DNA of 64,000 nucleotides. Source: an uncultured Chloroflexia bacterium. Its GTDB lineage: Bacteria > Chloroflexota > Limnocylindria > Limnocylindrales > CSP1-4. The DNA lies in assembly GCA_963826225.1 (NCBI GenBank), contig CAWGWF010000001.1, positions 2,483,023-2,547,022 of the forward strand. Direction: 5' to 3'. This document shows positions 1 to 64,000 of the stretch, in pieces. Positions within the stretch are counted from its first letter, which is position 1, and each line of letters begins with the position of its first letter. Both the position numbers and the translations under genes were made by a program. The notes below the pieces were generated by a model that saw only the letters and a program-made list of their open reading frames with translations, was not told the origin of the DNA and made no database searches.

Positions 1-694
1 CACGACGAACAGGCGCCGCACGATCGGGTCGCCCGCGACGGCCCGCACGGCCCCGAACGCGAGCCGCAGCACCGGTCCCTCCGGGATCACCTCCGGGCGC
101 ACCTCGCGTGTGCCCAGGCCGACCAGGAGCGCGGTCCCCAGCGACAGGCCCGCCGAGAGCGCGAACACGCCGGGCGATCGCCCAGCCCGGCGCCGTCGAT
201 CAGGAGGCCGGCCAGCGCCGGGCCGACCGCGAAGCCGATCGGGCCGGCCGCCCCGAACAGGGCGATCGTGGTTCCCAGGCGGGGACGCGGCGTCACGTCC
301 CGGATCCCGGCCAGCATCACGCCCGGTGTTGCCCAGCTGGAACCCGATCAGCAGCACCGCCAGCGCCACCTGCCACGGCTCCTGCGCCATCGCGGCGAGC
401 CCGAACACGACCGTCTCGACCAGGGCGCTGCGCACGATCACCGCCTTGCGGCTGTACTTGTCGGCCCACACGCCCCACAGCGGCACCAGCGGCAGCCCCA
501 GCACGAACACGAGCGAGCTGAACAGCCCGATGAACGCAAGCCGCTCGTCCTCGGGCACGCCCAGCTGGCGCAGGTAGGCCGGCAGCAGCGCGAACACCTG
601 GCTCACGCCCAGCCGCCTCCACGAGCTGGGTGATCCAGAACGCGGCGACGACGACGCGCCAATCCTGCTGCTGGCGGGTCGCTGGCTGATTCAC
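1..694 (-). pseudogene. MFS transporter, N-terminal ~230 codons (gene runs off the window start); frame broken by at least three apparent frameshifts (near 175, 315 and 603)
   Basis: Minus-strand translation gives MFS hallmarks (QVFALLPAYLRQLGVPEDER, GVWADKYSRKAVIVRSAL, GFAVGPALAGLLIDGAGLG, AFGAVRAVAGDPIV) but they lie in three different frames. GTG start candidate at 694. Divergent from the LCP gene. Confidence 0.5.
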
Positions 695-718
695 GTCGCG
701 ACGGTACACTCCGCCGCG

Positions 719-2332
719 ATGTCCGAGACCAACACCTCGATCGGCACCGAGGGCACAGGTGGCGCCGGCCGCGACGCTGCGCCGCGCCTGCTCGTCCTCA
801 ACGCCATCTTCCCGGGCCTCGGCCACCTCGTCGCGGGGCGGCGTCGCTGGGCCCTGGCGCTCGCGGCGCCGATCCTGCTGCTGCTCGGCGCGGCCGCGCT
901 GGTCGCGCTCGCCACCAACAGCATCTCGCTCGCGACCCGGATGTTCGACCCCGCGGTCCTCACGGCGCTGCTGGTCCTCGAGGTCCTCGTGCTTGGCTGG
1001 CGCCTGTTCGCCCTGGCCGCCGTCCGCATCGTGACGCCGATCCGGGCGACGGGGCCCACGCTGCTTGCCGGCGCGCTGGCCGTGGTGATCGTGCTGGGGC
1101 CGCAGCTCGCCCTGGCCGGCGTCACGCTGGACGCAAGGTCTGCCGCCGCGGAGGTGTTCGCGCCGGTGGCCGAAGGCGGCGCCTGGGTGCCGGATGCCAG
1201 CGCACCGCCGGTCGAATCGGACGACCCGGACTTCGCGACCGCCTCGCCGACCGCGCTGCCGTCCGCCACCCCTTCGCCGTCGCCCACGCCCGAGGTGCCG
1301 CGGGTGAACGTCCTGCTGATCGGGATGGACTCCGGGGTCGGGCGCGGCACCGCGCTCACCGACACGATGATCGTCGCCTCCCTGGACCCGGTCGGCAAGA
1401 CGGTCTCGATGGCGTCGGTCCCCCGGGACCTCGTGGACGTGCCGCTCCCCGACGGGCGGAGCTACCGGGGCAAGATCAACAGCCTCGTGTCCTACGTCCG
1501 CTGGAACCCCAAGAAGTTCCCCGGCGCGAAGGACGGCCAGTCCGTGCTGGCCGCGGCCCTCGGCACGCTGCTGGGAATCAAGATCGACCACTGGGCGCAG
1601 GTCAACCTCGGCGGGTTCGTGAACGTCGTCGATTCGGTCGGCGGCGTGACGGTCAACGTCACCGACGGCTTCTGCGACCCGCGTTACGACGAGTACGGGA
1701 TCGACGGCTTCGGGCTGTCGCCCGGCCGCTACCGGATGAACGGCAAGCAGGCGCTGGCGTACGCGCGCATCCGCAAGGCCGCCGGCGAGAGCGACTTCAC
1801 GCGCGCCGCCCGCCAGCAGGAGCTGATCGCCGCGCTGCGCGACCGCATCGTCAAAGGGGCGTTCCTGGACAACCCGTCGCGGTTCCTCAAGTCCCTGGGC
1901 GGGACGATCAGCACCAACGTGAAGCCCAGCCTGATCGCGGACTACATCGATGTGGCGGCCGGGATCCCGCGCAAGGACGTGTTCCGGATCGTGATCAAGC
2001 GCCCGCTGCTGCGCGGCGGGTACGACGAGCGCGGCTCGATCCAGATCCCCAACATCAAGCGGATCCGGGCGATGGCGGCGAGCCTGTTCACGCCCACGGG
2101 CGTGCGCCCGGAGGGGTTCGACACGATGCCGTCCGCGGGCAGCGGCGCCACGAAGCGGGCCCCGACCTCGACGAACTGCGGGATCAAGGCCACGCCCAGG
2201 CCGACCCCCAAGCCGACCCCCAAGCCGACCCCCAAGCCGGCGGCCACGGCGACCCCGAAGCCGACGCCCGAGCCGACGCCGACGCCTCCCGAGCCCACGC
2301 CGACGCCGTCCGAGCCCACGCCGGCGCCGTAG
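719..2332 (+). CDS. LytR-CpsA-Psr (LCP) family cell-envelope phosphotransferase with N-terminal membrane anchor and C-terminal Pro/Thr/Lys-rich tail
   Basis: 537-aa intact ORF. LCP core VNVLLIGMDSG...TDTMIVASLDP...VSMASVPRDL. C-terminal PTPKPT repeats. A 21-bp duplication including the stop codon follows at 2318-2360. Confidence 0.85.
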   Translation: MSETNTSIGTEGTGGAGRDAAPRLLVLNAIFPGLGHLVAGRRRWALALAAPILLLLGAAALVALATNSISLATRMFDPAVLTALLVLEVLVLGWRLFALAAVRIVTPIRATGPTLLAGALAVVIVLGPQLALAGVTLDARSAAAEVFAPVAEGGAWVPDASAPPVESDDPDFATASPTALPSATPSPSPTPEVPRVNVLLIGMDSGVGRGTALTDTMIVASLDPVGKTVSMASVPRDLVDVPLPDGRSYRGKINSLVSYVRWNPKKFPGAKDGQSVLAAALGTLLGIKIDHWAQVNLGGFVNVVDSVGGVTVNVTDGFCDPRYDEYGIDGFGLSPGRYRMNGKQALAYARIRKAAGESDFTRAARQQELIAALRDRIVKGAFLDNPSRFLKSLGGTISTNVKPSLIADYIDVAAGIPRKDVFRIVIKRPLLRGGYDERGSIQIPNIKRIRAMAASLFTPTGVRPEGFDTMPSAGSGATKRAPTSTNCGIKATPRPTPKPTPKPTPKPAATATPKPTPEPTPTPPEPTPTPSEPTPAP

Positions 2333-2434
2333 CCCGCGGACGCGCCGGCGCCGTAGCCCGGCCATCGCCCGTCAGAGGCCGGCGGGGGCCCCTCGAGGCC
2401 GGCTGCGGCCGACCAGTGCGCCCGTGCCACCGGT

Positions 2435-3874
2435 TCAGCCCGATCTGGCGGCCTCGCGCGTGAGGCGGTGGGCCTCCAGCGCCCGCGCCCGTGCCGCGGC
2501 GTGGTCCACGATCGGGGTGGGATAGTCCTCACCGATGTGGCAGCCGGCCGCGGCCTGCTCCTCGATCGTCATCTCCCACGGGGCGTGGATCCGGTTCGCG
2601 GGAACCTGCCTGAGCTCCGGCACCCATCGACGCACGTACTCCCCGCCCGGGTCGAAGCGCCGGCCCTGGAGGACCGGGTTGAACACCCGGAACCAGGGCT
2701 GCGGGTCCGTGCCGGTGGAGGAGGTCCACTGCCAGCCGCCGTTGTTCGAGGCGGGATCACCGTCGGTCAGGTGGCGCATGAACGCGGCCTCGCCCAGCCG
2801 GTAGTCCAGGAGCAGGTGCTTGGCCAGGAACGAGGCGGCGACCATCCGCGCCCGGTTGTGCACGAACCCGCTGGCCCGCAGCTGGCGCATCGCGGCGTCC
2901 ACCACCGGGTATCCCGTCCGCCCGTCCGTCCACGCCCGGAGGCCCTCGGGGTCGTCCCGGTACGGCAGCCCGGCAAGACCGGCCTGCAGCGGCTCCCGCA
3001 GGACCCCGGGGTGATGCCACAGCACGTGGGCGTAGAACTCGCGCCAGGCGAGCTCGGCGAGGAAGACCCGGCGGCCGTCTCCGGGACCATCGACGCGGTC
3101 CGCCACCTCGACCGGGGACAGCAGGCCGAACCGGAGGTCCTGGCTGAGGCGCGATGTTCCATCGAGCGCCAGGCCGTTGCGTGCCCCCGCGTAGTCGTCG
3201 ACGGGAGCGGACACGCCCGCGTCCGCTCTCCCCGCCCATCGGGCGAGCCGGCCTCGCGCGGCCGCCTCGCCGGGCGCCGGGATCAGCGTCCGGTCCGCCG
3301 TCGGAGGCCCGAGGTCGGGGATCACGTCCGGCCGGCTACGACCATTCGCGTTCCGGCTCGGAATCCGGGTCGGGGCCGGCAGCACTGCGCGGCGGGGCGT
3401 CGCGTCCCACGCACGACGGAACGCGCCGTAGACGGCGAACGGGCGGCCGTCCCGTGTCGCCAGCTCGGCAGGCTCATGCACGTACTGCCCGTGCTTCGCA
3501 TGGACCGCGATCCCGCGAGCGCCGGCCGCGGCCGTCACCGCCCGGTCACGCGCCCGGCCGTACGGCGCCGCCTCCCGGGTGAGATACACGTCCGTGGCCC
3601 CGATCTCCCGGGCGAGCTCCGGGACGACGTCCTCGGGTTGCCCGCGCACGACCCGGAGCGAGGCTCCACGTTCGGCCAGCCCGGCCGCAAGCACGACGAG
3701 ACTCTCGCGCATGAACCACGCCCGGTTGGCTGACGCCCAGCGTCCCATGAGCAGGCGGTCGTCCAGCACGAACAGCGGCACGACCTCGTCCGCCTCGGCG
3801 ACGGCCGCGGTCAGGGCGGGATGGTCGTGGAGGCGGAGGTCCCGGCGGAACCACAGGATCGCGCGGCGTGGCAT
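2435..3874 (-). CDS. phr: deoxyribodipyrimidine photolyase / cryptochrome family (FAD-binding)
   Basis: 479 aa. N-terminus ILWFRRDLRLHDHPAL and C-terminal FAD-binding blocks (WREFY, GFVHNRARM, NGGWQWTSSTG) are typical of class I CPD photolyases. Confidence 0.9.
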   Translation of the reverse strand: MPRRAILWFRRDLRLHDHPALTAAVAEADEVVPLFVLDDRLLMGRWASANRAWFMRESLVVLAAGLAERGASLRVVRGQPEDVVPELAREIGATDVYLTREAAPYGRARDRAVTAAAGARGIAVHAKHGQYVHEPAELATRDGRPFAVYGAFRRAWDATPRRAVLPAPTRIPSRNANGRSRPDVIPDLGPPTADRTLIPAPGEAAARGRLARWAGRADAGVSAPVDDYAGARNGLALDGTSRLSQDLRFGLLSPVEVADRVDGPGDGRRVFLAELAWREFYAHVLWHHPGVLREPLQAGLAGLPYRDDPEGLRAWTDGRTGYPVVDAAMRQLRASGFVHNRARMVAASFLAKHLLLDYRLGEAAFMRHLTDGDPASNNGGWQWTSSTGTDPQPWFRVFNPVLQGRRFDPGGEYVRRWVPELRQVPANRIHAPWEMTIEEQAAAGCHIGEDYPTPIVDHAAARARALEAHRLTREAARSG

Positions 3875-3924
3875 GCCGCCATCTTCGCGCCCTCGCGGCG
3901 ATCCTGTCGGGCATCATCCGCGCC

Positions 3925-4515
3925 ATGACCGAGCCCGTCGTCATCGAGATCCCGGAGCCGGCGCTCGTCGTGCTGGTCGGTGCCGCCGGCGCGGGCAAGA
4001 CCACGTTCGCGGCCCGTCACTTCGCCCCGGACGAGGTCCTGTCCTCGGACGCATACCGGGAGGCCATCTCCGGCGACGCCGGCGACCAGCGGGCGACCGG
4101 CCCCGCGTTCGCGGCCCTGCACCGGGCGGTGGCGCGGCGCCTCGGCGCAGGACGTCTCACGGTGGTGGATGCGACCAACGTGACGGCGTCGGCGCGCCGG
4201 GCCCTGGTCGGGCGGGCGGCGCAGGCCGGGGTGCCCGCCGTCGCGATCGTCCTCGACCTGAAGCCGAGTCTCGTCCTCGCCCGCAACCGCGCCCGAGCCG
4301 GCCGCGTCGTTCCGGAGGACGTCGTGCGCCGGCAGCTGGCGGACCTGGCGGGAATCCCCGCCGAAGGCACCGCCACGCACCACCAGTCCGAGGCGGAGGG
4401 CTTCGCGGCCGTGGTCCGGCTGACCGAACCGTCAACAGTGGATGCGGTCAGGATCGTCCGCGTCGCTCGCCTCATCCGGCTCGACACACCGGCACCAGGC
4501 AAGGCTCGCACCTGA
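3925..4515 (+). CDS. P-loop NTPase (AAA_33 / polynucleotide-kinase-like ATP-binding protein)
   Basis: Walker A VVLVGAAGAGKTTFA followed by VVDATN block. ATG at 3925 chosen just before the P-loop. Divergent from the photolyase gene. Confidence 0.6.
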   Translation: MTEPVVIEIPEPALVVLVGAAGAGKTTFAARHFAPDEVLSSDAYREAISGDAGDQRATGPAFAALHRAVARRLGAGRLTVVDATNVTASARRALVGRAAQAGVPAVAIVLDLKPSLVLARNRARAGRVVPEDVVRRQLADLAGIPAEGTATHHQSEAEGFAAVVRLTEPSTVDAVRIVRVARLIRLDTPAPGKART

Positions 4516-4540
4516 CGCCGGCTGGTCATCGGCCGGTGCG

Positions 4541-5437
4541 CTACCCCGCGGTGCCGTACGCGATCAGCGCGATGCCGACCGCCGTCAGCGCGATGCCGGC
4601 CACGTGGCTGCGCGTCATGCGCTCCCGGAGCACGACGATCGCGAGGATCACCGTCGTCACCGGGTACAGCGAGGAGAGCACGGCCGCGATGGCGAGCTGG
4701 CCGGATTGGGTCGCCAGGATGAACGCCGCATTGCCGAACATGTCCAGCACGCCGATCAGCACGATCCACCGCAGCGCGTCTCGGCCCGGCCGCCACGGCT
4801 GCCGCCAGGCGACGATGAGCACCGCGAGGATCACGACCTGGAGCAACCGGATGATCACGAGCGGCCCGAAGGCTCCGGCCTCCGAGAGCTGCCCGACGCC
4901 GATGTTGAACCCGCCGATCGCAATGCCCGCGATCAGCGCCCACCGGAGGCCGGACGGACGCCCGTCGGCGTGGCCCGGCGCCCGCGTCACGAGCACCACG
5001 GCCACCAGGGCGACGGCGATCCCGGCCACGGCGGCCATCCCCGGCACGCCCTCCAGCGCAAAGCCGACGACCACCGGGATGACGGCGCCCACGACGCCCG
5101 TGACCGGTGCCACGACGCCCATCCGTCCCACGGCCAGGCCCCGGTAGAGCGACGAGATGCCGACCACCCCGCAGATCCCGATGACCGTCGACCACAGGAT
5201 GTCCGCACCCTGCGGAAGCGGCTCCCCGCGCACGACGGCCAGCGCGAGGGCCGCCACGATGCCGACGAGCTGCGTCCCACCCACCACCCCGAACAGCGGA
5301 GCGCGGCGGCTCAGCATCCCGCCGCCGAAATCGCCGGCGCCCCAGGCCAGGGCGGAGGCCAGCCCGAGGAGGATGACGGGGGAGCCCAGGCCGGCGAGCT
5401 CAGGCAGGGACGCCGTCCTCCGGTTCGCCGGGCTCAT
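4541..5437 (-). CDS. DMT (EamA-like) family permease
   Basis: 298 aa, ten predicted hydrophobic helices, glycine-rich EamA-type repeats. 38-bp overlap with the downstream sbcC-like stop. Confidence 0.8.
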   Translation of the reverse strand: MSPANRRTASLPELAGLGSPVILLGLASALAWGAGDFGGGMLSRRAPLFGVVGGTQLVGIVAALALAVVRGEPLPQGADILWSTVIGICGVVGISSLYRGLAVGRMGVVAPVTGVVGAVIPVVVGFALEGVPGMAAVAGIAVALVAVVLVTRAPGHADGRPSGLRWALIAGIAIGGFNIGVGQLSEAGAFGPLVIIRLLQVVILAVLIVAWRQPWRPGRDALRWIVLIGVLDMFGNAAFILATQSGQLAIAAVLSSLYPVTTVILAIVVLRERMTRSHVAGIALTAVGIALIAYGTAG

Positions 5438-7586
5438 CCACGGCGGAGGGCGGCTCCAGGACGAGCACCCTGTCCGCGATCGCGTCGTACCGGTCGGAGG
5501 TCGTGAGGTAGATCACCTGGAAGTCCGCCGCGACCTCACGCAGGAGCTCGAGCGCCCGCGGGCCGCGCTCCGCATCGAGGGTGACGAACGGGTCGTCCAT
5601 GACCAGCGGCGGGCGCCGGTCGCCGGTGACGAGCCGGACAAGCCCCAGGCGGGCCGCCAGGTACACGACGTCCAGCGTCCCCTGGGACAGGTCCGAGACC
5701 GGGCACCAGTCGCCGCGCTCGGGCGAGAACACCTCGATCGCGAGGTCGGCATCGTCCACGCGCACGCGCCGGTACCGGCCACCGGTCACGCGCGTGACGG
5801 CGGGGCCCATGTGGCGCTCCAGGTAGCGGGTCGCCCGCTGCATCGTCGCCTGCTCGGCGGCGTTGATCTCTCGCAGGGTCGCGGCGTAGACCCGCTCCCG
5901 CCGGCGCAGCGCGGCCAGCTCCTCCTGCCACGAGGCGAGTCGCTCGGCGAGGGCGGCCACCTCCTCCGCGTCCACGGGGTTCTGCTCCACGCGGGCCCGG
6001 GCGCCGGCCTCCTCGTCGCGGGAACGGCTGACGATCCCCTCCGCGTCGGCGACCTCGACCTCCAGGCGCTCCCGGGCACGGGGCTCCTTGGCGATCGGCC
6101 CGAGCGCCTCGAGGGCCGCGGTCTTCTGCTCGATCTCCAGGGCCGCGCTGTCCCGGCGGGCGGGCAGGACATCCTGCGGCTCGTCGCCGATCAGGCCGCT
6201 CAGGCGCGCCCGGCGGACGTCGATCTCGCCGGTGTGCTCATCCTCGCGGCGGAGCAGGTCCTCCGCCGAGTCGAGGTCCTCGAGACCCAGGCGTCCCAGC
6301 AGGTCCGCCTCCTCCGCCTCGCTGGTGCGCAGCTCCAGCTCCAGGTCCGATCGCCCGCGCAATCGCCGGTCCACCTCCGCGTCCCGGAGGTGCCGGTCCA
6401 CCCGGTCCGAGCGCCGCAGGAAGACGCCGACGATCGCGAGCGCGAGGCCGACCGCGGCCACGAACGCCCCCACGATGATCACTGCGGTGCCCAGCTCCAG
6501 GATCCCGAGCGTGTCGAGGCCGAAGGCGACGCCGGCGATCACGATGCCCACCAGCACGAGCCCGATCGACAGCCGCGACAGGGGCCGCCACTTCACCTCC
6601 GGCGGCACCTCGAAGCTGACCTGGACCTCGCCCTCCAGCTGCGCCCGCAGGGCGGCGATCCGCGACGTCACGCCGCGCAGCCGCTCCACGTTCGAGCGGA
6701 GGACCGGGAGCGGCGTCGGCGACGGGTGCGACGCCTCCAGCTCCGCGATCTCGTCGCGGACCACGACCGCGGTCCGGTAGCGCTCGAACCGCTCCCGCGC
6801 CTGGTCCCGCTCCGCGTTGAGGCGCTCCGCCTGGCGCGCCTTCTCCAACATCGAGCGGCGCTCCGTGAGCGCCATCTCCGCCTCGGCCCGCCGCTCCCGC
6901 GCGGCGGACAGCGTGTCCCGATCCTGCGCCAGCCTTGCCAGCGCGTCCTCGCCCGCCTGGAGACGGACGGTCACCTCTGCGATCGCATCCTCTCCGGTCT
7001 TGAGCCGGCCCGGGTTCTTGGCACCCCGTGCCTGCAGCTCATGGAGCGCCGCGTCGAGCTTCTTCTTCGCCCGTCCGGTGCCGCGCGTCGCTCCGCTGAT
7101 CGAGGCCTGGAGGCGGTCCCGCAGGGCGGCCTCGTCGCGCTGCAGCCCGGCCAGCTCGTGGTGACGGACCGATGCCGTGGACCGGAAGAAGGCCTCCGTC
7201 GGGACGCCGGACAGCTCCGCCAGCCGCGCGTCCGCGCCCGCCGGATCCGTGATCACCTCTCCGTCCAGCTCCAGGCGGACGCTGCCCCTGGTGCCGCGAA
7301 AGGCCTTCTCCAGCCGGCCCGCGTGGGTCCCCCCGTCCTCGTCCTCGTAGGTGAACGAGAGGTCGATCTCGGGTCGCGCGTCCGGGTCCGCACCCCACGG
7401 CACCAGGGCGTCGAGCTCCGCGGCGGCGGATGTGACCTTGCGCGTGAGGGCGAGCTCCACCGCGCGCTGGAGGGTGGACTTGCCGGATTCGTTGGCACCG
7501 CGGACGACCGTCAGGCCGGGAGCGAGCTCCAGCTCCGCGTCCCGGTAGCGCCGCAGGTCCCGGATGGCGAGGCGCGTGATCCTCAC
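5400..7586 (-). CDS. SbcC/Rad50-like AAA ATPase with long coiled coil and two internal transmembrane helices (YhaN-like)
   Basis: 728 aa. N-terminal Walker A GANESGKST and C-terminal signature LSQGT plus Walker B VMDDPFVTLD. Central hydrophobic stretch LSIGLVLVGIVIAGVAFGL...VIIVGAFVAAVGLALAIVGVFL. Confidence 0.8.
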   Translation of the reverse strand: MRITRLAIRDLRRYRDAELELAPGLTVVRGANESGKSTLQRAVELALTRKVTSAAAELDALVPWGADPDARPEIDLSFTYEDEDGGTHAGRLEKAFRGTRGSVRLELDGEVITDPAGADARLAELSGVPTEAFFRSTASVRHHELAGLQRDEAALRDRLQASISGATRGTGRAKKKLDAALHELQARGAKNPGRLKTGEDAIAEVTVRLQAGEDALARLAQDRDTLSAARERRAEAEMALTERRSMLEKARQAERLNAERDQARERFERYRTAVVVRDEIAELEASHPSPTPLPVLRSNVERLRGVTSRIAALRAQLEGEVQVSFEVPPEVKWRPLSRLSIGLVLVGIVIAGVAFGLDTLGILELGTAVIIVGAFVAAVGLALAIVGVFLRRSDRVDRHLRDAEVDRRLRGRSDLELELRTSEAEEADLLGRLGLEDLDSAEDLLRREDEHTGEIDVRRARLSGLIGDEPQDVLPARRDSAALEIEQKTAALEALGPIAKEPRARERLEVEVADAEGIVSRSRDEEAGARARVEQNPVDAEEVAALAERLASWQEELAALRRRERVYAATLREINAAEQATMQRATRYLERHMGPAVTRVTGGRYRRVRVDDADLAIEVFSPERGDWCPVSDLSQGTLDVVYLAARLGLVRLVTGDRRPPLVMDDPFVTLDAERGPRALELLREVAADFQVIYLTTSDRYDAIADRVLVLEPPSAVDEPGEPEDGVPA

Positions 7587-8758
7587 AGCGTCACCTCCTG
7601 CCCCGCGAGGAGCAGGCGGCCGAGACGGAGGACGTCGCGCAGCTCTTCGGCCTCCCGTTGCGCCGGGTCGTCACCGGACGCTTCGAGGTCCGCGATCCGG
7701 CCCTCGACGTTGCGGATGAAGGCACCCGAGATGGTCTCGGCGGGTGGCAGGGTGCCCTCTGTCAGGGCCGGCAGGCTGGCATCCCGGACGCGGACGCGGA
7801 GGAACGCGCCCCTCAGCGCATCCTCGATCTCGATCGGCGACGCGTCCAGCTCGTCCGGCCGGACACCGATCAGGCGCACGTCGAGGACCAGATCCGGGTC
7901 CGCCATCGCGCGGAGCTTCTCGATCAGCACGGGCTGCGAACCGACGGTCGCCGCGTCAAGGTCCAGGTGGTGGAACGACGTCCGCCCGACGACCCGCTCG
8001 TCGATCGACACGTTGCGGCGGCCGTCCACCTCCTCGAGGGTGACCAGCAGCACCTTGCCGCCGCGGTCCTGGTCCACCGCGACCGGCTCCGGCGCCCCGG
8101 CATAGGCATAGGTCACGGCCTTCGCCTTCGCGACCTGCGCGGAATGCCAGTGCCCGAGCGCCAGGTAGTCCAGGCCGCTGGCGGCGATCTCGTCCACGGT
8201 CACGACGACCTCGTCGTGCTCCGTGCGGCCGGGAATCGCGATCGAGGCATGGAGCAGGCCCAGCTTCCAGGTCGCTTGCGGCGTCTCCACGGCCGCGAGA
8301 TCCCGCAGCGGGCTGTGGGGGGCTCGCTTGGTCGCGAACACGGGTCCGTGGACGACCGCGTCCAGCGCGGGAATGTGGACCCACGGCCGGGCAGGCGTGA
8401 GCACCACGACCATGTCCTCCGCCGGGCGCACGCCGGCGAGCGCGGACAGGTCATAGGCGCGGTAGACCGAGGAGCGGTCGTAGACGTCGTGCGTGCCCGG
8501 GATGAGGACCGAGCGGATCCGGGCCTGGGCGAGGCGCGCCAGCTCCGCCGCGACGCGCTCCACGGATCTGCGGGGCTGGACGTTGGAATCGAACAGGTCC
8601 CCGGCGACGAGGAACAGGTCGACCTTCTCCGCGATCGCGAGATCCACGCTGGCACGGAACGCGGCGAACTGCCGCTCCCGCTGGGCCGATGCCACCTCCC
8701 CGAGATCCGCATGTCGGGCGCCGAGGTGAACGTCCGCGGTATGGAGCAATCGGAGCAT
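7583..8758 (-). CDS. SbcD/Mre11-like metallophosphoesterase (DNA repair exonuclease)
   Basis: ATG at 8758 gives MLRLLHTADVHLG...LFLVAGDLFD...GTHD (calcineurin-like phosphoesterase motifs). 4-bp overlap with the sbcC-like start. The ORF-track N-terminal extension to 9253 is low-complexity and was rejected. Confidence 0.8.
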   Translation of the reverse strand: MLRLLHTADVHLGARHADLGEVASAQRERQFAAFRASVDLAIAEKVDLFLVAGDLFDSNVQPRRSVERVAAELARLAQARIRSVLIPGTHDVYDRSSVYRAYDLSALAGVRPAEDMVVVLTPARPWVHIPALDAVVHGPVFATKRAPHSPLRDLAAVETPQATWKLGLLHASIAIPGRTEHDEVVVTVDEIAASGLDYLALGHWHSAQVAKAKAVTYAYAGAPEPVAVDQDRGGKVLLVTLEEVDGRRNVSIDERVVGRTSFHHLDLDAATVGSQPVLIEKLRAMADPDLVLDVRLIGVRPDELDASPIEIEDALRGAFLRVRVRDASLPALTEGTLPPAETISGAFIRNVEGRIADLEASGDDPAQREAEELRDVLRLGRLLLAGQEVTL

Positions 8759-8960
8759 CCGGTGCGTGTGCCTCCCTGATCGATCAGACCGGGACCGGCA
8801 TCCGACCGGGTCCCGCGAGCGGCCGCTCCCCGTCCCCCCGTCGCAGGACCTGGCACGGTCCGTGACGTGGCTCAGGGCCTGCCGGTCGCCCCCGGGACCC
8901 GGTTGCGAGGCGGGCGCCCCCATCGCTCCCGTCTCGACACGCCGAGTCTCGGCGGCCATT

Positions 8961-8979
8961 GTGACAGGTCGCCTGTCAC
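8961..8979. promoter_or_regulatory. perfect palindrome GTGACAGG-tcg-CCTGTCAC in the 470-bp region upstream of the sbcD/sbcC-like operon
   Basis: Read directly: 8-bp inverted arms with 3-bp spacer, between the sbcD-like start (8758) and the divergent Zn-ribbon gene (9232). Candidate operator. Confidence 0.3.
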
Positions 8980-9231
8980 GGCCGCGGCCGCGGGGGGCAC
9001 GGATTCCATTCGGCGGGACGACGGCAGGACGCCCCGACGGCCCGTTTCCGCGGCCCGGTGTAGGCTGGTGCCAACGTACACACCGGTGCGCCCCGATCAG
9101 GGACTCCGACAGGCACCTGGGTCGCGCGGCCCCGGCTGACTCCCCGCCGTGGTCGCCATCCCCGGGCGACGGCCGCGATCGGTCGCGCACCACGAGACCG
9201 TCCGAGCGCGCGCCCGGGAGGAGCACCAATC

Positions 9232-9573
9232 GTGACCTACGTCGATCGAACACTCACCTGCGTCGACTGCGGCGTCGAGTTCGTCCACTCCGCGGCCGAC
9301 CAGGAGTACTACGTCGGGAAAGGGTTCACCTCCGACCCCAAGCGTTGCGCCTCATGCCGCGCCTACCGGCGCACGACCCGCGACGGCGGCACGGCCGACG
9401 TCCGATCCTACGGCGGACCGCGCGGCTACGAGCGCACCGAGGATCGCGGGCCGCGCGAGTACTTCGTGGCGATCTGCTCCTCGTGCGGGAACCAGGCGCA
9501 GGTGCCGTTCAAGCCGCGCATGGACAAGCCGGTCTACTGCTCGGACTGCTTCCGGACCGTGCGCCCGGACTGA
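9232..9573 (+). CDS. small zinc-ribbon protein (two CxxC...CxxC pairs)
   Basis: 113 aa. GTG start 10 nt after GGGAGGAG. Motifs CVDCG...CASCR and CSSCG...CSDC. Confidence 0.55.
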   Translation: MTYVDRTLTCVDCGVEFVHSAADQEYYVGKGFTSDPKRCASCRAYRRTTRDGGTADVRSYGGPRGYERTEDRGPREYFVAICSSCGNQAQVPFKPRMDKPVYCSDCFRTVRPD

Positions 9574-9640
9574 TCCGGGGCGCCCCGGCGGTTCCTCTGG
9601 CACGCGGCGGCTCGCCGACCTGCCACGACGTTCGTCGCCG

Positions 9641-10375
9641 CTAGATCCGGAAGGCGTCGCCGCGCCGGAAGCGGTCGCGATGGCGGCCGCGCCACACGGT
9701 GACCCGTCCGCGACCGTGGACCTGCCAGGCGCCGTTGCGCCCGACGGCGGCCGTCTCCTCGTCGATGCCCAGCAGCACGCCACCCCGCGGCGCCTGGAGC
9801 GCGACCAGCGCGGACAACGGCTCCGGCCATGCGTCGTAGTGCGGCAGGACCGCAACGCCCTCCACCAGGGCGAGACCGTGCGACCATCGGATCGGGAACG
9901 GCAGCGGAAGACGGGCCTTGGGGATCGAACGGAAGTCCATGGTCCGCCCGACGATGGCCATCGCACCCGCCGAACACCCGGCCACGACCGCCCCGCGCGC
10001 GTTTGCCGTCCGGATCCCGTCCCCCAGCGGCGAACCGCGCAGGACGCGCAGCAGGTGCCGGGGGTGCCCGCCGGACAGGTAGATCAGGTCCGCTTCGCCG
10101 ATCGCCTGGAGCGCGGCCGAATCCCATCCCTCGTCCGGGTTGCGCACGAGCACGGGCTCCACCTCGGCGCCAAGACCCATGAAGTGCTGGACGCCCATCT
10201 CCGCCCACGTGCGGAACGTGGACTCGCCGTCCGGCGCGGACGCGGTGGGCAGGATCACCACGCGGGGTCGGTCGCGCCCGGTCGCCTCCAGCAGGCCGCG
10301 GTCAAGCTCGGCCATGGGGGCGAGGAACTCACCGGCGCCGACGAGCGCCACGGGTCCGGGCATCGGCGGCAGCAT
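9641..10375 (-). CDS. peptidase S51 family (cyanophycinase / dipeptidase E-like, class I glutamine amidotransferase fold)
   Basis: 244 aa starting MLPPMPGPVALVGAGEF. Contains LIYLSGGHP and AGCSAGAMA nucleophile-elbow-like segment. The ORF-track extension up to 12034 is antisense to the MFS gene and was rejected. Confidence 0.7.
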   Translation of the reverse strand: MLPPMPGPVALVGAGEFLAPMAELDRGLLEATGRDRPRVVILPTASAPDGESTFRTWAEMGVQHFMGLGAEVEPVLVRNPDEGWDSAALQAIGEADLIYLSGGHPRHLLRVLRGSPLGDGIRTANARGAVVAGCSAGAMAIVGRTMDFRSIPKARLPLPFPIRWSHGLALVEGVAVLPHYDAWPEPLSALVALQAPRGGVLLGIDEETAAVGRNGAWQVHGRGRVTVWRGRHRDRFRRGDAFRI

Positions 10376-10489
10376 AGAGCAGCCGCCCGAAACCCGGCGC
10401 CGAGCGGGCTGGACGCCGCGCGGCCCCGCTGACACACTCGCCGGCACGCTCGTCCGTACGCTCGCTCGGCCCATCCAACCGGAGGCCCC

Positions 10490-12085
10490 GTGACCTCGAC
10501 CCAGCGCTGGACCATGCTGGCGGCGATCCTCGGATCGTCCATGGTGTTCCTCGACGGCACCGTCATGGCGCTGGCACTCCGCCGGATCGGCGAGGACCTG
10601 CCGCCCTCGCTCGTATCCACCCTCGAGGGCCAGACCTACGCCGTCAGTGGGTTTCTCGCCACGCTGGCCGCGCTGCTCATCCTCGGCGGTGCCCTGGCCG
10701 ACTACCACGGCCGGCGGAGGGTGTTCGCCATCGGTCTCGTCGGCTTTGGCGCAACGTCCGTGCTCTGCGGGCTCGCGCCCACCCTCGAGCTGCTCGTCGT
10801 CGCGAGGGTTCTCCAGGGCGCCGCGGGTGCGTTGCTGGTGCCGGGCTCGCTGGCGATCATCACCGCGCTGTTCGATGGGCCTGCGCGGGCCCGGGCGTTC
10901 GGCATCTGGGCGGCGGCGACGTCCGCCAGCACGCTCGTCGGACCGCTCGTCGGCGGCGTGCTGGTGGACGAGGCGAGCTGGCGGGCCGTGTTCCTGATCA
11001 ACGTCCCACTCACCCTGGTCGCGCTGTGGGCCACCGTTCGTCACATGCCCGAGACCCGGGCGGCGGGGGCCAGCGGGCGCTTCGACTGGCTGGGGGCGGC
11101 GGTCGCCGTGATCGCCGTGGGCGGGATCGCGTTCGGCATGATCCGCGGCCAGGAGCAACGGTGGGGGGACCCGCTCGCGTGGGCGGCACTGGCAGCCGGG
11201 ATCGTGGCGCTCGTCGCGTTCCCGTTCCTCATGGCCCGTCGCCCGGACCCGCTGGTGCCCCTCGCGCTGTTCCGGCGACGGGTGTTCGCCACGGTCAACC
11301 TGTCCACGCTGCTGGTCTACGGCGCCCTGTACACGATGACCGCGTTCCTGGCCCTGTTCCTCCAAGGCGTGCTGGGGTACAGCGCCACCGCCGCCGGGGT
11401 CGTCACGCTGCCGACGGCGATCGTGCTCACGCTGCTGTCCACCAGGATCGGGGCGGCGGCCGGCCGCCACGGGTCCCGGGGGTTCCTCGTCGCCGGACCG
11501 CTGCTCATGGCGGCGGGTCTCGCCTGGCTGGCGCGCATCCCGGCGACGTCTGAAGCGTGGCGCCTCGTACCTTCGAGCGCCGCGACGCTCGCGCCGCCGG
11601 CTTCCGTGGTCATTGACGTGCTGCCGTTCTCGGTGCTGTGGGCGGTCGGCCTGGCGCTCGTCGTCGCGCCCCTGACGACCACCGTCATGTCGTCGGTGCC
11701 CGTCGGCAACGCGGGCGTGGCGTCCGCGGTCAACAACTCGATCAGCCGGGTCGGGCAGCCGATCCTGGCCGCCGTCATCTTCGTGGTGGTCAGCGGGTCG
11801 TTCTACGCGACGCTCGCCCGGGCCGTCCCGGGCCTCGAGGCCGCCGACCCCGAGCTCCGGGCGATCGTCCAGCCCCTCAATCCACCGCGGCCGGAGGCGC
11901 CGGCCGACGTCGCCGAAGCAGCGAGGGAGGCTTCGACGGCGGCGTTCCACCTCGCGGCGCTCGCGTGCGCTGCGCTGCTGGTGGGCGGCGCCGTCACGAG
12001 CTGGGTTGGCCTTCGGGCGGGGCCGGCCGGCCACGGGAAGGCGGTCGGCGAGCGGGAGTCGGGTGGCGGTTCTGCCACGCGTTGA
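10490..12085 (+). CDS. MFS transporter, DHA2 (14-TMS drug:H+ antiporter) family
   Basis: 531 aa intact. Motifs LDGTVMALAL, GALADYHGRRRVFAIGL, VARVLQGAAGALLVP and 14 hydrophobic segments. Confidence 0.85.
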   Translation: MTSTQRWTMLAAILGSSMVFLDGTVMALALRRIGEDLPPSLVSTLEGQTYAVSGFLATLAALLILGGALADYHGRRRVFAIGLVGFGATSVLCGLAPTLELLVVARVLQGAAGALLVPGSLAIITALFDGPARARAFGIWAAATSASTLVGPLVGGVLVDEASWRAVFLINVPLTLVALWATVRHMPETRAAGASGRFDWLGAAVAVIAVGGIAFGMIRGQEQRWGDPLAWAALAAGIVALVAFPFLMARRPDPLVPLALFRRRVFATVNLSTLLVYGALYTMTAFLALFLQGVLGYSATAAGVVTLPTAIVLTLLSTRIGAAAGRHGSRGFLVAGPLLMAAGLAWLARIPATSEAWRLVPSSAATLAPPASVVIDVLPFSVLWAVGLALVVAPLTTTVMSSVPVGNAGVASAVNNSISRVGQPILAAVIFVVVSGSFYATLARAVPGLEAADPELRAIVQPLNPPRPEAPADVAEAAREASTAAFHLAALACAALLVGGAVTSWVGLRAGPAGHGKAVGERESGGGSATR

Positions 12086-12271
12086 CCGTCCACCTGCGCC
12101 GCCCGGCGGCTGGATCGTGCGCTCAGGGCGCCCGCGCCAGGCGAGCCGCCAGGCGGTCGCAGCGGCGCCTCACCGCACGGCAGGACCGCCAAGCGGCACA
12201 CGACGGATCGACCGCCAAACGGGTGCCGGTCCGGTCTTCCGTGCCGGGGGCGCCGGTGCCATCCTCCCCGG

Positions 12272-13918
12272 ATGACGAACCTTCACGCCGACCTCCTCCT
12301 GACCGGTGGATCCATCTTCACGGCCGATCCCGCGAAGACCTGGGCACAGGCCCTGGCCGTCCGGGACGGCCGGATCGTCGCCGTCGGCGGCGACCGGGAC
12401 GTGCGCCGGCTCGCCGGACCGCGCACGCGGATGATCGAGCTCCGGGGTCGCACCGTCACTCCCGGCTTCCAGGACGCCCACGTCCACCCGACCCACGCCG
12501 GTCTCGCCCGCGTCCGGTGCGAGCTGCACGACGCCCGCGGCCTGGACCGGTACCTGGAGATCGTGGCGACGTACGTCCGGACCCGCCCCGAGGCGACGTG
12601 GATCCTGGGCGGCGGGTGGTCCATGGCGGACTTCCCGGGCGGGATGCCCCGCCGGGAGGACCTGGATCGGGTGGCACCGGATCGCCCGGCCTTCCTGCCC
12701 AGCCGCGACGGCCACGACGCCTGGGTGAACTCGCGAGCCCTGGAGCTCGCCGGCGTCACGCGGGACACGCCGGACCCCGCCGACGGCCGGATCGCGCGAG
12801 ACCCGGACGGGACGCCCAGCGGCACGCTCCACGAGGGCGCCCAGGACCTCGTCGGCCGCCTCGTGCCGGAGGCCGGCGAGGTGGAGATGCGCGACGCCCT
12901 GCGAGAGAGCCAGCGCTACCTCCACTCGCTCGGGATCACGGCCTGGCAGGACGCCATCGTCGAGGACAAGGACCAGGCGGCGTATCTCGCGCTGGCCGCG
13001 TCCGGGGAGCTGACGGCGCGGGTCGTGGGCGCCCTGTGGTGGGAGCGGTCCCGGGGCCTGGACCAGATCGACGACCTGGTCGCGCGCCGCCAGACGGGCC
13101 GGCTGGGCCGCTACGCCGCCACCAGCGTCAAGCTGATGGTGGACGGGATCATCGAGAACCAGACCGCGGCGATGCTCCAGCCCTACCTCGACCTGCACGG
13201 GCACGCCACCGACAACGCCGGCCTCAGCTTCATCGATCCCGAGACGCTCAAGGCGGCCGTCGTCCGGCTCGACGCCCTGGGCTTCCAGCCGCACTTCCAC
13301 GCCCTGGGCGACCGCGCCGTCCGGGAGGCGCTCGACGCGGTGGAGGCGGCTCGGGCGGTGAACGGCTGGTCGGACACGCGCCCCCACCTCGCCCACCTCC
13401 AGGTCATCCACCCCGACGACCTGCCGCGCTTCCGGACGCTGGGCGCGCTGGCCAACGCGCAGCCGTACTGGGCGGTCCACGAGGACCAGATGGACGAGCT
13501 CACGCTCCCGATCCTGGGCCCCGAGGTGTCCGCCCGGCAGTACCCGTGGCGCTCGCTCCGCCGGCACGGCGCCACGCTGGTCATGGGCTCGGACTGGAGC
13601 GTGTCCACGCCGGACCCGCTGATCGAGATCGAGGTCGCGGTCAACCGGGTCCTGGACGGGTCCCGGGGCGTCAAGCCGCCGTTCCTGCCCGAGGAGCGGC
13701 TGGACCTCGTGGACGCGCTCACGGCGTTCACGGCGGGATCGGCGTATGCCAACCACCTCGACGAGACGGGCACGATCGCGACCGGGATGCTGGCGGACCT
13801 CGCGATCCTCGACCGCGACCTGTTCGACCGGGGCGCCGGTGAGATCGGCGAGGCGCGAGTCGTGGCGACGTTCGTCGAGGGCGTGCCGGTGTACGAGGGG
13901 ACCGGCCTCGAGGGCTGA
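12272..13918 (+). CDS. amidohydrolase family 3 metal-dependent hydrolase
   Basis: 548 aa. N-terminal TPGFQDAHVHP metal-binding motif, HFHALGD, MGSDWSV. Typical amidohydrolase_3 architecture. Confidence 0.85.
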   Translation: MTNLHADLLLTGGSIFTADPAKTWAQALAVRDGRIVAVGGDRDVRRLAGPRTRMIELRGRTVTPGFQDAHVHPTHAGLARVRCELHDARGLDRYLEIVATYVRTRPEATWILGGGWSMADFPGGMPRREDLDRVAPDRPAFLPSRDGHDAWVNSRALELAGVTRDTPDPADGRIARDPDGTPSGTLHEGAQDLVGRLVPEAGEVEMRDALRESQRYLHSLGITAWQDAIVEDKDQAAYLALAASGELTARVVGALWWERSRGLDQIDDLVARRQTGRLGRYAATSVKLMVDGIIENQTAAMLQPYLDLHGHATDNAGLSFIDPETLKAAVVRLDALGFQPHFHALGDRAVREALDAVEAARAVNGWSDTRPHLAHLQVIHPDDLPRFRTLGALANAQPYWAVHEDQMDELTLPILGPEVSARQYPWRSLRRHGATLVMGSDWSVSTPDPLIEIEVAVNRVLDGSRGVKPPFLPEERLDLVDALTAFTAGSAYANHLDETGTIATGMLADLAILDRDLFDRGAGEIGEARVVATFVEGVPVYEGTGLEG

Positions 13919-13937
13919 CGTCTGCTCGAGCCGGCGA

Positions 13938-14363
13938 TCAGGGCTCGAGCGCGAGCGGGACACCCTCCGCGCGAGCCGCTTTCGCAAGGGCGGCATCGAA
14001 GGTCGCCAGCTCGCCATCGACATCGATCGCAAGCCAGAGGTACGTGGCGTCGTACACGGACAGGCGGTGACGCGCCGCCAGCATCATGGCCATCCGGACG
14101 CCGGCAGGGCCACGGTCTGCCGACTCCGGCCCGGCGCCTTCGAGCATGGAGAGCCGTTCGGCGGCATCGAGCGGGTCACGACCGGCCAGGCGCAGGAGCA
14201 CATGGCCCACCTCCGTCCAGTGGACCGCCGGAACGAGGAGCACGCGTCCCTGCGCAAGCCACGCACGCCACGCAGCCGGCACGTCCGGACGGGACCCGAT
14301 CGCAAGCTCCACGGCGATGGAGGCATCGACCACGACCGGCGTGGGCGCGATCGTGAACGTCAC
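13938..14363 (-). CDS. vapC: type II toxin VapC (PIN-domain ribonuclease)
   Basis: 141 aa. PIN acidic residues (VVDASIAV, YDATYLWLAID). 4-bp overlap with the upstream antitoxin. Confidence 0.8.
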   Translation of the reverse strand: MTFTIAPTPVVVDASIAVELAIGSRPDVPAAWRAWLAQGRVLLVPAVHWTEVGHVLLRLAGRDPLDAAERLSMLEGAGPESADRGPAGVRMAMMLAARHRLSVYDATYLWLAIDVDGELATFDAALAKAARAEGVPLALEP

Positions 14364-14644
14364 GTCCGGTGCCCATGGTCCCGGTCCTCCCGGATCCAGG
14401 TCACGATCTGCTCCGTGCTGGCCGGGGGGAGCCGGTCCAGGGCTCGACGGCGCACGAGCTGGTCCAGCGCGGCCAGCCGCCGCTCCCGGACCCGGTCCGG
14501 GTCCAGGTGCTCGAGGTCCGCGAGCGGGACGATCGCGGCGACCGGCTGGCCCGCTCGCTCCACGATGAACCGCTCGCCGGCGGCGGCCTCGTCCAGCACC
14601 TGGCCGAACCGGGCCCGGACGTCCAGGGCGCTGATCGCTCTCAT
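14360..14644 (-). CDS. type II antitoxin, Phd/YefM family
   Basis: 94 aa. MRAISALDVRARFGQVLDEAAAGERFIVERAGQPVAAIVPLADLEHL is the Phd/YefM fold signature. Upstream of vapC in the same operon. Confidence 0.75.
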   Translation of the reverse strand: MRAISALDVRARFGQVLDEAAAGERFIVERAGQPVAAIVPLADLEHLDPDRVRERRLAALDQLVRRRALDRLPPASTEQIVTWIREDRDHGHRT

Positions 14645-14674
14645 GGCACCATCATAGCGCCATGGGAGTCGCCG

Positions 14675-15310
14675 TCAACCGGAGCCGAGATCCCCGCGCG
14701 TGTCGATGTCGCGCAGCGTGGCGCCCATCGGGTCGAGGGCGAGCCATTCGGCGGCCGGGAGGGTCGCGGCTCCGGCAGCCTCCAGCAGCGAGCGGAGGCT
14801 CCGGCGACCGCCCGCGAGGCAGGCTTCCAGTGCGTCCGTGACGGCACCGGGCCGCAGCGCCATGGGCAGCGGTGTGGGCGGTGATGCGTCGAGGGTGATC
14901 GCGGTCAGGTCCTCGTCGGCGGTCAGGCGATCGGCAAGGAGCCGCAGCACGCCCGGCACCATGCCCGGCATGTCCCCGCCGGCGATGATCACGACGCGCG
15001 GCGGGTGATCCCGGGCGAGGACGACATCCAGCCCTGCCGCGACGCCCGCCAGCGGCCCGCCGAGCGCCTCCCGGTCACGCGTCACGGAGACGCGGTCGGC
15101 CAAAGGCGCCGGAACAGGAGGCGCGGGGGCACCGGGTGCGAGCACCAGGACGATGTCGTCCACCACCGCGGCAACCGCCCACAGCGCATGGTGGAGCACC
15201 GGGCGGCCGCCCAGGTCGGCGGCGAGCTTGTCCCCGCCGAAGCGGCTCGACTCCCCACCCGCGAGGACGATCGCCGTGATCGCCGTGCCGCTCGCGGGCT
15301 CGCTGCTCAC
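14675..15310 (-). CDS. mobA: molybdenum cofactor guanylyltransferase MobA
   Basis: 211 aa. N-terminal ITAIVLAGGESSRFGGDKL (MobA LAGGxSxRMGxDK motif). ATGA overlap with the selB stop. Confidence 0.8.
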   Translation of the reverse strand: MSSEPASGTAITAIVLAGGESSRFGGDKLAADLGGRPVLHHALWAVAAVVDDIVLVLAPGAPAPPVPAPLADRVSVTRDREALGGPLAGVAAGLDVVLARDHPPRVVIIAGGDMPGMVPGVLRLLADRLTADEDLTAITLDASPPTPLPMALRPGAVTDALEACLAGGRRSLRSLLEAAGAATLPAAEWLALDPMGATLRDIDTRGDLGSG

Positions 15311-17270
15311 GTCTCACCGTCCGCGCCGGCGGCCCGATCGCGCGCCCGCGCGATCGCCTTCGGCCCCAGGACGTGCCCCGCGTCGGTGCGGCGGAGCAGG
15401 CCACGCCGATCGAGGTCCTCCAGCACGACCACCACATAGCGGCGGCTGGTGCCGGTCGCGTCGCGGAACGCCGCCGGCGAGAGGGGCCCGGCGGCGGCCA
15501 TCGACAGGGCGCGTTTCGCCAGGTCCCGGTAGGTCGTCGCGGCCCATGCCAGGTCGTCCTCCAGGCGGACGATCCGGCCGGCCGTCACGAGGGCGCGCAC
15601 CCCTTCCGGCGGACAGCCCACGGCACGCGCCGTCTCTGCGAGCGCTGGTGGGGCGGGCACGTCCAGGGCCGCCTCGAGGCGGTCCATCGCCGCCATGGTG
15701 GCGGGCGGCAGGCCGGCGACCCGCGCGGGGTCGCGAAGCCGGTCCCCGTCGCGGGCCAGGACCCCACCGGCCACGGCTGCGTCCTCGACGTGGCGCGCGA
15801 CCTCGTCCGCCGCGGCGCGATCGAGCGTTGCCCGCCGCCGGGCGGCGAGCGCCAGGTCCCGCCGCAACGCCGGCGCGGGCAACCCGGGGGAGCCCGGCTC
15901 CGCCGCGTGGTGCGCCGCGACCAGGTCCCGCGCCGTGGCCGCCAGCGCGTCTGCGACATCCGGCGCAAGGGTCCAGCCGCCCGCGCCGCGAACGGCCCCG
16001 TGGAGGTCCAGCCGGGCGGCATCCGGGCCTGCGGCACCGGTGGCGCCGATCGAGGCGGGACCGGCGGCCGCGGCCGCGAGCGCCGCTGCGCGCGCCGGTG
16101 TCAGCCGCCGGCGCGACACCCCGCGCGGAGGGTCCGGGTCCAGGATCACGCCGCCGCCCGCGGTGGACCCGGGCGACGGGCGACGCAGCGCGAACGCGTC
16201 CCCGGCGGCGGCCGCCACCCGCGCGTCGAGCCGCAGCAGCGCCACCGAGGACCCGTCGGGCAGATCGATCGCCTCGCGCGGGCCCCGGATCACGAGCGCG
16301 GCCGCCTGCGCGGTCCCCAGGTGGAGGCGGAGCGCTCGCGGTCGGCAGGCGCGGGCACCGGGGGGCGGGCAGGATCGAGCGCGACCGTCGGGCGGACCGC
16401 GACCAGCACCCGCGACGTCGCCACGACCCCGGGGTCGCGCGTCAGGACCTGGCCCCGCCGCACGTCCGACGCCTCGACGCCGCCCAGCAGCAGCGCGGTC
16501 CGCCCGCCGGCCGCCGACTCGACGGTCGCGCCGCGGACCTGGACCTCGCGGACCCGGACGTCGATGCCCTCGGGCATGAGCCGCAGGGTCATCCCGGCCG
16601 TCACCGGCCCGCCACGCAGGCTGCCCGTCACCACCGTCCCGCGCCCCCGGACCGCGAACACCCGGTCGATCGCCAGCCGGGGTGGTCGCTCCGCCGCCGC
16701 GGTCGCCGACCCCCCCAGGCGAGCGGCGAGGCGGGCCACGATCTCAGCGACGGCCGCCCGGACGGCCTCCACGCCCTCGCCGGTGGCGGCGGACGCGACC
16801 AGCACCGGCGCCCCGGCGAGGGAGGTCCGGTCCAGCAGCGCACGCACCTCGCGGGCGACCTCCGCCGGCCGTTCGGCGTCCGCGGCCAGGTCCGCCTTGG
16901 TGACGATGCCGAGGCCGTCCCGGACCCCGAGCGCGTCCAGCAGCTCCAGGTGCTCCAACGTCTGCGCCCGCGCGCCGTCGTCCGCCGCGACGATCACCAT
17001 CGCCGCATCGATCTCGCCGGCCCCCACCAGCATGTTGCCGATCAGCCGGTCGTGGCCCGGCACGTCCACGAAGTCCGCCACGGTCCCGTCCGGCAGCGCG
17101 AGGTGCGCATACCCCACGTCGATCGTGATCCCGCGTCGCCGCTCCTCGGGCAGCCGGTCGGCGTCGATGCCGGTCAACGCGCGCAGGAGCGCGGTCTTGC
17201 CGTGGTCGATGTGGCCGGCGGTGCCGATGACCACGGCGGGGTCGGCGGCCGGGCCGGAGTTCGCGGTCAT
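15307..17270 (-). pseudogene. selB: selenocysteine-specific elongation factor SelB, interrupted by one apparent frameshift near 16340-16370 (G6 run); domains I-II in ORF 16290..17270, domain III and winged helices in ORF 15307..16293
   Basis: GTPase motifs VIGTAGHIDHGKT, DVPGH, TKADL. Domain III-end motif AFALRRPSPGSTAGGGVILDP and LHLGTAQAAALVI appear only in the alternative frame upstream of 16293. The two ORFs overlap by ATGA. Confidence 0.7.
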
Positions 17271-18649
17271 CGTCCGGGCGGCGGCAGGTCCGCGATGCGG
17301 CGCGCGATCGTGCCGTCCTCGAACGGTGGCACGGTCCGCAGGTCGAACACCAGCGCATCGTCCACGATCCGGGCCAGGATCCGGTCCGGCACGCGGCGCA
17401 GGGCCGCGGCCGCCCGCGTGGGCGACGCCGCCGGCACGGACACGCCGAAGGACGGCAGCACCTGGCCGGGCAGCGAGCCGCCCCCGACCGGCGATTCGAG
17501 CGCCACCACGGAGACGTCGCCGCGCCCGGCCCCGGCAGCCTGACCGGCGATCCACTCGGCGCGGTCCCGCAGCACCCCAGGCGCCCGGGCGATCAGCTGC
17601 CAGACGGGGATGTCGATCGCCGCCCGCCCGGCCCGGTAGATGGCGAGCGTGGCCGCCACCCCGGCCAGGATCGACTTGTCCGGGCGCATCGCCCGGGCCA
17701 GCGGGTCCCGTCGCAGCCGCGCGATCAGCTCCCGCCGCCCGACGAGCAGCCCCGCCTGCGGCCCGCCCACCAGCTTGTCGCCGCTGAACAGCACGACGTC
17801 GGCACCCGCGGCCAGGCGCTCGGCGGGGGTGGGCTCGTGGGCAAGCCCGAAGTCGGCTGTGTCAAGGAGGGCGCCCGAGCCCAGGTCGTCGAGGACGAGG
17901 GCGCCGTGCGCGTGGGCGAGCGCCGCGACCTCGGTGAGATCCGCGCTCTCCGCGAACCCGGTGACCGCGAAGTTGGACGGATGGACCCGGAGCACCGCCC
18001 GTGCCCGGCCGTCCGCCAGCGGGGCCTCGAAGTCCGCCGCCCGGGTCCGGTTCGTCGTGCCGACCTCCACCAGGCGCGCCCCCGCCCGGGCCGTGATCTC
18101 CGGGATCCGGACCCCGCCGCCGATCTCCACCAGCTCCCCGCGCGAGACCGCGATGCCGCCCCGCCGCCCGGCCAGGCCCACCGCCAGGAGCAGGGCGGCC
18201 GCGTTGTTGGTCACGACCATCGCGTCCTCGGCGCCCGTCAGCGCCACGAGATGCTCCTCCGCGGCACGGAACCGCGGCCCGCGGCGGCCCGTGCCCGGGT
18301 CCAGCTCGAGGTAGCCGTACGAGCGGGCGGCGAGCGCCGCCGCGGCGCGCGCGGCCCGCGGCCAGGGTGCCCGCCCCAGGTTCGTGTGCAGGATGACGCC
18401 CGTCGCGTTGATGACCGGCAGAGGGATCGTCGCGGCCGGATCGCCCAGCGCCGCGACCCGCGCCAGGACCGCGTCGGCCAGCTCCGCCTCCGGGGTGGGA
18501 GGGGCGCCCGAGGCCAGGCGCCGCCGCTCCTCGTCGACCACGTCGCGAGCCAGGGCCGTCAGCGCCGCGGGCTCGGACACCTCGACCTCGTCGCGGACGA
18601 GGACGAGGAGGCGCTCGATGCTCGGGGGCCGGGCCCGGGCCGTCGTCAT
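17267..18649 (-). CDS. selA: L-seryl-tRNA(Sec) selenium transferase SelA
   Basis: 460 aa intact. PLP-lysine region VLFSGDKLVGGPQAG, INATGVILHTNLGRAP. Stop overlaps the selB start. The ORF-track extension to 20794 was rejected. Confidence 0.9.
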   Translation of the reverse strand: MTTARARPPSIERLLVLVRDEVEVSEPAALTALARDVVDEERRRLASGAPPTPEAELADAVLARVAALGDPAATIPLPVINATGVILHTNLGRAPWPRAARAAAALAARSYGYLELDPGTGRRGPRFRAAEEHLVALTGAEDAMVVTNNAAALLLAVGLAGRRGGIAVSRGELVEIGGGVRIPEITARAGARLVEVGTTNRTRAADFEAPLADGRARAVLRVHPSNFAVTGFAESADLTEVAALAHAHGALVLDDLGSGALLDTADFGLAHEPTPAERLAAGADVVLFSGDKLVGGPQAGLLVGRRELIARLRRDPLARAMRPDKSILAGVAATLAIYRAGRAAIDIPVWQLIARAPGVLRDRAEWIAGQAAGAGRGDVSVVALESPVGGGSLPGQVLPSFGVSVPAASPTRAAAALRRVPDRILARIVDDALVFDLRTVPPFEDGTIARRIADLPPPGR

Positions 18650-19302
18650 CGGTCCGTCCCCGCGGGCCGCGCGGCCACGATGTCGAACAGGTGCCAGTGC
18701 TTCGGCCCGCCGAACGAGCCGGCGTCCTCCTCGTGCTCGTCCAGCTCGACCACCTCGAGGCCGTCGAGGAGGCGCTCCACATCGGCCCGATCGACGAACG
18801 CGACGTCGGGCTCGCCGGCGTAGTCGTCGCGGTCGCCGAACAGGTTCACGACCAGCAGCCCGCCCGGGGCGAGGGCGTCCACGAGCCGCCGCCAGGCGAC
18901 GGGGAACAGGTCCGGACCGAGGTACGGGAGGCTGAACCCTGAGTACACGAGGTCGGCCGGCGGCAGATCCACGGTCTCCGCGGAGGCCACGGCGATCGCG
19001 AGGCGGTCGCGCTGCGTCGGCGGCACGCGCTCCTCGAGCACGTCGGCCGCGGCCTGCTGGGCGTCGATGGCGAGGACGCGCCAGCCGGCGGCCAGGAGCT
19101 CGGCGGTCTCGGTCCCGTCGCCGAACCCGATCTCGACCGCCACTCCGGGTTCGCGCCCGGTCTCGGCCCACGCCGCCCTCGCCCGTTCGAACAGGTCGCG
19201 CGGGGCCCGGCCGGCCGTGTAGCGGTAGTAGGCGGCCCAGTCGGGCTCCTCGACCGCGAGATCCGCGGCGGTCGCGTCGGGGGTGTCGGGTTGCTCGTCC
19301 AT
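18646..19302 (-). CDS. class I SAM-dependent methyltransferase (small, TehB-like architecture)
   Basis: 218 aa. Motif I VEIGFGDGTETAELLAAGWRVLAIDAQ, post-I acidic residue, LAPGGLLVV. First gene of the apparent mtase-selA-selB-mobA operon. ATGA overlap with selA. Confidence 0.65.
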   Translation of the reverse strand: MDEQPDTPDATAADLAVEEPDWAAYYRYTAGRAPRDLFERARAAWAETGREPGVAVEIGFGDGTETAELLAAGWRVLAIDAQQAAADVLEERVPPTQRDRLAIAVASAETVDLPPADLVYSGFSLPYLGPDLFPVAWRRLVDALAPGGLLVVNLFGDRDDYAGEPDVAFVDRADVERLLDGLEVVELDEHEEDAGSFGGPKHWHLFDIVAARPAGTDR

Positions 19303-19402
19303 CCGTGGCCATCCTAGGGCGCCGCGGGACGGTGCGTGCAGGCGCATCCCGCGGCGCCGGCCGGCGAATACGATGGCCGGCAGGCTGGAGACGGGAGGCG
19401 CG

Positions 19403-20524
19403 ATGCACCCAGGCGGGGCACCGGACGTGGTCGTGGTCGGGGGCGGGATCGTGGGAACCGCCACCGCCGCGTTCCTGGCCGGGGCCGGTGCGCGCGTGCT
19501 CGTCCTCGAGCGGGACGGGCTGGCCTCGGGGGCGTCCGGCGCCAATGCCGGCGTGGTCCAGCACCCGTTCGATCCTGTGCTGGCCGTCCTGTACCACGAG
19601 ACCGTGATGCTGTACCGGGACCTGGCGGCGGGCTCGCGCGCCTTCGCGTTTCCGCCGAGCCCGGTCGGGCTGCTGACCCTCTCCGCGTCCGAGGCCACGG
19701 TGCGACGGGAGGCGGAGCGCATCCGCGGCCCGTATCCGGATCTCGGGGTGGAAGTGCTGGATGGGCCGGCGCTCCGCGAGGTCGAGCCGGCGGCGGCCGA
19801 GGGCCTGTGGGCCTGCCGCGTGGATATCGGCTACCCGGTGATGCCGGGCGCCTCGACCTACGCGTACGCGACGCTGGCGGAGGCGCGGGGCGCGGTCATC
19901 CGGATGGGCCGCACGGCCTCGCTGGCGGTCGCCGGCGACGCGGTCGTCGGGGTCCGGGTCGGGGGCGAGGTCATCCCCGCCGGCGCGGTCGTGGCGGCCG
20001 CCGGACCATGGACGCCGGAGCTGCTCGATCCGGCCGGGCGCTGGGCGCCGATCACCCCGCGCTGGGGCGTCGTGGTGGAGGTGGAGCCCGCCTCGCCGCC
20101 GCGGCACGTGCTGGAGGAGGCGGACGAAGACGCCGAGGATGTCGGGGCGGGCGACGGGGCCGAGTCGAGCTTCGCCCTGGTTCCCCAGCTCGGAGCCGCC
20201 GCGGTGGGCGCGACCTTCCTGGTCCGCGAGCCGGATCCGGCGGCCTGGATGGAGCGGATCCTCGTGCGGGCGTCGCGGTTCGTCCCGGGTGTCGCCGAGG
20301 CGCCGATCCGGGGCGTCCGCGCCTGCGCGCGGCCCCAGAGCGCCGACGGCCGGCCGCTCGTCGGGGCCGTTCCGGGCAAGCGGAACCTGTTCGTGTGCGC
20401 GGGGCACGGCCCGTGGGGCATCACGACCGGCCCGGCGTCCGCACGCCTGGTGGCGGACCTCGTCCTGGGCCGTACGCCGGCGATCCCCGCCGAGCTGGAT
20501 CCGGCGCGGTTCGGGGCGCCGTGA
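19403..20524 (+). CDS. FAD-dependent oxidoreductase (DAO / glycine-oxidase-like family)
   Basis: ATG at 19403 preceded by GGGAGG. Dinucleotide-binding VVVVGGGIVGTATAAFLAGAGARVLVLE, C-terminal GHGPWGITTGPASARLVADLV typical of DAO-family enzymes. Confidence 0.75.
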   Translation: MHPGGAPDVVVVGGGIVGTATAAFLAGAGARVLVLERDGLASGASGANAGVVQHPFDPVLAVLYHETVMLYRDLAAGSRAFAFPPSPVGLLTLSASEATVRREAERIRGPYPDLGVEVLDGPALREVEPAAAEGLWACRVDIGYPVMPGASTYAYATLAEARGAVIRMGRTASLAVAGDAVVGVRVGGEVIPAGAVVAAAGPWTPELLDPAGRWAPITPRWGVVVEVEPASPPRHVLEEADEDAEDVGAGDGAESSFALVPQLGAAAVGATFLVREPDPAAWMERILVRASRFVPGVAEAPIRGVRACARPQSADGRPLVGAVPGKRNLFVCAGHGPWGITTGPASARLVADLVLGRTPAIPAELDPARFGAP

Positions 20525-20593
20525 CGGCGAGAGGCGAGCCACGAGGCGACCCGGAACGGCGAGGCACCGCCCAACCCGAGCCGGAGAGGTGCG

Positions 20594-20690
20594 TGGCGGG
20601 AGCGCATGGGAGTCGAACCCACCGCGCGACGCCGGGCGCCGCGCCACCGGTTTTGAAGACCGGGGAGCCCACCGGGACCCCTCCGCTCCC
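20594..20690 (-). tRNA. selC: tRNA-Sec (selC), anticodon UCA, long variable arm, 97 nt including CCA
   Basis: Minus-strand read GGGAGCGG-AG-GGGUCC-CGGU-GGGCUC-CC-CCGGU-CUUCAAA-ACCGG-[24-nt extra arm GGCGCGGCG...GUCGCGC]-GUGGG-UUCGACU-CCCAU-GCGCUCCC-G-CCA. This gives a 6-bp D-stem with 4-nt D-loop, a UCA anticodon in a CUUCAAA loop, a 5-bp T-stem and a 7/8-bp acceptor stem. Confidence 0.8.
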
Positions 20691-20759
20691 AGCGCCGATG
20701 GTAGCGCCGCCGCCCGCCTCGGGACCGGGCTGCGCGTCCGGCGTCGTATCCTCCCGCGC

Positions 20760-21821
20760 ATGACCGAGCCGGCCCTCCCCGCGATCCGCCTCACCGACTA
20801 CACCGAGTGCGGCGGCTGCGCCGCGAAGCTCGGCGCGGACCTGCTGGCCGAGGCGCTGGCAGGACTCGGCGCGGGGGACGCGGCTGGGGCGGCGGACCCG
20901 GCCCTGATCGCCGGCCTGGCACCGCCCGACGATGCTGCGGCGTGGCGCGTCTCGGACGACCTGGCGATCCTGGGCACGCTCGACTTCTTCCCGCCGCTCG
21001 TGGACGACCCGGCGGAGTACGGCGAGATCGCGGCGGCCAACGCGCTCTCGGACGTGTTCGCGATGGGCGGTCGGGTGCTGTTCGCGCTGTCGATCGCGGC
21101 CTTCCCGGAGGGCTTCCCGCGCGGGAGCGCTGGCGACGATCCTCGAGGCGGCGGCGGCGAAGGTGCGCGAGGCGGGCGGCCTGCTGGCGGGCGGGCACAC
21201 GATCCGGGACCCCGAGCCGAAGTTCGGGCTGGCCGTGATCGGCGCCGCGCACCCGGACCGGCTGCTGCGAAAGGGCGGCGCGACGCCCGGCGACGTGCTC
21301 GCTGCTCACGAAACGCCTGGGGACCGGGCTGCTGGTGAGCGGTCGGCGCCAGGGTCGCGTCGGGGACGCGGACCTGCGCGCCGCCATTCGACCAGATGCG
21401 AAGCCTCAATCGGGCCGCGTCCGAGGCCCTCGTCCGTCACGGGATCCGCGGCGCCACGGACGTGACGGGGTTCGGGCTCCTGGGTCACGCCCTGGAGATG
21501 GCCCGAGCCTCGGGAGCCCGGCTGGCCTTCGAGGCCGCCGCCCTGCCGGCCCTCGACGGCGCCCTGGATCTGGCACGCGGTGGCGTCGAGACCGATGGCG
21601 CCGGTCACAACCGGCGGTACACGGCCCCGGCGCTGGCGATCGCCGACGCCGTGCCGGAGGCGGCGGCCGCGCTCGCCCACGATCCGCAGACGTCCGGGGG
21701 CCTGCTGGCGGCGGTGCCCCGGGCGGTCCTCGCAGCGGTGGAGGCGGATCTCGCCGCGGCCGGTGTCGCGGCATGGCGGGTCGGATCGGTGGAGCTCGGC
21801 GAGGGCGTCGCCCTGCGCTGA
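20760..21821 (+). pseudogene. selD: selenide, water dikinase SelD, reading frame broken by three apparent +1 frameshifts (about 21126, 21300, 21390); frames 0 to 1 to 2 to 0
   Basis: Segments in successive frames align end-to-end with E. coli SelD: TDYTECGGCAAK...AAFPEGFPRG | ALATILEAAAAKVREAGGLLAGGHTIRDPEPKFGLAV...GDVL | LTKRLGTGLLVSGRRQGRVGDADLRAAI | DQMRSLN...TDVTGFGLLGHALEM...DPQTSGGLL. Divergent from tRNA-Sec, 70 bp away. Confidence 0.7.
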
Positions 21822-21918
21822 CGCGGGCGTCTGCCGCCAGCCGCGACGGGCCGGACCGTCCTCGACAACGGTGCCGGGGACTCTGGCCCCGTGCGCTGCG
21901 GCGGTCGATGCTGTGGTC

Positions 21919-22380
21919 ATGGGCCACTTCCACGTCGAGGTCCGAATCGACGCGCCCGTCGAGCGCGTCTGGGCCGTCGCCCGGGATGCCGACCGGATCC
22001 CGGACTACAACCCGCACATGGACATCCGCCACGTCTGCGGTGCCCTGGACCGCGCCGGCACGACGTTCGAGGCGACGGTCCGGATCCTGGGCACACGGAG
22101 CGAGGCGGTGGGCGTGGTCCGGGACGCCGAGCCGGGCCGCATGCTGCACATCGCCGGCCTGAACCGTGACGGGAGGACGACGAGCGACTGGGTGTTCCGC
22201 TTCGCCCCGACCGGCGACACCACGCTGGCCACGCTCGACGCCGAGTACGAGGTTCCCATGGGCGTCCTCGGGGCCGCGATGGACCACGTCGTGTTCGAGC
22301 GGGCGTTCGAACGCGCGATGCGCCACATGTGCGAGAACTTCGCAGACCTCGCCGCCGCCCGCGTCCCGCAGCCCGCCTGA
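21919..22380 (+). CDS. SRPBCC (START/Bet v1-like, polyketide-cyclase-like) family protein
   Basis: 153 aa from ATG 21919: MGHFHVEVRIDAPVERVWAVARDADRIPDYNPHM... Typical SRPBCC N-terminus. Confidence 0.6.
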   Translation: MGHFHVEVRIDAPVERVWAVARDADRIPDYNPHMDIRHVCGALDRAGTTFEATVRILGTRSEAVGVVRDAEPGRMLHIAGLNRDGRTTSDWVFRFAPTGDTTLATLDAEYEVPMGVLGAAMDHVVFERAFERAMRHMCENFADLAAARVPQPA

Positions 22381-22483
22381 GCCTGCGACCCGTAACAGGA
22401 GCGACGCGACCGGCGTCGCATCGCTGGTCTCGACACCCGCCTCGCGCATGGTGCGCGGGGATTGAGACCTGGAGCGCGCGATC

Positions 22484-24127
22484 ATGCTCAAGCGGCGCGC
22501 ACGACCGAAACGGGTCCATGGAGCCCGGAAAGCCGCGGCTGACGGTTCCGGCACCTGGATGCACGTAGCCGCCTTGTCCTGCGTCTCCCTGCTGATGGCG
22601 GCGGCCTGCTGCGCCGCCCCGGCCACCGGCTCATCGGCAGCCCCGCCAACCGGGGCGACAGCCACCGGAGGACCCGGCACGTCCCCCTCGTCCTCGCCGC
22701 GCGCCGGGACGCTGCCTCCGGTCCGCCTCGTGTTCATCGGCGACGTGATGCTGGGGCGGAGCGTCGCCGACGTCGCCGCGCACGACCCGGGAAGCATCTT
22801 CGAGCAGCTGCGCCCCGTCCTCGTCGATGCCGACCTTGCGCTGGCCAACCTCGAGTCCCCGCTGACCACCCGACCCCACGCGTCGAGCGGCCACCCGCTG
22901 GAGGCCGATCCGGCAGTTGCCCAGCTCCTCGCGGGTGCCGGGGTCGACGTGGTGGACCTGGCCAACAACCACGCGACCGATGCGGGGCCGGCAACCGTGC
23001 TTGACACCATGGCCGCCGCAGATGCCGCGCGCGTACGCAGCGTCGGGGCCGGAGCTGATGCGACCGCCTCCGCGACACCGCTGGTGCTCGACCTGGGAGG
23101 CGTCCGGGTCGGCATCCTCGCCTACGACATGACGGGTGGAGGCACCGTCGCGACCGGCGCCTCGCCCGGGGTGAACGGGTGGGATCGCGCCGCCGCGAAG
23201 GCTGCGGTCGCCGCGCTCCGCGCCGACGTGGACCTTGTCGTCGTCGCCCTGCACGGCGGCGTGGAGTACCTGCCGCGTCCCGACCCGGTCCTGCAGGAGG
23301 CGGTCGAAGACCTCGCCGGGTGGGGCGCCGACGTCGTCTGGGGCCACGGTGCGCACGTGCCGTACCCGGTGAGGGTGATCGACGTTCGGCGGCCTGCCGT
23401 GATGGCACCCGGCCTGGGAAACGCCGTGTTCGACCAGCGACGCGTCGGCACCGACGAGGGCACCCTGCTCGAGGTGATGGCCGACGCCGAAGGCGTGATC
23501 GCGATGCGATTGGGGACGATCCGCATCGATGCGGGGCGCGCGGCCTTCACCGGCTGGCATGACCCGGCCGGCGATGCAGTGGCCGTCCGCGGCGAGTGGT
23601 GGACACCCGTTCGAGTGGCCGTCGAGACGGCGCCCGCCGGGTGCGACACGTTCGACCTCAATCTGGTCGTGACGGGCCTCCAGGCGGACAGCCACGTCGT
23701 GGACGCGGCCTGCGGCTCCGTGACCGCCGCGGGGGCGGTCGAAATGGCGATCGCCTACCGTCACCCGCTCGGCCGCGAGCTCCTGCAGGACATCTATCCC
23801 GGCAGCCCGTGGGCGGATGCCGAAGGCATGAGCGCCCATCTCGCGGTCATGACGCCGGACGCCCACATGGTCTGGGCCGCGGGGACCCTCCCGGACCCGA
23901 TCGGCACGGTCGCGGTGTGCTCCGGCTCGCTCGCCGTCGGCTACACGACGCTCGACGACCCGGCCACGTTCGCCGCCGGCGCGTGGACGTGGAGCGGCTT
24001 CGGGTTCGCCACGGCATCGCCTCTGTCCCGGCCCACCTTCATCGGCTGCGCCGACATCGACCACGACGGCGCGACCGAGCCCCTCGTCCGCAGGCCTGCC
24101 ACGACGCCAGGAGGCACGTCACCATGA
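22484..24127 (+). CDS. CapA/PgsA-like metallophosphatase family protein with lipoprotein-type signal and a C-terminal extension
   Basis: VRLVFIGDVMLGR, LANLESPLT, DLANNHATDAG, ALHGGVEY are CapA (poly-gamma-glutamate synthesis/anchoring) motifs. Signal LLMAAACCAAP. True start may be the internal ATG at 22556. Confidence 0.7.
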   Translation: MLKRRARPKRVHGARKAAADGSGTWMHVAALSCVSLLMAAACCAAPATGSSAAPPTGATATGGPGTSPSSSPRAGTLPPVRLVFIGDVMLGRSVADVAAHDPGSIFEQLRPVLVDADLALANLESPLTTRPHASSGHPLEADPAVAQLLAGAGVDVVDLANNHATDAGPATVLDTMAAADAARVRSVGAGADATASATPLVLDLGGVRVGILAYDMTGGGTVATGASPGVNGWDRAAAKAAVAALRADVDLVVVALHGGVEYLPRPDPVLQEAVEDLAGWGADVVWGHGAHVPYPVRVIDVRRPAVMAPGLGNAVFDQRRVGTDEGTLLEVMADAEGVIAMRLGTIRIDAGRAAFTGWHDPAGDAVAVRGEWWTPVRVAVETAPAGCDTFDLNLVVTGLQADSHVVDAACGSVTAAGAVEMAIAYRHPLGRELLQDIYPGSPWADAEGMSAHLAVMTPDAHMVWAAGTLPDPIGTVAVCSGSLAVGYTTLDDPATFAAGAWTWSGFGFATASPLSRPTFIGCADIDHDGATEPLVRRPATTPGGTSP

Positions 24128-26400
24128 ACCGATCGACCCCGCGCCGGACGCGATGGCCGGCCATCCTCGTCGTCACGACCCTCCTGGCCGGATGCGGGGG
24201 CGAGCCTGTCAGCCCGCCGCCGGCCGAGCCCGGTGCCACGGCGACGGCCCGGCCGACTATGGCGCCCCAGCCCACGGCGACCGCTGTGCCCGAGCCCACA
24301 CCGTCGCCGCAGGGCCAGGCGACCGCCGCATCGCTGGGGCTTCGCCAGGAGCCCGCCTTCGCCGCCTACGAGTGGGTGCCGCCGTTGGGCGACGAGCGTC
24401 CGTACCCGGGTGCCGCGACGCCCACGTCGATCAAGCGCGTGCTCATCGCCGAGACGTCGTCCTGGGTCCGCGACGACCGCCGCCTCGTCAAGATGCTGGA
24501 GCGACAGGGCTTCGCCGTCCGGGCGGGCACCGATCGCTTCTTCCACGCGGCCTACGACTTCGCCTGGTACGCCCGCCGGCCGCTGTACGTGACCACGGAT
24601 GCGATGTACCACACGTGGCACCTCGTATTCGACAAGGTGCTGCGCGACGCCGAGCAGAAGTCGCTGCTGCCGATCCTGAAGCGCCTCCTCACCGGCGCGG
24701 TCCCGGCGGCCCGGGCCCAGCAGCGGACGCTGGCCGGGACACCGCTCGCCGAGGCGGCCGAGCGGGCGACCGCCTACTACGAGGCCGCGGCCGTGCTGGC
24801 AGGCCTCGACCTGGGCACGACGTCCGACCGCGCCGCGAAGGAGGTCGCGCTCGCCCGGAAGGCCGCCGAGGTCGCTCGCTCGCCGGTGTCCGGGGTGGTG
24901 GACTGCCAGTTCCCGGACAGGTTCGACGGATGCGTGGACTACAGCCTGTTCCGGCCGCGCGGCCACTACGACCGCACCCCCAAGCTGCGCCGCTACTTCG
25001 CCGCGATGTCGGTGCTCGGCCAGGAATGGTTCGGTCTCGCGCCCGCCAACGACGGGGTGCTGCCGGGCCTGCTGGTGACCCGCGTCGTGATCGCCGACCC
25101 GAAGCTCCAGGCGGACTGGCAGGCGATCTACGAGCCGACGGCCTTTCTCGTCGGCCTCGCTGACGACGTGACCCCGTCCGAGGTGGCGGTGGCGGCCGAC
25201 GCCCAGGTGCCCGCCTGGCGCGACGACCCGAGCGCGCTCGTGGGCATCGACACCCGGAGGCTGGCGGCGGCGATCGTGGCCGCCCATCCGACGCGGATCG
25301 ATCCCGAGCGCGCCGGGATCCGGCTCATGGGAGCCCGGTTCACCCTCGACGCCTATGTCCTCGACCAGCTGGCGTGGCCGAACGTCGGCACCGTCGAGCA
25401 ACCGCGGGTTCATCTCTCCGCCCTCGACGTGGCCGCGGCGCTGGGCTCCGACTTGGCGCTGAAGACGCAGCTGGACGCGGGTGAAGGGGCGTACGAGCAC
25501 TACGAGACCCAGCTCACGAAGATGGCCAGCCTCGTCGCCTCGCGCCAGCCCTCGGATTGGGCGGGCACGGTGTACGACGCATGGCTCGCGTCCCTGGAGT
25601 CCCAGCTCGCGCCGCATGGCGCCGCCTACCCCGACTACATGCGGACGCCCGCCTGGGCGGCCAAGTCGCTGCAGACCGCGCTGGCCTCCTACGCCGAGCT
25701 CAAACACGACACGATCCTGTACGCGAAGCAGGGATCGGCGGGCGAGAGCGGAGGCATCGAGGAGGAGTCCACGTGGGAGCCGCGCCATTGGGTCGAACCC
25801 GACCCGGTGGCATTCCTGCGGCTGGCCGCCGGCGCCTCGCTGCTGCGCGACGGCATGTCGCAGCGGGACCTGCTGCCCGCGTCCGACCGCGACACGCTCG
25901 ACACGTTCATCGAGCTGTCGACCTGGCTGGGCGGCGTCGCGACGCGCGAGCTGGGTGGCCGCGTCGTCAACGACAAGCAGAACGAGCGGCTGGAGGGGAT
26001 CGGCTCGGAGCTCGAGTACCTGTGGTTCGCGACCGCGGACCTCTCCGGCGCCGAGGGGTACCCCGGCCCCAGCGAGGGCAGCGACGCGCTGGTCGCCGAC
26101 ATCTACCGCTCGTCGGGGGCCTACCTCGAGGAGGCGACCGGCTTCGTGGACACGATCTGGGTGATCGTGCCGCTCGGCGACGGCCGCTTCGAGCTGGCGA
26201 GCGGCGGGGTGTTCGCCTATCACGAGTTCAGGTGGCCGGCCGACAATCCCCGCCTCACCGACACGGAGTGGCGCTCCATGCTCGACGACGCGGAGAACGC
26301 CCAGGCCACCTCACCCGTCGCGCGTCCGTCGTGGCAGGCCCCATTCCTGCTCGGAGCGAAGATCGCCGACGAGCCGGTGCCGCGGGCCGCGCCCCGCTGA
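24124..26400 (+). CDS. large secreted lipoprotein, DUF3160-like
   Basis: 758 aa. Signal plus lipobox LLAGCGG. Long conserved C-terminal region (YAELKHDTILYAKQ...). ATGA overlap with the CapA-like stop. Family name recalled, not computed. Confidence 0.55.
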   Translation: MNRSTPRRTRWPAILVVTTLLAGCGGEPVSPPPAEPGATATARPTMAPQPTATAVPEPTPSPQGQATAASLGLRQEPAFAAYEWVPPLGDERPYPGAATPTSIKRVLIAETSSWVRDDRRLVKMLERQGFAVRAGTDRFFHAAYDFAWYARRPLYVTTDAMYHTWHLVFDKVLRDAEQKSLLPILKRLLTGAVPAARAQQRTLAGTPLAEAAERATAYYEAAAVLAGLDLGTTSDRAAKEVALARKAAEVARSPVSGVVDCQFPDRFDGCVDYSLFRPRGHYDRTPKLRRYFAAMSVLGQEWFGLAPANDGVLPGLLVTRVVIADPKLQADWQAIYEPTAFLVGLADDVTPSEVAVAADAQVPAWRDDPSALVGIDTRRLAAAIVAAHPTRIDPERAGIRLMGARFTLDAYVLDQLAWPNVGTVEQPRVHLSALDVAAALGSDLALKTQLDAGEGAYEHYETQLTKMASLVASRQPSDWAGTVYDAWLASLESQLAPHGAAYPDYMRTPAWAAKSLQTALASYAELKHDTILYAKQGSAGESGGIEEESTWEPRHWVEPDPVAFLRLAAGASLLRDGMSQRDLLPASDRDTLDTFIELSTWLGGVATRELGGRVVNDKQNERLEGIGSELEYLWFATADLSGAEGYPGPSEGSDALVADIYRSSGAYLEEATGFVDTIWVIVPLGDGRFELASGGVFAYHEFRWPADNPRLTDTEWRSMLDDAENAQATSPVARPSWQAPFLLGAKIADEPVPRAAPR

Positions 26401-26426
26401 CGTGCGGCCCGCCCGGATCGGGGCCG

Positions 26427-27863
26427 CTACTCGGCCAGCGCCCGGTCCGCCTCCGCGAGGATCCGGTCCAGATCGGCAAGCACCGCTTCGGGGACAGGGT
26501 CCACCATCGGCCCGGCGAGGATCGCGTCCACCTGCTCTCGTGCCCGGTCGTACATGGACGGCTTCCCGAGCGCGTGCCAGGCGTCGTACGGGGCGCGGCT
26601 CACCAGCGCGGGCTCGTAGAACTCGCCGCTCCGCGCTGCGTGCCGCGTGGACGGCTGGGCCAGGAAGTTGCCGCCGGGCCCCACGTCTGTCACGTCCTCG
26701 AGCAGCTCCGCGCCCTCGCGGCCGTCCACGCCCTCCACCATCCGCAGGGCCAGGTGCGCGAGCTCGTTGTCCACCAGGATCTGCTCCAGGACCAGCGTCT
26801 GGTCGCCGTCCAGCTCGCCGTAGCCGATCAGGATGTCCGCCCCCGCCGAGATCGGCGGCAGCATGGTGACCAGCTTCTCGACGCACGCCTCCGGCCCGAT
26901 GTCGTGCGCATCGCTGGCGCACCCGGCGGCAGTCGTGGGCAGGCCGTAGAAGCGGCCCATGGTCGTGAGGGCGGCGGACTGGATCCCCATCTCCGGCGTC
27001 CCGGCCAGGAAGTTGCCCGACCGGAAGTCCATGGACCCCACGGCGCTGGAGTAGATCATCGGCCGGCCGGGCCTCGCCACCTGGAAGATCACGAACGAGG
27101 ACAGCGCCTCGGCGTTGGCCAGCGCGATGTTGCCCAGCAGCGACGCCGGACCGGTGGTCCCGGGCACCGGCATCGGCATGATCATCACCGGCATATCCCA
27201 CGCGCCGAGGTCCAGGTACGCGTCCAGCATCTCGCCGTCATGGACGAGCGGCGCCACCGGGCAGTAGATGACCGACGCCTCGTGTCGCTCCCGGGCCCGT
27301 GTCTCCCCGCCCGCCAGCGCGGACACGATCGCTCCCAGGTACGGCGCCTGGTCTCGCCGGTGCAGCTCGTGCTGCCCGTGTCTGGAGGTCGCGGTGAGCA
27401 TGGCCGTGAACTCATGGAGCGGCCGGGATGCGACCGGCCGGTCGTTGGCGGCGACCGGCGGCCAGCCCATCACCGCGAGGTCGCACGCCTGGAAGACCCG
27501 CATCGCATCCACGGTGTCCTGCCGGGTCCCATACCGCCGCTCGCCGGTGACGAAGTCCCGGGTGTACGCGGCGGTCCCGTCCATCGCGAACCGGGTGACG
27601 GGCGACGGAAGGGCGTAATCGAAGGCCGGGTTCCGGGCGCCCAGGGTCATCGCCCTCGGCGCCCGGGCCAGGGCGGCCTCCACCAGGGAGCGTGGCATGC
27701 GCACGACACCCGTCGACGCGTCGACCTCTGCCCCGGCCTGCGCCAGCAACGGCGGCGCCACGTCGCCGAGGACCCGGACCCCCGTCTCGGCGAGAATCCG
27801 CAGCGACGCCTCGTGGACACGCGCCTGCTCGTCCGGGGACAGGAACGCTCCCTCCCATCTCAT
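26427..27863 (-). CDS. MttB-superfamily (trimethylamine methyltransferase-like, non-pyrrolysine) methyltransferase, paralog 1
   Basis: 478 aa, full-length MttB-like (PF06253-type). Blocks ASLRILAETGV, VIYCPVAPLVHDGE, MIMPMPVPGTTGPAS, IGYGELDGDQT, DVGPGGNFLAQPST. No in-frame TAG. Confidence 0.85.
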   Translation of the reverse strand: MRWEGAFLSPDEQARVHEASLRILAETGVRVLGDVAPPLLAQAGAEVDASTGVVRMPRSLVEAALARAPRAMTLGARNPAFDYALPSPVTRFAMDGTAAYTRDFVTGERRYGTRQDTVDAMRVFQACDLAVMGWPPVAANDRPVASRPLHEFTAMLTATSRHGQHELHRRDQAPYLGAIVSALAGGETRARERHEASVIYCPVAPLVHDGEMLDAYLDLGAWDMPVMIMPMPVPGTTGPASLLGNIALANAEALSSFVIFQVARPGRPMIYSSAVGSMDFRSGNFLAGTPEMGIQSAALTTMGRFYGLPTTAAGCASDAHDIGPEACVEKLVTMLPPISAGADILIGYGELDGDQTLVLEQILVDNELAHLALRMVEGVDGREGAELLEDVTDVGPGGNFLAQPSTRHAARSGEFYEPALVSRAPYDAWHALGKPSMYDRAREQVDAILAGPMVDPVPEAVLADLDRILAEADRALAE

Positions 27864-29308
27864 CGGGCCGGACCCTCCTCGGCGGCCGCCCGCCGCTGGA
27901 TCTGCGCCAGCTCGCGCTCGACCTCGTCCGGGAACGGCAGCGGCTGGTGGCCGTCGATCGCGGCCCAGGCCACGTCACGGGCCTGCCCGACCACGTCCGG
28001 CCGGCCGGCGGCCTCCCACCGGTCGAACGTCCCGTGGTTGCCGAGCCTGGGGACGAAGAACTCGCCTCCCCGTACGGCGTCCCGCGTCGCCGGGCGCGCC
28101 AGGAAGTCGCCCATCGGGCCGACCTCGTCCAGCGCCTCCACGACGTCCGCCTCGCCCACGCCCGTCCCGATCCCGGCGGCCAGCCGGCGGCACGCCCGGT
28201 AGACCTCCACGTCGATCACCATCTGCTCCAGGCAGAGGGTGGACGCCCCGCCCAGCGAGCCCGGGCCGATCAGGATGTCCGGCCACGAGAGCGCCGGGAG
28301 CGTCCAGTTCAGGGTGCGCTCCCAGGCCGCCTGGACGCCGGTGACGAAGTGGTCCGTGCCGCCGTTGGACGAGATCGCCGGCAGCCCGTGGAAGCGCGCC
28401 ATCTCGGTCACTGCGGCACCCAACAGGGCGTGCTCGGGGCTGCCGCCGCCCCAGCGCCCGCTGCGCGGCTCCATGACCGCCAGCGCGGGCGCGTAGATCA
28501 CGGGCGTGCCCGGCGAGGCCGCCTGGACGAGGCAGATCGTGCCCAGCACCTCGGCATTGCCCAGCACGATCGTGGACCGCAGGCCGGCCGGCGCCGACGA
28601 GCCCATCATCGGCATCGGCATGATCGCGATCGGGACGTCCCAGCCCGACAGCTCCAGGAACGCGTCGGTGTGCTCCTCCTCCATGGCCAGCGGCGAGACC
28701 GGGCAGTACAGCACCGAGTACGGGTGGTCGCGCCGGACCGCGTCCCGGCCGCCGAACATCGCGGCCAGCAGCTCCAGCAGCCAGCGCGCCTCCTCCACCG
28801 ACCCGGGGGCGTCCTGGACGTGCTTGGAGAACAGCCGGAACGTCTCCACCAGGTGCGCCACGGTGACCCCGACGCCGCGGGCGTCCTCGCCGGCGGTCAC
28901 CATCTGCCAGTAGGCACCGATCTCATCGATCGTGTCCACGAGCTTCGTCGCGGCGGCCCAGTCGTCGTGGGTGGCGTCCCGGCGGACGCCGGTGGCCGGG
29001 TCGTAGAACGTCGTGGACTCGCCGTCCGGGATCAGCGTGCACTCACCGGCGTTCATGGGCAGGGCGAAGCCGGGCCGCCGGCCGCCCAGCGAGAACTGCC
29101 GCGGCGCCGCGGCCAGCGACGCCTCCACGAGGGACCGCGGGAACCGGACGCGCCGGTCCCCTTCGTCCACGTCCGCGCCCGCCTCGCCCAGGATGGCACG
29201 CGCCCGCGCGGAGTCGATCCGCATCCCGGTCCGGGCGAGGACCGCCAGCGACTGCTCCTGGATGCCGGCGGTCTCGGCGTCGGTCAGGACGCGCAGCACG
29301 GTGGCCAT
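27860..29308 (-). CDS. MttB-superfamily methyltransferase, paralog 2
   Basis: 482 aa from ATG 29308 (MATVLRVLTDAETAGIQEQSLAVLARTGM...). Same block structure (YCPVSPLAMEE, IMPMPMMGSSAPAG, EVGPMGDFLARPAT). ORF-track extension to 30334 rejected. Confidence 0.85.
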   Translation of the reverse strand: MATVLRVLTDAETAGIQEQSLAVLARTGMRIDSARARAILGEAGADVDEGDRRVRFPRSLVEASLAAAPRQFSLGGRRPGFALPMNAGECTLIPDGESTTFYDPATGVRRDATHDDWAAATKLVDTIDEIGAYWQMVTAGEDARGVGVTVAHLVETFRLFSKHVQDAPGSVEEARWLLELLAAMFGGRDAVRRDHPYSVLYCPVSPLAMEEEHTDAFLELSGWDVPIAIMPMPMMGSSAPAGLRSTIVLGNAEVLGTICLVQAASPGTPVIYAPALAVMEPRSGRWGGGSPEHALLGAAVTEMARFHGLPAISSNGGTDHFVTGVQAAWERTLNWTLPALSWPDILIGPGSLGGASTLCLEQMVIDVEVYRACRRLAAGIGTGVGEADVVEALDEVGPMGDFLARPATRDAVRGGEFFVPRLGNHGTFDRWEAAGRPDVVGQARDVAWAAIDGHQPLPFPDEVERELAQIQRRAAAEEGPAR

Positions 29309-29310
29309 GC

Positions 29311-30801
29311 TCAGGCCATGCCGTTGAGCTCGCCGTCGGCGGCCGCGAGGATCCGGGTCAGCTCCGCGGCCACCGCGTCGTCCAGCGGCTCCGGGTGATG
29401 GTTCGCGCGGATCGCCGCAACGCGCTCCCGGGCCACCTCGTGCGGGTCGCGATACCGGCCGTGGCCCACCATCTCGTGGGTGAGGGCGCGCTTCATCGCC
29501 GTCCGCATGTGCGTGCGGGTGTGCTCCTCGGCCAGGAAGTGGCCGCCCGGCCCGACGGCGGCGATCACGTCCAGGGCCAGCGTCTCGTCGTCCACGGGCA
29601 TGGCCATCAGCGCGTGACGCGCCCGCTGGTACAGGTCGTGGTCGAGCAGGATCGCCTCCGGGTAGAGCAGCGTGTAGGTCCGGTCGAGGCCGAGACCGGT
29701 CACGATCTCCGCGCCCGACAGGCCGCCCTGGAACGGGTCGAGCGCGACCTCCGCGGCGGACTGCCAGGTGCCCGGCGCCGCCGAATCGGTGCCGAAGCAG
29801 CCGGCCAGCGCCGGCAGGCCCCAGTGGTGGGCCATCTCCACCGGCGCGTACCGGCCCCGCCCGTCGAGCGGGTAGCCCACGTACGTCCCCGTGCGGGGAT
29901 CCGCCCAGGCCTTGAGGATCGAGTGGAACATGGGCGCGCCCGGGTACGCCAGCTGGAGCAGCACGACCGCGGAGATCACCTCCGCGTCGCCCAGCGCCAG
30001 CGCCCCGGCGGAGGTGGCCGGCGCCGTCGTGCCCAGGGTCGGCATCGACATGATGCCCACCGGGATGCCGGCCTCGGCCAGGACCAGCGCCGCCTCCAGG
30101 GCTGCGTGGTCCTGCGCGAGCGGCGCGACCGAGCACAGGAGATTGGACAGCATCGGCCGGGCCTTGAGCGCCGCGCGGCTGCCGGCGAGCACGGTCGCCA
30201 TCTCCACCGCGTATCGCGCGGCCGCCTCGCCCTGGACCATCCCCTGGAAGTGCTTGACCGTGTTGTTGTACGCGGCGTCGATCTCGTGGAGCTGCGAGGT
30301 CTGGCCCATGTCCTGGGCGCTCACGGTCGGCCACATGAAGCCGATCGCGGGCAGGGCGTCGCAGATCCGCGCCATCCGCGCCACGTCCTCCTTGCGGGAC
30401 GAACGCTCCAGGCCCGTGTCCGGATCGATCACGGCCACCCCGCAGCCGTCGGTCGTGAAGTAGGAGGTGCCCTCCTGCAGCACGAGGTCGAAGGCCGGGT
30501 TCCGGGCGGCCATGGTGTACGAGCGGGGCGCCTTCGCCACGGCGGCCATCACCAGGTCCCGCGGGAACTTCACGATCTGCGTGGCGGCATCGACGTCGCA
30601 GCCGTGGTCGCCCAGGATCTCCAGGGAACGCTCGTTGGGGAACTTCACCCCCACCGTCTCGAGGATGTGGAGCGTCGCGTCCTGGAGCCGGTCCAGCTGC
30701 TCGTCGTCCAGGAACTGGACGCGCCGGTTGCTGACGATCGGCTCCAGCGGCGGCGTGGGGCTGAAGGTCGCGGTCCCGGTGGCGGGTTCGGTCGTCGTCA
30801 T
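29311..30801 (-). CDS. MttB-superfamily methyltransferase, paralog 3
   Basis: 496 aa from ATG 30801 (GGAG RBS). LCSVAPLAQDHAALE, IMSMPTLGTTAPAT, AVGPGGHFLAEEHT. Confidence 0.85.
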   Translation of the reverse strand: MTTTEPATGTATFSPTPPLEPIVSNRRVQFLDDEQLDRLQDATLHILETVGVKFPNERSLEILGDHGCDVDAATQIVKFPRDLVMAAVAKAPRSYTMAARNPAFDLVLQEGTSYFTTDGCGVAVIDPDTGLERSSRKEDVARMARICDALPAIGFMWPTVSAQDMGQTSQLHEIDAAYNNTVKHFQGMVQGEAAARYAVEMATVLAGSRAALKARPMLSNLLCSVAPLAQDHAALEAALVLAEAGIPVGIMSMPTLGTTAPATSAGALALGDAEVISAVVLLQLAYPGAPMFHSILKAWADPRTGTYVGYPLDGRGRYAPVEMAHHWGLPALAGCFGTDSAAPGTWQSAAEVALDPFQGGLSGAEIVTGLGLDRTYTLLYPEAILLDHDLYQRARHALMAMPVDDETLALDVIAAVGPGGHFLAEEHTRTHMRTAMKRALTHEMVGHGRYRDPHEVARERVAAIRANHHPEPLDDAVAAELTRILAAADGELNGMA

Positions 30802-30820
30802 CGCCCTGGCTCCTTCGTTC

Positions 30821-32320
30821 CTACCGTGTCCCCGCCGGCGCCGCGGTGCGCTGAAGCTCATCGTCGGCCGTGGCGACGATCCGTTCCAGCTCCCGCAGGC
30901 GCGCCGGCTCGAGCGCCGCGGGGTGATGGGTGGCGAGGATCCGGCTCACCTCGTCGCGGGCGGCATCGACGGCGTCGCGCGTCGACCCGTCCGGCGCCGG
31001 CTGCCCGGTGAGCCCCGAGAACTCCAGGCGGCGCAGCCCGTCACGGGTGTGCTGCTCGTACAGGAAATGGGCACGCGGCCCCACCCGGCGCACGACGTCC
31101 AGCGCGAGCGCCTCGGCACTCGTGTCCAGCCCGGCGAGGTTCGCCCGGACGCGCTCGTGGAGATCTGCGTCGAGGACGATCTGCTCCGGATAGCACAGCA
31201 TGCAGGAGGCGAGGAGGCCCATGCCGCTGCCCGTCTCCGCCCCGAGCAGCGCAGCCAGGGTGAGGGACACGGCGGCCTCGGAGGCAGCCTGCCAGCCGGG
31301 CGCCGGGGCGTCGGTCCCGAACACGCCGGCGAGCGTCGGGATCCCCCAGTGGTGCGCGATCTCGACCCCGGCCGCGTATGCGATGTCGCCGTCCCGGCTG
31401 GTGGCGAGGTAGCCCCCGGTGCGGGGGTCCATCACGCCCGTCATGAGGGAGTGGAACACCGGCGCGCCGGGCACCTCCAGCTGGACGAGCGCGAGCGCCG
31501 CGATCACCTCGGCGTCGGCCAGCGCGAGCGTGCCCGCGATCGTGGCCGGCGCCGTCGACCCGGTCGTCGCCATGGACATGAACCCGACCGGGACGCCGGC
31601 CTCCGCAAGGACGAGGGCGCCCTCCATCGCCTCCCCGTCCTGGGCCAGCGGCGCGATCGTGCACACCAGCGCCGACAGCGGCGGGCGGCTCCGCATCGTG
31701 AGCTCGTCGCCTGCGATCACCCGGGCCATGTCCACCGCCGCGCGGGCCGCCGACGCGCCGATGACCGTCTCGGTCTGGACGTGCTTCACGGTGTTGGCGT
31801 ACGAGGCGAGCAGCTCGTGGAGCGGCGCCGTCGCCCGGTGGTCGCCCGCCGTCAGCATCGGCCAGTAGAAGCCGATCGAGGGGAGCGCGTCGGCGACCCG
31901 CGCCATGGTGCCCGTGTCCGCCGCCACGGATGGACGCCGCTGCCGGGTCACGGGATCGATCATCTCGATCCCGGAGCCATCCGTGGCGCAGTAGAACGCC
32001 GTCCCGTCCAGCACCACGTCGTGGGCCGCGGATCGGGCACCCATGGTGTAGAAGCGGGGGGCGCCGGCCATCGCGGACAGCACCAGGTCCGGCGCCAGGC
32101 GCACGATCCCGGTCGCCTCGTCCACGCGGGCGCCGTGCGCTGCGTACCGTGTACGCACGGCAGCCGACGGGCAGTGAACGCCCACCTCGTCGAGGATCGT
32201 GAGCGCGGCTGCCCGCAGGTCCGCCAGCTGTCCGTCGTCCAGGACGCGCAGCCGATAGGCGGGCCTGATCGGGCGCAGGGGCGGCGTCACCGACGCGCCG
32301 TCGCCCACGATCGGCGGCAT
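30821..32320 (-). CDS. MttB-superfamily methyltransferase, paralog 4
   Basis: 499 aa from ATG 32320 (MPPIVGDGASV...). VCTIAPLAQDGEAME, FMSMATTGSTAPAT, RVGPRAHFLYEQHT. ORF-track extension to 33025 rejected. Confidence 0.85.
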   Translation of the reverse strand: MPPIVGDGASVTPPLRPIRPAYRLRVLDDGQLADLRAAALTILDEVGVHCPSAAVRTRYAAHGARVDEATGIVRLAPDLVLSAMAGAPRFYTMGARSAAHDVVLDGTAFYCATDGSGIEMIDPVTRQRRPSVAADTGTMARVADALPSIGFYWPMLTAGDHRATAPLHELLASYANTVKHVQTETVIGASAARAAVDMARVIAGDELTMRSRPPLSALVCTIAPLAQDGEAMEGALVLAEAGVPVGFMSMATTGSTAPATIAGTLALADAEVIAALALVQLEVPGAPVFHSLMTGVMDPRTGGYLATSRDGDIAYAAGVEIAHHWGIPTLAGVFGTDAPAPGWQAASEAAVSLTLAALLGAETGSGMGLLASCMLCYPEQIVLDADLHERVRANLAGLDTSAEALALDVVRRVGPRAHFLYEQHTRDGLRRLEFSGLTGQPAPDGSTRDAVDAARDEVSRILATHHPAALEPARLRELERIVATADDELQRTAAPAGTR

Positions 32321-32325
32321 CCCGG

Positions 32326-33165
32326 TCACATCGTGCCTCCGGGTGCAGTCGCCGCCGGCGATGGTGCGGCGTCCCGGAGCTGCCTGGCGCGCCGGGCGCT
32401 CACCCGCATCGCGACCAGGATCGCGATCGCCGTGCCGCCCACCACCAGCGTCGAGATGGCGTTGATCTCGGGCGTGACGCCGAACCGGATCCGGGAGTAG
32501 ATGTAGAGCGGCAGGGTGGACGACCCCACCCCGGCGTTGAACGACGTGATGATCAGGTCGTCGAACGACAGGGCGAAGCTGATCAGGGCGCCGGCGGCGA
32601 TCGCCGGCCCCAGGAGCGGCAGGGTCACGTAGCGGAGCGTCTCGCGCGGCGTGGCGCCCAGGTCCCGGGCGGCCTCCTCCATCCGCGGGTCCAGCGACAC
32701 CGCCCGTGCCCGGACGATGATCGCCACGTACGAGATCGAGAACGCGATGTGGGCGACGGCGATCTGGAGCATCGACCCGTTGGCGCCCATCAGCAGCGCG
32801 AAGAACAGCAGCAGGCTGATGCCGGTGACCACCTCGGGCGTCACCATCGGCAGCAGGATCAGCGTGTCCGCGGCGCCGGCGGCCCGGCTGGACCGGATGC
32901 GGGCGAGGCCCAGGCCCAGCAGCGTGCCCAGCATGGTCGTGACGATCACCGAGACGAAGGCGACCTGGAGGGTGACGCCCAGCGCGGACAGGAGCGCGTC
33001 GTTCCCGAACAGCTCCGGGTACCACTTGAGCGTGAAGCCGCGCCAGGCGAAGTTGCGCTTCGAATCATTGAACGAGAACAGGATGAGGATGACGATCGGC
33101 GCGAACAGGAACGTGTACACCGCGTACGCGAAGCCGGTCAGGATCGGGTTCCGGTCCCGCCACAT
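32326..33165 (-). CDS. ABC transporter permease, PotC/PotI-like (polyamine/opine-type importer family)
   Basis: 279 aa, six TMS, EAA-like loop DLGATPRETLRYVTLPLLGPAI. Confidence 0.8.
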   Translation of the reverse strand: MWRDRNPILTGFAYAVYTFLFAPIVILILFSFNDSKRNFAWRGFTLKWYPELFGNDALLSALGVTLQVAFVSVIVTTMLGTLLGLGLARIRSSRAAGAADTLILLPMVTPEVVTGISLLLFFALLMGANGSMLQIAVAHIAFSISYVAIIVRARAVSLDPRMEEAARDLGATPRETLRYVTLPLLGPAIAAGALISFALSFDDLIITSFNAGVGSSTLPLYIYSRIRFGVTPEINAISTLVVGGTAIAILVAMRVSARRARQLRDAAPSPAATAPGGTM

Positions 33166-34010
33166 CAGCCGATCACCTCCCGGCGCAGGAAGCGCAGCCC
33201 GGCCAGCGTCCCGGCGATCGTGACCACGATCAGCAGGAACCCGAGTGCCGCCCCGTACGGCCAGTCACGGGCCGACATGAACAGCGTCTGGACGATCTTG
33301 GCGATGGTGGTCGTCTGGGCGCCGCCGAGCAGATCGGGCGTCACGAAGTCCCCGATCGAGGGGATGAACACCAGGATCGCCGCCGCGATGATGCCCGGCA
33401 TCGTGAGCGGCAGCGTGACGTGGAAGAACGCTGCGCGACCGCTGGCGTAGAGGTCCCGGGCGGCGTGGACGAGGGCGGGATCCACGCGGTCGATGGATAC
33501 GTAGAGGGGCAGGATCGCGAACGGCAGGAACCCGTAGGTCATGCCCATGATCACGGCGAAGTCCGTGTTGAGCAGCTGGATCGGCTCCGCCATGCCGAGG
33601 GTCGCCAGCACGCTGTTCACGACCCCGTTGTCACGCAGGATGATCATCCAGGCATAGGTCCGGATCACGAAGCTGGTCCAGAACGGGAGCATGACCAGGA
33701 CGATCAGCAGCGCCTTGTGGCGTCCGCCGTAGCGGCTGATCCAGTACGCCACCGGGTACGCGACGAGAATCGCGAACACCGTGGTCGCCGTCGCGTACTT
33801 GAGCGAGTTGCCGACCGTCGGCAGGAAGTCGGGCTCCAGGGCTCGCCGGTAGTTGTGGAGCCCGAACCCCTCGAACAGGACACCGCCGAACTGGTCGCGG
33901 GTGGCCAGGCTGACCACGAAGATGACGGCCAGCGGGGCGAGGAAGAAGACGAGCAGCCACGAGAGGCCCGGCGCGAACAGGGCTGCGTCGCGAAACCGGC
34001 GTCCGCCCAC
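33165..34010 (-). CDS. ABC transporter permease, PotB/PotH-like
   Basis: 281 aa, six TMS, EAA loop AARDLYASGRAAFFHVTLPLTMPGI. Confidence 0.8.
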   Translation of the reverse strand: MGGRRFRDAALFAPGLSWLLVFFLAPLAVIFVVSLATRDQFGGVLFEGFGLHNYRRALEPDFLPTVGNSLKYATATTVFAILVAYPVAYWISRYGGRHKALLIVLVMLPFWTSFVIRTYAWMIILRDNGVVNSVLATLGMAEPIQLLNTDFAVIMGMTYGFLPFAILPLYVSIDRVDPALVHAARDLYASGRAAFFHVTLPLTMPGIIAAAILVFIPSIGDFVTPDLLGGAQTTTIAKIVQTLFMSARDWPYGAALGFLLIVVTIAGTLAGLRFLRREVIG

Positions 34011-34055
34011 GACGTTGCGATCGGCGGTGAGGTGGCTGCTCGTCGATGCCCGGGG

Positions 34056-35240
34056 TCAGCCGCCTGCCCGCAGCTTCGTCCAGCGGTCCGAGTACTTCTG
34101 CTCGTCCGGCCCGAGGTCCAGGATCTCCTGGAGCTTCTCGACCAGGGCCTGGTCCGGGTTCACCGTGGGATCCGCCAGGATCTCCGGGTCGATGTATGCC
34201 TTGGCGGCCTCGTTGGGCCCCATGTACCCGATGTAGTTGGTGTTGTCGGCCGCGACCTGCGGGTCGAGCATGTAGTTGATGAACGCGTGGGCCGCGATCG
34301 GGTGCTGGGCGCCCTGGAGCAGGACCATCGTGTCCGAGCCGCGGATCCCGCCCTCCTCGGGGATGTAGTAGACGACCGTGTCCCGCTCCTCCTGGACCTG
34401 GTAGACGTCCGCGCCCCAGGCGTGCATCAGCCACACGTCGCCGGTTGACAGCACGCCGATGTCGTCGGTCGTGTACGTGCGCAGCAGCGGCTTCTGCTTC
34501 TCGAGCAGGGCCAGCGCCTCGTCCAGCTCCGTGTCGCTGGTCGTGTTGGCGCTGTACCCGAGCCTGATGAGCGCCGCAGCGAAGACCTCGCGCATGTCGT
34601 CGAGCATCGCCATCTTGCCGGACCACTGCGGATCCCAGAGCGGCTCCCAGGAGGTCAGCTCCCCCTCGATCTTCGCGGTGTCGTAGGCGACCCCCGTGGT
34701 CCACCACATGTACGGCATCGAGTGGGCGTTGCCCGGGTCGTAGCCGGGGTCCTGCCACTCGGCGCCCAGGTTGACCTTGTTCGGGATCAGGCTCAGGTCG
34801 AGGGGCTGGATGAGGTTCCGATCCACGTAGCCCTTGATGTAGGTCGAGGTGGGGAACGTCACGTCGTAGCCGCTGTTGCCGGCGTTGATCTTGGCGTTCA
34901 TGGTCTCGGCGCTGTCGAAGAAGTCGTAGGTGACCTTGACCCCGGTCGCTTCCTCGAACTTCGCGATCGTTTCCTCGCCGATGTAGTCGGCCCAGTTGTA
35001 GACGTACAGCTGGCCCTCCGGCTCGGGGACCGGGGTGGGCTCGGCGGTGGGCTCGGCGGAGGGCTCGGCGGATGCGCCGGGCGTGGCAGGGGCCGCGGTC
35101 GGGGCGGCGGCGGACGGGGAGGCGGCGCCCCCGGAGCACGCGGCGAGGGCCGTCGCCGCGCCCGCGCCGGCCATTCCCTGCAGCATCCGCCGCCGGCTGA
35201 TCGGTCGCCGGGGCACCCAGATGCGCTCGATGTCACTCAC
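34056..35240 (-). CDS. ABC transporter periplasmic substrate-binding lipoprotein, PotD/PotF family
   Basis: 394 aa. Tat/lipoprotein signal RRRMLQGMAGAGAATALAACSG. LYVYNWADYIGEETIAKFEEATGVKVTYDFF is a PotD/PotF-type N-terminal signature. Confidence 0.8.
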   Translation of the reverse strand: MSDIERIWVPRRPISRRRMLQGMAGAGAATALAACSGGAASPSAAAPTAAPATPGASAEPSAEPTAEPTPVPEPEGQLYVYNWADYIGEETIAKFEEATGVKVTYDFFDSAETMNAKINAGNSGYDVTFPTSTYIKGYVDRNLIQPLDLSLIPNKVNLGAEWQDPGYDPGNAHSMPYMWWTTGVAYDTAKIEGELTSWEPLWDPQWSGKMAMLDDMREVFAAALIRLGYSANTTSDTELDEALALLEKQKPLLRTYTTDDIGVLSTGDVWLMHAWGADVYQVQEERDTVVYYIPEEGGIRGSDTMVLLQGAQHPIAAHAFINYMLDPQVAADNTNYIGYMGPNEAAKAYIDPEILADPTVNPDQALVEKLQEILDLGPDEQKYSDRWTKLRAGG

Positions 35241-36439
35241 GGTCGTTCCTCCTCTTGCGCGTGCGCCTCCACGGCGCGCTCCAGGACCAGCACGTCCGAC
35301 GGATTCCAGTCCAGCCGTACCCGGTCACCGGGCGCCGGCCGCTCAACGGTCCTTGGCACGACGGCCGTCAGCACCAGACCACCGTCGGTCCGGACCTGGT
35401 GGCTGACGGATGTGCCCAGATAGGCGCTCTGCAGCAGATGGCCCCGGAGCACCGGCCTCGGGTCGGCGGCGGCCGCGGCCTCGCCGTCCCGTGCCAGGCG
35501 CATCGCCTCCGGGCGGATCGCAAGCTCGACGGCCGCTCCCACGGCCGGTGCCGCCGCGGCCGTCCGATCGTCGGCCGACGCCGCCGCGGCCAGGCAGCGC
35601 TCCCCGCCGTCCAGGCGCACCACCAGCTCGCCGGCCGCCATGGACTCGATCACGCCCGCGAGCAGGTTGGTGGTGCCGATGAAGTCGGCGACGAAGCGGG
35701 TGGCCGGCCGGTCGTAGAGCTCCTCGGGGGCGCCCAGCTGCTCCACGTGGCCGCCGCGCATCACGGCGATCCGGTCGGACAGCGCCAGCGCCTCCTCCTG
35801 GTCGTGGGTGACGTACACGAAGGTGATCCCGACCTCCAGCTGGACGCGCTTGAGCTCCACCTGGAGCTGGCGGCGCAGCTTGAGGTCCAGCGCCCCGAGC
35901 GGCTCGTCGAGCAGCAGCACCGTGGGCTCGCACACGAGCGCGCGGGCCAGCGCGACCCGCTGCTGCTGGCCACCGGACAGCTGCTCCGGGCGCCGCTTGT
36001 CGTAGCCCGGCAGGTGGACCAGGTCGAGCGCCGCCCCGACGCGGCGCCTGATGTCCGCGTCCTGGGTCTTGCGGCGGCGGAGCCCGAAGGCGACGTTCTC
36101 GAACACGGTCAGGTGGGGGAACAGCGCGTAGCTCTGGAACACCATGTTCACCGGCCGGCGCTCCGGGGGCTCGTCGGTGATGTCCCGGCCCAGGAGCTCG
36201 ATGCGGCCGCTGGTGGGGTACTCGAAGCCCCCGATCATCCGCAGGGTCGTCGTCTTGCCGCAGCCGGACGGGCCGAGCAGCGAGAAGAACTCGCCGCTCT
36301 GGATGTCGAGCGACACGCCGTCCACCGCGGTGACATCCGCGAAGCGCTTGGTGAGGTCGACGAGGCGCAGCTCGACGCCGCCAGCGACGGGGCTCGTCAC
36401 CGGGGTCCTCGCCTGCGAGCCGTGGACCGAACCATGCAC
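35237..36439 (-). CDS. ABC transporter ATP-binding protein, PotA-like with C-terminal TOBE-like domain
   Basis: Walker A LLGPSGCGKTT, signature LSGGQQQRVALARAL, Walker B LLLDEPLGALD, H-loop VTHDQ. Confidence 0.85.
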   Translation of the reverse strand: MHGSVHGSQARTPVTSPVAGGVELRLVDLTKRFADVTAVDGVSLDIQSGEFFSLLGPSGCGKTTTLRMIGGFEYPTSGRIELLGRDITDEPPERRPVNMVFQSYALFPHLTVFENVAFGLRRRKTQDADIRRRVGAALDLVHLPGYDKRRPEQLSGGQQQRVALARALVCEPTVLLLDEPLGALDLKLRRQLQVELKRVQLEVGITFVYVTHDQEEALALSDRIAVMRGGHVEQLGAPEELYDRPATRFVADFIGTTNLLAGVIESMAAGELVVRLDGGERCLAAAASADDRTAAAAPAVGAAVELAIRPEAMRLARDGEAAAAADPRPVLRGHLLQSAYLGTSVSHQVRTDGGLVLTAVVPRTVERPAPGDRVRLDWNPSDVLVLERAVEAHAQEEERP

Positions 36440-36799
36440 ACGCCTCCCGTGCGTCTTCGACCGGCGCGCGACAACGAAGCGACGGTCGATGACCCATCCG
36501 CTCCGTCGAGTCTCCCGTGGCCGTCAAGCGGCAAACAAGGGCCGTTCGGTCCCCCACCTGAGCCGCCTCGGCCCGGGCGACCGGAGCGGCGCTGCGGCAG
36601 CCACGGCGCCCCGGACGAGGGCATCGCGTGGCCGCGACGGCGTGGCCGGCGGGCGTCGCCCCGACCGCGACCGCGTCGCCGGACGAGGGCCTCGCGTCGC
36701 GGTGATGCCGCAGCCGGCGTGGCGTCGCCCCGGCCTCCCGGGCGGTTGCACGGACCCGTACACTCTCACGATCGGACCCTCCGCACGGCGAGGTAGCAC

Positions 36800-38722
36800 A
36801 TGCCGAAGGAGTACGTCCGCCTGACCACGCCGCTCGTGCGCGACGGCGACCGCCGCTCCGGGGCGCCTCTCCGCCCAGCCAGCTGGGACGAGGCGCTGCA
36901 GAGGACGGTCGACGGGCTCCGGGCGGCAGGCGAGGCGCACGGCTCCCGGACGTACGGGATCTTCAGCTGCAGCCGCTCCACCAACGAGGTGAACTTCGCG
37001 GCCGGCAAGTTCTCCCGGGTCGTCCTGGGCAGCAACAACATCGACAGCTGCAACCGCACCTGACACGCCCCCTCTGTCGCCGGTCTGGCGACCGTGTTCG
37101 GCGCTGGCGGGTGCACCAGCTCATACCGTGAGATCGAGGAGACGGACGTCATCCTCCTGTGGGGCAGCAACGCCCGGGAGACGCATCCGATCTTCTTCCA
37201 CCACCTCCTGAAGGGGGTCCGCAACGGTGCCCGGCTGTACGCCGTGGACCCGCGGCGCACCTCGTCCGCGGAGTGGGCCGACCTGTGGCTGGGCCTGGAC
37301 GTCGGGACGGACATCGTGATGGCCAACGCGATGGGCCGCGAGATCATCGCCGCCGGGCTGGCCGACGAGGAGTTCATTCACCGGGCCACGACCGGCTTCG
37401 AGGCCTACAAGGCGACGGTGGAGCCCTACACGCTGGAGCGCGCGCAGCGCGAGACCGGCGTCCCGGCCGATGCGATCCGCGAGGCGGCGCACGCGTACGC
37501 CACCGCCAACCGGGCCATGATCTGCTGGACGCTGGGCATCACGGAGCACCACAACGCGGTGGACAACGTGCTGGCGCTCATCAACCTGTCGCTGCTGACG
37601 GGGCACGTGGGCAAATGGGGCAGCGGCCTCAACCCGCTCCGGGGCCAGAACAACGTCCAGGGTGGCGGCGACAGCGGCGCGCTGCCGGACCGGCTGCCGG
37701 GCTTCCAGCACGTGGAGAACGACGAGATCCGCGCCCGCTTCGACAAGGCGTGGGGCGTCACGGTCCCGCCCCGCCGCGGATGGAACCTCACGGCGATGTA
37801 CGACGCGATGGAGCGCGGGGACCTCACGGCCCTCTACTGCATCGGCGAGAACCCGGTCCAGTCCGAGGCGGACGGGCATCGCGTGCGGCGTCTGCTCGAG
37901 GGACTCGAGTTCATGGCCGTCCAGGACATCTTCCTGACCGCCACCGCCGAGCTGGCGGACGTGGTCCTCCCGGCCGCGGCCGCTTGGGCCGAGACCGACG
38001 GCACGGTCACCAACTCCGAGCGGCGCGTTCAGCGCGTGCGCAAGGCGCTGGATCCGCCGGGCGATGCCCGCGACGACCTGTGGATCATCTTCGAGCTGGC
38101 GCGCCGGATGGGCCACGACTGGGGCGAGGCCTCCGCCGAGGCCGCCTGGAACGAGTTCCGGACGCTCTCGCCCGCGCACACCGGGATGAGCTACGCGCGG
38201 CTCGAGGCCGAGGACGGGCTCCAGTGGCCGTGCTACGACGAGACCCACCCCGGCGAGCCGTTCCTCCACTCGCGGCTGTGGGCGAACCCCGTGCCCGGCA
38301 ACCGGGCGCCGTTCGTGCCCGTTGAGCACGACCCGCCGGTGGAGGCGCTGGACGACGAGTTCCCGATGCGTCTCACCACGGGCCGCCACCTGGACTCGTA
38401 CAACACGGGCGTCCAGTCCGGTCCGCTGCGATACCCGAAGCGTCGCCGCGAGGCGATCGACCTGTGCCCGGAGGATCTGCTCCGGATGGGCCTGGCCGAG
38501 GGTGACATGGTGCGGATCGTGTCCCGCCGCGGTGCCGTCGAGGCACCCGTGCGGGTGGATCGCTCGCTGCGTCCCGGCCTCGCGTTCATGACCCTGCACA
38601 GCCCGGACGAGGTGGACGTCAACGTCCTGACGATCGACGCCACGGACTGGAAGTCCGGCACGGCCGAGTTCAAGGCCGCAGCGGTCCGCATCGAGAAGCT
38701 CGGCGCGCCGGTCGCGGGGTAG
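36800..38722 (+). CDS. formate-dehydrogenase-like molybdopterin (bis-MGD) oxidoreductase catalytic subunit, selenoprotein (TGA 37061..37063 read as Sec), lacking the N-terminal Fe-S domain
   Basis: ORFs 36800..37063 and 37094..38722 are in one frame across a single TGA. The context SNNIDSCNRT-U-HAPSVAGL matches the E. coli FdhF Sec140 context SNNVDCCARV-U-HGPSVAGL. Full FdhF-like MopB and C-terminal MGD domains follow. The protein starts at the position equivalent to FdhF residue ~60 (no CxxCxxC cluster). Confidence 0.8.
37064..37096 (+). other. SECIS-like mRNA hairpin immediately 3' of the Sec UGA
   Basis: CACGCCCCCUCU-GUCGCC-GGUCU-GGCGAC: 6-bp stem with GGUCU apical loop starting 13 nt after UGA. 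Resembles the E. coli fdhF SECIS (GCA-GGUCU-GCA apex). Confidence 0.55.
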
Positions 38723-38830
38723 CCGCCGGCCGGGCCGCGCGGCGGGCGCCCCCGCCTCGCCCGCGCCTCGCCCGCGCCTCGCCCGCGCCCCCGCCTCGCC
38801 GAACCGAACCCTGACCCGCAGGATTTCACT

Positions 38831-38854
38831 CGCAGTGAACATCCGCTCGTCACC
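38831..38854. promoter_or_regulatory. palindromic operator-like box 1: GGAT-TTCACT-cgc-AGTGAA-CATCC
   Basis: Read directly. Second copy at 39009..39030 overlaps the start of the XRE-family gene. A CCACGGAC-N12-GTCCGTGG hairpin (38863..38890) lies between them. Confidence 0.4.
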
Positions 38855-39008
38855 ACGGACGGTTCACGCCATGTCCGTGGCTCCCGGCGAGCCCAAGCAC
38901 CCGTAGACGCCCCGAACCAGTCGGGATCGCATCTCCGGTGGGCCGAGACCGGGGTTCCGCAAGGCACGCGAGCCGCGCAAGCCCCGGGTGAGCCCCCCGG
39001 TGTTCACT

Positions 39009-39030
39009 GTGAGTGAAATGTCGCCGGTTC
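39009..39030. promoter_or_regulatory. palindromic operator-like box 2: GTG-TTCACT-gtg-AGTGAA-ATG (ends in the start codon of the XRE gene)
   Basis: Same TTCACT-N3-AGTGAA core as box 1, 178 bp downstream. Confidence 0.4.
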
Positions 39031-39869
39031 GACGCGCCGCCGTGTTGCCGACTCCTGCTCGGTCTGCCTTGGTGCGCATGGCCGTCGAGGTCGGGCAGCA
39101 GCTCCGCGAGGAGCGCATCCGGCGCCGCTGGACGCTCCGGCAGGTGGCGGACCGGGCGGGCGTCGCACTCGGCGTCGTGCACGACGCGGAGTCGGGGAGC
39201 GTCCTCACGCTTGAGTCGTACGCCAGACTGGCCGTCGCGCTCGGGCTGCGGCCCTCGCTCCTCGCGACCCGTCCGGACGCACGCGCCGCCCGGTCCGCCG
39301 GCGGCGAGGACATCGTCCACGCAGCGATGGGCGAGCTCGAGGCACGCGTCCTGGAACGACCCAGCCGCACCATCGCCATCGACGAGCCGTACCAGCACTA
39401 CCAGTTCGCGGGTCGGGCGGACGTGCTGGCATGGGACCGGGAGAACCTGCTCCACATCGAGAACCGGACCCGGTTCCCGAACCTCCAGCAGGCCGCCGGC
39501 GCGTACAACGCCAAGCGCCAGTACCTGGCCCGAAGCATGGCAGAGCGGCTGGATCTCGGGCCGCACGGCTGGCGGAGCGTGACCCACGTGATGGCCTGCG
39601 CCTGGTCCGCTGAGGTCCTGCACGTGCTGCGCCTGCGACGCGCCACGTTCAACGCGCTGTGCCCGGACCCTCCGGACGCGCTCGAGGCGTGGCTCCGCGG
39701 CGAGGCACCGGCCGCGGCTGCCGTCACCAGCACGCTCGTCCTGCTGGACCCGCTGGTGCCGTTCGGATCCCGCCGGCGGACGATCGTGCCGATGATCGAA
39801 CCGCCGCTGGTCCGTCCCCGCCATCGGGGCTACGCCGAGATCGCCGATGCGCTCCAACGGGTCGCATGA
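39028..39869 (+). CDS. XRE-family helix-turn-helix transcriptional regulator with uncharacterised C-terminal domain
   Basis: HTH region QQLREERIRRRWTLRQVADRAGVALGVVHDAESG. ~280 aa. Start ambiguous (GTG 38988, ATG 39028 or ATG 39088). Confidence 0.6.
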
Positions 39870-39991
39870 CCGGTGCGGACCGGGTACCGCGTGCCGCGCC
39901 GCAGCCTTGACTTCCGCGTCACCGGTGGGACCATGCGCTGACCCCAGAGCCGTCGCGTCCGCGGCCGCCGGGAGATCGGAGGGAACGGCCC

Positions 39992-40312
39992 ATGCCGCAT
40001 TACCTGATCCGCGCGTCCTACAGCGTCTCGGGCATCCAGGGGGTCCTGAAGGAAGGTGCCGCGAGCCGCATGAAGGTCGTCGAGTCCCTGGTCGCCAGCG
40101 GTGGCGGCCGCCTCGAGGCCGCCTACTGGGCCTTCGGCGACGATGACTTCATCGCGATCGCCGAGCTGCCGGACAACGCGGCGGCCGCGTCGGTCGCCAG
40201 CACGGTCTCGGCGAGCGGCGCCGTCAGCGCGAAGACCACCGTCCTGCTGACGGCCGACGAGATGGACGAAGCGATCTCGCGCCGCCCCGCCTACCGGGCG
40301 CCGGGCGCCTGA
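39992..40312 (+). CDS. GYD-domain protein
   Basis: 106 aa. MPHYLIRASYSVSGIQGVLKEGAASRMKVVESLVASGGGRLEAAYWAFGDDDFIAIAELPDNAAAAS has the GYD-family layout. GGAGGGAA RBS. Confidence 0.75.
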   Translation: MPHYLIRASYSVSGIQGVLKEGAASRMKVVESLVASGGGRLEAAYWAFGDDDFIAIAELPDNAAAASVASTVSASGAVSAKTTVLLTADEMDEAISRRPAYRAPGA

Positions 40313-40489
40313 CCACGGGACTCCGGCCGGTGGATCCGCCGCGGATCCGCCGGCCGACTCCGTAGCCGCAGCGGCCGCGGGCACCGGCGCCGCGGCCACC
40401 GACCCCGTTGCCGCGCCGCCCGCGGGCACCGGCATCGCGACGCCGGCCGCAACCCACGAAGGGCCGAACGACGGGTCGGAAGACGACCG

Positions 40490-42478
40490 ATGGACCCCTG
40501 CGCGGCCGCTACACTGCCGGGCATGGACCTGCACATCGCCGACATCGCGCCGACGCCGGCCGAGCGGGCCGCGATCGACGCGATCCTGGACCCGGAGATC
40601 GGACCCGTCCGCGGCGGCTGGGACGGTGGCGAGCGTGATGTCGATCGGGACGGCCGCATCGCGCGGGGCGGGCACGAGGCGCGGTCCCGTCGGGACCTGC
40701 TGCTCCCCGCCCTCCACGCAGCCCAGGACCGCGTGGGCTGGATCAGCCCGGGTGCCCTTGCCCACATCTGCCGCCGCCTGACGGTGCCCCCGGCCGAGGC
40801 GTACGGCGTGGCCTCGTTCTACGCGCTCCTGTCCACCGAGCCCCGGCCGCCCGCCGCGGTCCACGTGTGCGACGACATGGCCTGCCGCCTGGCGGGCGCG
40901 GAGCGGGTCTGCGAGGAGCTGGAGCAGGCGCTGGGACCCGCGGGCCATCCCCGGGACGGGTCGCAGATGACCTGGATGCGCAGCCCCTGCATCGGCCAGT
41001 GCGAGCGCGCCCCGGCCGCGATGTACACCATCGCCGGCGACCCGCCGATCCGCGACGCGACCGGCCCGGTTGACGCGAAAGGGATCATCGCCACCCTCGG
41101 CGAGGGCCTCGTGGAGCAGGGCCATCCGCACCCCGGCCACGACGCGGCGCATGCCCTCGCCGGGACGCTGGACACGAAGCCGACGCCGGAGCGCCTGGAG
41201 GGGATCCGCCGGTTCATCCCCCAGGCGGGGGAGCGCGGCCTGCGCCTGCTCGCGCGCGTCGGCCGGATCGACCCCACCAGCCTCACCGACTACCTGGCCA
41301 ACGACGGGTACCGCGCCCTCAAGGAGGCCACGCTCCTGGGCCCGGACCGGGTCATCCAGGAGATGATCACGGCGGAGGTCCTGGGGCGCGGCGGGGCCGC
41401 CTTCCCGGCGGGCCAGAAGTGGGCCGCGGCTCGGGCGTCCACCGGGCGCCCCAAGAGCATCGTGTGCAACGCGGACGAGGCGGAGCCCGGCACGTTCAAG
41501 GACCGGGCGATCCTGGAGGAGGACCCGTTCGCCCTGGTCGAGGCGATGACGATCGCGTCCTTCGCCGTCGGCGCGGAGCTGGGGTTCATGTACCTGCGCG
41601 GCGAGTATCCGCTGGCCGAGGCGCGGATGCAGAACGCGATCGACCGGGCGCGGGAGCACGGCCTGCTGGGCGACAACATCATGGACGCGGGCTTCTCGTT
41701 CGACATCGAGATCCGGCGCGGCGGCGGCGCCTACGTGTGCGGCGAGGGCACCGCGATCTACGAGTCCATCGAGGGCAAGCGCGGGGAGCCGCGCAACAAG
41801 GCCGCCCGGTCCACCACCGCCGGCCTGTTCCAGAAGCCCACGGTCCTCAACAACGTCGAGACCCTCGCCAACGTCCCCGACATCGTCCTCGAAGGTGGCG
41901 AGATCTACGCGGCCCTCGGCACGGACCGGTCCAAGGGCCACAAGCTGTTCAGCGTCTCGGGGCACGTCGTCCGGCCGGGCGTGTACGAGTCGGAGTTCGG
42001 GATCACGCTGCGCGACCTGATCGAGCTCGCCGGCGGCGTCCCCGGCGGCCGGGCCGTCAAGGCGGTCAACGTGGGCGGCGCTGCGGGCTCCTTCGTGGGG
42101 CCGGACCAGATCCACATGCCGCTCACGTTCGAGCACGCCAAGGAGATCGGCGCGTCGCTGGGGGCCGGCGCGATCCTCGTGTTCGACGAGACGACCGACA
42201 TGGTGGACATCCTGCGGCGCATCGCCGAGTTCTTCCGCGACGAGTCCTGCGGGCAGTGCGTCCCCTGCCGGGTGGGAACCGTGCGCCAGGAGGAGCTGCT
42301 GGCGCGCCTGGCCGCCGGCCGGCCACTGGGCACCATCGACGACGAGCTCGCCCTGCTCCGCGACCTCGGCCAGGTCATGCGCGACGCCTCGATCTGCGGC
42401 CTCGGCCAGACCGCCAACGACGCCGTCCGGACGGGCCTGCGGTTCACCGGCCTGGAGCCCGTCGGGGCCGGCCGATGA
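40490..42478 (+). CDS. fused NuoE-like (2Fe-2S thioredoxin-like) and NuoF-like (FMN, NAD(H), 4Fe-4S) flavoprotein; FdsG-FdsB-type NAD-linked formate dehydrogenase diaphorase module
   Basis: 662 aa intact. N-terminal part [10 protein letters not shown]...[14 protein letters not shown]...[11 protein letters not shown] (NuoE Cys ligands). C-terminal part [46 protein letters not shown] (NuoF). Likely start at ATG 40523. Confidence 0.85.
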
Positions 42479-42642
42479 GCGAGACGCCGCGCACCATGGG
42501 CGAGTCCCACGAGGCACCGGACGGGACGCAGCGGGCGCTGTACACCGGCGTGGACCCGGCCATCTTCACCTCGCCGCCGGCGCGATCGCCCGGTCGTCCC
42601 GGGCCGCGCCGCCGGACCGCGATCGAGCCCCCGTCGAGATGA
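42475..42642 (+). CDS. hypothetical 55-aa protein, translationally coupled on both sides (ATGA overlaps); possible small FDH subunit (FdsD-like)
   Basis: [55 protein letters not shown]. Position between the nuoEF-like and fdhA-N genes. No recognisable motif. Confidence 0.3.
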
Positions 42643-43578
42643 CCATCGACGGTCACCCGGTCACCGTGCCCGCCGGCTCGACCATCCTCGAGGCCTGCCG
42701 CGCGCAGGGCATCGACATCCCAACCCTGTGCTACGGCGAAACGCTCACAGCCCGAGGGCGTCTGCCGGCTGTGCGTGGTGGACACGGGCGGTCGCGCGCT
42801 GACGCCGTCCTGCTCGGCCAAGGTCTCGCAGGGCATGGACGTCCACACGGACAGCGAGAAGGTCCGCCTGTCGCGCAAGCTCGTGCTGGAGCTGCTGGGC
42901 TCGTCGGTGGACGTGGACCTGGCCGGGCCCGAGCTGCCGGACGGGTCCATCGCCGGCTACATGGCGCGCTACGGGGCGGATCCCGGCCGCTTCGGGCCGC
43001 CCTCGCCGCCGGCGCCGGCCGGGGACCGCGACGCGCGCCTGTCCGGCCACCACCACGCGCCGGACCCCGCGGTCGCCGAGACGGTCGCGCAGCCGGTCAA
43101 GGTGGACAACGACCTCTACGTCCGCGACTACGCGAAATGCATCCTCTGCTACAAGTGCGTCGAGGCGTGCGGCGTGGACGCCCAGAACACGTTCGCGATC
43201 TCGGTGGCCGGTCGCGGCTTCGACGCCCGCGTGTCCACCGAGTACGACGTGGGCCTCAACGACTCCGCCTGCGTGTACTGCGGCAACTGCATCAACGTGT
43301 GCCCGACCGGCGCGCTGATGTTCCGCTCCGAGTACGAGATGCGGCAGGCGGGCACCTGGGACGAGTCCCGCCAGACCGTGACCGACACGATCTGCCCGTA
43401 CTGCGGCGTGGGCTGCACGCTCTCGCTGCACGTGCAGGACAACCGGATCGTGAAGGTGCTCTCGCCCGCGGACTCCGAGGTCACGGAGGGCAACCTGTGC
43501 GTGAAGGGCCGCTTCGGGTTCGACTTCGTGCAGCTGCTGCCCAAGGGATCGCCCCGGGAGGACGCGCCGGCGGGCTGA
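42639..43578 (+). pseudogene. stand-alone FdhA/NuoG N-terminal Fe-S domain protein (2Fe-2S plus 4Fe-4S clusters), with one apparent +1 frameshift near 42750
   Basis: [37 protein letters not shown] | [14 protein letters not shown]...[14 protein letters not shown]...[16 protein letters not shown]...[10 protein letters not shown]...[11 protein letters not shown]. It ends exactly where the 36800 FDH-like protein begins by homology. Confidence 0.7.
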
Positions 43579-43602
43579 TCGGCAGGTCGCCGGGCGGGCC
43601 GG

Positions 43603-46600
43603 TTACACGCCCACGTCGCGCAGGTCGCAGCGCAGACAGCGGCTCGCCTCCTCGATCGTTCCTCCCGCGAATAGCCGGCGTCGTCCTGGGCGCCGGTGTC
43701 GTCCCGAGCGCCGCCGCCGCCCCGGGCGCCGCCGCGCCGCTCGGGACGGAAGCGAGGGCCGGTCTCCACCCGCAGCGGGGCGAGCTCGCTCAGGTTCTCG
43801 GCCGGGGCAAGATGCTCCTCGATGTCGCCGCTGCCGCCCAGGTACCGGTCGATGGCCTGGGCCGCGGCGCGGCCGCGAGCGATCGCCTCCACCGACGAGG
43901 CGGGACCGATCCTCGGGCCGACGACGACGAACACGCCGTCGGCCGGTGTCGGCAGGCCGTCCGGGCTCCCGTTGGGACCATCCGGGATGTCGTCCGGGTA
44001 GCCCGCGCGGGCGTCCGCCGAGATGAGGATCGCGTCGTGACCCTGCTCCCGGAGCGCCTCGATGGGGAAGCTCGGCGAGTCGGTCCGGATCGTGACCCCG
44101 GCCGCCTCGATGATCGCGAGGTCGCGCTGCAGGGCACGGACGATCGGGCTCGTCTTGCGCAGCTGCGGCTCCCCGGACCCGCCCGCGGGCATCGCGTAGC
44201 GGAGCATGCCCCCGGGCTCGGACAGCGTCTCCAGCACCGTGACGTCGTGGCGACCACGCCTGGCCAGGTAGTAGGCGGCAGTCAGGCCGTCGGGGCCCGA
44301 GCCGATCACCGCGACGGACCTGCCCGACCGCGGACCCCCGGCCGCCGGCACGCGGGCCTCGGCCCGGCCGCCGTACCGGATGGCGGCGTCCTTGAGCGCC
44401 CGGACGGCGACATTCTCGTCGAGATCCCCGCGCCGGCATGACTTCTCGCAGGGGTGGAAGCAGGCAACGCCGCAAACCGACGGCAGCGGCAGCTTCTCGC
44501 GCACGACGAGGTATGCGGCCTCGAAGTCGCCCTGGCCCACGAGCCGGATGTACCGATGGGCCTCCACCCCGGCGGGGCACAGGTGCGCGCACGGAGCGAC
44601 GACGAGCCCCGGGCACATGCCGGCCCGACAGTGCCCGCGCTCGATGTGCTCGACGTACTCGTCGCGGAAGTAGCGGAGCGTGGTGATCACCGGGTTGGGC
44701 GCCGTCTGACCCAGACCGCACAGCGACGTCGAGCCGACCGTCCGGGCCAGCTGCTCGAGGACCGGCAGGTCCTCCAGCCTGCCATCGCCCGCACAGATCC
44801 GCTCCAGGATCTCGAGCATCCGGCCGGTCCCCTCCCGGCAGGGGGTGCACTGGCCACACGACTCGTCCCGCGTGAAGGCCAGGAAGTAGCGGGCGATGTC
44901 CACCATGCAGGTGCTCTCGTCCATGATCACGAGGCCGCCCGAGCCCATGATCGATCCGGCCTCGCGCAGGCTCTCGTAGTCGATCGGGAGGTCGGCGAGG
45001 CTGGCTGGCAGGCACCCGCCGGACGGACCGCCGGTCTGGGCCGCCTTGAACCTGCCGCCCCCGGGGATGCCGCCGCCGACGTCGCGGACGACCTCGCCCA
45101 GCGTGATCCCCATCGGGACCTCGATGAGCCCGGGCCGGTTGACCTTGCCCGTGAGCGCGAACGTCTTGGTGCCCTTGCTGGTGGCCGTGCCGAACCTCGC
45201 GTACCACGCGGCGCCCTGGCGGAGGATGCTGGCGACGTTGGCCAGCGTCTCCACGTTGTTGATGTTCGACGGCCGGCCGAACAGCCCCCGGACGGCCGGG
45301 TACGGGGGCCGGGGCCGGGGCTGCCCACGACGCCCCTCGAGGCTGGCGATGAGCGCCGTCTCCTCGCCGCACACGAAGGCGCCGGCTCCCTGCCGGATGT
45401 CGATGTCGAAGGCGAAGCCGCTGCCAAGGATGTCGGGGCCCAGCAGGCCGAGCTCGCGAGCCTGGCCGATGGCGGTCTCGAGCCGGGCGATGGCGAGCGG
45501 GTACTCGGCGCGAACGTAGACGTAGCCCCGCTCCGCGCCGATCGCGAAGCCGGCGATCGTCATGCCCTCGAGGACCGCGTGCGGGTCACCCTCCAGCACG
45601 GAGCGGTCCATGAACGCGCCCGGGTCACCCTCGTCGGCATTGCAGATGAGGGACTTGGGCGATCCGGGCGCCGCGCGGCACAGCTCCCACTTGGCGCCGG
45701 TGGGGAAGCCACCGCCGCCGCGACCTCGGAGGCCGGACGCCTTGACCTCCTCGACCACGTCTGCGGGGTGCATCGCGAGGGCGCGCCGGAGGCCCGCGTA
45801 GCCATCTCGGGCCAGGTAGTGGTCGAGGCTCGTCGGGTCGATCAGGCCGCAGTTGCGGAGCGCGATCCGGACCTGGCCGCGCATCACCGGGAGGTCCTCG
45901 AGGCGCGGGATGCCCGCGATGGTGCCGTCGCCGGCGGTGCCCAGCGCGCGGTCGGCCGGTGGCTCGCCGCGGACCACGTGGGCGGCCAGGATCCCGGCCA
46001 CGTGGTCCGGCGCGACCGGGCCGTAGACGACCCGGGGCAGGCCCGGCACCTCCACGTCCAGCAGCGGCTCCGCGTAGCACAGCCCGAAGCAGCCGACGGG
46101 CACGATGGCGGCGTCCACGCCCAACCGGGCCAGCTCCGTCCGGACCGTCGGGACCAGGTCACCGGCGCCGGCGGCCAGGCCGCAGGTGGCCGTGCCGATC
46201 GAGATGACCGGTCGCTCGCCGCCGTGGAGGCGGTGCCAGCCCTCCCGCGCCTGCGCGGTTCGCCGGACCAGGTCGTGGAGGCCCGCGGCGCGGGGCGCGG
46301 CGCCGGCCAGATCCGGGACGGCAGCCGCCGCGACGTCCTGCGTCGCCAGCCCGAGGCCGCCGGCGATCCCGGATGCGTCCAGGCCGTCCACCAGGGCTCG
46401 CGCGGAGGCCGGCGTCTGGCGCCCCCGGGCGCGCCCGTTCGCGACGATCACCGGCGCCAGGGCGCAGGAGCCGAAGCAGGCCGCCGTCTCCAGCGTGCAC
46501 CCGCGGTCCGGCGTCGTTCCCCCGGCGGTCACCCCGAGATGCGTCTCGAGCGCCCGGAGCAGCCCCGCGCTGCCGCGCACGTGGCAGGCGGTCCCGCGGC

Positions 46601-46922
46601 AGACGGTGACGGTGTTGGCACCCCGCGGCTCCAGGTGGAACCCGGCGTAGAAGCTGGCCACCCCGAACACCCGGGCGGGCGACACTCGCAGGTGCGCCGC
46701 TGCGGCCTCGATCGCCGGCGCCGGCAGGTAGCCGGCCGTGCCCTGGATGAACTGGAGCACGGGGATCACGAAGCCCGGTTCGGCGGGGAAGCGCCGCGCG
46801 AGCTCAGCCGGCCAGTCGATCGCTGGCGCGCCGGCGCCCGGTGCGGACGCATCCACCCCGGGCGCGGACGCATCGACCACCGGCGCCCGTCCTTCGACCA
46901 CCGGCGGCGGATCCGCGATCAC
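43603..46922 (-). pseudogene. giant fusion flavoprotein: NuoE-like, thioredoxin-like [2Fe-2S], NuoF-like, 2x[4Fe-4S] ferredoxin, GltD-like NAD(P)H/FAD oxidoreductase; apparent frameshift about 25 codons before the stop (~43668-43685)
   Basis: ~1106 codons from GTG 46922 (GTGA overlap with the fdhA stop). NuoE block VASFYAGFHL...CRGTAC. NuoF blocks SLICNADEGDPGAFMDR, GAGAFVCGEETA, ESCGQCTPCREGT. GltD-like blocks [32 protein letters not shown]. Canonical GltD C-terminus [17 protein letters not shown] is in a different frame ending at TAA 43603. Confidence 0.7.
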
Positions 46923-49684
46923 GGCGCCACCTTCTCCACCCGGATCGCGCAGTGCTTGAGCTCCGCGGTCTGCGTGACCGGGTCCCCCGCCTCGATCGTG
47001 AGCACGTTCGCGTTCGCCTCCGCGAAGTGGAACGCCATCCAGCACACTCCGGGCGGCGACCGGTGGGTGACCCACGCCCGGACGTCCACCGAGCCGCGCC
47101 GGGACGTCACCCGCACCACCTCGCCGTCCGAGATCCCCAGCCGGGCCGCGTCGTCCGGGCTGAGCTCGATCAGCTCCTCCCCGCACACGGCCTCGAACCC
47201 CCCGGACCGCCGGGTCTGGGTGGCCGTCTGGTAGTGCCAAAGCCGCCGTCCCGTGCTGAGCACCAGCGGATAGTCGGCGTCCGGCGGCTCGGCCGGGGGA
47301 ACCCACTCGGCGGGAACGAACCGCCCCCTGCCGCGGGTGAACGCCCCGCCGGCGTGGAGGTACGGTGTGCCCGGGTGGTCCAGGGTGGGCGCCGGCCACT
47401 GGATGCCGACCTGCTCGCACCGCTCCCAGGTGATGCCGCCGTAGATCGGGCTGAGCGAGCGCAGCTCCTCCCAGATGTCCGCGGGCCCGGTGAACCCCAT
47501 CTCGTACCCCAGCCGCCGGGCCAGCTCCGCGAATATCCACCAGTCGGGGCGAGCATCTTCCGGCGGCTCCACGGCGCGACGGACCCGCTGAACCCGGCGC
47601 TCGGTGTTCGTGAAGGTCCCGTCCACCTCCGGCCAGGACGCCGCCGGGAACACGATGTCGGCAAGGGCGGTCGTCTCGGTCGGGAAGCAGTCATTGACGA
47701 TGACGAGCTCGGCCGCCCGGAGACAGGCGGCGACGTGCGCCGTGTTGGGCTCGCTCATCGCGATGTTCTCGCCGAACACGTACAGCGCCCGCAGGCTTCC
47801 GTCCTCCAGCCCCTCGAGCATGGACGGGATCGTGCGGCCGGGCCGGGTCGGCAGGCCGGGGCGGCCCCACGCCTGCTCGAACCGGGCCGCGACCATCGGG
47901 TCGTCCACCCGCTGGTAGCCGGGGTAGACGGCGGGCAGCGCACCCATGTCGCAGGCGCCCTGGACGTTGTTCTGGCCGCGCAGCGGGTTGAGCCCGGCCG
48001 ACGGCTTGCCGATGTTTCCCAGCAGCAGCTGGAGATTCGCGAGGGCCGTGACGTTGGCCGTGCCGGAGATGTGCTCGGTGATGCCCAAGGTGTAGTAGAC
48101 GCCGGCGGATTCGGCCTCGCCCAGCACCCGGGCGACGCGCCGGATGGTCTCCGCGTCCACGCCCGTGACCGCCGCCGCCCGCTCCACGGGCCAGTCGTCG
48201 ATCGTCGGCCGGAAGGCCTCGAAGCCCTCCGTGTGCTGCTCGACGAACGCCCGGTCCTCCCAGCCGCGATCCAGAATCTCATGCATCAGCCCGTTGAGGA
48301 GCGCGATGTCCGTCCCCACCCGGTGCTGGACGTGGATGTCCGCCCAGCGACACAGGTCGATCGTCCGGGGGTCGCACACGATGAGCGTCGCGCCCCGCTT
48401 GCGGGCCCGCTTCATGTACGACGCGATGACCGGGTGGGCCTCGGTCGTGTTGGAGCCGATGACCAGCAGCACGCGCGCCTGCTCGATCTCCCCGATCGAG
48501 TTCGTCATGGCCCCGGATCCGAAGCTGGTCGCCAGACCGGCGACAGTCGGAGCGTGTCACGTTCTCGCGCAGTGATCGAGGTTGTTGGTCCCGATCACCG
48601 CGCGTGCGAACTTCATCGCCGCGTAGTTGTGCTCGTTGGTGGACCGCGCACAGGCGATCAGCCCGATGGCGTCCGCGCCGTGCCTGTCCCGGATCCCGCG
48701 CAGGCGGTCCGCGGCCGTGTCCAGGGCCTCGTTCCAGGTCACGGGCTCCAGTGGCGCCTCCTTCGTCCGCCGCAGGAGTGGCGTGGTCAAGCGGTCGGCG
48801 CTGGACGTGAAGTCGTACGCGAAGCGGCCCTTGACGCACAGCATCCCGTCGTTGGGCGGCACGCCCTCCACGCCCGTGACCCGGACGACGCGGTTCGCGG
48901 CCCGGTCCACGTGGAGCTCCACCTGGCAGCCGGTGCCGCAGTAGGGGCAGGTTGTGCGCACCTTCTCGAGGGTCCACGCGCGGCCCTTGCCGATCGACTT
49001 CTTCTCGACCAGGGCCCCCGTCGGGCACAGCTGGACGCACTCCCCGCAGGACAGGCAGGAGGACGCGCCCATCGGCAGGTCCGCGTCGCAGATGACCCGT
49101 GTCTCGCCGCCGCGGTAGCCCATGTCAAGGACCTCGTTCACCACGAGGTCGTTGCACCCGCGGATGCATCGGAAGCAGCGGATGCATGCATCCGGGTCCC
49201 GGACGATGAACTGGCTGGACCGGTCAACCGGGTGGCGGCGGGCCGGCGGCGCGAACGAGGGGCGGCGGACGCCCAGGCGATAGGCGGCCTCGGCCAGCTC
49301 GCACCGGCCGGCGGCCTCGCAGGACAGGCAATCGTGGGTGCCGGCGGCGAGGAGCAGCTCCACATTGGTCCGGCGCGCCTCCAGGACCCGCTCCGAGGCG
49401 CCGGTCACGACCATGCCGTCGCGCGCCAGGAGCGTACAGGCCGTCTGCAGCGTGCCGCTCCCCTCGACCTGCACCACGCACGTCCGGCACAGCCCCGCCT
49501 GCCCCACCCGCGGGTGGTGGCACAGGCTGGGGACGTAGATGCCGTTCGCCTTCGCGGCCTCGAGGACCGTCTGCCCGGAGCGGGCCGACACCGGACGCCC
49601 GTCGATGACGAGACGCAGAGCCCCGGCGTCGCGGCCATCCCCGGGCCGGGCGGCGGGCCGTTGGGGCGCGGTTGCGACGTTCAT
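46919..49684 (-). CDS. fdhA: formate dehydrogenase alpha subunit, full length (2Fe-2S, 4Fe-4S domains plus molybdopterin domain), selenoprotein with TGA at 48557..48559 read as Sec
   Basis: ORFs 48557..49684 and 46919..48508 are contiguous in frame across one TGA. Context [35 protein letters not shown]. N-terminal CxxCxxC clusters (CHHPRVGQAGLCRTC, CLSCEAAGRCE, CIRCFRCIRGC, CLSCGECVQLCPTGAL, CPYCGTGCQ). Start ATG 49684 (MNVATAP...). Confidence 0.85.
48524..48556 (-). other. SECIS-like hairpin 3' of the Sec UGA of fdhA
   Basis: Minus-strand read UGA-CACGCUCCGACU-GUCGCC-GGUCU-GGCGAC. Identical stem-loop to the one at 37076..37092. Confidence 0.55.
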
Positions 49685-49956
49685 CGGCCACCACCAGTCG
49701 ATCCACCCGCCGTGGGTCGCGTGGCTGGTTGGGCCGCCACCCGGTGGGCGTCGAGCCCCCGAACGATGGCCGGTTCCCCTCGGGTCCGCCAAGAGCCGAA
49801 CGCCGCGAAATCGGCCGCCGCACGGACCGCCGCGACCCGGCCCGGTTGGCCGGACGCCGGTCCCACGCCTCGGGCCGCCTCGCGGGCAGGGTCCCCGCGG
49901 CGCAACCCGCTCCCCGCAGCGCGACCCGCTCCCCGTCAGCGCCGACACGCTCCTGC

Positions 49957-50296
49957 CATTCTGGCCAGATCCCGATGGGGCGCGTGCTACCTGGGCCCCG
50001 GCGGATGATCTGTGCCACGCACCGATGGGTCGCGTGCTACGCGCCGTGATCGACTCCGGTCCCGGCCACCAACCGGTGACACGCGTGCAAGGCCAACTCG
50101 ATGTGGCCTACGACGCACCCCATCGTTGCAGGGCCAAGTCCTCGATCCGCACGATTGGTCCTTCGTGCGTGGCGGACCCGCCCCAATCGCCGCCGGGCCA
50201 CTCCCGGGTGGCCAAGTCGCCCGGTACGACGCACCCCATCGGTATCTGGCCAGATTGCGGCACGCGGGCGCGACGCGGCACGCGGGCGCGACGGGA
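49957..50296. repeat. nested inverted-repeat array in the 847-bp divergent intergenic region (four copies of a ~25-39 bp motif arranged forward, forward, reverse, reverse, plus an 18-bp tandem duplication 50257..50292)
   Basis: CATTCTGGCCAGATCCCGATGGGGCGCGTGCTACC (49957-49992) matches the reverse complement of CCCGGTACGACGCACCCCATCGGTATCTGGCCAGATTG (50212-50252) at ~34/39 positions. Inner partial copies at 50019-50044 (direct) and 50103-50135 (inverted). GCGGCACGCGGGCGCGAC x2 tandem. Confidence 0.6.
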
Positions 50297-50530
50297 CTTG
50301 CGGGGTGCGTCGCGGACGCGCGGGTGCGCCGGGGCCTGCGGGTACGCACGCCCGCACCGGGGAAGCCGCGGCCAGCCGGGGACGCCCGCCCTGCGCCCCG
50401 TCCGGTGCACCCACGCACCACCGGGACGGGTCCCGTGACCCGTCCCGAACGTGCGGGGCGGACGGACCCACGCACCACGGGCCACACGGCCCCTAGCCGC
50501 CTCCATGTATCGAACGGTACAGTCCGGCGC

Positions 50531-52348
50531 ATGAGCGATCCCCAGGGGGCCCGCGACCTCACGCGCCTGAAGTGGGCGACGATCATCCTGCCCGTCGTCT
50601 TCGTGTGGGGGTTCGAGCTGGCCCGGTTCCTGATCCTGGACCCCCAGGTCACCGGCGACGACGGGCACGTCCTGTCCGCGATGATCATGGGCGGCGCGAT
50701 CGTGGTGTTCGCGATGATCGTGTCCGTCTACCTGGACCGGACGCAGAAGCAGCTCCTCGCGCAGAACAAGGACCTCACGGTCACCCACGCCGTCAGCTCC
50801 GCAGTACGCGGCGGCCACTCGCTGCAGGACCTGCTGGACCAGGCGCTGGAGCGGATCGTGACCGAGACCGGGGCCCTGGCCGGCATCGTCACGGTGCGCA
50901 CGCCCGGCGGGGAGCCGCTCGCGATTCGCCGCCCCGTCACGTTCGCCCCCGGCCTCGCCTGGCTCGCCCCCATCCTGGACGAGGCGCCGGAGCCGTTCCT
51001 CGACGAGCCGCGCTACACGACCCGGTCCGGCGTGGACACCGGCATCCTGGACCTCCCCCTGATCCGGGGCGGCGGGAGCATCGGCCACCTGCGGCTGGCC
51101 TTCCATCCGCCCGTGCAACCGGACGTCTCCCCGGCGGCCCTGACGGACATCGCCGGCGAGATCGCCGGCGCCGCCCAGCTGGCGCTCACCGTCGCGGACC
51201 TCCATCGCCGCGAGCAGGAGAGCGCCGCGCTGTACGAGGTCGCGCTGCAGCTCACCGGCCGCGCGGACCTCCGGGCCATGCTGGACGCGATCACCGGCCA
51301 CGCCCGGGAGCTGCTGGGCGCGGAGCGCGCGGTCGCCTGCCTCGCGGACGCGCCCGAGTTCGCCGCCGGCAGCCGGGCATCCCGTGACCGCGTCGCGATG
51401 GCGGACGACGGCAGCGTCTGCCTGGTCGCCCACCAGGCCATCGCAGCCAACCACCCGCGGAACCCGCTGTGCCCGCTGCTGATCGCGGATCGCGAGCAGA
51501 CGCGAGAATGGGCCGCCCGCCCCCTTCGCGGCCCGGACGGGCTGCTGGGCGAGCTGTGCGTCGTCCGGACCGGCAAACCGTTCACGGAGCAGGAGCGGTC
51601 GCTGCTCGGCGCCCTCGCGGACATGGCCACCATCGCCATCCGGACCGCGCGTCTCCACGAGGCCGAGGAGCAGTGGACGATCCACGCCGAGCGCGACCGG
51701 ATCGCCCGCGAGCTCCATGACAGCCTCGCCCAGGTCCTGGGCGTCATCCACCTGCGGCTGCGCGCCCTGGAGACGCGGGCCAAGGACGAGGCCAGCCACG
51801 TCATGGCGGCCGAGATGTCCGAGATCGCCGAGACCGCGGACGAGGCCTACAAGGACGTCCGGGAGGCGATCCTGGGCCTGCGCGAGACCGTCCGGGAGGA
51901 CGACGGCCTGGAGGGCTCGCTGCGCGAGTACCTGCGCAAGTACAGTCGCCAGACGGGCATCGCCGCCACGCTCGCCTGCGAAGGCGACACGCGCCGCGCC
52001 CTCACGCCGCGCTCCGAGGTCCAGCTCCTGCGGGTGGTCCAGGAGGCGCTCACCAACACCCGCAAGCACTCCGGGGCCCGCCGGGTCACCGTGACCATCG
52101 ACTGCGAGGGCCCCGGCGCCACGCTCATCGTGGAGGACGACGGCGTGGGCTTCGACCCCGCCACCGTGGCCAGCTCGATGGAGGGCGGGTTCGGCCTGGC
52201 GTCCATGCGCGAGCGCGTCGAACAGATCGGTGGAACACTCGACGTGCATACTGCGCCGAACGAGGGGACGCGCGTCGTCGTCCGGCTCGAGGCAGAGGAC
52301 ACGCGTGTCACACGTTCCCCCCAGGCTGAGGATCCTGCTGGTCGATGA
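50531..52348 (+). CDS. sensor histidine kinase, tandem GAF domains plus HisKA_3/HATPase_c (NarX/NarL-type partner kinase), N-terminal membrane segments
   Basis: H-box IARELHDSLAQVLGVIHLRL, N/G boxes EALTNTRKHSGAR...DDGVGF...GGFGLASMRERV. Two GAF-like regions. ATG 50531. Confidence 0.85.
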   Translation: MSDPQGARDLTRLKWATIILPVVFVWGFELARFLILDPQVTGDDGHVLSAMIMGGAIVVFAMIVSVYLDRTQKQLLAQNKDLTVTHAVSSAVRGGHSLQDLLDQALERIVTETGALAGIVTVRTPGGEPLAIRRPVTFAPGLAWLAPILDEAPEPFLDEPRYTTRSGVDTGILDLPLIRGGGSIGHLRLAFHPPVQPDVSPAALTDIAGEIAGAAQLALTVADLHRREQESAALYEVALQLTGRADLRAMLDAITGHARELLGAERAVACLADAPEFAAGSRASRDRVAMADDGSVCLVAHQAIAANHPRNPLCPLLIADREQTREWAARPLRGPDGLLGELCVVRTGKPFTEQERSLLGALADMATIAIRTARLHEAEEQWTIHAERDRIARELHDSLAQVLGVIHLRLRALETRAKDEASHVMAAEMSEIAETADEAYKDVREAILGLRETVREDDGLEGSLREYLRKYSRQTGIAATLACEGDTRRALTPRSEVQLLRVVQEALTNTRKHSGARRVTVTIDCEGPGATLIVEDDGVGFDPATVASSMEGGFGLASMRERVEQIGGTLDVHTAPNEGTRVVVRLEAEDTRVTRSPQAEDPAGR

Positions 52349-53003
52349 CCAGCCACTGTTCCGCCGGGCGCTGGCGACCCTGATCAGCGCCCAGTTCGAC
52401 ATGACCGTCGTGGGCGAGGGCGAGAACGGGCGGGACGCCCTGGACAAGGTCCGGGCGCTGCAGCCGGATCTCGTGGTCATGGACGTCAACATGCCGGGCG
52501 CCGATGGCGTCGACGGCGTGCGCGCGATCCGCCAGGCGGGGTTCGCGACGCCGATCGTGATGCTCACGGTGTCCGAGGACGACGACGACCTGTTCGAGTC
52601 GATCAAGGCCGGCGCCAACGGGTATCTCCTCAAGAACGTCCGCCCGGAGCAGCTGTTCGAGGACCTGCGCGGCGTCATGCACGGCGAGGCCCCCATCGCG
52701 CCCGCCGTCGCCACCAGGCTCCTGGAGGCCCTCCGCACGGGTGGCATCCCGGCCCGCGGCGCCTCGACCGCTTCGCCGCCCGCCTCCGACAACATCCTCA
52801 CCCGCCGCGAGTCGGAGATCCTCCAGCTGGTCGCCGACGGCCTGTCCAACAAGGAGATCGCCAACCAGCTGACGATCACCGAGGGCACCGTCAAGAACCA
52901 CGTCCACAACGCGCTGGAGAAGCTGCACCTCACCAACCGGGTGCAAGCCGCCGCCTACGCCGTGCGCCAGGGCTACGCGAACCAGGAGCGCACCCGGGAC
53001 TGA
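52305..53003 (+). CDS. response regulator, NarL/FixJ (LuxR-type HTH) family
   Basis: Receiver domain RILLVDDQPLFRRAL...LVVMDVNMPGADG...GANGYLLK and LuxR HTH LTRRESEILQLVADGLSNKEIANQLTITEGTVKNHV. GTG 52305 chosen (ATG 52230 would overlap the kinase by 118 nt). Confidence 0.8.
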   Translation: MSHVPPRLRILLVDDQPLFRRALATLISAQFDMTVVGEGENGRDALDKVRALQPDLVVMDVNMPGADGVDGVRAIRQAGFATPIVMLTVSEDDDDLFESIKAGANGYLLKNVRPEQLFEDLRGVMHGEAPIAPAVATRLLEALRTGGIPARGASTASPPASDNILTRRESEILQLVADGLSNKEIANQLTITEGTVKNHVHNALEKLHLTNRVQAAAYAVRQGYANQERTRD

Positions 53004-53474
53004 CCGCCCCGTCCTGCACCCGGGGATGCAGCGCCGTCTCGCGACCCAGCCAGCCGCCCGACTCGTCGGCGGCGGACGCGCCACCCGGCCCGCCCGCGCA
53101 CCGCGCCGCAAACCACACCCGTCCGTGATTGCCCTCCGCGCATCACGTTGGGCGCCGACGAGATCTGTGTCGATCGGGTGGTCCGACGTCCCCTGCCTGC
53201 TGCGGACCGGAGCCCGGCACTTGTTCACCTCATCGGCCATATGCCCGTCACGTGAAATCCCGCCAGGAACCCGTGGCGCACAGGAGCCGCGACACCGCCC
53301 GACGCCGCCGGTGTGCACGTCCCGCAGCGGTGCGCAGCAGAACCGTCATCCCCCCGGCGATACAGGGCGCACGCATCGCGGCTGTGCAACCCGACGGATT
53401 GGAGACCGACTCCCGGACGCCTAGCATCCGTGGACGGGACGCACCCGCGGCCCACGGATTCCACGGGGGGCCAC

Positions 53475-53924
53475 GTGCCCGCAGGTCCGGTCAAGGTGCT
53501 CGTGCTCTACAGCCACCCGCTCATGGGCGAGGGGCTGGGGCAGATGCTGGCGGCCGAGCCGGGCATCGTGGTCTACGCGGTGGACATCGCAGAGCAGGCG
53601 GCGGTTGACGAAGCCCTCGCGAGCGAGCCGGCGATCATCGTCGTCGAGGAGGGCGGCCGCGTGGACGCGGCGGACGTGGTCCGGCGCTCCACCTGCCCGG
53701 TGGTCCTGGACGTGGACATCACCACGACCCGCGCCTGGGCGCTGCACCGGGAGTCGCTCAACAGCCGCCCGGACGAGTTCCTGGCCGCCATCCGCGCCGC
53801 GGTCAACGGCGCTGCGCTGCCGGCCGGGACCGGGGCCGGCGACGGAGCCGACGCAGCCACCGCGGATCGCCCCCACCGCACGAAGTCGGACAAGCCGCTC
53901 GCGCCGGTGATCACCCCCGGCTGA
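53475..53924 (+). CDS. hypothetical protein with receiver-like/flavodoxin-like fold features
   Basis: GTG 53475 after GGGGGG. VKVLVLYSHPLMGEGLGQMLAAEPGIVVYAVDIAEQ...PAIIVVEEGGRVDAADVV. No confident family. Confidence 0.4.
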   Translation: MPAGPVKVLVLYSHPLMGEGLGQMLAAEPGIVVYAVDIAEQAAVDEALASEPAIIVVEEGGRVDAADVVRRSTCPVVLDVDITTTRAWALHRESLNSRPDEFLAAIRAAVNGAALPAGTGAGDGADAATADRPHRTKSDKPLAPVITPG

Positions 53925-53946
53925 CCGGCTCGACAGCGCCCGCCGG

Positions 53947-54237
53947 CTACTCGCGCGACGTCGCGGCGCGTGCCTCGCGCGCATCCTGGATCGTCACCAC
54001 GGCGACGCGGTCCGTGGCCGGTTCGTACACGTAGATGACGAGCATCCAGGGCCACGGTCCCAGGACGACACGAAACCCGGACCAGCCGCCCGACAATGCG
54101 CGGCCGAGCTCCGGGAACAGGCGCAGGGGCTCGATCGCAGATCGGACGCGCGCTCGCGTCGACGGCGGCAGAGACCGGGTCCGGATCAGGCGGTCCAGGT
54201 CCTCCCGGGCCGTCTCGGTGACGACCAGGCCGGCCAT
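53947..54237 (-). CDS. type II toxin, ParE/RelE family
   Basis: 96 aa. TETAREDLDRLIR...LFPELGRALSGGWSGFRVVLGPWPWMLVIYVYEPATDRVAVVTIQDAR matches the ParE/RelE pattern. Confidence 0.7.
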   Translation of the reverse strand: MAGLVVTETAREDLDRLIRTRSLPPSTRARVRSAIEPLRLFPELGRALSGGWSGFRVVLGPWPWMLVIYVYEPATDRVAVVTIQDAREARAATSRE

Positions 54238-54497
54238 CAGAGCTCGTCCGGCGACACCATCCGGCCGGCCTCGAGGTCGGCGAGACCCTGCTGCGCGCGC
54301 TCCCGCGCCCCGGGGATCGCGTCCAGCAAGGCGGTGATCGTCGCCGCGTCGGGATCCACCTGGTCCAGCGCCGTCGACAGCAGCGAGCGGGCGATCGTGC
54401 CCGGCTGGACGTACGTCCGCTCCGCGATCCGGTGAAGCCGGATCGCGTGCTCGTCATCGAGCTGGATGTTGAACCGGTTCGTGTGCTCCTCGGACAT
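54237..54497 (-). CDS. ribbon-helix-helix (CopG/ParD-like) antitoxin
   Basis: 86 aa from ATG 54497 (MSEEHTNRFNIQLDDEHAIRLHRIAERTYVQPGTIARSLL...). 1-nt overlap with the toxin start. Confidence 0.65.
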   Translation of the reverse strand: MSEEHTNRFNIQLDDEHAIRLHRIAERTYVQPGTIARSLLSTALDQVDPDAATITALLDAIPGARERAQQGLADLEAGRMVSPDEL

Positions 54498-54594
54498 TCG
54501 ATCGCCTGAACGTAATGACACGACCTGTGTACCCAGGGACCGTAGTCCCGCGCAGGGCGCGCCGTCAAGCGCGCCTTTGGTAGCCTCTCCGCTC

Positions 54595-55086
54595 ATGGGT
54601 GACGCCTTCGACCCCCTCGGCACGCCGATCCCCCGGCGCAACGTCCTCAAGCTCATCGGCGTCGGCGCGCTGGCGGCCGGCAGCCTGGGCGTGGTGCTCG
54701 AGGGCTGTGTCGGGCCGCCCGTGACCGTGACCCTGGACTACGACCTCGGCACCCTCGAGACCGGCGTGCCGACGAAGGTGGACTTCAACGTCCCGATGGG
54801 CGGCTCCGACGTCGAGGGCGCCGTCTGGTTCGTGAAGCAGACGGACGGCACCATCGACGCCTTCGACCCGCGCTGCACCCACGCCCTGTGCGCCTACGTG
54901 TGGGAGGACGCGGACCGGCAGTTCCGCTGCTACTGCCACGAGGCGCAGTTCGCGATCGACGGCGCCGTCCTGGACGGTCCGCCCCCTCGCCCACTGGACC
55001 AGTTCCCGATGCGCGTCACCCCCGCCGGCGTGGAGCTGGACGTGCCGGGCAACTTCCAGACCCCGCGGGAGAGCCTGCCGGAGTAG
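54595..55086 (+). CDS. Rieske [2Fe-2S] domain protein with Tat signal
   Basis: RRNVLKLIGVGALAAGSLG twin-arginine signal. Rieske boxes CTHALC and CYCHEAQF 17 residues apart. Confidence 0.8.
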   Translation: MGDAFDPLGTPIPRRNVLKLIGVGALAAGSLGVVLEGCVGPPVTVTLDYDLGTLETGVPTKVDFNVPMGGSDVEGAVWFVKQTDGTIDAFDPRCTHALCAYVWEDADRQFRCYCHEAQFAIDGAVLDGPPPRPLDQFPMRVTPAGVELDVPGNFQTPRESLPE

Positions 55087-55103
55087 CGCCTGGGGAGGTC
55101 GGG

Positions 55104-55334
55104 TCAGCCCGCGACGAGTCGGCGCGACCGCGGTGACGTCTGCGCCCTGGCCAGAAGATCGTCCGCAGCGGCAACAAACTGGCTCCCGGCACCCTTGCGA
55201 TCCAGCTGCAGGACCAGATCCTGGGCATCGTCGTTGATGCGAACCTCATCGAGGACGGCCTGCAGCGCATCGGCCTCCGTCGCGAAGTCGCCGATGAGGT
55301 TGCCCGTTTCCGTGTGCCAGAGCGAGTAGCGCAT
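55104..55334 (-). CDS. hypothetical small protein (76 aa)
   Basis: MRYSLWHTETGNLIGDFATEADALQAVLDEVRINDDAQDLVLQLDRKGAG. Coding-like composition. Operonic with 55347..55763. Confidence 0.4.
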   Translation of the reverse strand: MRYSLWHTETGNLIGDFATEADALQAVLDEVRINDDAQDLVLQLDRKGAGSQFVAAADDLLARAQTSPRSRRLVAG

Positions 55335-55346
55335 CGTCCTCGCAGC

Positions 55347-55763
55347 CTACAGCGGAAGATCCGGAGGTGTCACGCAGGCCAGAAGGTCCGACCGCGAGCC
55401 GAAGAGGTCCCAGTGATGATCGTTGCCGAACTCGTCGTCACAGCTGATGGGGCTCGACGCCGGCACGTCGAGGGTGCTGATGTGCGTGAGAGGCGACCCT
55501 TTCGGCCGCCGCCGGAACATCTCATGCTGATCTCGTGCGGCCTCGACCTCGTCGTAGACGGAGATCCCGTTCATGACCGAATCCAGCAACGACCCGGCCA
55601 TGCCCGGACGAGTGCGGTAGCCGGGGACGCGCCCCTGGGGAACGAAGTCCTCCGTCGTTGGCGGGCTCGACCGCACGAGCCTGTAGAACCTCCGGCCCGC
55701 CGCCGACCTTCGCATTCCATGCACTCTCCCGCTTCGGGGGTCGCCATGCTTCCCGCCGGTCAA
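55347..55763 (-). CDS. hypothetical protein (138 aa)
   Basis: Lower-GC, non-repetitive ORF, good codon usage, no family assigned. Confidence 0.4.
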   Translation of the reverse strand: MTGGKHGDPRSGRVHGMRRSAAGRRFYRLVRSSPPTTEDFVPQGRVPGYRTRPGMAGSLLDSVMNGISVYDEVEAARDQHEMFRRRPKGSPLTHISTLDVPASSPISCDDEFGNDHHWDLFGSRSDLLACVTPPDLPL

Positions 55764-55832
55764 GGTAGCGCGCTGCGCTTATCACTCGTTCAACAGCCCG
55801 TCGTTCCATCCATGGCGCGGTAGTCTTGGGAC

Positions 55833-56177
55833 GTGGAGACGATCACCACATCGATCTCGCTCGGCACGCTGACCGACATGGCATCGGGCCGCTTCGGCAA
55901 CCTGGTCAAGGCCGTGGTCGACCTCGAGCGCGGCGTCATGGTCGTGGACGCCGATATGCACGCCGACGAGGAGGCGCTCCTGCTCCACTCGGGTTCGACC
56001 CAGGACCATCGGTGGGGGATCAACCTCTATCCTGCCGACCACGGGTCCGACGCGTTCCTGGAGTTCGACTCCGCCATCAACATCCGGCCGGGCCAAGGCA
56101 ACCGCTCGAGGTCGGTGGAGGACGCGACCACGAGGGCGGCCATCAAGGCCCTCGTTGGCAGGCTGGTGCGGCCATGA
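55833..56177 (+). CDS. hypothetical protein (114 aa)
   Basis: METITTSISLGTLTDMASGRFGNLVKAVVDLERGVMVVDADMHADEEALLLHSG... ATGA overlap with the next ORF. Confidence 0.45.
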   Translation: METITTSISLGTLTDMASGRFGNLVKAVVDLERGVMVVDADMHADEEALLLHSGSTQDHRWGINLYPADHGSDAFLEFDSAINIRPGQGNRSRSVEDATTRAAIKALVGRLVRP

Positions 56178-56508
56178 GCCTGCACCGGGAGCTGGCCGCG
56201 GGTCGCTGGTGGACCATGACCCTACCCGAGCAGATGGCGAACGCAGGGGCCGACGTCGGGACGCGCCATCCGGGCGAAGCAGACGGGCGACGACACGCGG
56301 TTCGAGCCCGCCTTCGCCCGGGCACTGGACCTCCTGGACATGACCCTCGCCGACGACCGCCGAACCGGACCACAACTGCGGGAGATCGCCCGGATGCGCG
56401 AGGTCGTGTGCGACTACCTGGACGGCGACAACGTCTACGGCTCGACGCCGGAGTGGATCGAGGGCTACTTCACCCAGTTCGCGCTCGCGGCCCGACGCGA
56501 TCGCTGAC
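56174..56508 (+). pseudogene. hypothetical protein, apparent +1 frameshift near 56258
   Basis: MSLHRELAAGRWWTMTLPEQMANAGADVG | RAIRAKQTGDDTRFEPAFARALDLLDMTLADDRRTGPQLREIARMREVVCDYLDGDNVYGSTPEWIEGYFTQFALAARRDR. Two coding-like halves in adjacent frames. Confidence 0.4.
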
Positions 56509-56609
56509 AAGGCGCCGGACGCTCGCAGGGCCGCCCCGGCGTCCGGCGGCACGAACGGCTCTCGCGTGCGCGCGCCACTCCGCGAGAGAGCCACGCTCCG
56601 GTAGTGTCT

Positions 56610-56648
56610 CATAGGATTGACAGTAACCGCCTAACTGCATAGCCTATG
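56610..56648 (+). promoter_or_regulatory. hipBA promoter/operator: -35 TTGACA (56617-56622), 17-bp spacer, -10 TAGCCT (56640-56645), embedded in inverted repeat CATAGG...CCTATG; leaderless start at 56653
   Basis: Read directly. Only AT-rich patch in the region. The inverted repeat spans both promoter hexamers, consistent with HipB autorepression. Confidence 0.45.
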
Positions 56649-56652
56649 TGAC

Positions 56653-56967
56653 ATGAGCAACCGGTCCATCCCCACCTACCCTCGATACGTCCGTCTTGCG
56701 GGCGACCTGGGTGAGCGGCTGCGGGCGGCGCGGCTGCGCCGACGCCTCTCCGTCGCGGAGATGGCGGAGCGCATGGACGTGTCCCGACCAACGCTCTACC
56801 GCCTCGAGCACGGGGACCTGTCGGTCAGCATGAGCGTCCTGGTCCGCGCCCTTGGGGTGCTGGGCCTGGAAGGCGATCTTTCGGCGCTGGCCGCCAACGA
56901 TGAGCTCGGGCGGAAGATCGCCGATGCCACCAGCACCGCACGGCGCCGTCGGACGCCGGCCCCATGA
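56653..56967 (+). CDS. hipB: HipB-like XRE-family HTH antitoxin
   Basis: 104 aa. LRAARLRRRLSVAEMAERMDVSRPTLYRLEHGDLSVSMSVLVRALGVLG. 4-bp overlap with hipA. Confidence 0.75.
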   Translation: MSNRSIPTYPRYVRLAGDLGERLRAARLRRRLSVAEMAERMDVSRPTLYRLEHGDLSVSMSVLVRALGVLGLEGDLSALAANDELGRKIADATSTARRRRTPAP

Positions 56968-58208
56968 CCCGCGAGCTGCCCGATACGGTGACGGTCGAGC
57001 TCGACGCCGCCGACCTTGGCGGCCCGACCACGATCGGGACGCTGCGGCGCACACGGGCCGTGGGCGGCTCCCTCGTCGGCTTCGCGTACGACCCGGCCTG
57101 GCTCGCCCGCGGCGAGGCGTTCGTCATCGACCCGCTCCACGGACACTACCCCGGCGACCAATGGCCCCGGGACGGGCAGATCGACCGCATCTTCAGCGAC
57201 GCGGCGCCCGACCGTTGGGGGCGGACCCTCATGGACCGCCGTGAGGCCGCGATGGCACGCGACGAGCAGCGGCCCAGACGCGCCCTGGGTGCGTGGGACT
57301 ACCTGCTCGGGGTGTCCGACGTTTCGCGCATGGGCGCCCTCCGCTTCCGATCGCCCGATGGTCGCTGGCTGGACGATGATCAGGTCGGGGTACCGCCGAC
57401 GGCGCGCCTTCCGGAGCTCGTCGCGGCCGCGCGCGCCATCGAGCACGGGCCACGAGGCGGGCGCAGGGAGGCCCACCACCTCGCGCTGCTCCTCGCCCCG
57501 GGCAGCTCCCTCGGCGGCGCCAGGCCCAAGGCCAGCTACCTTGCCGATGACGGCTCGCTGTGGATGGCCAAGTTCCCCTCCCGCAACGACAGCCGGGACA
57601 TGGCGGCGTGCGAGTGGGCGCTCAACGAGCTCGCAGCCAGGGCCGGGATCGACGTTCCCGAGCACCGGCTTCTCGCGTTCGGGCGCGGCCACCGGACCTT
57701 TGCGGCACGCCGGTTCGACCGGGTCGCCGGGACCAGGCGTATGTACGCGTCCGCGATGACGCTCCTGTCACGCCGGGACGGCGAGCCAGCGAGCTACCTG
57801 GACATCGCCCTGGCGATCGCCGATCACGGCGAGCGGGGAGCGATCGACGCGCAGCTCGCGAGCCTGTTCCGCCGAGTTGCGTTCAATGTCCTGGCGGCCC
57901 ATCGCGATGATCACCTGCGCAACCATGGGTTCGTGCGCACACCCCGCGGCTGGTGGCTGGCGCCCGCCTTCGATCTCAACCCGACGCCGGACAAGGCGGA
58001 GCACGAGCTGGCGCTCGACGACGCCGTGCACGCCGGGGACATCGACCTCGTGATCGAGACGGCCCCGTTCTACCGGCTCACGGCCGGCGCCGCGCACGCG
58101 ATCGTCGCGGAGGTTCGCGCAGCGCTGGCCACGTGGCCGGCCGTCGCCCGGGCCGGGAACCTCGGACCGGGCGAGATCGAGACCCTGCGCGAGGCGCTCG
58201 CGGCCTGA
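56964..58208 (+). CDS. hipA: HipA-family serine/threonine kinase toxin
   Basis: 414 aa. HipA N-terminal (GTLRRTRAVGGSLVGFAYDPAW) and C-terminal kinase-like blocks (GGARPKASYL, KFPSRNDSRDMAACEWALNELA, NVLAAHRDDHLRNHGF, FDLNPT). Confidence 0.8.
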   Translation: MTRELPDTVTVELDAADLGGPTTIGTLRRTRAVGGSLVGFAYDPAWLARGEAFVIDPLHGHYPGDQWPRDGQIDRIFSDAAPDRWGRTLMDRREAAMARDEQRPRRALGAWDYLLGVSDVSRMGALRFRSPDGRWLDDDQVGVPPTARLPELVAAARAIEHGPRGGRREAHHLALLLAPGSSLGGARPKASYLADDGSLWMAKFPSRNDSRDMAACEWALNELAARAGIDVPEHRLLAFGRGHRTFAARRFDRVAGTRRMYASAMTLLSRRDGEPASYLDIALAIADHGERGAIDAQLASLFRRVAFNVLAAHRDDHLRNHGFVRTPRGWWLAPAFDLNPTPDKAEHELALDDAVHAGDIDLVIETAPFYRLTAGAAHAIVAEVRAALATWPAVARAGNLGPGEIETLREALAA

Positions 58209-58452
58209 GCGACCCACCCTCGCGTGCGCGTACGCGCGTGCACGGCACGCAAGGTCCCGGGTGCCGCGGGACCTCCGGCCCGGTCCGGTGTGACCTCCGG
58301 GGGCCGCTCGATACAGGAATCGTGGTGCGTCCGCGCCACACCCTGTATCGCAGTTCTATCCCCCGACGGATGGGATCTCGCCCTCGCGCGCCCGATCATT
58401 GCCACAGGTCGGTTCGTCCGATTCCGCCGACCGTGGAGTGAAGGTGCCTTTG

Positions 58453-59472
58453 ATGTCCCGGGTCACGTCCCTGACCAACATGCCCGACGCCCAGCTCAAC
58501 CGCTGGATCAAGCGGCTCGGCGCTGCTGCTGCTTGTCGTCCTCGTCGCGTTCGTCGCGTTCTACGCCGTCGATCGCTTCCGGATGCCCACGACGCCGATC
58601 ATGGACCGCGAGCTGGCGGCGCCGAGGAGGCCGTGCGGGCCGATCCGACCGACATCGACGTCGCGGGGCCGGCTTGCGGATGCATCTACTTCCTGGCGGA
58701 GCGCTACGACGATGCGATCGCGCAGTACTCGGAGCTGCTCGGACCGGCAAGGCAGGACGAGGCCGCGTACGTCAGCCGCGGCTCAGGCCTACGAGCGCAA
58801 CGGGGGAGCTCGACGCGGCGGCCGCCGACTACGCGAAGGTCATCGAGATCGGCCTGGGACCGGCGAGATGGCGAACGTCGACCCGATGCTGCCAGACGGC
58901 CTACTACGGGCTCGGCACGATCGCGCTCGCCCAGGACCGCGCCGATGACGCCATCGAGTCGCTCCTCAAGGCGCTGCGCCATCAAGCGCACTGACGCCGA
59001 CACCATGAACCTGCTGGGCGCCGGCATACGTGAAGGCGGGTCAAGCCCGGAGAAGGCCGTTCGAGCCCCTGCGCTCGCGCGATCCTGTTCGTGCCCACCC
59101 GGCTGGCCCGAGCCGTACCAGTCACTGGCGGCCGCATACACCGCGACCGGCGAGGCCGAGCAGGCGGAGTGGGCCGCCGCGATGGCCGAGGCGATGGCGG
59201 CCCTGGCCGAGGGCGGATCCGGCGACACGTCCGGTGCGGTCGCACGACTCGAGGCCATCGCCGACGGCGACGCGGCGCTCGACGCACGGATCGGCCTGGG
59301 ACTCTGCCGAGCGAGCGCAGGCGACAACGCGGCCGCCGAGGGCTGGTACCGGAAGGCGCTCGAGCTCGACGCCGAGAGCCAGGCCGCCCAGCTCGGCCTG
59401 AGCCGCGTCTCGGGCGGCACACAGGCCCATCCCGACATCATGCCTTCGCCCAGCGCCGAAGGGAGCAACTGA
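58453..59472 (+). pseudogene. membrane-anchored TPR-repeat protein, fragmented across three frames (at least four frameshifts)
   Basis: A TM helix (LLLVVLVAFVAFYAV) and TPR-like repeats (AYYGLGTIALAQDRADDAIESLLKALR; YRKALELDAESQAAQLGL) occur in different frames over 58453-59472. GGAGTGAAGGTG RBS before ATG 58453. Confidence 0.45.
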
Positions 59473-60564
59473 TGACCGCGTCCCCCACCGTCGCCCCGTC
59501 CCGGCATGCCGCCCACCGGCATCGGCGAGACGTCCCGCCGGCGGGGTCGGCCCCGACGATGTCGTCGACGAGGAGCCGCCGCGGAGGCGGCGCCGCAAGC
59601 TGCTGCTCCTGCTGCTGTTCCTGCTCCTGGCGCTTCATGCTCCTGCTCGGCGCTGGCGATCTGGTACCTGCTCTTCCGGCAGCCGATCCCGGTCCCCGTG
59701 ATCCCGGGCGAGACGATCATGCCGGGCTACGTCACCTCCATGTACGGGGCGGACTCCGCCCGATGGGCGTCGCGGTGACCCCGGCCGGCGACCGCGTCTA
59801 CATCGGCGAGACCGAGGGCCCGCAGATCGCGCGGGTGTTCGACGCCGCGGGCAACCGAGCATCGGCCAGATGCAGCCACCGCTGTCGACCGGCAGCGACC
59901 ACGTCCCGGTCTACCTGGCGGCGGACCCGCTCACCGGGCGAGGTCTACGTCACCGATCGGCCCACCGGCGTCGATCTACATCTACGACGCCGACGGCGAC
60001 CTATCAGCGCACCGTCCGATCCGCGGCCCGACGTGAAGGGCTGGCAGCCCCTGGGCCTGACGTTCGACGCGGCCGGCAACCTGTACGTCACCGACTATCG
60101 GCGAGCGCCGCACCGGATGCTCGTGTTCGACCCGTGCGGGGACACGGTCCGGACCTCGGCGAGGACGCCGACCTCAACTTCCCGAACGGCGTGGCGGTCG
60201 AGACGGCCGGCAACGTGTACGTCACGGACAGCAACAACGGCCGCCTGCTCGTGTTCGACAGGACCGGCAACTCGTCGCCAGGTCGGCCGGGGCGCGGGCG
60301 AGGGCAATCTCGGCCTGCCGCGCGGCGTTGCGATCGACGGCCAGGGCCGCGTGTACGTCGGTGACACGACCGGCCATGCCGTCTTCGTGTACTCGACGTT
60401 CCAGGCGGGCGAGCGGCACGCCTCGAGTACCTGGGCTCCTTCGGCGGCCAGGGCATCGCCGACGGGAAGTTCATGTTTCCCCAACGGCAGTCACGGTCGA
60501 TGCCCGCGGCCGCATCTACGTGGCCGACTCCGGGAACGACCGGGTCCAGTTGTGGAGCTACTGA
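59472..60564 (+). pseudogene. NHL-repeat (six-bladed beta-propeller) protein, heavily frameshifted (at least six frame changes)
   Basis: NHL blades in alternating frames: GVAVTPAGDRVYIGETEG, GEVYVTDRPTGV, LGLTFDAAGNLYVTDY, PNGVAVETAGNVYVTDSNNGRLLVFD, PRGVAIDGQGRVYVGDTTGHAVFVY, AVTVDARGRIYVADSGNDRVQLWSY. Confidence 0.5.
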
Positions 60565-60668
60565 GCCCATGAGCAGCAGCAAGGGAGGTGAGCCGGAGGA
60601 GTGCATCGCCGCCGAACGGGCGGCCCACGTCCAATTCCCACAGTGAGAGAGAAAGGAGGTGAGGACAG

Positions 60669-62213
60669 TTGAGAAGGCTGATGCTGCTCATCGCAGCCGG
60701 TAGTCTCTGGCTGTTCCTTGCCGCAGTTCCCGCCCTCGCGGACGGTGGACCCCATGTGGCATCGATCAACAACGGCTCGACTTCGCTGACCGCGGATTCG
60801 TGCGCCGGGTGCCACCGGGCTCACACCGCGCAGGGCGCCATGCTCCTGACCGTTCCCGAGGAGGAGCTCTGCGAGTCGTGCCATGGTGACGCCGTTCCGG
60901 GCGCCACCACGGACGTCTGGTCGGGCGTCCAGTACGCCCTCGGGGCCGACGGCCTCCGCGACCAGGCCGCCACCCTCGGCGCGCTGCGCAGCGGTGGCTT
61001 CGAGAGCACCTTGATCGGAGACCCGGTCAAGAAGGTTGTAGGTACATCGACATACGCGAAGGTCACGGTCGGTGCATCCGCGCCGGTCACCTCCGCGCAC
61101 CTCGACATGACCGGCACCCTTGGACAGTTGAGCATCGCCTGGGGCAACGGCACTCCCGCCGACGGCGCAGGGCCGGCAGCGGCCATCGAGTGCACCTCGT
61201 GCCACAACGTCCACGGCAACGGCCAGTACCGCATCCTGAACCGCATCCCCGAAGGCGACGGCACCGACGACGCGTGGGTCGTGGACATCTACGACTTCAA
61301 CAACGGCGTCTACAAGTCCGCCGCGAGCCATGGCCTGCTCAACGGCGACACCGTCACCGTGGCCGGCAACAGCCTGGCTGGGGCCAACGTCACCGGCATC
61401 GTGACCATCGTCGATGATCCTGGCGACGCCGATCTCCTGGCCGACGACGACCTGTTCTTCACCGTGGCCGGAGCTCCCGCGACCGGCACGGGCACGGGTG
61501 GCACCGTTACCCGGAGCACTGCTGCCGGAGTCGGCGGCGTGAAGGTTACCGACTTCCCGCTGGCGACCGACATCCCCGACGGGGATGCTCGCAACTACAC
61601 CGTCATCCAGACACTCGCTTCGGCGCCCACGCTGCTGGCCAGCGAGGCCGAGACGTACGACCCGACCGACGGTGACTACTTCCACTACCGCATCCCGTGG
61701 GACGGCACTGGTGCCCTGAACACGGGCTACAACTACGATGCGCCGAACGCCCAGACCGGGACGGCCATCACCGTCAGCGGTCGATCGTCGATCGCGGTTG
61801 GCGACCGCTCGTTCAGCCAGGAGATCACCGCGTGGTGCACCTCCTGCCACACCCGCTACTGGGCGTGGTCGCAGCCGACGACGGACCCCAGCGACGGCAC
61901 CACCGGAGCGGCGTACAACACGCCGCGACCCGGCGACAACGTCTTCACGTACCAGCACCGGACCCGTGGCTCTTCGAACCGCGGGTGCAACACCTGCCAC
62001 GTCTCTCACGGCTCCAGCGCCGAGATGACCGGCTTCGCGGCCGACGTTCCGTTCCCCGGCGAGACGGCCGGATCGGACAACAGCCGGATGCTGAAGGTGG
62101 ACGACCGCGGGACGTGCCAGCTCTGCCACGACCCGACGGAAACCCTCACCTTGCTCGGTGATGGGCTCTATGGGCCGGACGGACCGATCACCACGGACCC
62201 CGGACGCCCCTGA
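60669..62213 (+). CDS. secreted hexaheme c-type cytochrome (six CxxCH motifs), paralog 1
   Basis: Signal peptide. CAGCH, CESCH, CTSCHNVHGNG, CTSCHTRY, CNTCHVSHG, CQLCHDP. TTG 60669 7 nt after AAAGGAGGTGA (alternative ATG 60681). Confidence 0.75.
   Translation: MRRLMLLIAAGSLWLFLAAVPALADGGPHVASINNGSTSLTADSCAGCHRAHTAQGAMLLTVPEEELCESCHGDAVPGATTDVWSGVQYALGADGLRDQAATLGALRSGGFESTLIGDPVKKVVGTSTYAKVTVGASAPVTSAHLDMTGTLGQLSIAWGNGTPADGAGPAAAIECTSCHNVHGNGQYRILNRIPEGDGTDDAWVVDIYDFNNGVYKSAASHGLLNGDTVTVAGNSLAGANVTGIVTIVDDPGDADLLADDDLFFTVAGAPATGTGTGGTVTRSTAAGVGGVKVTDFPLATDIPDGDARNYTVIQTLASAPTLLASEAETYDPTDGDYFHYRIPWDGTGALNTGYNYDAPNAQTGTAITVSGRSSIAVGDRSFSQEITAWCTSCHTRYWAWSQPTTDPSDGTTGAAYNTPRPGDNVFTYQHRTRGSSNRGCNTCHVSHGSSAEMTGFAADVPFPGETAGSDNSRMLKVDDRGTCQLCHDPTETLTLLGDGLYGPDGPITTDPGRP
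60741..60962 (+). repeat. 222-bp segment identical to 62436..62657 (5' regions of the two cytochrome genes)
   Basis: Direct comparison of the two gene 5' regions: exact identity over 222 bp, then divergence. Confidence 0.8.
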
Positions 62214-62223
62214 TCCTCAACTC

Positions 62224-62256
62224 CCCTGGCGGCCACCCTTGCGGGGGCCGCCAGGG
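62224..62256 (+). terminator. GC-rich stem-loop (11-14 bp stem) 10 nt after the cytochrome-1 stop
   Basis: CCCTGGCGGCC-acccttgcggg-GGCCGCCAGGG. No U-tract (common in high-GC genomes). Confidence 0.4.
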
Positions 62257-62315
62257 CCCTCACCGGAACTCGACGTTCTCGCAAGAACCGCAACCATCCC
62301 GACGAAGAACAGTCA

Positions 62316-63680
62316 ATGCGCCCCAGGAGCGATGCGATGACCAATGTCGCCAGAACCGCCGCCGCCAGGACGGCGGTTCTTGGCCCGCTACTCCTGATCG
62401 CCTGGCTCTTCCTCGCCGCGATCCCGGCCCTGGCGGACGGTGGACCCCATGTGGCATCGATCAACAACGGCTCGACTTCGCTGACCGCGGATTCGTGCGC
62501 CGGGTGCCACCGGGCTCACACCGCGCAGGGCGCCATGCTCCTGACCGTTCCCGAGGAGGAGCTCTGCGAGTCGTGCCATGGTGACGCCGTTCCGGGCGCC
62601 ACCACGGACGTCTGGTCGGGCGTCCAGTACGCCCTCGGGGCCGACGGCCTCCGCGACGACGCCACCCTCCTGGGTGCGCTTCGCGGCGGCGGCTTCGACC
62701 AGGCCCGGATCGCGGCCGACGACCCAGCACGACGATTCCAGTCAGGATCTGCCATCAACGTCTGGGCGAAGGTGACCGTTGGAACGGGCGCCGACGTCAC
62801 CTCCGCGCACTTGAACCTCGCGGACAACGCGCTCTCGGGCCCGACGGTGGCCTGGGGCAACGGCGCCATCCCGGGCGACGGGTCCCAGATCGGACCCGGG
62901 CCTTCCGTCTCCATCGGGTGCGGCACGTGCCACAACGTCCATGGGAACGGGAAGTACCGGATCCTGCAGACCATCCCGGGCGAGAACCTGACGGGCGGCT
63001 TCGTCGCCGTTGCCGCTCCCGGCGTCACGGTCACCGACAACCCGCTCGCCACCACGATCCCCGACGGGGACGCGCGGAACTACACCATCCTGCAGGTCCG
63101 GCCGGCGACCGGGGGCACGTACATGCTCCTCGCGAGCGATGTGCTGGACGCCCGGAAGCTGAACGACGGCAACCCCGCCACGAACCCGACCAAGACCTGG
63201 CCGGCCGGCGACTACACGGCCACCGGCGGCGACTACTGGCACGTCCGCGTGCCATGGAACAGCGCGACGAGCAACGCCGACGCGCCGAATGGCCTGCCGA
63301 GCGGCGTGAACGCCTTCAACGACCAGATGACCAGCTGGTGCGGCGCGTGCCACACGCGCTACATGGCGAACACTGGAACTCCCTGGATCGACGAGTCGGG
63401 CGATGACATCTTCAAGTACCGGCACCTGACCGGGGGGCGACTCGCCTGCACGACGTGTCACGTCTCCCATGGGTCGAACGCCCGGATGGCGGGCCCGAAC
63501 TCCCGCACCCAGCCGTTCCCGGATGGAACGGTCGTCAGCTATGACATCAACGGGGCCACCGGCGACAGCCGCCTGCTCAAGGTGGACGGCCGTGGCACCT
63601 GCCAGCTCTGCCATGACCCCACGGGGACGGTCACGGCAGGCACCTACACCGGACCCCCCACGGTCCCCGGCGTCCCCTGA
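62316..63680 (+). CDS. secreted hexaheme c-type cytochrome, paralog 2
   Basis: CAGCH, CESCH, CGTCHNVHGNG, CGACHTRY, CTTCHVSHG, CQLCHDP. The first ~75 mature residues are identical to paralog 1. Confidence 0.75.
   Translation: MRPRSDAMTNVARTAAARTAVLGPLLLIAWLFLAAIPALADGGPHVASINNGSTSLTADSCAGCHRAHTAQGAMLLTVPEEELCESCHGDAVPGATTDVWSGVQYALGADGLRDDATLLGALRGGGFDQARIAADDPARRFQSGSAINVWAKVTVGTGADVTSAHLNLADNALSGPTVAWGNGAIPGDGSQIGPGPSVSIGCGTCHNVHGNGKYRILQTIPGENLTGGFVAVAAPGVTVTDNPLATTIPDGDARNYTILQVRPATGGTYMLLASDVLDARKLNDGNPATNPTKTWPAGDYTATGGDYWHVRVPWNSATSNADAPNGLPSGVNAFNDQMTSWCGACHTRYMANTGTPWIDESGDDIFKYRHLTGGRLACTTCHVSHGSNARMAGPNSRTQPFPDGTVVSYDINGATGDSRLLKVDGRGTCQLCHDPTGTVTAGTYTGPPTVPGVP
62436..62657 (+). 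repeat. second copy of the 222-bp identical segment (see 60741..60962)
   Basis: As above. Confidence 0.8.
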
Positions 63681-63687
63681 GCCTATC

Positions 63688-63723
63688 GGCGTCGATGGCC
63701 TCCTCGTGATGGCCATCGACGCC
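63688..63723 (+). terminator. perfect 13-bp inverted repeat GGCGTCGATGGCC-N10-GGCCATCGACGCC 8 nt after the cytochrome-2 stop
   Basis: Read directly. Strong hairpin, no U-tract. Confidence 0.45.
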
Positions 63724-63749
63724 ACACCCAGACGAGCCAACGCGACCCC

Positions 63750-64000
63750 ATGAGCCACCAACTGCGTCCCGGCACCCGTCGCGCCGGCCCCATCTTCGGG
63801 GTCCTGCTCGTCGTGGTCGGCGCATTCGCCGCGCTCACGCCCGCCGTCCCCAGCGCTCGCGCAGTCGACCCGACCCCGTCCCCCGAGCCGACGGCCGCGC
63901 CCGATCCGACCCCCGCGCCCGATCCGACCCCCGCGCCCGATCCGACCCCAGTTCCGGATCCGACCCCCGCGCCCGATCCGACCCCCGCGCCCGATCCGAC
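63750..64000 (+). CDS. secreted protein with signal peptide and tandem PDPTPA repeats (partial, continues beyond the window)
   Basis: MSHQLRPGTRRAGPIFGVLLVVVGAFAALTPAVPSARA then (PDPTPA)n encoded by an 18-bp tandem repeat from ~63898 to the window end. Confidence 0.5.
   Translation, partial: MSHQLRPGTRRAGPIFGVLLVVVGAFAALTPAVPSARAVDPTPSPEPTAAPDPTPAPDPTPAPDPTPVPDPTPAPDPTPAPDP

What the first reader, a model, noticed from the sequence alone, without database searches (positions are those of the whole stretch)
14675..21821. Complete selenocysteine locus in which selD carries three frameshifts and selB one, while tRNA-Sec, selA and two Sec-encoding FDH genes look intact
Seen in sequence: SAM-mtase/selA/selB/mobA operon (minus strand), tRNA-Sec (20594..20690, anticodon UCA, long extra arm), divergent selD (20760..21821). 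SelD aligns with E. coli SelD only when read through three +1 frame changes (0 to 1 to 2 to 0). SelB domain III (LHLGTAQ..., ALRRPSPGSTAGGG) is in a different frame from the GTPase domain, with the break at a G6 run. Two FDH genes still carry in-frame TGA codons with intact SECIS-like hairpins. Either the Sec trait is decaying, which would also silence both FDHs, or these are local assembly indels.
Basis: partly seen in the sequence, partly recalled or inferred. Interest (0 to 1): 0.75.

Follow-up and report, generated by a model that had tools for sequence, protein, structure and literature searches.

The report
Selenocysteine locus with assembly-error frameshifts
This is an ordinary, complete selenocysteine gene set in an uncultured soil Chloroflexota genome, and its "broken" selD and selB genes are most likely single-base errors of a long-read assembly, because the same kind of break also hits unrelated genes in the window.

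Summary
The sequence facts hold. selD (20760-21821, +) needs three +1 frame changes, selB (15307-17270, -) needs one, and tRNA-Sec, selA and two TGA-containing FDH genes are intact. The reading "the Sec trait is decaying" is not supported. The same kind of frame break occurs in at least five other genes of the window: an MFS transporter, the FDH Fe-S subunit, a NuoF/GltD-like gene, a TPR gene and an NHL-repeat gene. That gives about 14-18 breaks in 64 kb, in tight clusters.

The window comes from a 2.69-Mb MAG contig, so a long-read assembly is inferred. Its relatives are Limnocylindria MAGs. Nanopore-only ones carry 1.2-2.9 frame breaks per 10 kb, including selB in 5/22 and selD in 3/19. Short-read ones carry 0.13-0.43 per 10 kb and have no broken sel gene in 61 copies. 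The window's rate, about 2.5 per 10 kb, matches the Nanopore group.

Repaired SelD is 93% identical to an intact relative. Its dN/dS is 0.11 across the stretch that would be out of frame. Repaired SelB and SelD pass the NCBIfam equivalog cut-offs.

Verdict: consensus indels in an ordinary sel locus (confidence about 0.85). The selB break is a 1-nt deletion near 16332, not in the G6 run. Raw reads remain the decisive test.

The parts
14675..15310 (-). mobA-like molybdenum-cofactor guanylyltransferase, the last gene of the operon. Its GTG start overlaps the selB stop.
   Evidence: Pfam NTP_transf_3, 2.3e-25. ORF. Start and stop codons checked.
15307..17270 (-). selB (Sec-specific elongation factor), interrupted in the sequence as given by one missing base.
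   Evidence: The N-terminal ORF runs from 17270 down to 16290 and the C-terminal ORF covers 16293-15307. After restoring one base, TIGR00475 scores 287.8 bits (cut-off 242) with one contiguous stretch across the junction. 17 relatives' ORFs span the break.
16331..16334 (-). Site of the 1-nt deletion in selB: GAGCG[-]CTCCGCC, where relatives read GAG CGN CTN CGC CTC.
   Evidence: Protein and DNA alignments with 6-10 relatives. The Viterbi frame switch falls at 16333/16334.
17270..18649 (-). selA (L-seryl-tRNA(Sec) selenium transferase), intact. Its TGA stop overlaps the selB ATG.
   Evidence: TIGR00474 scores 415 bits (cut-off 268). 75-84% aa identity to relatives.
18646..19302 (-). SAM-dependent methyltransferase, the first gene of the operon.
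   Evidence: Pfam Methyltransf_11/12/25. Start coordinate.
20598..20690 (-). tRNA-Sec (selC), anticodon UCA, long variable arm, followed by an encoded CCA.
   Evidence: Rfam RF01852, 70.4 bits, full-length match 1-91. ARAGORN. Fold. 95-98% identical to relatives.
20760..21821 (+). selD (selenide, water dikinase), interrupted in the sequence as given by three extra bases. The Cys-x-x-Lys active-site motif GGCAAK is present.
   Evidence: With the three bases removed, TIGR00476 scores 330 bits (cut-off 125) as one stretch, model positions 1-308 of 311. 93% identical to the intact P0001.
21126..21126 (+). selD frame break 1: an extra A in CGCGGG[A]GCG.
   Evidence: Pairwise alignment with L055. 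A gap in all 12 relatives at this point.
21301..21301 (+). selD frame break 2: an extra G in GTGCTC[G]CTG.
21387..21387 (+). selD frame break 3: an extra T in GCCA[T]TCGAC.
36800..38722 (+). Sec-containing catalytic part of a split formate dehydrogenase alpha subunit. TGA at 37061-37063, SECIS hairpin at 37076-37092.
   Evidence: SCNRT-U-HAPSVAGL. TIGR01591 scores 634.8 bits over model positions 53-672. TGA and hairpin are identical in 16 relatives.
42639..43578 (+). Fe-S part of the split FdhA (2Fe-2S, 4Fe-4S and Molybdop_Fe4S4 domains), with one extra base near 42745-42748.
   Evidence: tblastn with the L031 ORF gives two HSPs in different frames. The joined product gives a contiguous Fer2_4 match, positions 7-81 of 82. 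Coordinates.
43603..46823 (-). NuoE/NuoF/GltD-like electron-transfer subunit. Its C-terminal motif [11 protein letters not shown] and the stop at 43603-43605 lie in another frame, with the break near 43660.
   Evidence: Three-frame translation. Pfam domains. Coordinates. The coding signal ends at 43660 with no in-frame stop.
46919..49684 (-). Second Sec-containing FDH alpha subunit, full length with N-terminal Fe-S domains. TGA at 48557-48559, SECIS hairpin at 48528-48544.
   Evidence: CART-U-HAPTVAGL. TIGR01591 scores 799 bits (cut-off 666). Fold.
1..614 (-). MFS transporter fragment with two frame breaks (about 172 and 322). It is unrelated to selenium and serves as a control for the error rate.
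   Evidence: Viterbi segmentation. The joined pieces give one contiguous MFS_1 match, model positions 15-203 of 347.
58512..60473 (+). TPR gene and NHL-repeat gene with about 8 frame breaks (about 58620, 58789, 59636, 59753, 60150, 60277, 60421). Both are unrelated to selenium.
   Evidence: The joined NHL pieces give 3 NHL repeats, and the SGL and TEN_NHL matches span the junctions.

Best explanation
The window holds a normal bacterial selenocysteine system from a high-GC (74%) Limnocylindria (Chloroflexota) MAG.

The parts are:
- an operon of MTase, selA, selB and mobA
- tRNA-Sec
- a divergently transcribed selD
- two formate dehydrogenase genes with Sec-UGA codons and E. coli-type SECIS hairpins

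The three extra bases in selD and the missing base in selB are most likely consensus errors of a long-read, probably Nanopore-only, metagenome assembly. They are not mutations in the organism. In the living cell SelD would make selenophosphate, SelA would convert Ser-tRNA(Sec) to Sec-tRNA(Sec), and SelB would deliver it to the UGA of both FDH mRNAs through the hairpin 15 nt downstream.

Shown: the indels, their exact positions, their presence in unrelated genes, the rate comparison between assembly types, and the family membership of the repaired genes.

Inferred: that the source assembly is long-read (it is a 2.69-Mb contig and the source record is hidden), and that the reads would not support the indels.
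For: 1. Frame breaks of the same kind occur in at least five genes unrelated to Sec decoding, or only loosely linked to it. These are the MFS, fdhA Fe-S, NuoF/GltD-like, TPR and NHL genes. Pfam matches run continuously across the junctions. A homology-free scan gives 16 candidate breaks in 64 kb, or 2.5 per 10 kb.

2. The truncated SelB product is 100% identical to P0121, which sits on an NCBI/ENA contig of 2,686,480 nt. That length points to a long-read MAG.

3. Relatives were split by assembly type.
- By homologue-supported breaks, the 22 Nanopore-only MFD loci have 57 in 469 kb. The 23 short-read loci have 4 in 300 kb (p = 8e-9).
- By the homology-free scan, the counts are 135 against 13 (p = 1e-16).
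- MFD MAGs were assembled from Nanopore reads alone and polished with one round of Medaka (PMC12313526).
- Nanopore consensus indels are a known cause of frameshifts in gene calls, and R10.4 assemblies reach near-finished quality at about 40-fold coverage (PMC9262707).

4. In MFD relatives selB is broken in 5/22, selD in 3/19 and selA in 1/22. In short-read relatives none of 61 copies is broken (Fisher p = 0.003). The 12 of 57 breaks that fall in sel genes match the share of locus length those genes occupy.

5. Breaks cluster in MFD relatives too. 21 of 57 have a neighbour within 500 nt, against 11% expected. This matches the three selD breaks lying within 262 nt.

6. About two dozen SelD fragments of 100-220 aa lie on contigs of 50 kb-1.8 Mb, nearly all from ENA. 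Many SelB products of 380-550 aa lie on long ENA contigs.

7. Repaired selD against the intact L055 gene gives dN/dS 0.175 overall and 0.11 between breaks 1 and 3. No stop codon appears, and the active-site motif is kept.

8. All 42 selD loci from short-read JGI metagenomes match the repaired protein in one segment.

9. tRNA-Sec, selA and both TGA plus SECIS sites are intact, and the FDH-b TGA/SECIS site (37061) is identical to those of 16 relatives.
Against: - No reads could be examined, so the indels are not directly disproved.
- Four of the five indels resolved to the base are not in homopolymers, which is the classical Nanopore error context. Only the T to TT change is a minimal run.
- Within the window, sel and FDH-related genes take a somewhat larger share of the break clusters (3-4 of about 6) than their 25% share of length.
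- selA, the MTase and the FAD oxidoreductase, which lie between the selB and selD breaks, are clean.
Confidence: 0.85

Rival explanations
1. Genuine recent pseudogenisation. This population has lost selenophosphate synthesis and Sec delivery through real frameshift mutations in selD and selB. That leaves tRNA-Sec, selA and two UGA-containing FDH genes stranded, and the FDH accessory genes are starting to decay as well.
For: - The frameshifts are in the deposited sequence.
- Further breaks lie in FDH-linked genes, fdhA Fe-S and NuoF/GltD-like.
- Most of the indels are not in homopolymers.
- Neighbouring selA and the MTase are clean.
Against: - The same kind of break hits MFS, TPR and NHL genes with no link to selenium.
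- The window's break density equals that of Nanopore-only relatives.
- Broken sel genes are seen only in Nanopore-only MAGs and never in 61 short-read copies.
- dN/dS is 0.11 in the stretch that would be out of frame, with no stop codons and the catalytic motif kept.
- Three indels within 262 nt, without excess substitutions, is not how neutral decay looks.
- The SECIS elements and tRNA-Sec are unchanged.
Confidence: 0.07
2. Strain-mixture consensus artefact. Several co-existing strains of the species were collapsed into one contig. The assembler's consensus switches between haplotypes in variable stretches and creates local clusters of indels that exist in no single genome.
For: - The breaks come in tight clusters separated by long clean stretches.
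- The window differs from close relatives by a 4.6-kb insertion next to selD, which shows local structural variability.
- k-mer contigs from two public runs end 36 nt from the selB deletion.
Against: - This cannot be told apart from plain low-coverage consensus error without reads.
- A second k-mer contig boundary lies 227 nt from the nearest selD break, so the coincidence is weak.
- The biological conclusion is the same: the frameshifts are not real.
Confidence: 0.06
3. Programmed recoding. The selD and selB mRNAs are read through by ribosomal frameshifting, so the genes are functional as written.
For: The three selD shifts are all +1 and sum to a restored frame.
Against: - No relative has any of these shifts: 12 DNA alignments, 42 metagenome loci and more than 100 intact SelD proteins.
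- There is no shared slippery motif at the sites.
- Unrelated genes carry both +1 and -1 breaks.
Confidence: 0.01

Closest known systems
Bacterial selenocysteine-insertion system of the E. coli type (selA, selB, selC, selD, with an fdhF-type SECIS)
   Same: - All four components are present and pass family models once the single-base indels are undone.
- selA and selB are translationally coupled (ATGA overlap).
- Sec-UGA sits in the FDH active-site motif, followed after 12 nt by a hairpin with a GGUCUG apical sequence. From my own knowledge, this resembles the E. coli fdhF SECIS.
   Different: - The operon also carries a SAM methyltransferase and mobA.
- One of the two Sec-FDH alpha subunits is split into a catalytic gene and a separate Fe-S gene.
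- SelD uses Cys, not Sec, at the active site.
- As deposited, selB and selD are frame-broken.
Frameshift artefacts in Nanopore-only metagenome-assembled genomes (the IDEEL-type truncated-protein problem)
   Same: - The breaks are single-base indels that split genes irrespective of function.
- Their rate matches that of Nanopore-only MFD MAGs of the same clade, and they are absent from short-read MAGs.
- The literature describes residual consensus indels that cause frameshifts in Nanopore-only assemblies, with R10.4 near-finished at about 40-fold coverage (PMC9262707), and Nanopore-only Flye plus one Medaka round for MFD MAGs (PMC12313526).
   Different: - The classical description stresses homopolymers. 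Here four of the five resolved indels are outside homopolymers, and the breaks are strongly clustered.
- The platform of this particular contig could not be verified.
Evolutionary loss of the Sec trait in bacterial lineages (selenoprotein to Cys-homologue replacement with loss of sel genes)
   Same: Broken selD and selB next to intact UGA-containing FDH genes is what an early stage of such a loss would look like.
   Different: - Known losses, from my own knowledge of comparative selenoproteome studies, end with sel genes deleted and UGA replaced by Cys codons.
- Here every relative keeps TGA and the SECIS.
- The breaks are not specific to the trait, and selection signatures are intact.

Membership tests
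Bacterial Sec-decoding system (selABCD) | tRNA-Sec with UCA anticodon and the family-specific fold (long variable arm, extended acceptor stem) | tested here: met
   Rfam RF01852 scores 70.4 bits against a gathering score of 47, with a full-length match. ARAGORN calls tRNA-SeC with anticodon TCA.
Bacterial Sec-decoding system (selABCD) | SelA (selenocysteine synthase) present and full length | tested here: met
   TIGR00474 equivalog scores 415 bits against a cut-off of 267.9, model positions 5-452 of 455.
Bacterial Sec-decoding system (selABCD) | SelB and SelD encoded as uninterrupted reading frames | tested here: not met
   In the sequence as given, selB is split near 16332 and selD at 21126, 21301 and 21387. 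After undoing four single-base indels, both pass their equivalog cut-offs: TIGR00475 scores 287.8 against 242, and TIGR00476 scores 330 against 125.
Bacterial Sec-decoding system (selABCD) | Target genes with in-frame UGA at a known Sec position, followed by a SECIS hairpin | tested here: met
   TGA lies at 37061 and at 48557-48559 in the FDH motif C-x-R-T-U-H. The hairpin is at 37076-37092 and 48528-48544. For the FDH-b site it is invariant, wobble positions included, in 16 relatives.
Bacterial Sec-decoding system (selABCD) | Actual incorporation of selenium into FDH | not testable with these tools
   This needs 75Se labelling or proteomics.
Decaying trait (true pseudogenes) | Disruptions confined to, or strongly enriched in, genes of the trait | tested here: not met
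   Breaks also occur in MFS, TPR and NHL genes. In Nanopore-only relatives, 12 of 57 breaks fall in sel genes, in proportion to their share of about 20% of locus length.
Decaying trait (true pseudogenes) | Relaxed selection in the broken genes (dN/dS rising towards 1, stop codons, loss of catalytic residues) | tested here: not met
   selD against L055 gives dN/dS 0.175 overall and 0.11 between the breaks, with no stops and the Cys-x-x-Lys motif kept. Caveat: most of the divergence may predate any inactivation.
Decaying trait (true pseudogenes) | Indels supported by independent reads or assemblies of the same strain | not testable with these tools
   Logan contigs of the same strain exist (ERR12037369, ERR15459714), but their DNA is not retrievable and they do not cover the break sites. 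No protein in the collection is 100% identical to the repaired SelD across the break sites.
Long-read consensus indel artefacts | Source is a long-read assembly without short-read polishing | tested here: inconclusive
   The contig is 2,686,480 nt and comes from NCBI/ENA. The record look-up is blocked. Nanopore-only origin is established for the MFD relatives (PMC12313526) but not for this contig.
Long-read consensus indel artefacts | Single-base indels spread over unrelated genes, at the rate seen in assemblies of that type and far above short-read assemblies | tested here: met
   The window has 2.5 breaks per 10 kb, Nanopore-only relatives 2.9 and short-read relatives 0.43. Homologue-supported rates are 1.2 against 0.13 per 10 kb.
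Long-read consensus indel artefacts | Indels located in homopolymer runs | tested here: not met
   The resolved indels are an A after GGG, a G between C and C, a T to TT change, a lost base in CG[-]C, and one extra base in ACA[G]CCC. None lies in a run of 4 or more.

The most novel reading that the evidence does not exclude
At least the selD and selB indels could be real. That would be a natural Limnocylindria population caught just after it lost selenophosphate synthesis and Sec delivery. It would still carry an intact tRNA-Sec, selA and two UGA/SECIS formate dehydrogenase genes that can no longer be completed. This would be a rare snapshot of the first step of Sec-trait loss.
Probability: 0.06. 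Interest if true: 0.45.

Novelty: not a real feature. Interest (0 to 1): 0.08.

Why it matters
If the frameshifts were real, this would be a snapshot of a bacterium abandoning selenocysteine while its selenoprotein genes still depend on it. As it stands, the value is cautionary.

In very GC-rich long-read MAGs of this clade, about 1-3 genes per 10 kb are split by consensus indels, and the breaks cluster. Several breaks in functionally linked neighbouring genes can therefore mimic trait decay. Pseudogene or trait-loss calls from such assemblies need read-level support, or at least a check of the background frameshift rate in the same contig.

The underlying biology is ordinary. Limnocylindria carry a conserved Sec system that serves NAD-linked formate dehydrogenases.

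Tried and rejected
- **Exact-product look-ups for the source or for independent assemblies.** selA, two selD pieces, the FAD oxidoreductase and P0121 were not on record or were blocked. The antitoxin and the SRPBCC protein were found in Logan contigs of ERR12037369, ERR15459714 and SRR18684952. Their DNA was not retrievable, or the contig did not cover the break sites.
- **Searches for a near-identical intact SelD.** These used the full repaired protein, then a 125-aa stretch spanning the three breaks, then a JGI metagenome scan. The best hits were 93%, 85% and 81% identical. No same-strain sequence exists in these collections, so the indels could not be disproved directly.
- **The G6-run hypothesis for selB.** It is rejected: the frame stays correct for another 30 nt past the run.
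- **Apparent frame breaks from stop-to-stop ORFs.** One near 10356 was judged an antisense overlap of a divergent gene pair. Two at 24088 and 32365 were judged ordinary gene boundaries. None is counted.
- **The in-frame TGA at 34056.** It is the boundary between two polyamine ABC-transporter genes, not a Sec codon.
- **Fold z-scores of the SECIS regions.** They are uninformative at this GC content. Conservation across relatives was used instead.
- **The coincidence of a Logan contig end with the selB deletion.** It was considered as evidence for read heterogeneity. It was then down-weighted, because a second contig end showed no such coincidence.


Full report
**What is in the sequence**

The window is 73-78% GC around the finding, the highest in the window. 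The minus strand carries a tightly packed operon:
- a SAM methyltransferase (18646-19302)
- selA (17270-18649)
- selB (15307-17270)
- a mobA-like gene (14675-15310)

Stop and start codons of neighbouring genes overlap. ARAGORN and Rfam both find tRNA-Sec at 20594/20598-20690/20692 on the minus strand, with anticodon UCA. The Rfam score is 70.4 bits against a gathering score of 47. selD starts at 20760 on the plus strand and ends at 21821.

Two formate dehydrogenase genes carry in-frame TGA in the canonical motif:
- SCNRT-U-HAPSVAGL at 37061
- CART-U-HAPTVAGL at 48557-48559 on the minus strand

The hairpin GTCGCCGGTCTGGCGAC starts 15 nt after each TGA. Sixteen relatives have the same TGA at the 37061 position. 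Their hairpin is invariant, wobble positions included, while the adjacent codons vary synonymously.

**The frame breaks, located precisely**

selD has to be read in frames 0, 1, 2, 0. I aligned the DNA with 12 relatives and with the closest relative I could find. That relative is JGI contig L055, whose selD is intact and 93% identical in protein. The alignments show three single-base insertions in the window:
- A at 21126
- G at 21301
- T at 21387

selB is split into an N-terminal ORF and a C-terminal ORF. That is wrong. Relatives share the motif APADRER, which lies downstream of the run and is still in the N-terminal frame. The DNA alignment shows one base missing at GAGCG[-]CTCCGCC, near 16332-16333.

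With these four single-base changes undone, SelB and SelD each give one contiguous match above the NCBIfam equivalog cut-off. TIGR00475 scores 287.8 against 242, and TIGR00476 scores 330 against 125. SelA and the full-length FDH pass as they stand.

**Are the breaks special to the selenium genes? No.**

I trained a codon-usage model on long ORFs of the window and ran a Viterbi segmentation over all six frames. It recovers the four sel breaks. It also finds same-strand frame switches without a stop codon in five other genes:
- an MFS transporter (about 172 and 322)
- the Fe-S gene of a split FdhA (about 42745)
- a NuoE/NuoF/GltD-like gene, whose C-terminal [11 protein letters not shown] motif and stop codon lie in another frame (about 43660)
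- a TPR gene (58.5-59.4 kb)
- an NHL-repeat gene (59.5-60.5 kb)

When the pieces are joined, the Pfam matches run straight across the junctions:
- MFS_1, model positions 15-203 of 347
- Fer2_4, positions 7-81 of 82
- SGL and TEN_NHL across several NHL pieces

The window therefore holds roughly 14-18 breaks, in clusters near 0.2 kb, 16.3 kb, 21.1-21.4 kb, 42.7-43.7 kb and 58.6-60.4 kb.

**Where the window comes from, and what such assemblies look like**

All relatives are Chloroflexota of the class Limnocylindria, and all are MAGs. The truncated 326-aa SelB product is 100% identical to a protein recorded on an NCBI/ENA contig of 2,686,480 nt. The record itself cannot be looked up. A contig of that length from a 74%-GC soil organism points to a long-read assembly.

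Among the 45 Limnocylindria-type relatives fetched, 22 are "MFD" MAGs. These were assembled from Nanopore reads alone with Flye and one round of Medaka (PMC12313526). The other 23 are short-read MAGs (MEGAHIT or SPAdes contig names).

| Measure | Nanopore-only (22 loci, 469 kb) | Short-read (23 loci, 300 kb) | p |
|---|---|---|---|
| Breaks supported by at least 4 other loci | 57 | 4 | 8e-9 |
| Breaks from the homology-free Viterbi test | 135 (2.9 per 10 kb) | 13 (0.43 per 10 kb) | 1e-16 |
| Broken selB | 5/22 | 0/21 | see below |
| Broken selD | 3/19 | 0/17 | see below |
| Broken selA | 1/22 | 0/23 | see below |

On the homology-free test the window scores 16 in 64 kb, or 2.5 per 10 kb. Pooling the three sel genes gives 9 of 63 copies broken against 0 of 61 (Fisher p = 0.003).

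The 12 breaks that fall in sel genes are what their share of locus length predicts. Breaks cluster in the Nanopore loci as well: 21 of 57 have a neighbour within 500 nt, against 11% expected.

The protein collection adds to this. About two dozen SelD fragments of 100-220 aa lie on contigs of 50 kb to 1.8 Mb, nearly all from ENA. Many SelB products of 380-550 aa lie on long ENA contigs. All 42 selD loci from short-read JGI metagenomes match the repaired protein in one piece.

Residual consensus indels are a known cause of frameshifts in Nanopore-only assemblies. R10.4 data give near-finished genomes at about 40-fold coverage (PMC9262707).

**Selection signature**

Repaired selD compared with the intact L055 gene gives these values:

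| Segment | dN/dS | Substitutions |
|---|---|---|
| Whole gene | 0.175 | about 64 synonymous, 31 non-synonymous |
| Before the first break | 0.10 | 20 synonymous, 6 non-synonymous |
| Between the first and third break (86 codons) | 0.11 | 14 synonymous, 4 non-synonymous |

There are no stop codons, and the active-site Cys-x-x-Lys motif (GGCAAK) is kept. Three indels within 262 nt with no excess of non-synonymous change is not the pattern of neutral decay. Most of the divergence may predate any inactivation, so this is supporting evidence and not decisive.

**Best explanation and what remains open**

The locus is an ordinary, complete Sec-decoding system that serves two Sec-dependent formate dehydrogenases. 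The frameshifts are best explained as consensus indels of a long-read MAG (confidence about 0.85).

Points that keep this from certainty:
- I could not see reads or the platform of this contig.
- Four of the five indels resolved to the base are not in homopolymers.
- Within the window, sel and FDH-linked genes take a somewhat larger share of the break clusters than their share of length. They also sit in the highest-GC stretch.

Genuine recent loss of the Sec trait keeps about 0.06-0.07. A strain-mixture consensus artefact, which leads to the same biological conclusion, has about 0.06. Programmed frameshifting has about 0.01.

**Comparison with known systems and novelty**

The system works like the E. 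coli selAB/selC/selD system with an fdhF-type SECIS. It is a member of that family by every testable criterion except "uninterrupted selB and selD as deposited". The frame breaks belong to the known class of long-read assembly artefacts, although their non-homopolymer context and strong clustering are worth noting. The finding as posed, a decaying Sec trait, is most likely not a real biological feature. Interest is low.

Noticed in passing
window 36800-38722 and 42639-43578 (+): One of the two Sec-FDH alpha subunits is split. The catalytic Mo/Sec part starts at model position 53 of TIGR01591 and lacks the Fe4S4 domain. The 2Fe-2S, 4Fe-4S and Molybdop_Fe4S4 domains are encoded by a separate gene 4 kb downstream, after an HTH gene, a GYD-like gene and a NuoE/F fusion gene. 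A separate Fe-S ORF is also found in relatives L031 (short-read) and L034 (Nanopore-only), so the split is not an assembly artefact.
   Followed up: partly
window 21830-26425: About 4.6 kb lies between selD and the MTTB genes and is absent in relatives L055, L007 and L003, where selD abuts the MTTB genes directly. It holds an SRPBCC/polyketide-cyclase-like gene and two large genes, one of them a lipoprotein.
   Followed up: no
window 26428-32365 (-): Four tandem paralogous MTTB-family (trimethylamine methyltransferase-like) genes sit next to a polyamine-type ABC transporter. They are conserved next to the sel locus in many relatives.
   Followed up: no
window 37076-37092; relatives L002-L051: The SECIS hairpin codons GTC GCC GGT CTG GCG AC are invariant at wobble positions in 16 relatives. 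The two codons just upstream vary synonymously (CCC TCT, CCA AGC, CCT AGC, CCG AGC). This is a clean signature of an RNA-level constraint.
   Followed up: partly
window 18092-18181 (-): ARAGORN reports a 'tRNA-???' with a two-base anticodon inside selA. Rfam gives no hit there, so it is most likely a false positive in GC-rich coding sequence.
   Followed up: yes
window 60823-62213 and 62389-63680 (+): Two tandem paralogues carry many CxxCH haem-binding motifs. Their N-terminal stretches of about 100 aa are almost identical, which suggests a recent duplication or gene conversion.
   Followed up: no
window 13938-14644, 53973-54495, 56696-58203: Three toxin-antitoxin pairs are present: PhdYefM/PIN directly downstream of mobA, a ParE/RelE-like pair, and a HipB/HipA-like pair.
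   Followed up: no
window 16296 and 21614 (Logan contigs from ERR12037369 and ERR15459714): Public k-mer assemblies of two runs contain contigs whose gene products are identical to this strain's. One contig begins 36 nt from the selB deletion site. Another begins 227 nt past the last selD break. The DNA was not retrievable, so these runs are the obvious place to check the indels.
   Followed up: partly
window 43603-46823 (-): The GltD-like C-terminal part of the NuoE/NuoF fusion protein looks shortened. Pyr_redox_2 matches only model positions 2-105 of 291, and the sequence after GGMLRY is unusual. This may hide further compensating indels, or it may be a real domain loss.
   Followed up: no

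What the first reader, a model, noticed from the sequence alone, without database searches (positions are those of the whole stretch)
26427..36439. Four tandem MttB-superfamily methyltransferase paralogs directly downstream of a PotABCD-type ABC importer, with no corrinoid-protein gene in the window
Seen in sequence: four consecutive, intact, ~480-500 aa non-pyrrolysine MttB homologs (26427-32320, minus strand) follow a PotA/B/C/D-like importer, all co-directional and tightly packed. The established non-Pyl MttB homologs (MtgB, MtpB, MtcB, MtyB; glycine betaine, proline betaine, carnitine, gamma-butyrobetaine) work with a cognate corrinoid protein and a methylcorrinoid:THF methyltransferase, normally encoded adjacent. 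Neither partner is in this 64-kb window. A PotD/F-type binding protein (polyamine/opine class) rather than an OpuAC-type betaine binder is also unusual. Inference: a multi-substrate quaternary-amine or polyamine uptake-and-demethylation island, possibly using a distant or non-canonical methyl acceptor.
Basis: partly seen in the sequence, partly recalled or inferred. Interest (0 to 1): 0.8.

Follow-up and report, generated by a model that had tools for sequence, protein, structure and literature searches.

The report
Four-paralog MttB methyltransferase operon with importer
A soil or freshwater Chloroflexota bacterium carries one tight operon with a polyamine-type importer and four old, distinct MttB-family methyltransferases; their vitamin-B12 carrier protein is missing here but sits next to the same operon in related genomes, so this is an ordinary B12-dependent demethylation system with unknown, probably non-acidic, amine substrates.

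Summary
The minus strand at 26427-36439 carries an eight-gene operon: potA, a PotD/F-like binding protein, potB, potC and four intact MttB-family genes (PF06253, E 1e-59 to 1e-77) with no internal stop codon. No corrinoid protein, pterin-binding methyltransferase or DUF1638 gene lies anywhere in the 64 kb.

The four paralogs are 30-50% identical to each other. Each has a one-to-one ortholog in related Limnocylindria-type MAGs. In at least five of those species the same potBC plus four-MttB block ends directly in a corrinoid protein with the DxHxxG motif. In L003 it is also preceded by pterin-binding and DUF1638 genes. The family is therefore canonically corrinoid-dependent. In this lineage the partners are unlinked, as already described for Eubacterium limosum and Ruegeria pomeroyi.

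I could not locate the partner genes in the source genome, because the searches were saturated.

What is new is modest. None of the four paralogs keeps the glycine-betaine-binding residues of MtgB. That includes Arg312, which all characterised quaternary-amine members retain. The binding protein keeps PotD's acidic and aromatic core, with a Trp255-to-Gly change shared by its orthologs. Together these point to non-acidic cationic methylated amines as substrates.

Interest is moderate to low.

The parts
35237..36439 (-). potA-like ABC ATPase, first gene of the operon
   Evidence: Pfam ABC_tran plus TOBE_2. NCBIfam TIGR01187 potA subfamily scores 361 bits against a cutoff of 355.6. It overlaps the next gene by 4 nt.
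34056..35240 (-). PotD/PotF-family solute-binding lipoprotein with a TAT signal, a lipobox and a long Ala/Pro/Glu-rich linker
   Evidence: Pfam SBP_bac_8 and TAT_signal. PDB hits to spermidine/putrescine-binding proteins at E 2e-54. Scores are below the PotD and PotF equivalog cutoffs. Of the PotD ligand residues, Y37, E171, W229, D257 and Y293 are kept in the window and all three orthologs, and position 168 stays acidic. W34 and an acidic residue at position 36 are kept in the window but not in every ortholog. W255 is Gly in all four sequences compared. The N-terminus reads SRRRML...ALAAC.
33165..34010 (-). potB-like permease
   Evidence: Pfam BPD_transp_1. Best NCBIfam model is PotB, E 1e-66, below cutoff.
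32326..33165 (-). potC-like permease
   Evidence: Pfam BPD_transp_1. Best NCBIfam model is PotC, E 4e-67, below cutoff.
30821..32320 (-). MttB-family methyltransferase, orthogroup 'P4'. The start may instead be the GTG at 32329.
   Evidence: PF06253 E 7.6e-59. It is 71% identical to the L001 ortholog, 63% to the L003 ortholog and 50% to P3. The MtgB R312 position is Leu and the Pyl334 position is Gly.
29311..30801 (-). MttB-family methyltransferase, orthogroup 'P3'
   Evidence: PF06253 E 8.5e-67. A GAAGGAG ribosome-binding site precedes the ATG at 30801. It is 74% identical to the L001 ortholog and 66% to the L003 ortholog. The R312 position is Leu and the Pyl position is Gly.
27860..29308 (-). 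MttB-family methyltransferase, orthogroup 'P2'
   Evidence: PF06253 E 3.8e-63. It is 82% identical to the L001 ortholog and 55% to the L003 ortholog. The R312 position is Ile and the Pyl position is Gly.
26427..27863 (-). MttB-family methyltransferase, orthogroup 'P1', last gene of the operon. In sister lineages its ortholog is followed directly by the corrinoid protein gene.
   Evidence: PF06253 E 3.5e-77. A GAGGAGG ribosome-binding site is present. It is 100% identical to P0001, which lies on a 2,686,480-nt contig. It is 64-66% identical to the orthologs in L003, L008, L009 and L014 and 60% to the one in L018, all of which precede a corrinoid gene. The R312 position is Thr and the Pyl position is Ala.
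19412..20524 (+). FAD-dependent oxidoreductase (DAO family). It may be functionally linked. Its ortholog lies directly downstream of the P4-type gene in the closest relatives.
   Evidence: Pfam DAO E 5e-49. It is 62% identical to the L001 DAO that follows P4 there.
36800..38722 (+). Selenocysteine-type formate dehydrogenase catalytic subunit, divergent from potA. It is a conserved neighbour of the MttB genes in the closest relatives and a possible end point of methyl-group oxidation.
   Evidence: Molybdopterin and Molydop_binding domains. An in-frame TGA at 37061-37063 sits in the motif CNRT-U-HAPSVAGL. It is 88-93% identical to the Fdh that lies divergent from the P2-P1 pair in L001.

Best explanation
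Proposed mechanism:
1. The lipid-anchored PotD/F-like binding protein captures a positively charged amine outside the cell.
2. PotA, PotB and PotC import it.
3. Each of the four MttB-family enzymes (TIM-barrel 'MT1' methyltransferases) takes a methyl group from its own N-methylated substrate. It passes the methyl to the Co(I) centre of a small corrinoid protein.
4. A pterin-binding 'MT2' enzyme moves the methyl to tetrahydrofolate.
5. The methyl group is then oxidised or assimilated, possibly ending at the neighbouring NAD-linked formate dehydrogenases.

In this genome the corrinoid protein, MT2 and the reactivation factor are encoded outside the 64-kb window and are shared by the four MT1 enzymes.

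Shown here:
- The gene content, operon structure and family membership.
- One-to-one orthology with operons that do carry the partner genes.
- Purifying selection on the four paralogs.
- Absence of the MtgB substrate-binding residues.

Inferred:
- Corrinoid dependence in this particular genome.
- The substrate class, which I take to be non-acidic cationic methylated amines such as methylated polyamines or choline-like compounds.
- The link to formate oxidation.
For: Family membership and conserved residues:
- All four genes are full-length PF06253 members. They match solved MttB at E 1e-54 to 1e-58 and MtgB at 1e-42 to 1e-51.
- Gly110 of MttB, whose Gly110-Thr111 peptide N-H hydrogen-bonds the corrin ring (PMC9842639), is conserved in all four.

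Comparative context:
- Relative L003 has Pterin_bind, DUF1638, potA-D-B-C, four MttB genes and a B12-binding_2 plus B12-binding protein, in that order.
- L008, L009, L014 and L018 show potBC, the MttB genes and then a corrinoid gene. L010 shows P2, P1 and the corrinoid gene.
- Those corrinoid proteins carry the GDIHEIGKN (DxHxxG) motif.
- Each window paralog has one clear ortholog in L003 (55-66% identity) and in L001 (71-82%). The paralogs are only 30-50% identical to each other.

Functional constraint:
- dN/dS against L001 and L004 is 0.19-0.31 for P1-P4.

Precedent for unlinked, shared partners:
- E. limosum (PMC8604678).
- R. pomeroyi, where up to seven PF06253 paralogs are proposed to share one MtgC (PMC12478193).
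- mttB and mttC have been reported in Limnocylindria MAGs (PMC11264602).

Substrate class:
- The MtgB residues Y97, R312, H348 and F356 are replaced by T/E/C/S, T/I/L/L, a gap, and D/A/Y/C.
- R312 is reported as conserved in MtcB, MtpB, MthB and MtyB, where it binds the acidic group (PMC13080624).
- No Arg or Lys occurs near that position in any ortholog.
- The binding protein keeps PotD's acidic and aromatic ligand residues. W255 is Gly in all four orthologs compared.
Against: - The partner genes were not found in the source genome. Two protein searches with relatives' corrinoid proteins listed no hit on the 2,686,480-nt contig. They also listed none on the known contigs of the five closest relatives.
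- The genome-collection scan did not return that contig either.
- All these searches were saturated. The top 120 hits stopped at 69% and 72% identity, and the predicted identity of the window's ortholog is only about 73-77%. The negative result is therefore weak, but it is not nothing.
- All eight close-clade loci examined lack a corrinoid gene within 10 kb.
- The substrate inference rests on alignments at 26-29% identity.
- The PotD ligand-residue list is from my own memory of the E. coli PotD structure papers, not from a paper read here.
- No experiment exists for any member of these four orthogroups.
Confidence: 0.72

Rival explanations
1. This lineage has lost the dedicated corrinoid protein. 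The four MttB enzymes use a non-canonical acceptor, such as free cobalamin, the B12 domain of another enzyme such as methionine synthase, or direct transfer to another carrier.
For: - No corrinoid gene lies within 64 kb here.
- None lies within 10 kb in eight closely related loci.
- No hit to the source contig appeared in two corrinoid-protein searches.
- Some MttB members, such as MtcB and MtgB, can methylate free cob(I)alamin in vitro (PMC8604678; PMC13080624).
- In Ruegeria the corrinoid subunit is shared with a split methionine synthase.
Against: - The searches were saturated and the expected identity was borderline.
- Orthologs only 64-66% identical sit next to canonical corrinoid genes.
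- The corrin-contacting Gly is conserved.
- Every characterised family member uses a corrinoid (PMC8604678).
Confidence: 0.08
2. The importer is an ordinary polyamine (putrescine/spermidine) transporter that merely sits next to the methyltransferase genes. There is no shared substrate.
For: - The best matches of all four transporter components are PotA, PotB, PotC and PotD/F.
- The acidic residues that bind polyamine amino groups are kept.
- In some relatives the P1 and P2 genes occur away from the pot genes.
Against: - The pot genes stay fused to the P3 and P4-type genes in every lineage examined, down to 60-68% identity. Spacing is operon-like.
- The binding protein is below the PotD and PotF equivalog cutoffs.
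- It carries a W255G change conserved in all four orthologs, plus Y85 and Q327 changes.
Confidence: 0.12
3. It is a standard glycine betaine (MtgB-type) demethylation system with unusual gene order.
For: - MtgB is the best-known non-pyrrolysine member of the family.
- The aerobic MtgBCD system has unlinked genes (PMC12478193).
Against: - All four glycine-betaine-binding residues of MtgB are absent from all four paralogs.
- The MtgB-like S. meliloti protein 4YYC keeps Y97, R312 and H348 in the same alignment.
- Identity to MtgB is only 26-28%.
- The binding protein is not of the betaine-binding class.
Confidence: 0.04
4. The cluster is a decaying remnant left after the partner genes were lost.
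For: - The locus has been rearranged relative to relatives. P3 and P4 are swapped and the DAO and selD genes are displaced.
- Relatives show loss or replacement of P2.
- The nearby selD appears frameshifted.
Against: - All eight ORFs are intact with good ribosome-binding sites.
- dN/dS is 0.19-0.31.
- Codon-position GC is typical of expressed genes.
Confidence: 0.04

Closest known systems
Quaternary-amine:THF methyltransferase systems of Eubacterium limosum (MtpB, MtcB, MtyB and MthB with shared MtqC, MtqA and RamQ)
   Same: - Several non-pyrrolysine MttB-superfamily MT1 paralogs, each with its own substrate.
- Each is encoded next to a transporter.
- All share one corrinoid protein and one MT2 that are encoded in other clusters (PMC8604678).
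   Different: - The transporters there are of the MFS type.
- The characterised enzymes keep the Arg312 equivalent that binds an acidic group (PMC13080624), whereas P1-P4 lack it.
- Here the four MT1 genes lie in one operon with a PotD/F-type ABC importer.
- The organism is a high-GC Chloroflexota, not an acetogenic Firmicute.
MtgBCD glycine betaine methyltransferase of aerobic bacteria (Ruegeria pomeroyi, Sinorhizobium meliloti)
   Same: - PF06253 MT1 genes unlinked from the corrinoid subunit MtgC and the pterin-binding MtgD.
- DUF1638 and RamA-type reactivation genes are associated.
- Up to seven PF06253 paralogs per genome are proposed to share MtgC (PMC12478193).
   Different: - P1-P4 are only 23% identical to the S. 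meliloti homolog 4YYC.
- They lack its Y97, R312 and H348 equivalents.
- Whether the corrinoid protein here is shared with a split methionine synthase was not tested.
MttB, the pyrrolysine-containing trimethylamine methyltransferase of Methanosarcina (PDB 7XCL)
   Same: - Best-scoring solved structure, E 1e-54 to 1e-58 and 27-29% identity.
- Same full-length TIM-barrel family.
- Gly110 is conserved.
- No Arg at the MtgB-312 position and no insertion at H348.
   Different: - No UAG or pyrrolysine. Position 334 is Ala or Gly.
- Tyr364 is replaced by Ile, Ile, Thr and Ser.
- The TIGR02369 score is 310-353 bits against a cutoff of 525.
E. coli PotABCD and PotFGHI polyamine importers
   Same: - Four-component ABC importer with the same families.
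- The binding protein matches at E 1e-50 to 1e-53 and is 33% identical to PotD.
- W34, an acidic residue at position 36, Y37, D168, E171, W229, D257 and Y293 are kept in the window protein. Y37, E171, W229, D257 and Y293 are kept in all orthologs compared.
   Different: - The gene order is A-D-B-C.
- The binding protein is a TAT-exported lipoprotein with a long linker.
- W255 is Gly, Y85 is Thr/Leu/Val and Q327 is Ile/Leu, conserved among orthologs.
- Scores are below the equivalog cutoffs.

Membership tests
MttB superfamily (Pfam PF06253) | Full-length match to the family profile above the gathering score | tested here: met
   Scores are 199-260 bits against a cutoff of 25. Matches cover profile positions about 1-33 through 490-498 of 500 for all four.
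MttB proper (pyrrolysine trimethylamine methyltransferase, TIGR02369) | In-frame UAG encoding pyrrolysine at position 334, Tyr364, and a score above the equivalog cutoff | tested here: not met
   There are no internal stops. Position 334 is A, G, G and G, and Tyr364 is I, I, T and S. Scores are 310-353 bits against a cutoff of 525.
MtgB (glycine betaine:corrinoid methyltransferase) | Glycine-betaine-binding residues Y97, R312, H348 and F356 (PMC13080624) | tested here: not met
   Y97 is T/E/C/S, R312 is T/I/L/L, H348 is a gap and F356 is D/A/Y/C. The control protein 4YYC keeps Y97, R312 and H348 in the same alignment.
Characterised quaternary-amine MttB members (MtcB, MtpB, MtyB, MthB) | Conserved Arg312 equivalent that binds the substrate's acidic group (PMC13080624) | tested here: not met
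   No Arg or Lys occurs at or near that position in P1-P4 or their orthologs. I did not hold the sequences of these four enzymes, so no direct phylogeny was made.
Three-component corrinoid methyltransferase system (MT1 + corrinoid protein + MT2) | Cognate corrinoid protein (B12-binding_2 plus B12-binding, DxHxxG motif) encoded with or near MT1 | tested here: not met
   It is absent from the 64-kb window. It is present directly after the P1 ortholog in L003, L008, L009, L010, L014 and L018.
Three-component corrinoid methyltransferase system (MT1 + corrinoid protein + MT2) | Corrinoid protein and pterin-binding MT2 present somewhere in the same genome | tested here: inconclusive
   Two protein searches and one genome-collection scan returned nothing from the 2,686,480-nt contig. 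All three were saturated or limited to exact 8-residue words.
Three-component corrinoid methyltransferase system (MT1 + corrinoid protein + MT2) | Methyl transfer from substrate to Co(I) corrinoid | not testable with these tools
   This needs enzyme assays.
PotABCD/PotFGHI polyamine ABC importer | ATPase, two permeases and a PotD/F-type binding protein in one operon | tested here: met
PotABCD/PotFGHI polyamine ABC importer | Binding protein reaches the PotD or PotF equivalog score and keeps the full set of ligand residues | tested here: not met
   It scores 189 bits against a PotD cutoff of 582, and 176 bits against a PotF cutoff of 636. Eight of 13 PotD ligand positions are kept, and W255, Y85, Q327, T35 and S83 are changed. 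The residue list is from memory.

The most novel reading that the evidence does not exclude
The four orthogroups would be new MttB subfamilies acting on methylated amines without an acidic group. Candidates are N-methylated polyamines, choline-like amines, or a stepwise demethylation series. The substrate would be delivered by a PotD-derived binding protein whose pocket is enlarged by the Trp255-to-Gly change. That would add a new substrate class and a new transporter pairing to B12-dependent methylotrophy in abundant soil and freshwater Chloroflexota.

A more radical version is that the closest clade works without any dedicated corrinoid protein. My evidence does not exclude it, but it is much less likely, at about 0.05-0.08.
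Probability: 0.35. Interest if true: 0.6.

Novelty: new member of a known kind. Interest (0 to 1): 0.36.

Why it matters
Limnocylindria-type Chloroflexota are abundant in soils and fresh waters. Most of the thousands of MttB-superfamily proteins have no known substrate. This operon pairs four long-diverged MttB enzymes with a modified polyamine-type binding protein, and it is conserved across several species. That makes it a well-defined handle for finding new methylated-amine substrates and for judging how much B12-dependent C1 flux such bacteria carry.

It does not challenge the known mechanism. The missing corrinoid gene reflects gene-order variation that has already been described in other organisms.

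Tried and rejected
Attempts to locate the source genome's corrinoid gene:
- Exact look-up of the window's P1 protein (100% identical to P0001) found no gene on record. The source contig could therefore not be walked.
- I searched the protein database with the L003 and L014 corrinoid proteins and looked for hits on a 2,686,480-nt contig. None appeared in the top 120, which stopped at 69% and 72% identity.
- The genome-contig scan with the L003 corrinoid protein used exact 8-residue words. It returned 80 loci, none from the source contig.
- Calibration shows the expected identity is borderline, so these negatives are inconclusive.

Other checks that added nothing:
- The Rfam scan of the window found only tRNA-Sec and no cobalamin riboswitch.
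- The promoter and terminator scan of the operon found nothing useful.
- A regular-expression survey of the Arg312 position in all 168 MttB genes of the fetched loci was reliable only for close orthologs. It picked the wrong motif in distant ones.
- A literature search for a Pot-transporter and MttB association found nothing relevant.
- The Ticak 2014 paper was not held.

Rejected readings:
- Membership of MtgB or of pyrrolysine-type MttB, because the defining residues are not met.
- Gene decay, because the ORFs are intact and dN/dS is 0.19-0.31.

Full report
**1. What is there**

The window is 73% G+C with very high third-position GC. On the minus strand, 26427-36439 holds eight co-directional genes with junctions from a 4-nt overlap to a 45-nt gap.
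- potA, 35237-36439: ABC_tran plus TOBE_2.
- A solute-binding protein, 34056-35240.
- potB, 33165-34010, and potC, 32326-33165.
- Four MttB-family genes, which I call P4 (30821-32320), P3 (29311-30801), P2 (27860-29308) and P1 (26427-27863).

All four match PF06253 over essentially the whole profile, with E-values from 7.6e-59 to 3.5e-77. They contain no internal stop codon, so no amber codon. P1 and P3 have strong ribosome-binding sites. The only correction is the transporter gene order, which is A-D-B-C.

**2. No partner gene in the window**

Pfam scans of every sizeable ORF in the 64 kb found nothing related to B12. I then used a relative's corrinoid protein, DUF1638 protein and pterin-binding fragment in tblastn against the window. 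The best E-values were 0.17, 0.56 and 0.85. An HMM built from 81 corrinoid proteins and run without filters against the six-frame translation gave a best E-value of 1.8. Rfam found only a tRNA-Sec and no cobalamin riboswitch.

**3. Where it comes from**

P1 is 100% identical to a database protein on a 2,686,480-nt contig. The nearest named relatives are 'Candidatus Limnocylindrales' and Chloroflexota MAGs. Fetched relatives are 'uncultured Chloroflexia' MFD MAGs and Limnocylindria MAGs. The source is most likely a Limnocylindria-type Chloroflexota genome. Corrinoid methyltransferase genes (mttB, mttC) have been reported in Limnocylindria MAGs before (PMC11264602).

**4. The four paralogs are old and individually conserved**

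They are 30-50% identical to each other. They are 26-29% identical to MtgB and MttB, and 23% to the S. meliloti homolog 4YYC. Each has one clear ortholog in other genomes.

| Paralog | Identity to L001 ortholog | Identity to L003 ortholog |
|---|---|---|
| P1 | 82% | 64% |
| P2 | 82% | 55% |
| P3 | 74% | 66% |
| P4 | 71% | 63% |

Against the closest relatives, dN/dS is 0.19-0.31 for all four. These are therefore four maintained functions, not recent duplicates and not decaying copies.

**5. Comparative context answers the missing-partner question**

In L003 (a 2.57-Mb contig, P1 ortholog 64% identical) the gene order is as follows:
- a pterin-binding gene (PF00809),
- DUF1638 (divergent),
- potA, the binding protein, potB, potC,
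- P3-type, P4-type, P2-type, P1-type,
- a 217-aa protein with B12-binding_2 plus B12-binding domains.

The genome-collection scan added four more species with potBC, the MttB genes and then the corrinoid gene: L008, L009, L014 and L018. L010 is partial, showing P2, P1 and the corrinoid gene. Genes beyond the corrinoid gene are unrelated, so the operon ends there. The corrinoid proteins carry the GDIHEIGKN (DxHxxG) motif.

The closest clade comprises L001, L002, L004, L005, L006, L087 and L088, with P1 at 72-85% identity. It has a different layout. A selenocysteine-type formate dehydrogenase lies divergent from P2-P1. Then come selD, a DAO-family oxidoreductase, P4, P3 and potCBDA. No corrinoid gene lies within 10 kb. 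L088 has lost P2, and L087 shows a fused amylase-MttB ORF.

The window combines features of both layouts.
- All four MttB genes are contiguous with the pot genes, as in L003.
- P3 and P4 are swapped in order.
- No corrinoid gene follows P1.
- The Fdh gene is divergent from potA.
- DAO lies about 6 kb and selD about 4.6 kb beyond P1.

**6. Is the partner elsewhere in this genome?**

I could not show it.
- The source contig is not in the gene-position index.
- Protein searches with the L003 and L014 corrinoid proteins listed only the top 120 of about 8,000 hits, stopping at 69% and 72% identity. None was on the source contig or on the known contigs of the closest clade.
- The genome scan used exact 8-residue words and kept 80 of 172 loci, none from the source contig.

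Corrinoid identity tracks P3, P4 and potC identity between lineages. On that basis I expect the window's ortholog to be about 73-77% identical to L014's, which is right at the display limit. The negative result is therefore weak.

**7. Unlinked partners are already known**

In E. limosum the MttB homologs, MtqC, and MtqA/RamQ lie in separate clusters. The authors argue that this allows one shared core with substrate-specific MT1 genes (PMC8604678). In R. pomeroyi the mtgB genes (SPO2108, SPO2134), mtgC (SPO2160) and mtgD (SPO1863) have widely separated locus tags. Up to seven PF06253 paralogs are proposed to share one MtgC (PMC12478193).

**8. What the enzymes probably act on**

MtgB binds glycine betaine through Y97, F356, R312 and H348. 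R312 is reported as conserved in MtcB, MtpB, MthB and MtyB, where it meets the acidic group (PMC13080624). My alignment is anchored by the conserved FYGLP motif. It shows the following for P1-P4:
- R312 is Thr, Ile, Leu and Leu, with no basic residue nearby.
- Y97 is T, E, C and S.
- H348 is a gap, as in MttB.
- F356 is D, A, Y and C.

Orthologs agree within each group. The S. meliloti protein keeps Y97, R312 and H348 in the same alignment, which serves as a control.

The pyrrolysine position is Ala or Gly, and MttB's Tyr364 is not kept, so these are not TMA enzymes of the MttB type. MttB's Gly110 is kept in all four. Its Gly110-Thr111 peptide N-H contacts the corrin ring (PMC9842639).

The binding protein is clearly of the PotD/F class, with E 2e-54 to solved polyamine binders. 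It scores far below the PotD and PotF equivalog cutoffs. Against E. coli PotD numbering:
- Y37, E171, W229, D257 and Y293 are kept in the window and its orthologs, and position 168 stays acidic.
- W34 and an acidic residue at position 36 are kept in the window and in L004 only.
- W255 is Gly in all four orthologs compared.
- Y85 and Q327 become small or hydrophobic residues.

The PotD ligand-residue list is from my memory of the PotD structure papers.

Together these points suggest cationic, non-acidic methylated amines as substrates. This is inference, not demonstration.

**9. Mechanism proposed**

The binding protein and PotABC import the amine. Each MttB paralog methylates a shared Co(I) corrinoid protein. 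A pterin-binding MT2 passes the methyl to tetrahydrofolate. A DUF1638- or RamA-type system reactivates oxidised cobalamin. The methyl group is then oxidised.

The window's two NAD-linked selenocysteine formate dehydrogenase clusters would fit the last step. So would the conserved Fdh neighbourhood in the closest clade. That adjacency may, however, only reflect shared ancestry.

**10. Verdict**

This is a real and well-conserved operon, and a new member of a known kind of system. The absence of the corrinoid gene is a gene-order variant, not evidence for a new acceptor. The unexplored substrate class and the Pot-type pairing give it moderate value as a lead.

Noticed in passing
window 36800-38722 (+) and 46919-49948 (-): Two formate-dehydrogenase-type molybdopterin subunits each carry an in-frame TGA, at 37061-37063 and 48557-48559. 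It sits in the motif C-x-R-T-U-H-A-P-(S/T)-V-A-G-L, so both probably encode selenocysteine. The same split is seen in relatives' gene calls.
   Followed up: partly
window 15307-21806: A complete selenocysteine locus is present: selB 15307-17270 (-), selA 17267-18649 (-), tRNA-Sec 20598-20690 (-, 70 bits) and selD 20769-21806 (+). The selD match to relatives jumps between all three reading frames around 21122, 21290 and 21390. This means either three real frameshifts (a pseudogene) or assembly indel errors.
   Followed up: partly
window 29311-32320 compared with L001 and L003: The order of the P3-type and P4-type MttB genes after potC is swapped in the window relative to all relatives examined. 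The window has potC-P4-P3 and the relatives have potC-P3-P4.
   Followed up: partly
window 60663-63680 (+): Two adjacent proteins of about 500 aa carry paired CXXCH multihaem motifs and weak MtrC/MtrF-like domain matches. Outer-surface-type multihaem cytochromes are unusual for a Chloroflexota genome.
   Followed up: no
window 40313-47690: There are two NuoE/NuoF-like flavoprotein genes next to the formate dehydrogenases. One (43149-46769, -) is a protein of about 1,200 aa that fuses NuoE-like, NuoF-like and GltD-like (Fer4_20, NAD_binding_8) modules.
   Followed up: no
window 13938-14644 (-), 53947-54237 (-), 56904-58208 (+): Toxin-antitoxin genes are present: a PIN and Phd/YefM pair, a ParE-like toxin, and a HipA-like kinase.
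   Followed up: no
L087 6640-9996 and L088 8028-9815: In two close relatives the P2 position holds an alpha-amylase-family gene. In L087 the gene call fuses amylase domains to an MttB domain in one 1,118-aa ORF, which may be a frameshift artefact or a real fusion. In L088 P2 is absent.
   Followed up: no
L014 672-3586: This relative has a fifth MttB gene, an extra P3-type copy 68% identical to the window's P3, upstream of the usual four.
   Followed up: no
L011-L086 (many loci): Most corrinoid genes fetched from Chloroflexota and Acidobacteriota MAGs are followed directly by a different MttB type, 38-47% identical to P3. The 86 fetched loci held 168 MttB genes in all, which shows how large and uncharacterised this family is in soil MAGs.
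   Followed up: partly

Follow-up and report, generated by a model that had tools for sequence, protein, structure and literature searches.

Predicted division of a selenocysteine-containing formate dehydrogenase alpha subunit between two genes in Chloroflexota and other bacteria

Metal-dependent formate dehydrogenases are intensively studied for CO2 reduction and are classed by their subunit architecture. In the FdsGBA(D) enzymes of Rhodobacter capsulatus and Cupriavidus necator (6TG9, 6TGA), the cofactor chain consists of Mo-bisPGD, FS0 (A1), A2, A3, the 2Fe-2S cluster A5, a NuoF-type 4Fe-4S cluster and FMN, and FdsA is a single polypeptide of 958 residues. Among solved structures, the catalytic subunit described here is closest to FdhH (FdhF) of E. 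coli and to FdhF from the hydrogen-dependent CO2 reductase (1AA6 and 7QV7; E 1e-129 to 9e-150), which also keep FS0 in the catalytic chain, on an N-terminal segment of ~60 residues. The window analysed here is a stretch of 64,000 nucleotides from a soil-type Chloroflexota genome. It encodes what appears to be the same cofactor chain as FdsGBA(D), but with the alpha subunit divided between two genes and the Fe-S half placed after the diaphorase gene (Table 1). We consider it probable that this locus represents a formate dehydrogenase family that is both widespread and conserved. Its members would be soluble, NAD(P)+-linked Mo/W enzymes like FdsABG or Fdh1AB that contain selenocysteine and consist of three polypeptides, in place of FdsA, FdsB and FdsG or of Fdh1A and Fdh1B. 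Errors in the sequence are the most likely source of the insertions in the Fe-S gene of the window. The family assignment agrees in part with an earlier, sequence-only reading of the window, which had proposed an NAD-linked enzyme like FdsGB/FdsD/FdsA with FdsA in two polypeptides.

Table 1 Predicted features of the split formate dehydrogenase locus and of the cofactor and selenocysteine machinery in the window.
Feature	Position	Strand	Basis
mobA-like gene, selB (frame break near 16333), selA	14675..18650	-	Pfam NTP_transf_3; GTP_EFTU and SelB-wing_3; SelA
tRNA-Sec, anticodon TCA	20594..20692	-	ARAGORN
selD (selenophosphate synthetase), frames 0>1>2>0	20749..21797	+	tblastn; AIRS and AIRS_C (Pfam) in the product after splicing
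Predicted catalytic subunit of split formate dehydrogenase, 640 aa	36800..38722	+	Pfam, TIGR01591, FdhH alignment
In-frame TGA, predicted selenocysteine in the motif DSCNRT-U-HAPSV	37061..37063	+	Same codon (TGA) in 81/81 loci; aligns with FdhH Sec140
SECIS-type hairpin, GUCGCC-GGUCU-GGCGAC	37076..37092	+	Minimum-free-energy fold
XRE-type helix-turn-helix protein, 293 aa	38988..39869	+	Pfam HTH_31, HTH_3
GYD-domain protein, 106 aa	39992..40312	+	Pfam GYD, E 5e-24
NuoE-NuoF fusion, predicted diaphorase subunit, 662 aa	40490..42478	+	Pfam 2Fe-2S_thioredx, Complex1_51K, SLBB, NADH_4Fe-4S; NCBIfam nuoF_fam, nuoE_fam
Predicted Fe-S subunit, HoxU/NuoG-N-terminal-like, FS0 4Fe-4S domain last	42475..43578	+	Domains and intact ortholog

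The catalytic gene is one open reading frame once its single in-frame TGA is read through. Its product combines a Mo/W-bisPGD domain (Pfam Molybdopterin, residues 7–435) with a dinucleotide-binding domain (Molydop_binding, residues 523–627), and Pfam detected no Fe-S domain or cluster motif in it, PF04879 included. Residues 61–688 of FdhH (1AA6) and 308–935 of R. capsulatus FdsA align to the protein, with the equivalents of Sec140/His141 and Arg333 of FdhH kept in register. The start therefore corresponds to E. coli FdhH residue 61, close to the value of about 60 first estimated from the sequence together with the lack of a cluster. Two related claims also hold, namely that the frame is closed just 5′ of the ATG, where a TAG at 36794–36796 stands one codon ahead, and that no Fe-S remnant lies upstream, as tblastn with the Fe-S protein gave no match in the part of the window 5′ of this gene. 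The molybdopterin and dinucleotide-binding domains, the Sec-His pair at the metal and the conserved arginine place the protein in the FdhH/FdsA clade described by TIGR01591. However, the N-terminal Cys4 motif for FS0 is not in the same chain; it lies at the C-terminal end of the Fe-S protein instead.

The profile TIGR01591 (NCBIfam Fdh-alpha) is shared between the two proteins accordingly, with positions 53–672 matching the catalytic protein (634.8 bits), positions 1–49 matching the end of the Fe-S protein (50.2 bits), and the break falling at 49/53. Alone, the catalytic protein scores slightly below the curated cut-off of 666.25 bits, as could be expected of a molybdopterin oxidoreductase that acts on neither formate nor CO2. 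We regard such an enzyme as very unlikely, because the shortfall reflects the missing first ~50 profile positions, which the Fe-S protein matches, and because the next-best family, NasC, reaches 405 against a cut-off of 1100. The conservation of the Sec-His pair and of the Arg333 equivalent also argues against another substrate, as does the frequent presence of FdhD, which, like selD, often adjoins the split genes in other loci; FdhD was not found within the 64-kb window itself.

Several features point to decoding of the in-frame TGA as selenocysteine. The window contains the in-frame UGA, a SECIS-type hairpin, tRNA-Sec, and genes for SelA, SelB and SelD, the last two with frame breaks; for selD, an intact SelD from a related locus used as tblastn query matched four collinear pieces in three frames. 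The hairpin begins 13 nt past the UGA, and its nucleotides are nearly invariant in 81 loci while synonymous sites around it vary. One locus shows a compensatory double change to U-A and another shows one to G-C. The hairpin core is also found 3′ of the TGA in the second formate dehydrogenase gene of the window.

The gene between the two halves encodes a NuoE-NuoF fusion, as previously read. Within its 662 residues it unites a NuoE-like 2Fe-2S module with a NuoF-like FMN/NADH subunit carrying a 4Fe-4S cluster, so that its predicted cofactors are a 2Fe-2S cluster, an FMN/NAD(P)H site and a 4Fe-4S cluster. An electron-bifurcating reading of the Bfu/HydABC type was considered and rejected, since the NuoF part has no extra C-terminal ferredoxin-type clusters; the protein ends 11 residues past the NADH_4Fe-4S domain (residues 573–651 of 662). 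Its stop codon overlaps the start of the Fe-S gene in the sequence ATGA (42475–42478). The sequence-only reading had placed only this fusion and a 55-aa open reading frame between the halves, but the interval from the catalytic to the diaphorase gene also contains the helix-turn-helix and GYD genes. Homologs of the former occupy the equivalent position in three related loci and the GYD gene does so in eight. Because other genes intervene, co-transcription of the catalytic gene with the diaphorase gene is not assured. Scanning 36300..43800 for promoters and terminators yielded no more than expected from shuffled sequence.

The Fe-S gene is interrupted in the window by 1-nt insertions at about 42588, 42607 and 42747, which distribute it over three reading frames, and it is untranslatable in its present form. 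An ortholog that is 96% identical forms a single 366-aa open reading frame, and a DNA alignment of the two shows the three extra bases in the window. The frame-corrected protein contains Fer2_4, a Fer4 dicluster and Molybdop_Fe4S4, and its C-terminus lies 15 residues past the last domain. This NuoG/HoxU-like region carries the on-pathway clusters (one 2Fe-2S, two ferredoxin-type 4Fe-4S and the molybdopterin-proximal 4Fe-4S cluster, FS0) and is, as first proposed, the part missing from the catalytic protein. The details of that proposal need revision, as it overlooked the frameshifts. The open reading frame that it gave at 42639..43578 is 940 nt long and switches frame near 42747, and the true start is the ATG at 42475. 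The coupled 55-aa open reading frame (42475..42642) that it took to be FdsD-like corresponds to a conserved N-terminal extension of the Fe-S subunit, frame-shifted in the window and rich in proline. We rejected this frame as FdsD or another coupled small subunit on the grounds that it has no Pfam match and is in frame with the Fe-S protein in relatives. FdsD was not found, and neighbourhood clustering gave no conserved small gene.

All 16 cluster cysteines are invariant in the 56 members of the Fe-S family (56/56). The motif for the His-ligated 4Fe-4S cluster (PF10588; A4 in the R. capsulatus enzyme) had no Pfam match in the window's Fe-S protein and occurs in 0/56 members; it is present in the unsplit paralog in the window. 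The best PDB sequence matches of the subunit are to residues 27–303 of Rhodobacter-type FdsA (9wxb_B, followed by R. capsulatus 6tg9_A), and the best fold matches of its predicted structure are likewise to FdsA of the Rhodobacter enzyme, although model confidence is moderate (mean pLDDT 69) and the dicluster region is modelled with low confidence.

The frame breaks could be genuine recent mutations in a decaying pseudogene operon, with Sec-dependent formate oxidation being lost from this genome. The three insertions do break the Fe-S gene relative to the intact, nearly identical contig, selD shows three frame changes and selB one, and the diaphorase gene of the second formate dehydrogenase is broken near 43658, so that four affected genes share one selenium/formate trait. 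Confinement of decay to selenium-related genes is weakened, however, by comparable breaks in an MFS transporter gene (~178 and ~321) and in a small gene at ~56268. Breaks of this kind in genes unconnected with the trait make sequence error the more probable cause. In addition, the shifted segments, including those of the Fe-S gene, all encode conserved protein sequence, with no decay by stop codons or missense changes seen, and the catalytic and diaphorase genes are intact. The three insertions in the Fe-S gene and the three shifts in selD are all +1, a uniformity that looks like a systematic error mode. We therefore judge decay unlikely and attribute the three insertions in the Fe-S gene most likely to sequence errors.

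Conservation was assessed in all of the 80 related loci that were retrieved, which belong to the phyla Chloroflexota, Acidobacteriota, Planctomycetota and Methylomirabilota. The start of the catalytic gene and its in-frame TGA are identical in 80/80 of these loci, and the order catalytic gene, diaphorase gene, Fe-S gene is found on one strand in 55 of them, so that in those 55 the alpha subunit is not a single polypeptide but two genes with the diaphorase gene between them. The same architecture is seen in the protein clusters of the Fe-S subunit, where 240 of the 240 listed are 292–392 aa long with PF04879 at the end; their members come from metagenome-assembled genomes and bear generic names only. 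Among the best representatives in a library listing dominated by fragments, which was used for this figure only, no long unsplit protein exceeds 46% identity, compared with 58–71% for split members of other phyla. Some loci have long open frames upstream that suggested fusions of the diaphorase and Fe-S proteins, but the coordinates place the two genes in different frames and the open frames are an artefact of high GC content. The shared start and TGA in 80/80 loci, each of which has the split, and the shared order in 55 indicate that the split is ancient and widespread, and not uncommon as initially supposed. That it may be undescribed still stands, as a full-text literature search found no description of a split alpha subunit, although this is absence of evidence only.

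The search of related genomes, which the sequence-only reading had suggested as a check, thus showed that the same split recurs across phyla. It also disposes of an assembly misjoin or a rearrangement private to this genome, for which the sequence-quality problems of the window, its frame breaks, would be an argument. The start and the gene order recur in dozens of independent assemblies from differing studies, sequencing technologies and phyla, and this explanation is refuted because those assemblies share the arrangement. The distance between the genes bears on a further alternative, in which the diaphorase and Fe-S proteins serve another enzyme as a stand-alone diaphorase/ferredoxin module and the catalytic protein acts alone or with a different partner. 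Between the catalytic and diaphorase genes lie 0.4–7.3 kb of other, unrelated genes, both in the window and in the majority of Chloroflexota loci, and HoxU-like subunits are known to work with other catalytic modules in hydrogenases. However, the Fe-S protein ends in Molybdop_Fe4S4, which has no known role outside a molybdopterin subunit and is exactly the domain missing from the catalytic protein. The genes are also found together, in one order, in several phyla, and in 14 of the 19 loci from phyla other than Chloroflexota the catalytic and diaphorase genes overlap or lie <150 nt apart. A stand-alone module is consequently highly improbable, and synteny together with domain logic suggests that the catalytic and Fe-S subunits associate.

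For the preferred reading, a three-polypeptide formate dehydrogenase, we infer a single complex of the three proteins, and likewise its direction of catalysis, its metal (Mo or W) and its nucleotide (NAD or NADP). Formate would be oxidized at the Mo/W-bisPGD-Sec site of the cluster-free 640-aa subunit. FS0 and a conserved lysine (in CVKGRF) would be supplied by the last ~55 residues of the ~365-aa HoxU-like subunit and, because both sit on this separate subunit, two chains would have to come together to build domain I of the molybdoenzyme. Electrons could then flow through the two ferredoxin-type 4Fe-4S clusters to the 2Fe-2S cluster of the Fe-S subunit, on to the 4Fe-4S cluster and FMN of the diaphorase, and finally to NAD(P)+; the enzyme may also operate in reverse. 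The His-ligated 4Fe-4S cluster would be absent from this electron chain. In the Rhodobacter enzyme, that cluster is off-pathway and located at the dimer interface (PMC7171172). As the window system lacks A4 and with it that interface, its complex is predicted to be a monomeric heterotrimer.

The fission could have a functional meaning and not be neutral, defining a distinct class of formate dehydrogenase in which a HoxU-like subunit completes domain I, with FS0 and the lysine, in trans. This proposal is tentative and we think it somewhat doubtful. As selenocysteine is predicted in 81/81 members, the split may allow the Sec/Mo subunit to be made and matured independently of the diaphorase. If read-through of the UGA failed, the product would be an 87-aa peptide and not a truncated Fe-S protein able to poison the diaphorase, and the catalytic subunit could dock and undock.

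Whether or not the fission itself has a function, a large enzyme family, known mainly from uncultured bacteria of soil and sediment, appears to carry the catalytic site on one polypeptide and the proximal Fe-S cluster on another. Because the family keeps the two on separate chains, the FS0 segment of domain I can presumably be supplied in trans, which suggests modular catalytic subunits for enzyme engineering. The arrangement also matters for annotation, where the genes at present bear no more than the names '2Fe-2S cluster-binding protein' or 'YjgC-like' and the catalytic gene is truncated at the TGA. It further affects what the genomes of Limnocylindria, Acidobacteriota, Planctomycetota and Methylomirabilota are taken to say about formate use.

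Compared with FdsA of R. capsulatus and C. necator, the alpha subunit of the window system is two chains with the break between FS0 and the molybdopterin domain and with the Fe-S half encoded last, and it uses selenocysteine where FdsA has cysteine. Unlike in FdsGBA(D), NuoE and NuoF form one protein, FdsD was not found, A4, the His-ligated cluster of the dimer interface, is absent, and the Fe-S subunit has its proline-rich N-terminal extension. FDH1 of Methylorubrum extorquens (Fdh1AB; 7VW6, 8J83) is also soluble and has a NuoE-NuoF fusion as its beta subunit, and Fdh1A matches both halves of the window's alpha subunit. However, Fdh1A is unsplit (about 990 aa) and contains cysteine and tungsten, whereas the window protein is split and predicted to contain selenocysteine. 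FdhH and the FdhF of the CO2 reductase have the Sec-His and Arg active site in common with the window's catalytic protein. The Fe-S subunit resembles HoxU of the NAD+-reducing [NiFe] hydrogenases (HoxFUYH; 5XF9), a small, separate NuoG-N-terminal-like protein that bridges the diaphorase and the catalytic module, and both the NCBIfam HoxU model and a PDB HoxU chain match it. In contrast to the window subunit, HoxU lacks Molybdop_Fe4S4 and has a hydrogenase as its partner, so that the window subunit carries a cluster that normally belongs to the molybdoenzyme. Taken against these enzymes, the split formate dehydrogenase is a variation on a well-understood theme and not a new kind of system. Formylmethanofuran dehydrogenase provides a precedent for a Mo/W-bisPGD catalytic subunit in two polypeptides, FwdB and FwdD, although there the separate chain, FwdD, is the C-terminal dinucleotide-binding domain and FS0 stays with the catalytic chain, whereas in the window it is the N-terminal FS0 segment that is separate.

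The alpha subunit of this formate dehydrogenase (FDH) is divided between two genes, as the sequence-only reading had proposed: one for a catalytic protein without clusters and one for a separate Fe-S protein. Read through its in-frame TGA, the catalytic gene encodes 640 residues in which Pfam detects Molybdopterin (7-435, full profile) and Molydop_binding (523-627) and no Fe-S domain, and a TAG at 36794-36796 shuts the frame 5' of the ATG, again as proposed. In a search against solved structures the alignment starts with residue 7 paired with residue 61 of E. coli FdhH; therefore, the protein begins just past the ~60-residue segment of FdhH that binds FS0, the molybdopterin-proximal 4Fe-4S cluster. 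The Sec site 'IDSCNRT-U-HAPSVAGL' aligns on FdhH 'VDCCARV-U-HGPSVAGL' (Sec140/His141), and 'GLNPLRGQNNVQG' on the FdhH Arg333 motif. The window has a G+C content of 73%, and third-codon-position G+C gives an uninterrupted plus-strand coding signal from 36778 to 43657.

Features of the split FDH locus, the selenium/cofactor gene cluster and the second FDH
Feature	Coordinates	Strand	Remark
mobA-like, selB, selA	within 14675..21797	-	selenium/cofactor gene cluster
tRNA-Sec	20594..20692	-	selenium/cofactor gene cluster
selD	within 14675..21797	+	selenium/cofactor gene cluster
Catalytic subunit	ATG 36800 to TGA 38720-38722	+	ORF with read-through of single in-frame TGA 37061-37063
XRE-type HTH gene	38988..39869	+	3' of catalytic gene
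GYD-domain gene	39992..40312	+	between HTH gene and NuoEF
NuoE-NuoF fusion gene (NuoEF)	40490..42478	+	3' of GYD gene
Fe-S gene	42475..43578	+	last of the four genes 3' of catalytic gene
Unsplit selenocysteine FdhA	46919..49684	-	keeps His-ligated cluster motif

The Fe-S gene had been read as a single ORF at 42639..43578, preceded by a coupled 55-aa ORF resembling FdsD, and neither assignment holds. That interval is 940 nt long, with a frame switch after 'CYGETLT'. A protein search returned P0001, a 96%-identical ortholog whose 366 residues cover the Fe-S protein together with the '55-aa ORF' in one ORF; its contig (locus L081) is 96% identical to the window in nucleotides, and the window has three additional single bases, at ~42588, ~42607 and ~42747. 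The true gene is therefore 42475..43578, its reading spread over three frames in the window and its ATG overlapping the NuoEF stop codon (ATGA). The N-terminal extension (42475..42640) is rich in proline, with a motif close to I[FL]xxPPARPSRPP that is kept in-frame in several phyla and lies upstream of the Fe-S domain in 50 or more loci from Chloroflexota to Planctomycetota, which marks it as coding sequence of the Fe-S protein and rules out an FdsD-like gene. The frame-corrected protein contains Fer2_4, a ferredoxin-type dicluster and Molybdop_Fe4S4 by Pfam, and stops 15 residues past the last of these. Between the two halves, the diaphorase subunit NuoEF thus stands as first read, the 55-aa ORF does not, and the HTH and GYD genes had been omitted.

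By frame-aware segmentation of the window, at least six genes contain clustered single-base breaks. They are an MFS transporter (1..612, minus strand; ~178 and ~321), selB (~16333), selD (frames 0>1>2>0, within 21125-21388), the Fe-S gene, the second FDH's diaphorase gene (~43658) and a small gene (~56268). The selD and Fe-S genes each undergo three +1 shifts and regain the original frame, a pattern suggesting sequence errors with a bias towards insertion. Genuine recent lesions leading to pseudogenisation are the less likely explanation, because each segment of every broken gene still encodes conserved protein and unrelated genes are also hit. Sequence error in an error-prone assembly is probably the cause.

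The split arrangement is widespread and conserved. When one genome was scanned for each species, the catalytic protein had at least 583 relatives. The best 80 of these (69-85% identity) were retained; their hosts are Chloroflexota (Limnocylindria-type, Thermomicrobiales), Acidobacteriota, Planctomycetota, Methylomirabilota/Rokubacteria and others. Among these best 80 of at least 583, the catalytic ORF starts identically ('[MV]xKxYxRLTxPLVR') and has the TGA within 'DSCNRT*HAPSV' in every case, and none has an Fe-S coding sequence upstream. The same best 80 include 55 with the catalytic, NuoEF and Fe-S genes in that order on one strand, and most others end too early. NuoEF adjoins the Fe-S gene in nearly all loci, the one exception being locus L070. 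Outside Chloroflexota, 14 of 19 loci have a catalytic-NuoEF gap below 150 nt or an overlap; 42 of 52 Chloroflexota loci carry 0.4-7.3 kb of cargo there, recurrently a GYD gene and in some an HTH gene. Because the same start and gene order occur in related loci of several phyla, an assembly misjoin is excluded, and the split, first thought uncommon, is shared by all of the best 80 relatives. Searches with a Chloroflexota and a Planctomycetota Fe-S protein each listed 120 clusters, all of 292-392 residues with PF04879 at the end and none with PF00384, named only '2Fe-2S iron-sulfur cluster-binding protein' or 'predicted molybdopterin-dependent oxidoreductase YjgC'. The C-terminus of the Fe-S protein lies 8-27 residues past 'C[IV]KGRF' in 53 of 56 members. 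Split members from other phyla show 58-71% identity, and unsplit long proteins at most 46% among representatives at 50% identity; these identity levels, rather than a phylogeny, would fit one ancient fission event and subsequent spread.

The two halves together match one known subunit. Positions 1-49 of TIGR01591 (Fdh-alpha, NCBIfam equivalog) match the C-terminal end of the Fe-S protein, and 53-672 the catalytic protein. In the window's unsplit paralog, Molybdop_Fe4S4 covers 240-293 and Molybdopterin begins at 298, so the cut sits in the short linker between these domains. In FdhH, the first ~60 residues and later segments together form domain I, and Lys44 ('CLKG') connects FS0 with the pterin; we take its equivalent in the split FDH ('CVKGRF') to be carried by the Fe-S subunit. 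With the FS0 segment and this lysine on the Fe-S subunit, domain I of the catalytic subunit would need completion in trans, and the Fe-S subunit would provide it.

Among solved structures, the Fe-S protein matches Rhodobacter-type FdsA chains best by sequence, over residues 27-303 (9wxb_B, then R. capsulatus 6tg9_A), and its predicted structure ranks FdsA of Rhodobacter FDH first by fold, then HydA of HydABCSL, M. extorquens FDH1 and complex I NuoG. Mean pLDDT is 69, with high values for the 2Fe-2S domain and the extension and low values for the dicluster; the Pro-rich extension (70-86) is predicted to pack on the 2Fe-2S domain. Sixteen cysteines (2Fe-2S, two ferredoxin-type clusters, FS0) are invariant in 56/56 members. 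The His-Cys3 cluster, found in the unsplit paralog, is absent from every member of the Fe-S family. Its place is taken by a conserved segment (window ~42890..43110, residues ~85-160) with the pattern SSVDL..A....Y..RYGA.P.RFGPP....RD.... and a near-invariant GHH(H) motif, for which a metal-binding or interface role is possible. The R. capsulatus FDH structure places the corresponding cluster, A4, at the dimer interface and off the route from Mo to FMN (PMC7171172); the split FDH therefore retains all on-pathway centres.

The catalytic Sec codon is TGA in 81/81 loci. A hairpin predicted 13 nt 3' of it, GUCGCC-GGUCU-GGCGAC, is almost invariant in nucleotides where adjoining synonymous sites vary, with compensatory double changes to U-A in one locus and G-C in another, and the second FDH gene has an identical hairpin core 3' of its TGA. 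The window encodes tRNA-Sec, SelA, SelB, SelD and a MobA-like protein; no FdhD was found within its 64 kb. Elsewhere, SelD is often encoded nearby (45 loci), and so is FdhD (33 loci). A further ARAGORN call within selA, a 'tRNA-???' whose anticodon has two bases (18092..18181, minus strand), is probably a false positive.

Several neighbours recur. In the Limnocylindria-type loci L016, L021, L022, L041, L042, L045, L047 and L071, a GYD gene separates the catalytic gene from NuoEF, and the XRE-type HTH gene occupies this gap in L003, L013 and L039; each may serve the operon in regulation or as an accessory protein. The FDH genes are also adjoined, as in L004 and L039, by a GAF-domain histidine kinase (HisKA_3) and a LuxR-type response regulator (50542..53003, plus strand), which may have a regulatory role. 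Directly upstream of the catalytic gene, the minus strand carries what by eye resembles a spermidine/putrescine-type ABC transporter operon (30821..36439) with an ATPase, two permeases and a binding protein; it appears unrelated to FDH.

The second FDH unit (43603..49684, minus strand) is convergent with the split operon, the stop codons lying 25 nt apart; the genome thus holds both forms. Its unsplit FdhA overlaps (GTGA) a NuoE-NuoF fused to a GltD-like part (Fer4_20 and NAD_binding_8), seemingly without a second Rossmann domain. For the split enzyme, nothing suggests a Bfu-type bifurcating enzyme, as NuoEF terminates directly after the NuoF 4Fe-4S domain by Pfam.

Overall, the original observation is partly confirmed and its interpretation partly supported. 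We found no description of the split arrangement in the full-text literature, including a 2026 metal-FDH review, a search whose incomplete coverage makes this absence of evidence only; nor is it described in the ForCE paper, the deep-sea Chloroflexi paper or the fusion/fission survey. Judged from sequence, the split enzyme would be a soluble FDH of the FdsABG/Fdh1AB type in cofactor logic. Its NuoE-NuoF fusion resembles M. extorquens Fdh1B, and, like NAD-reducing hydrogenases, it has a HoxU-like subunit as a separate protein. In contrast to FdsABG and Fdh1AB, the split of its alpha subunit separates FS0 from the molybdopterin domain, Sec is used, cluster A4 and FdsD are both missing, and its Fe-S subunit bears a Pro-rich N-terminal extension.
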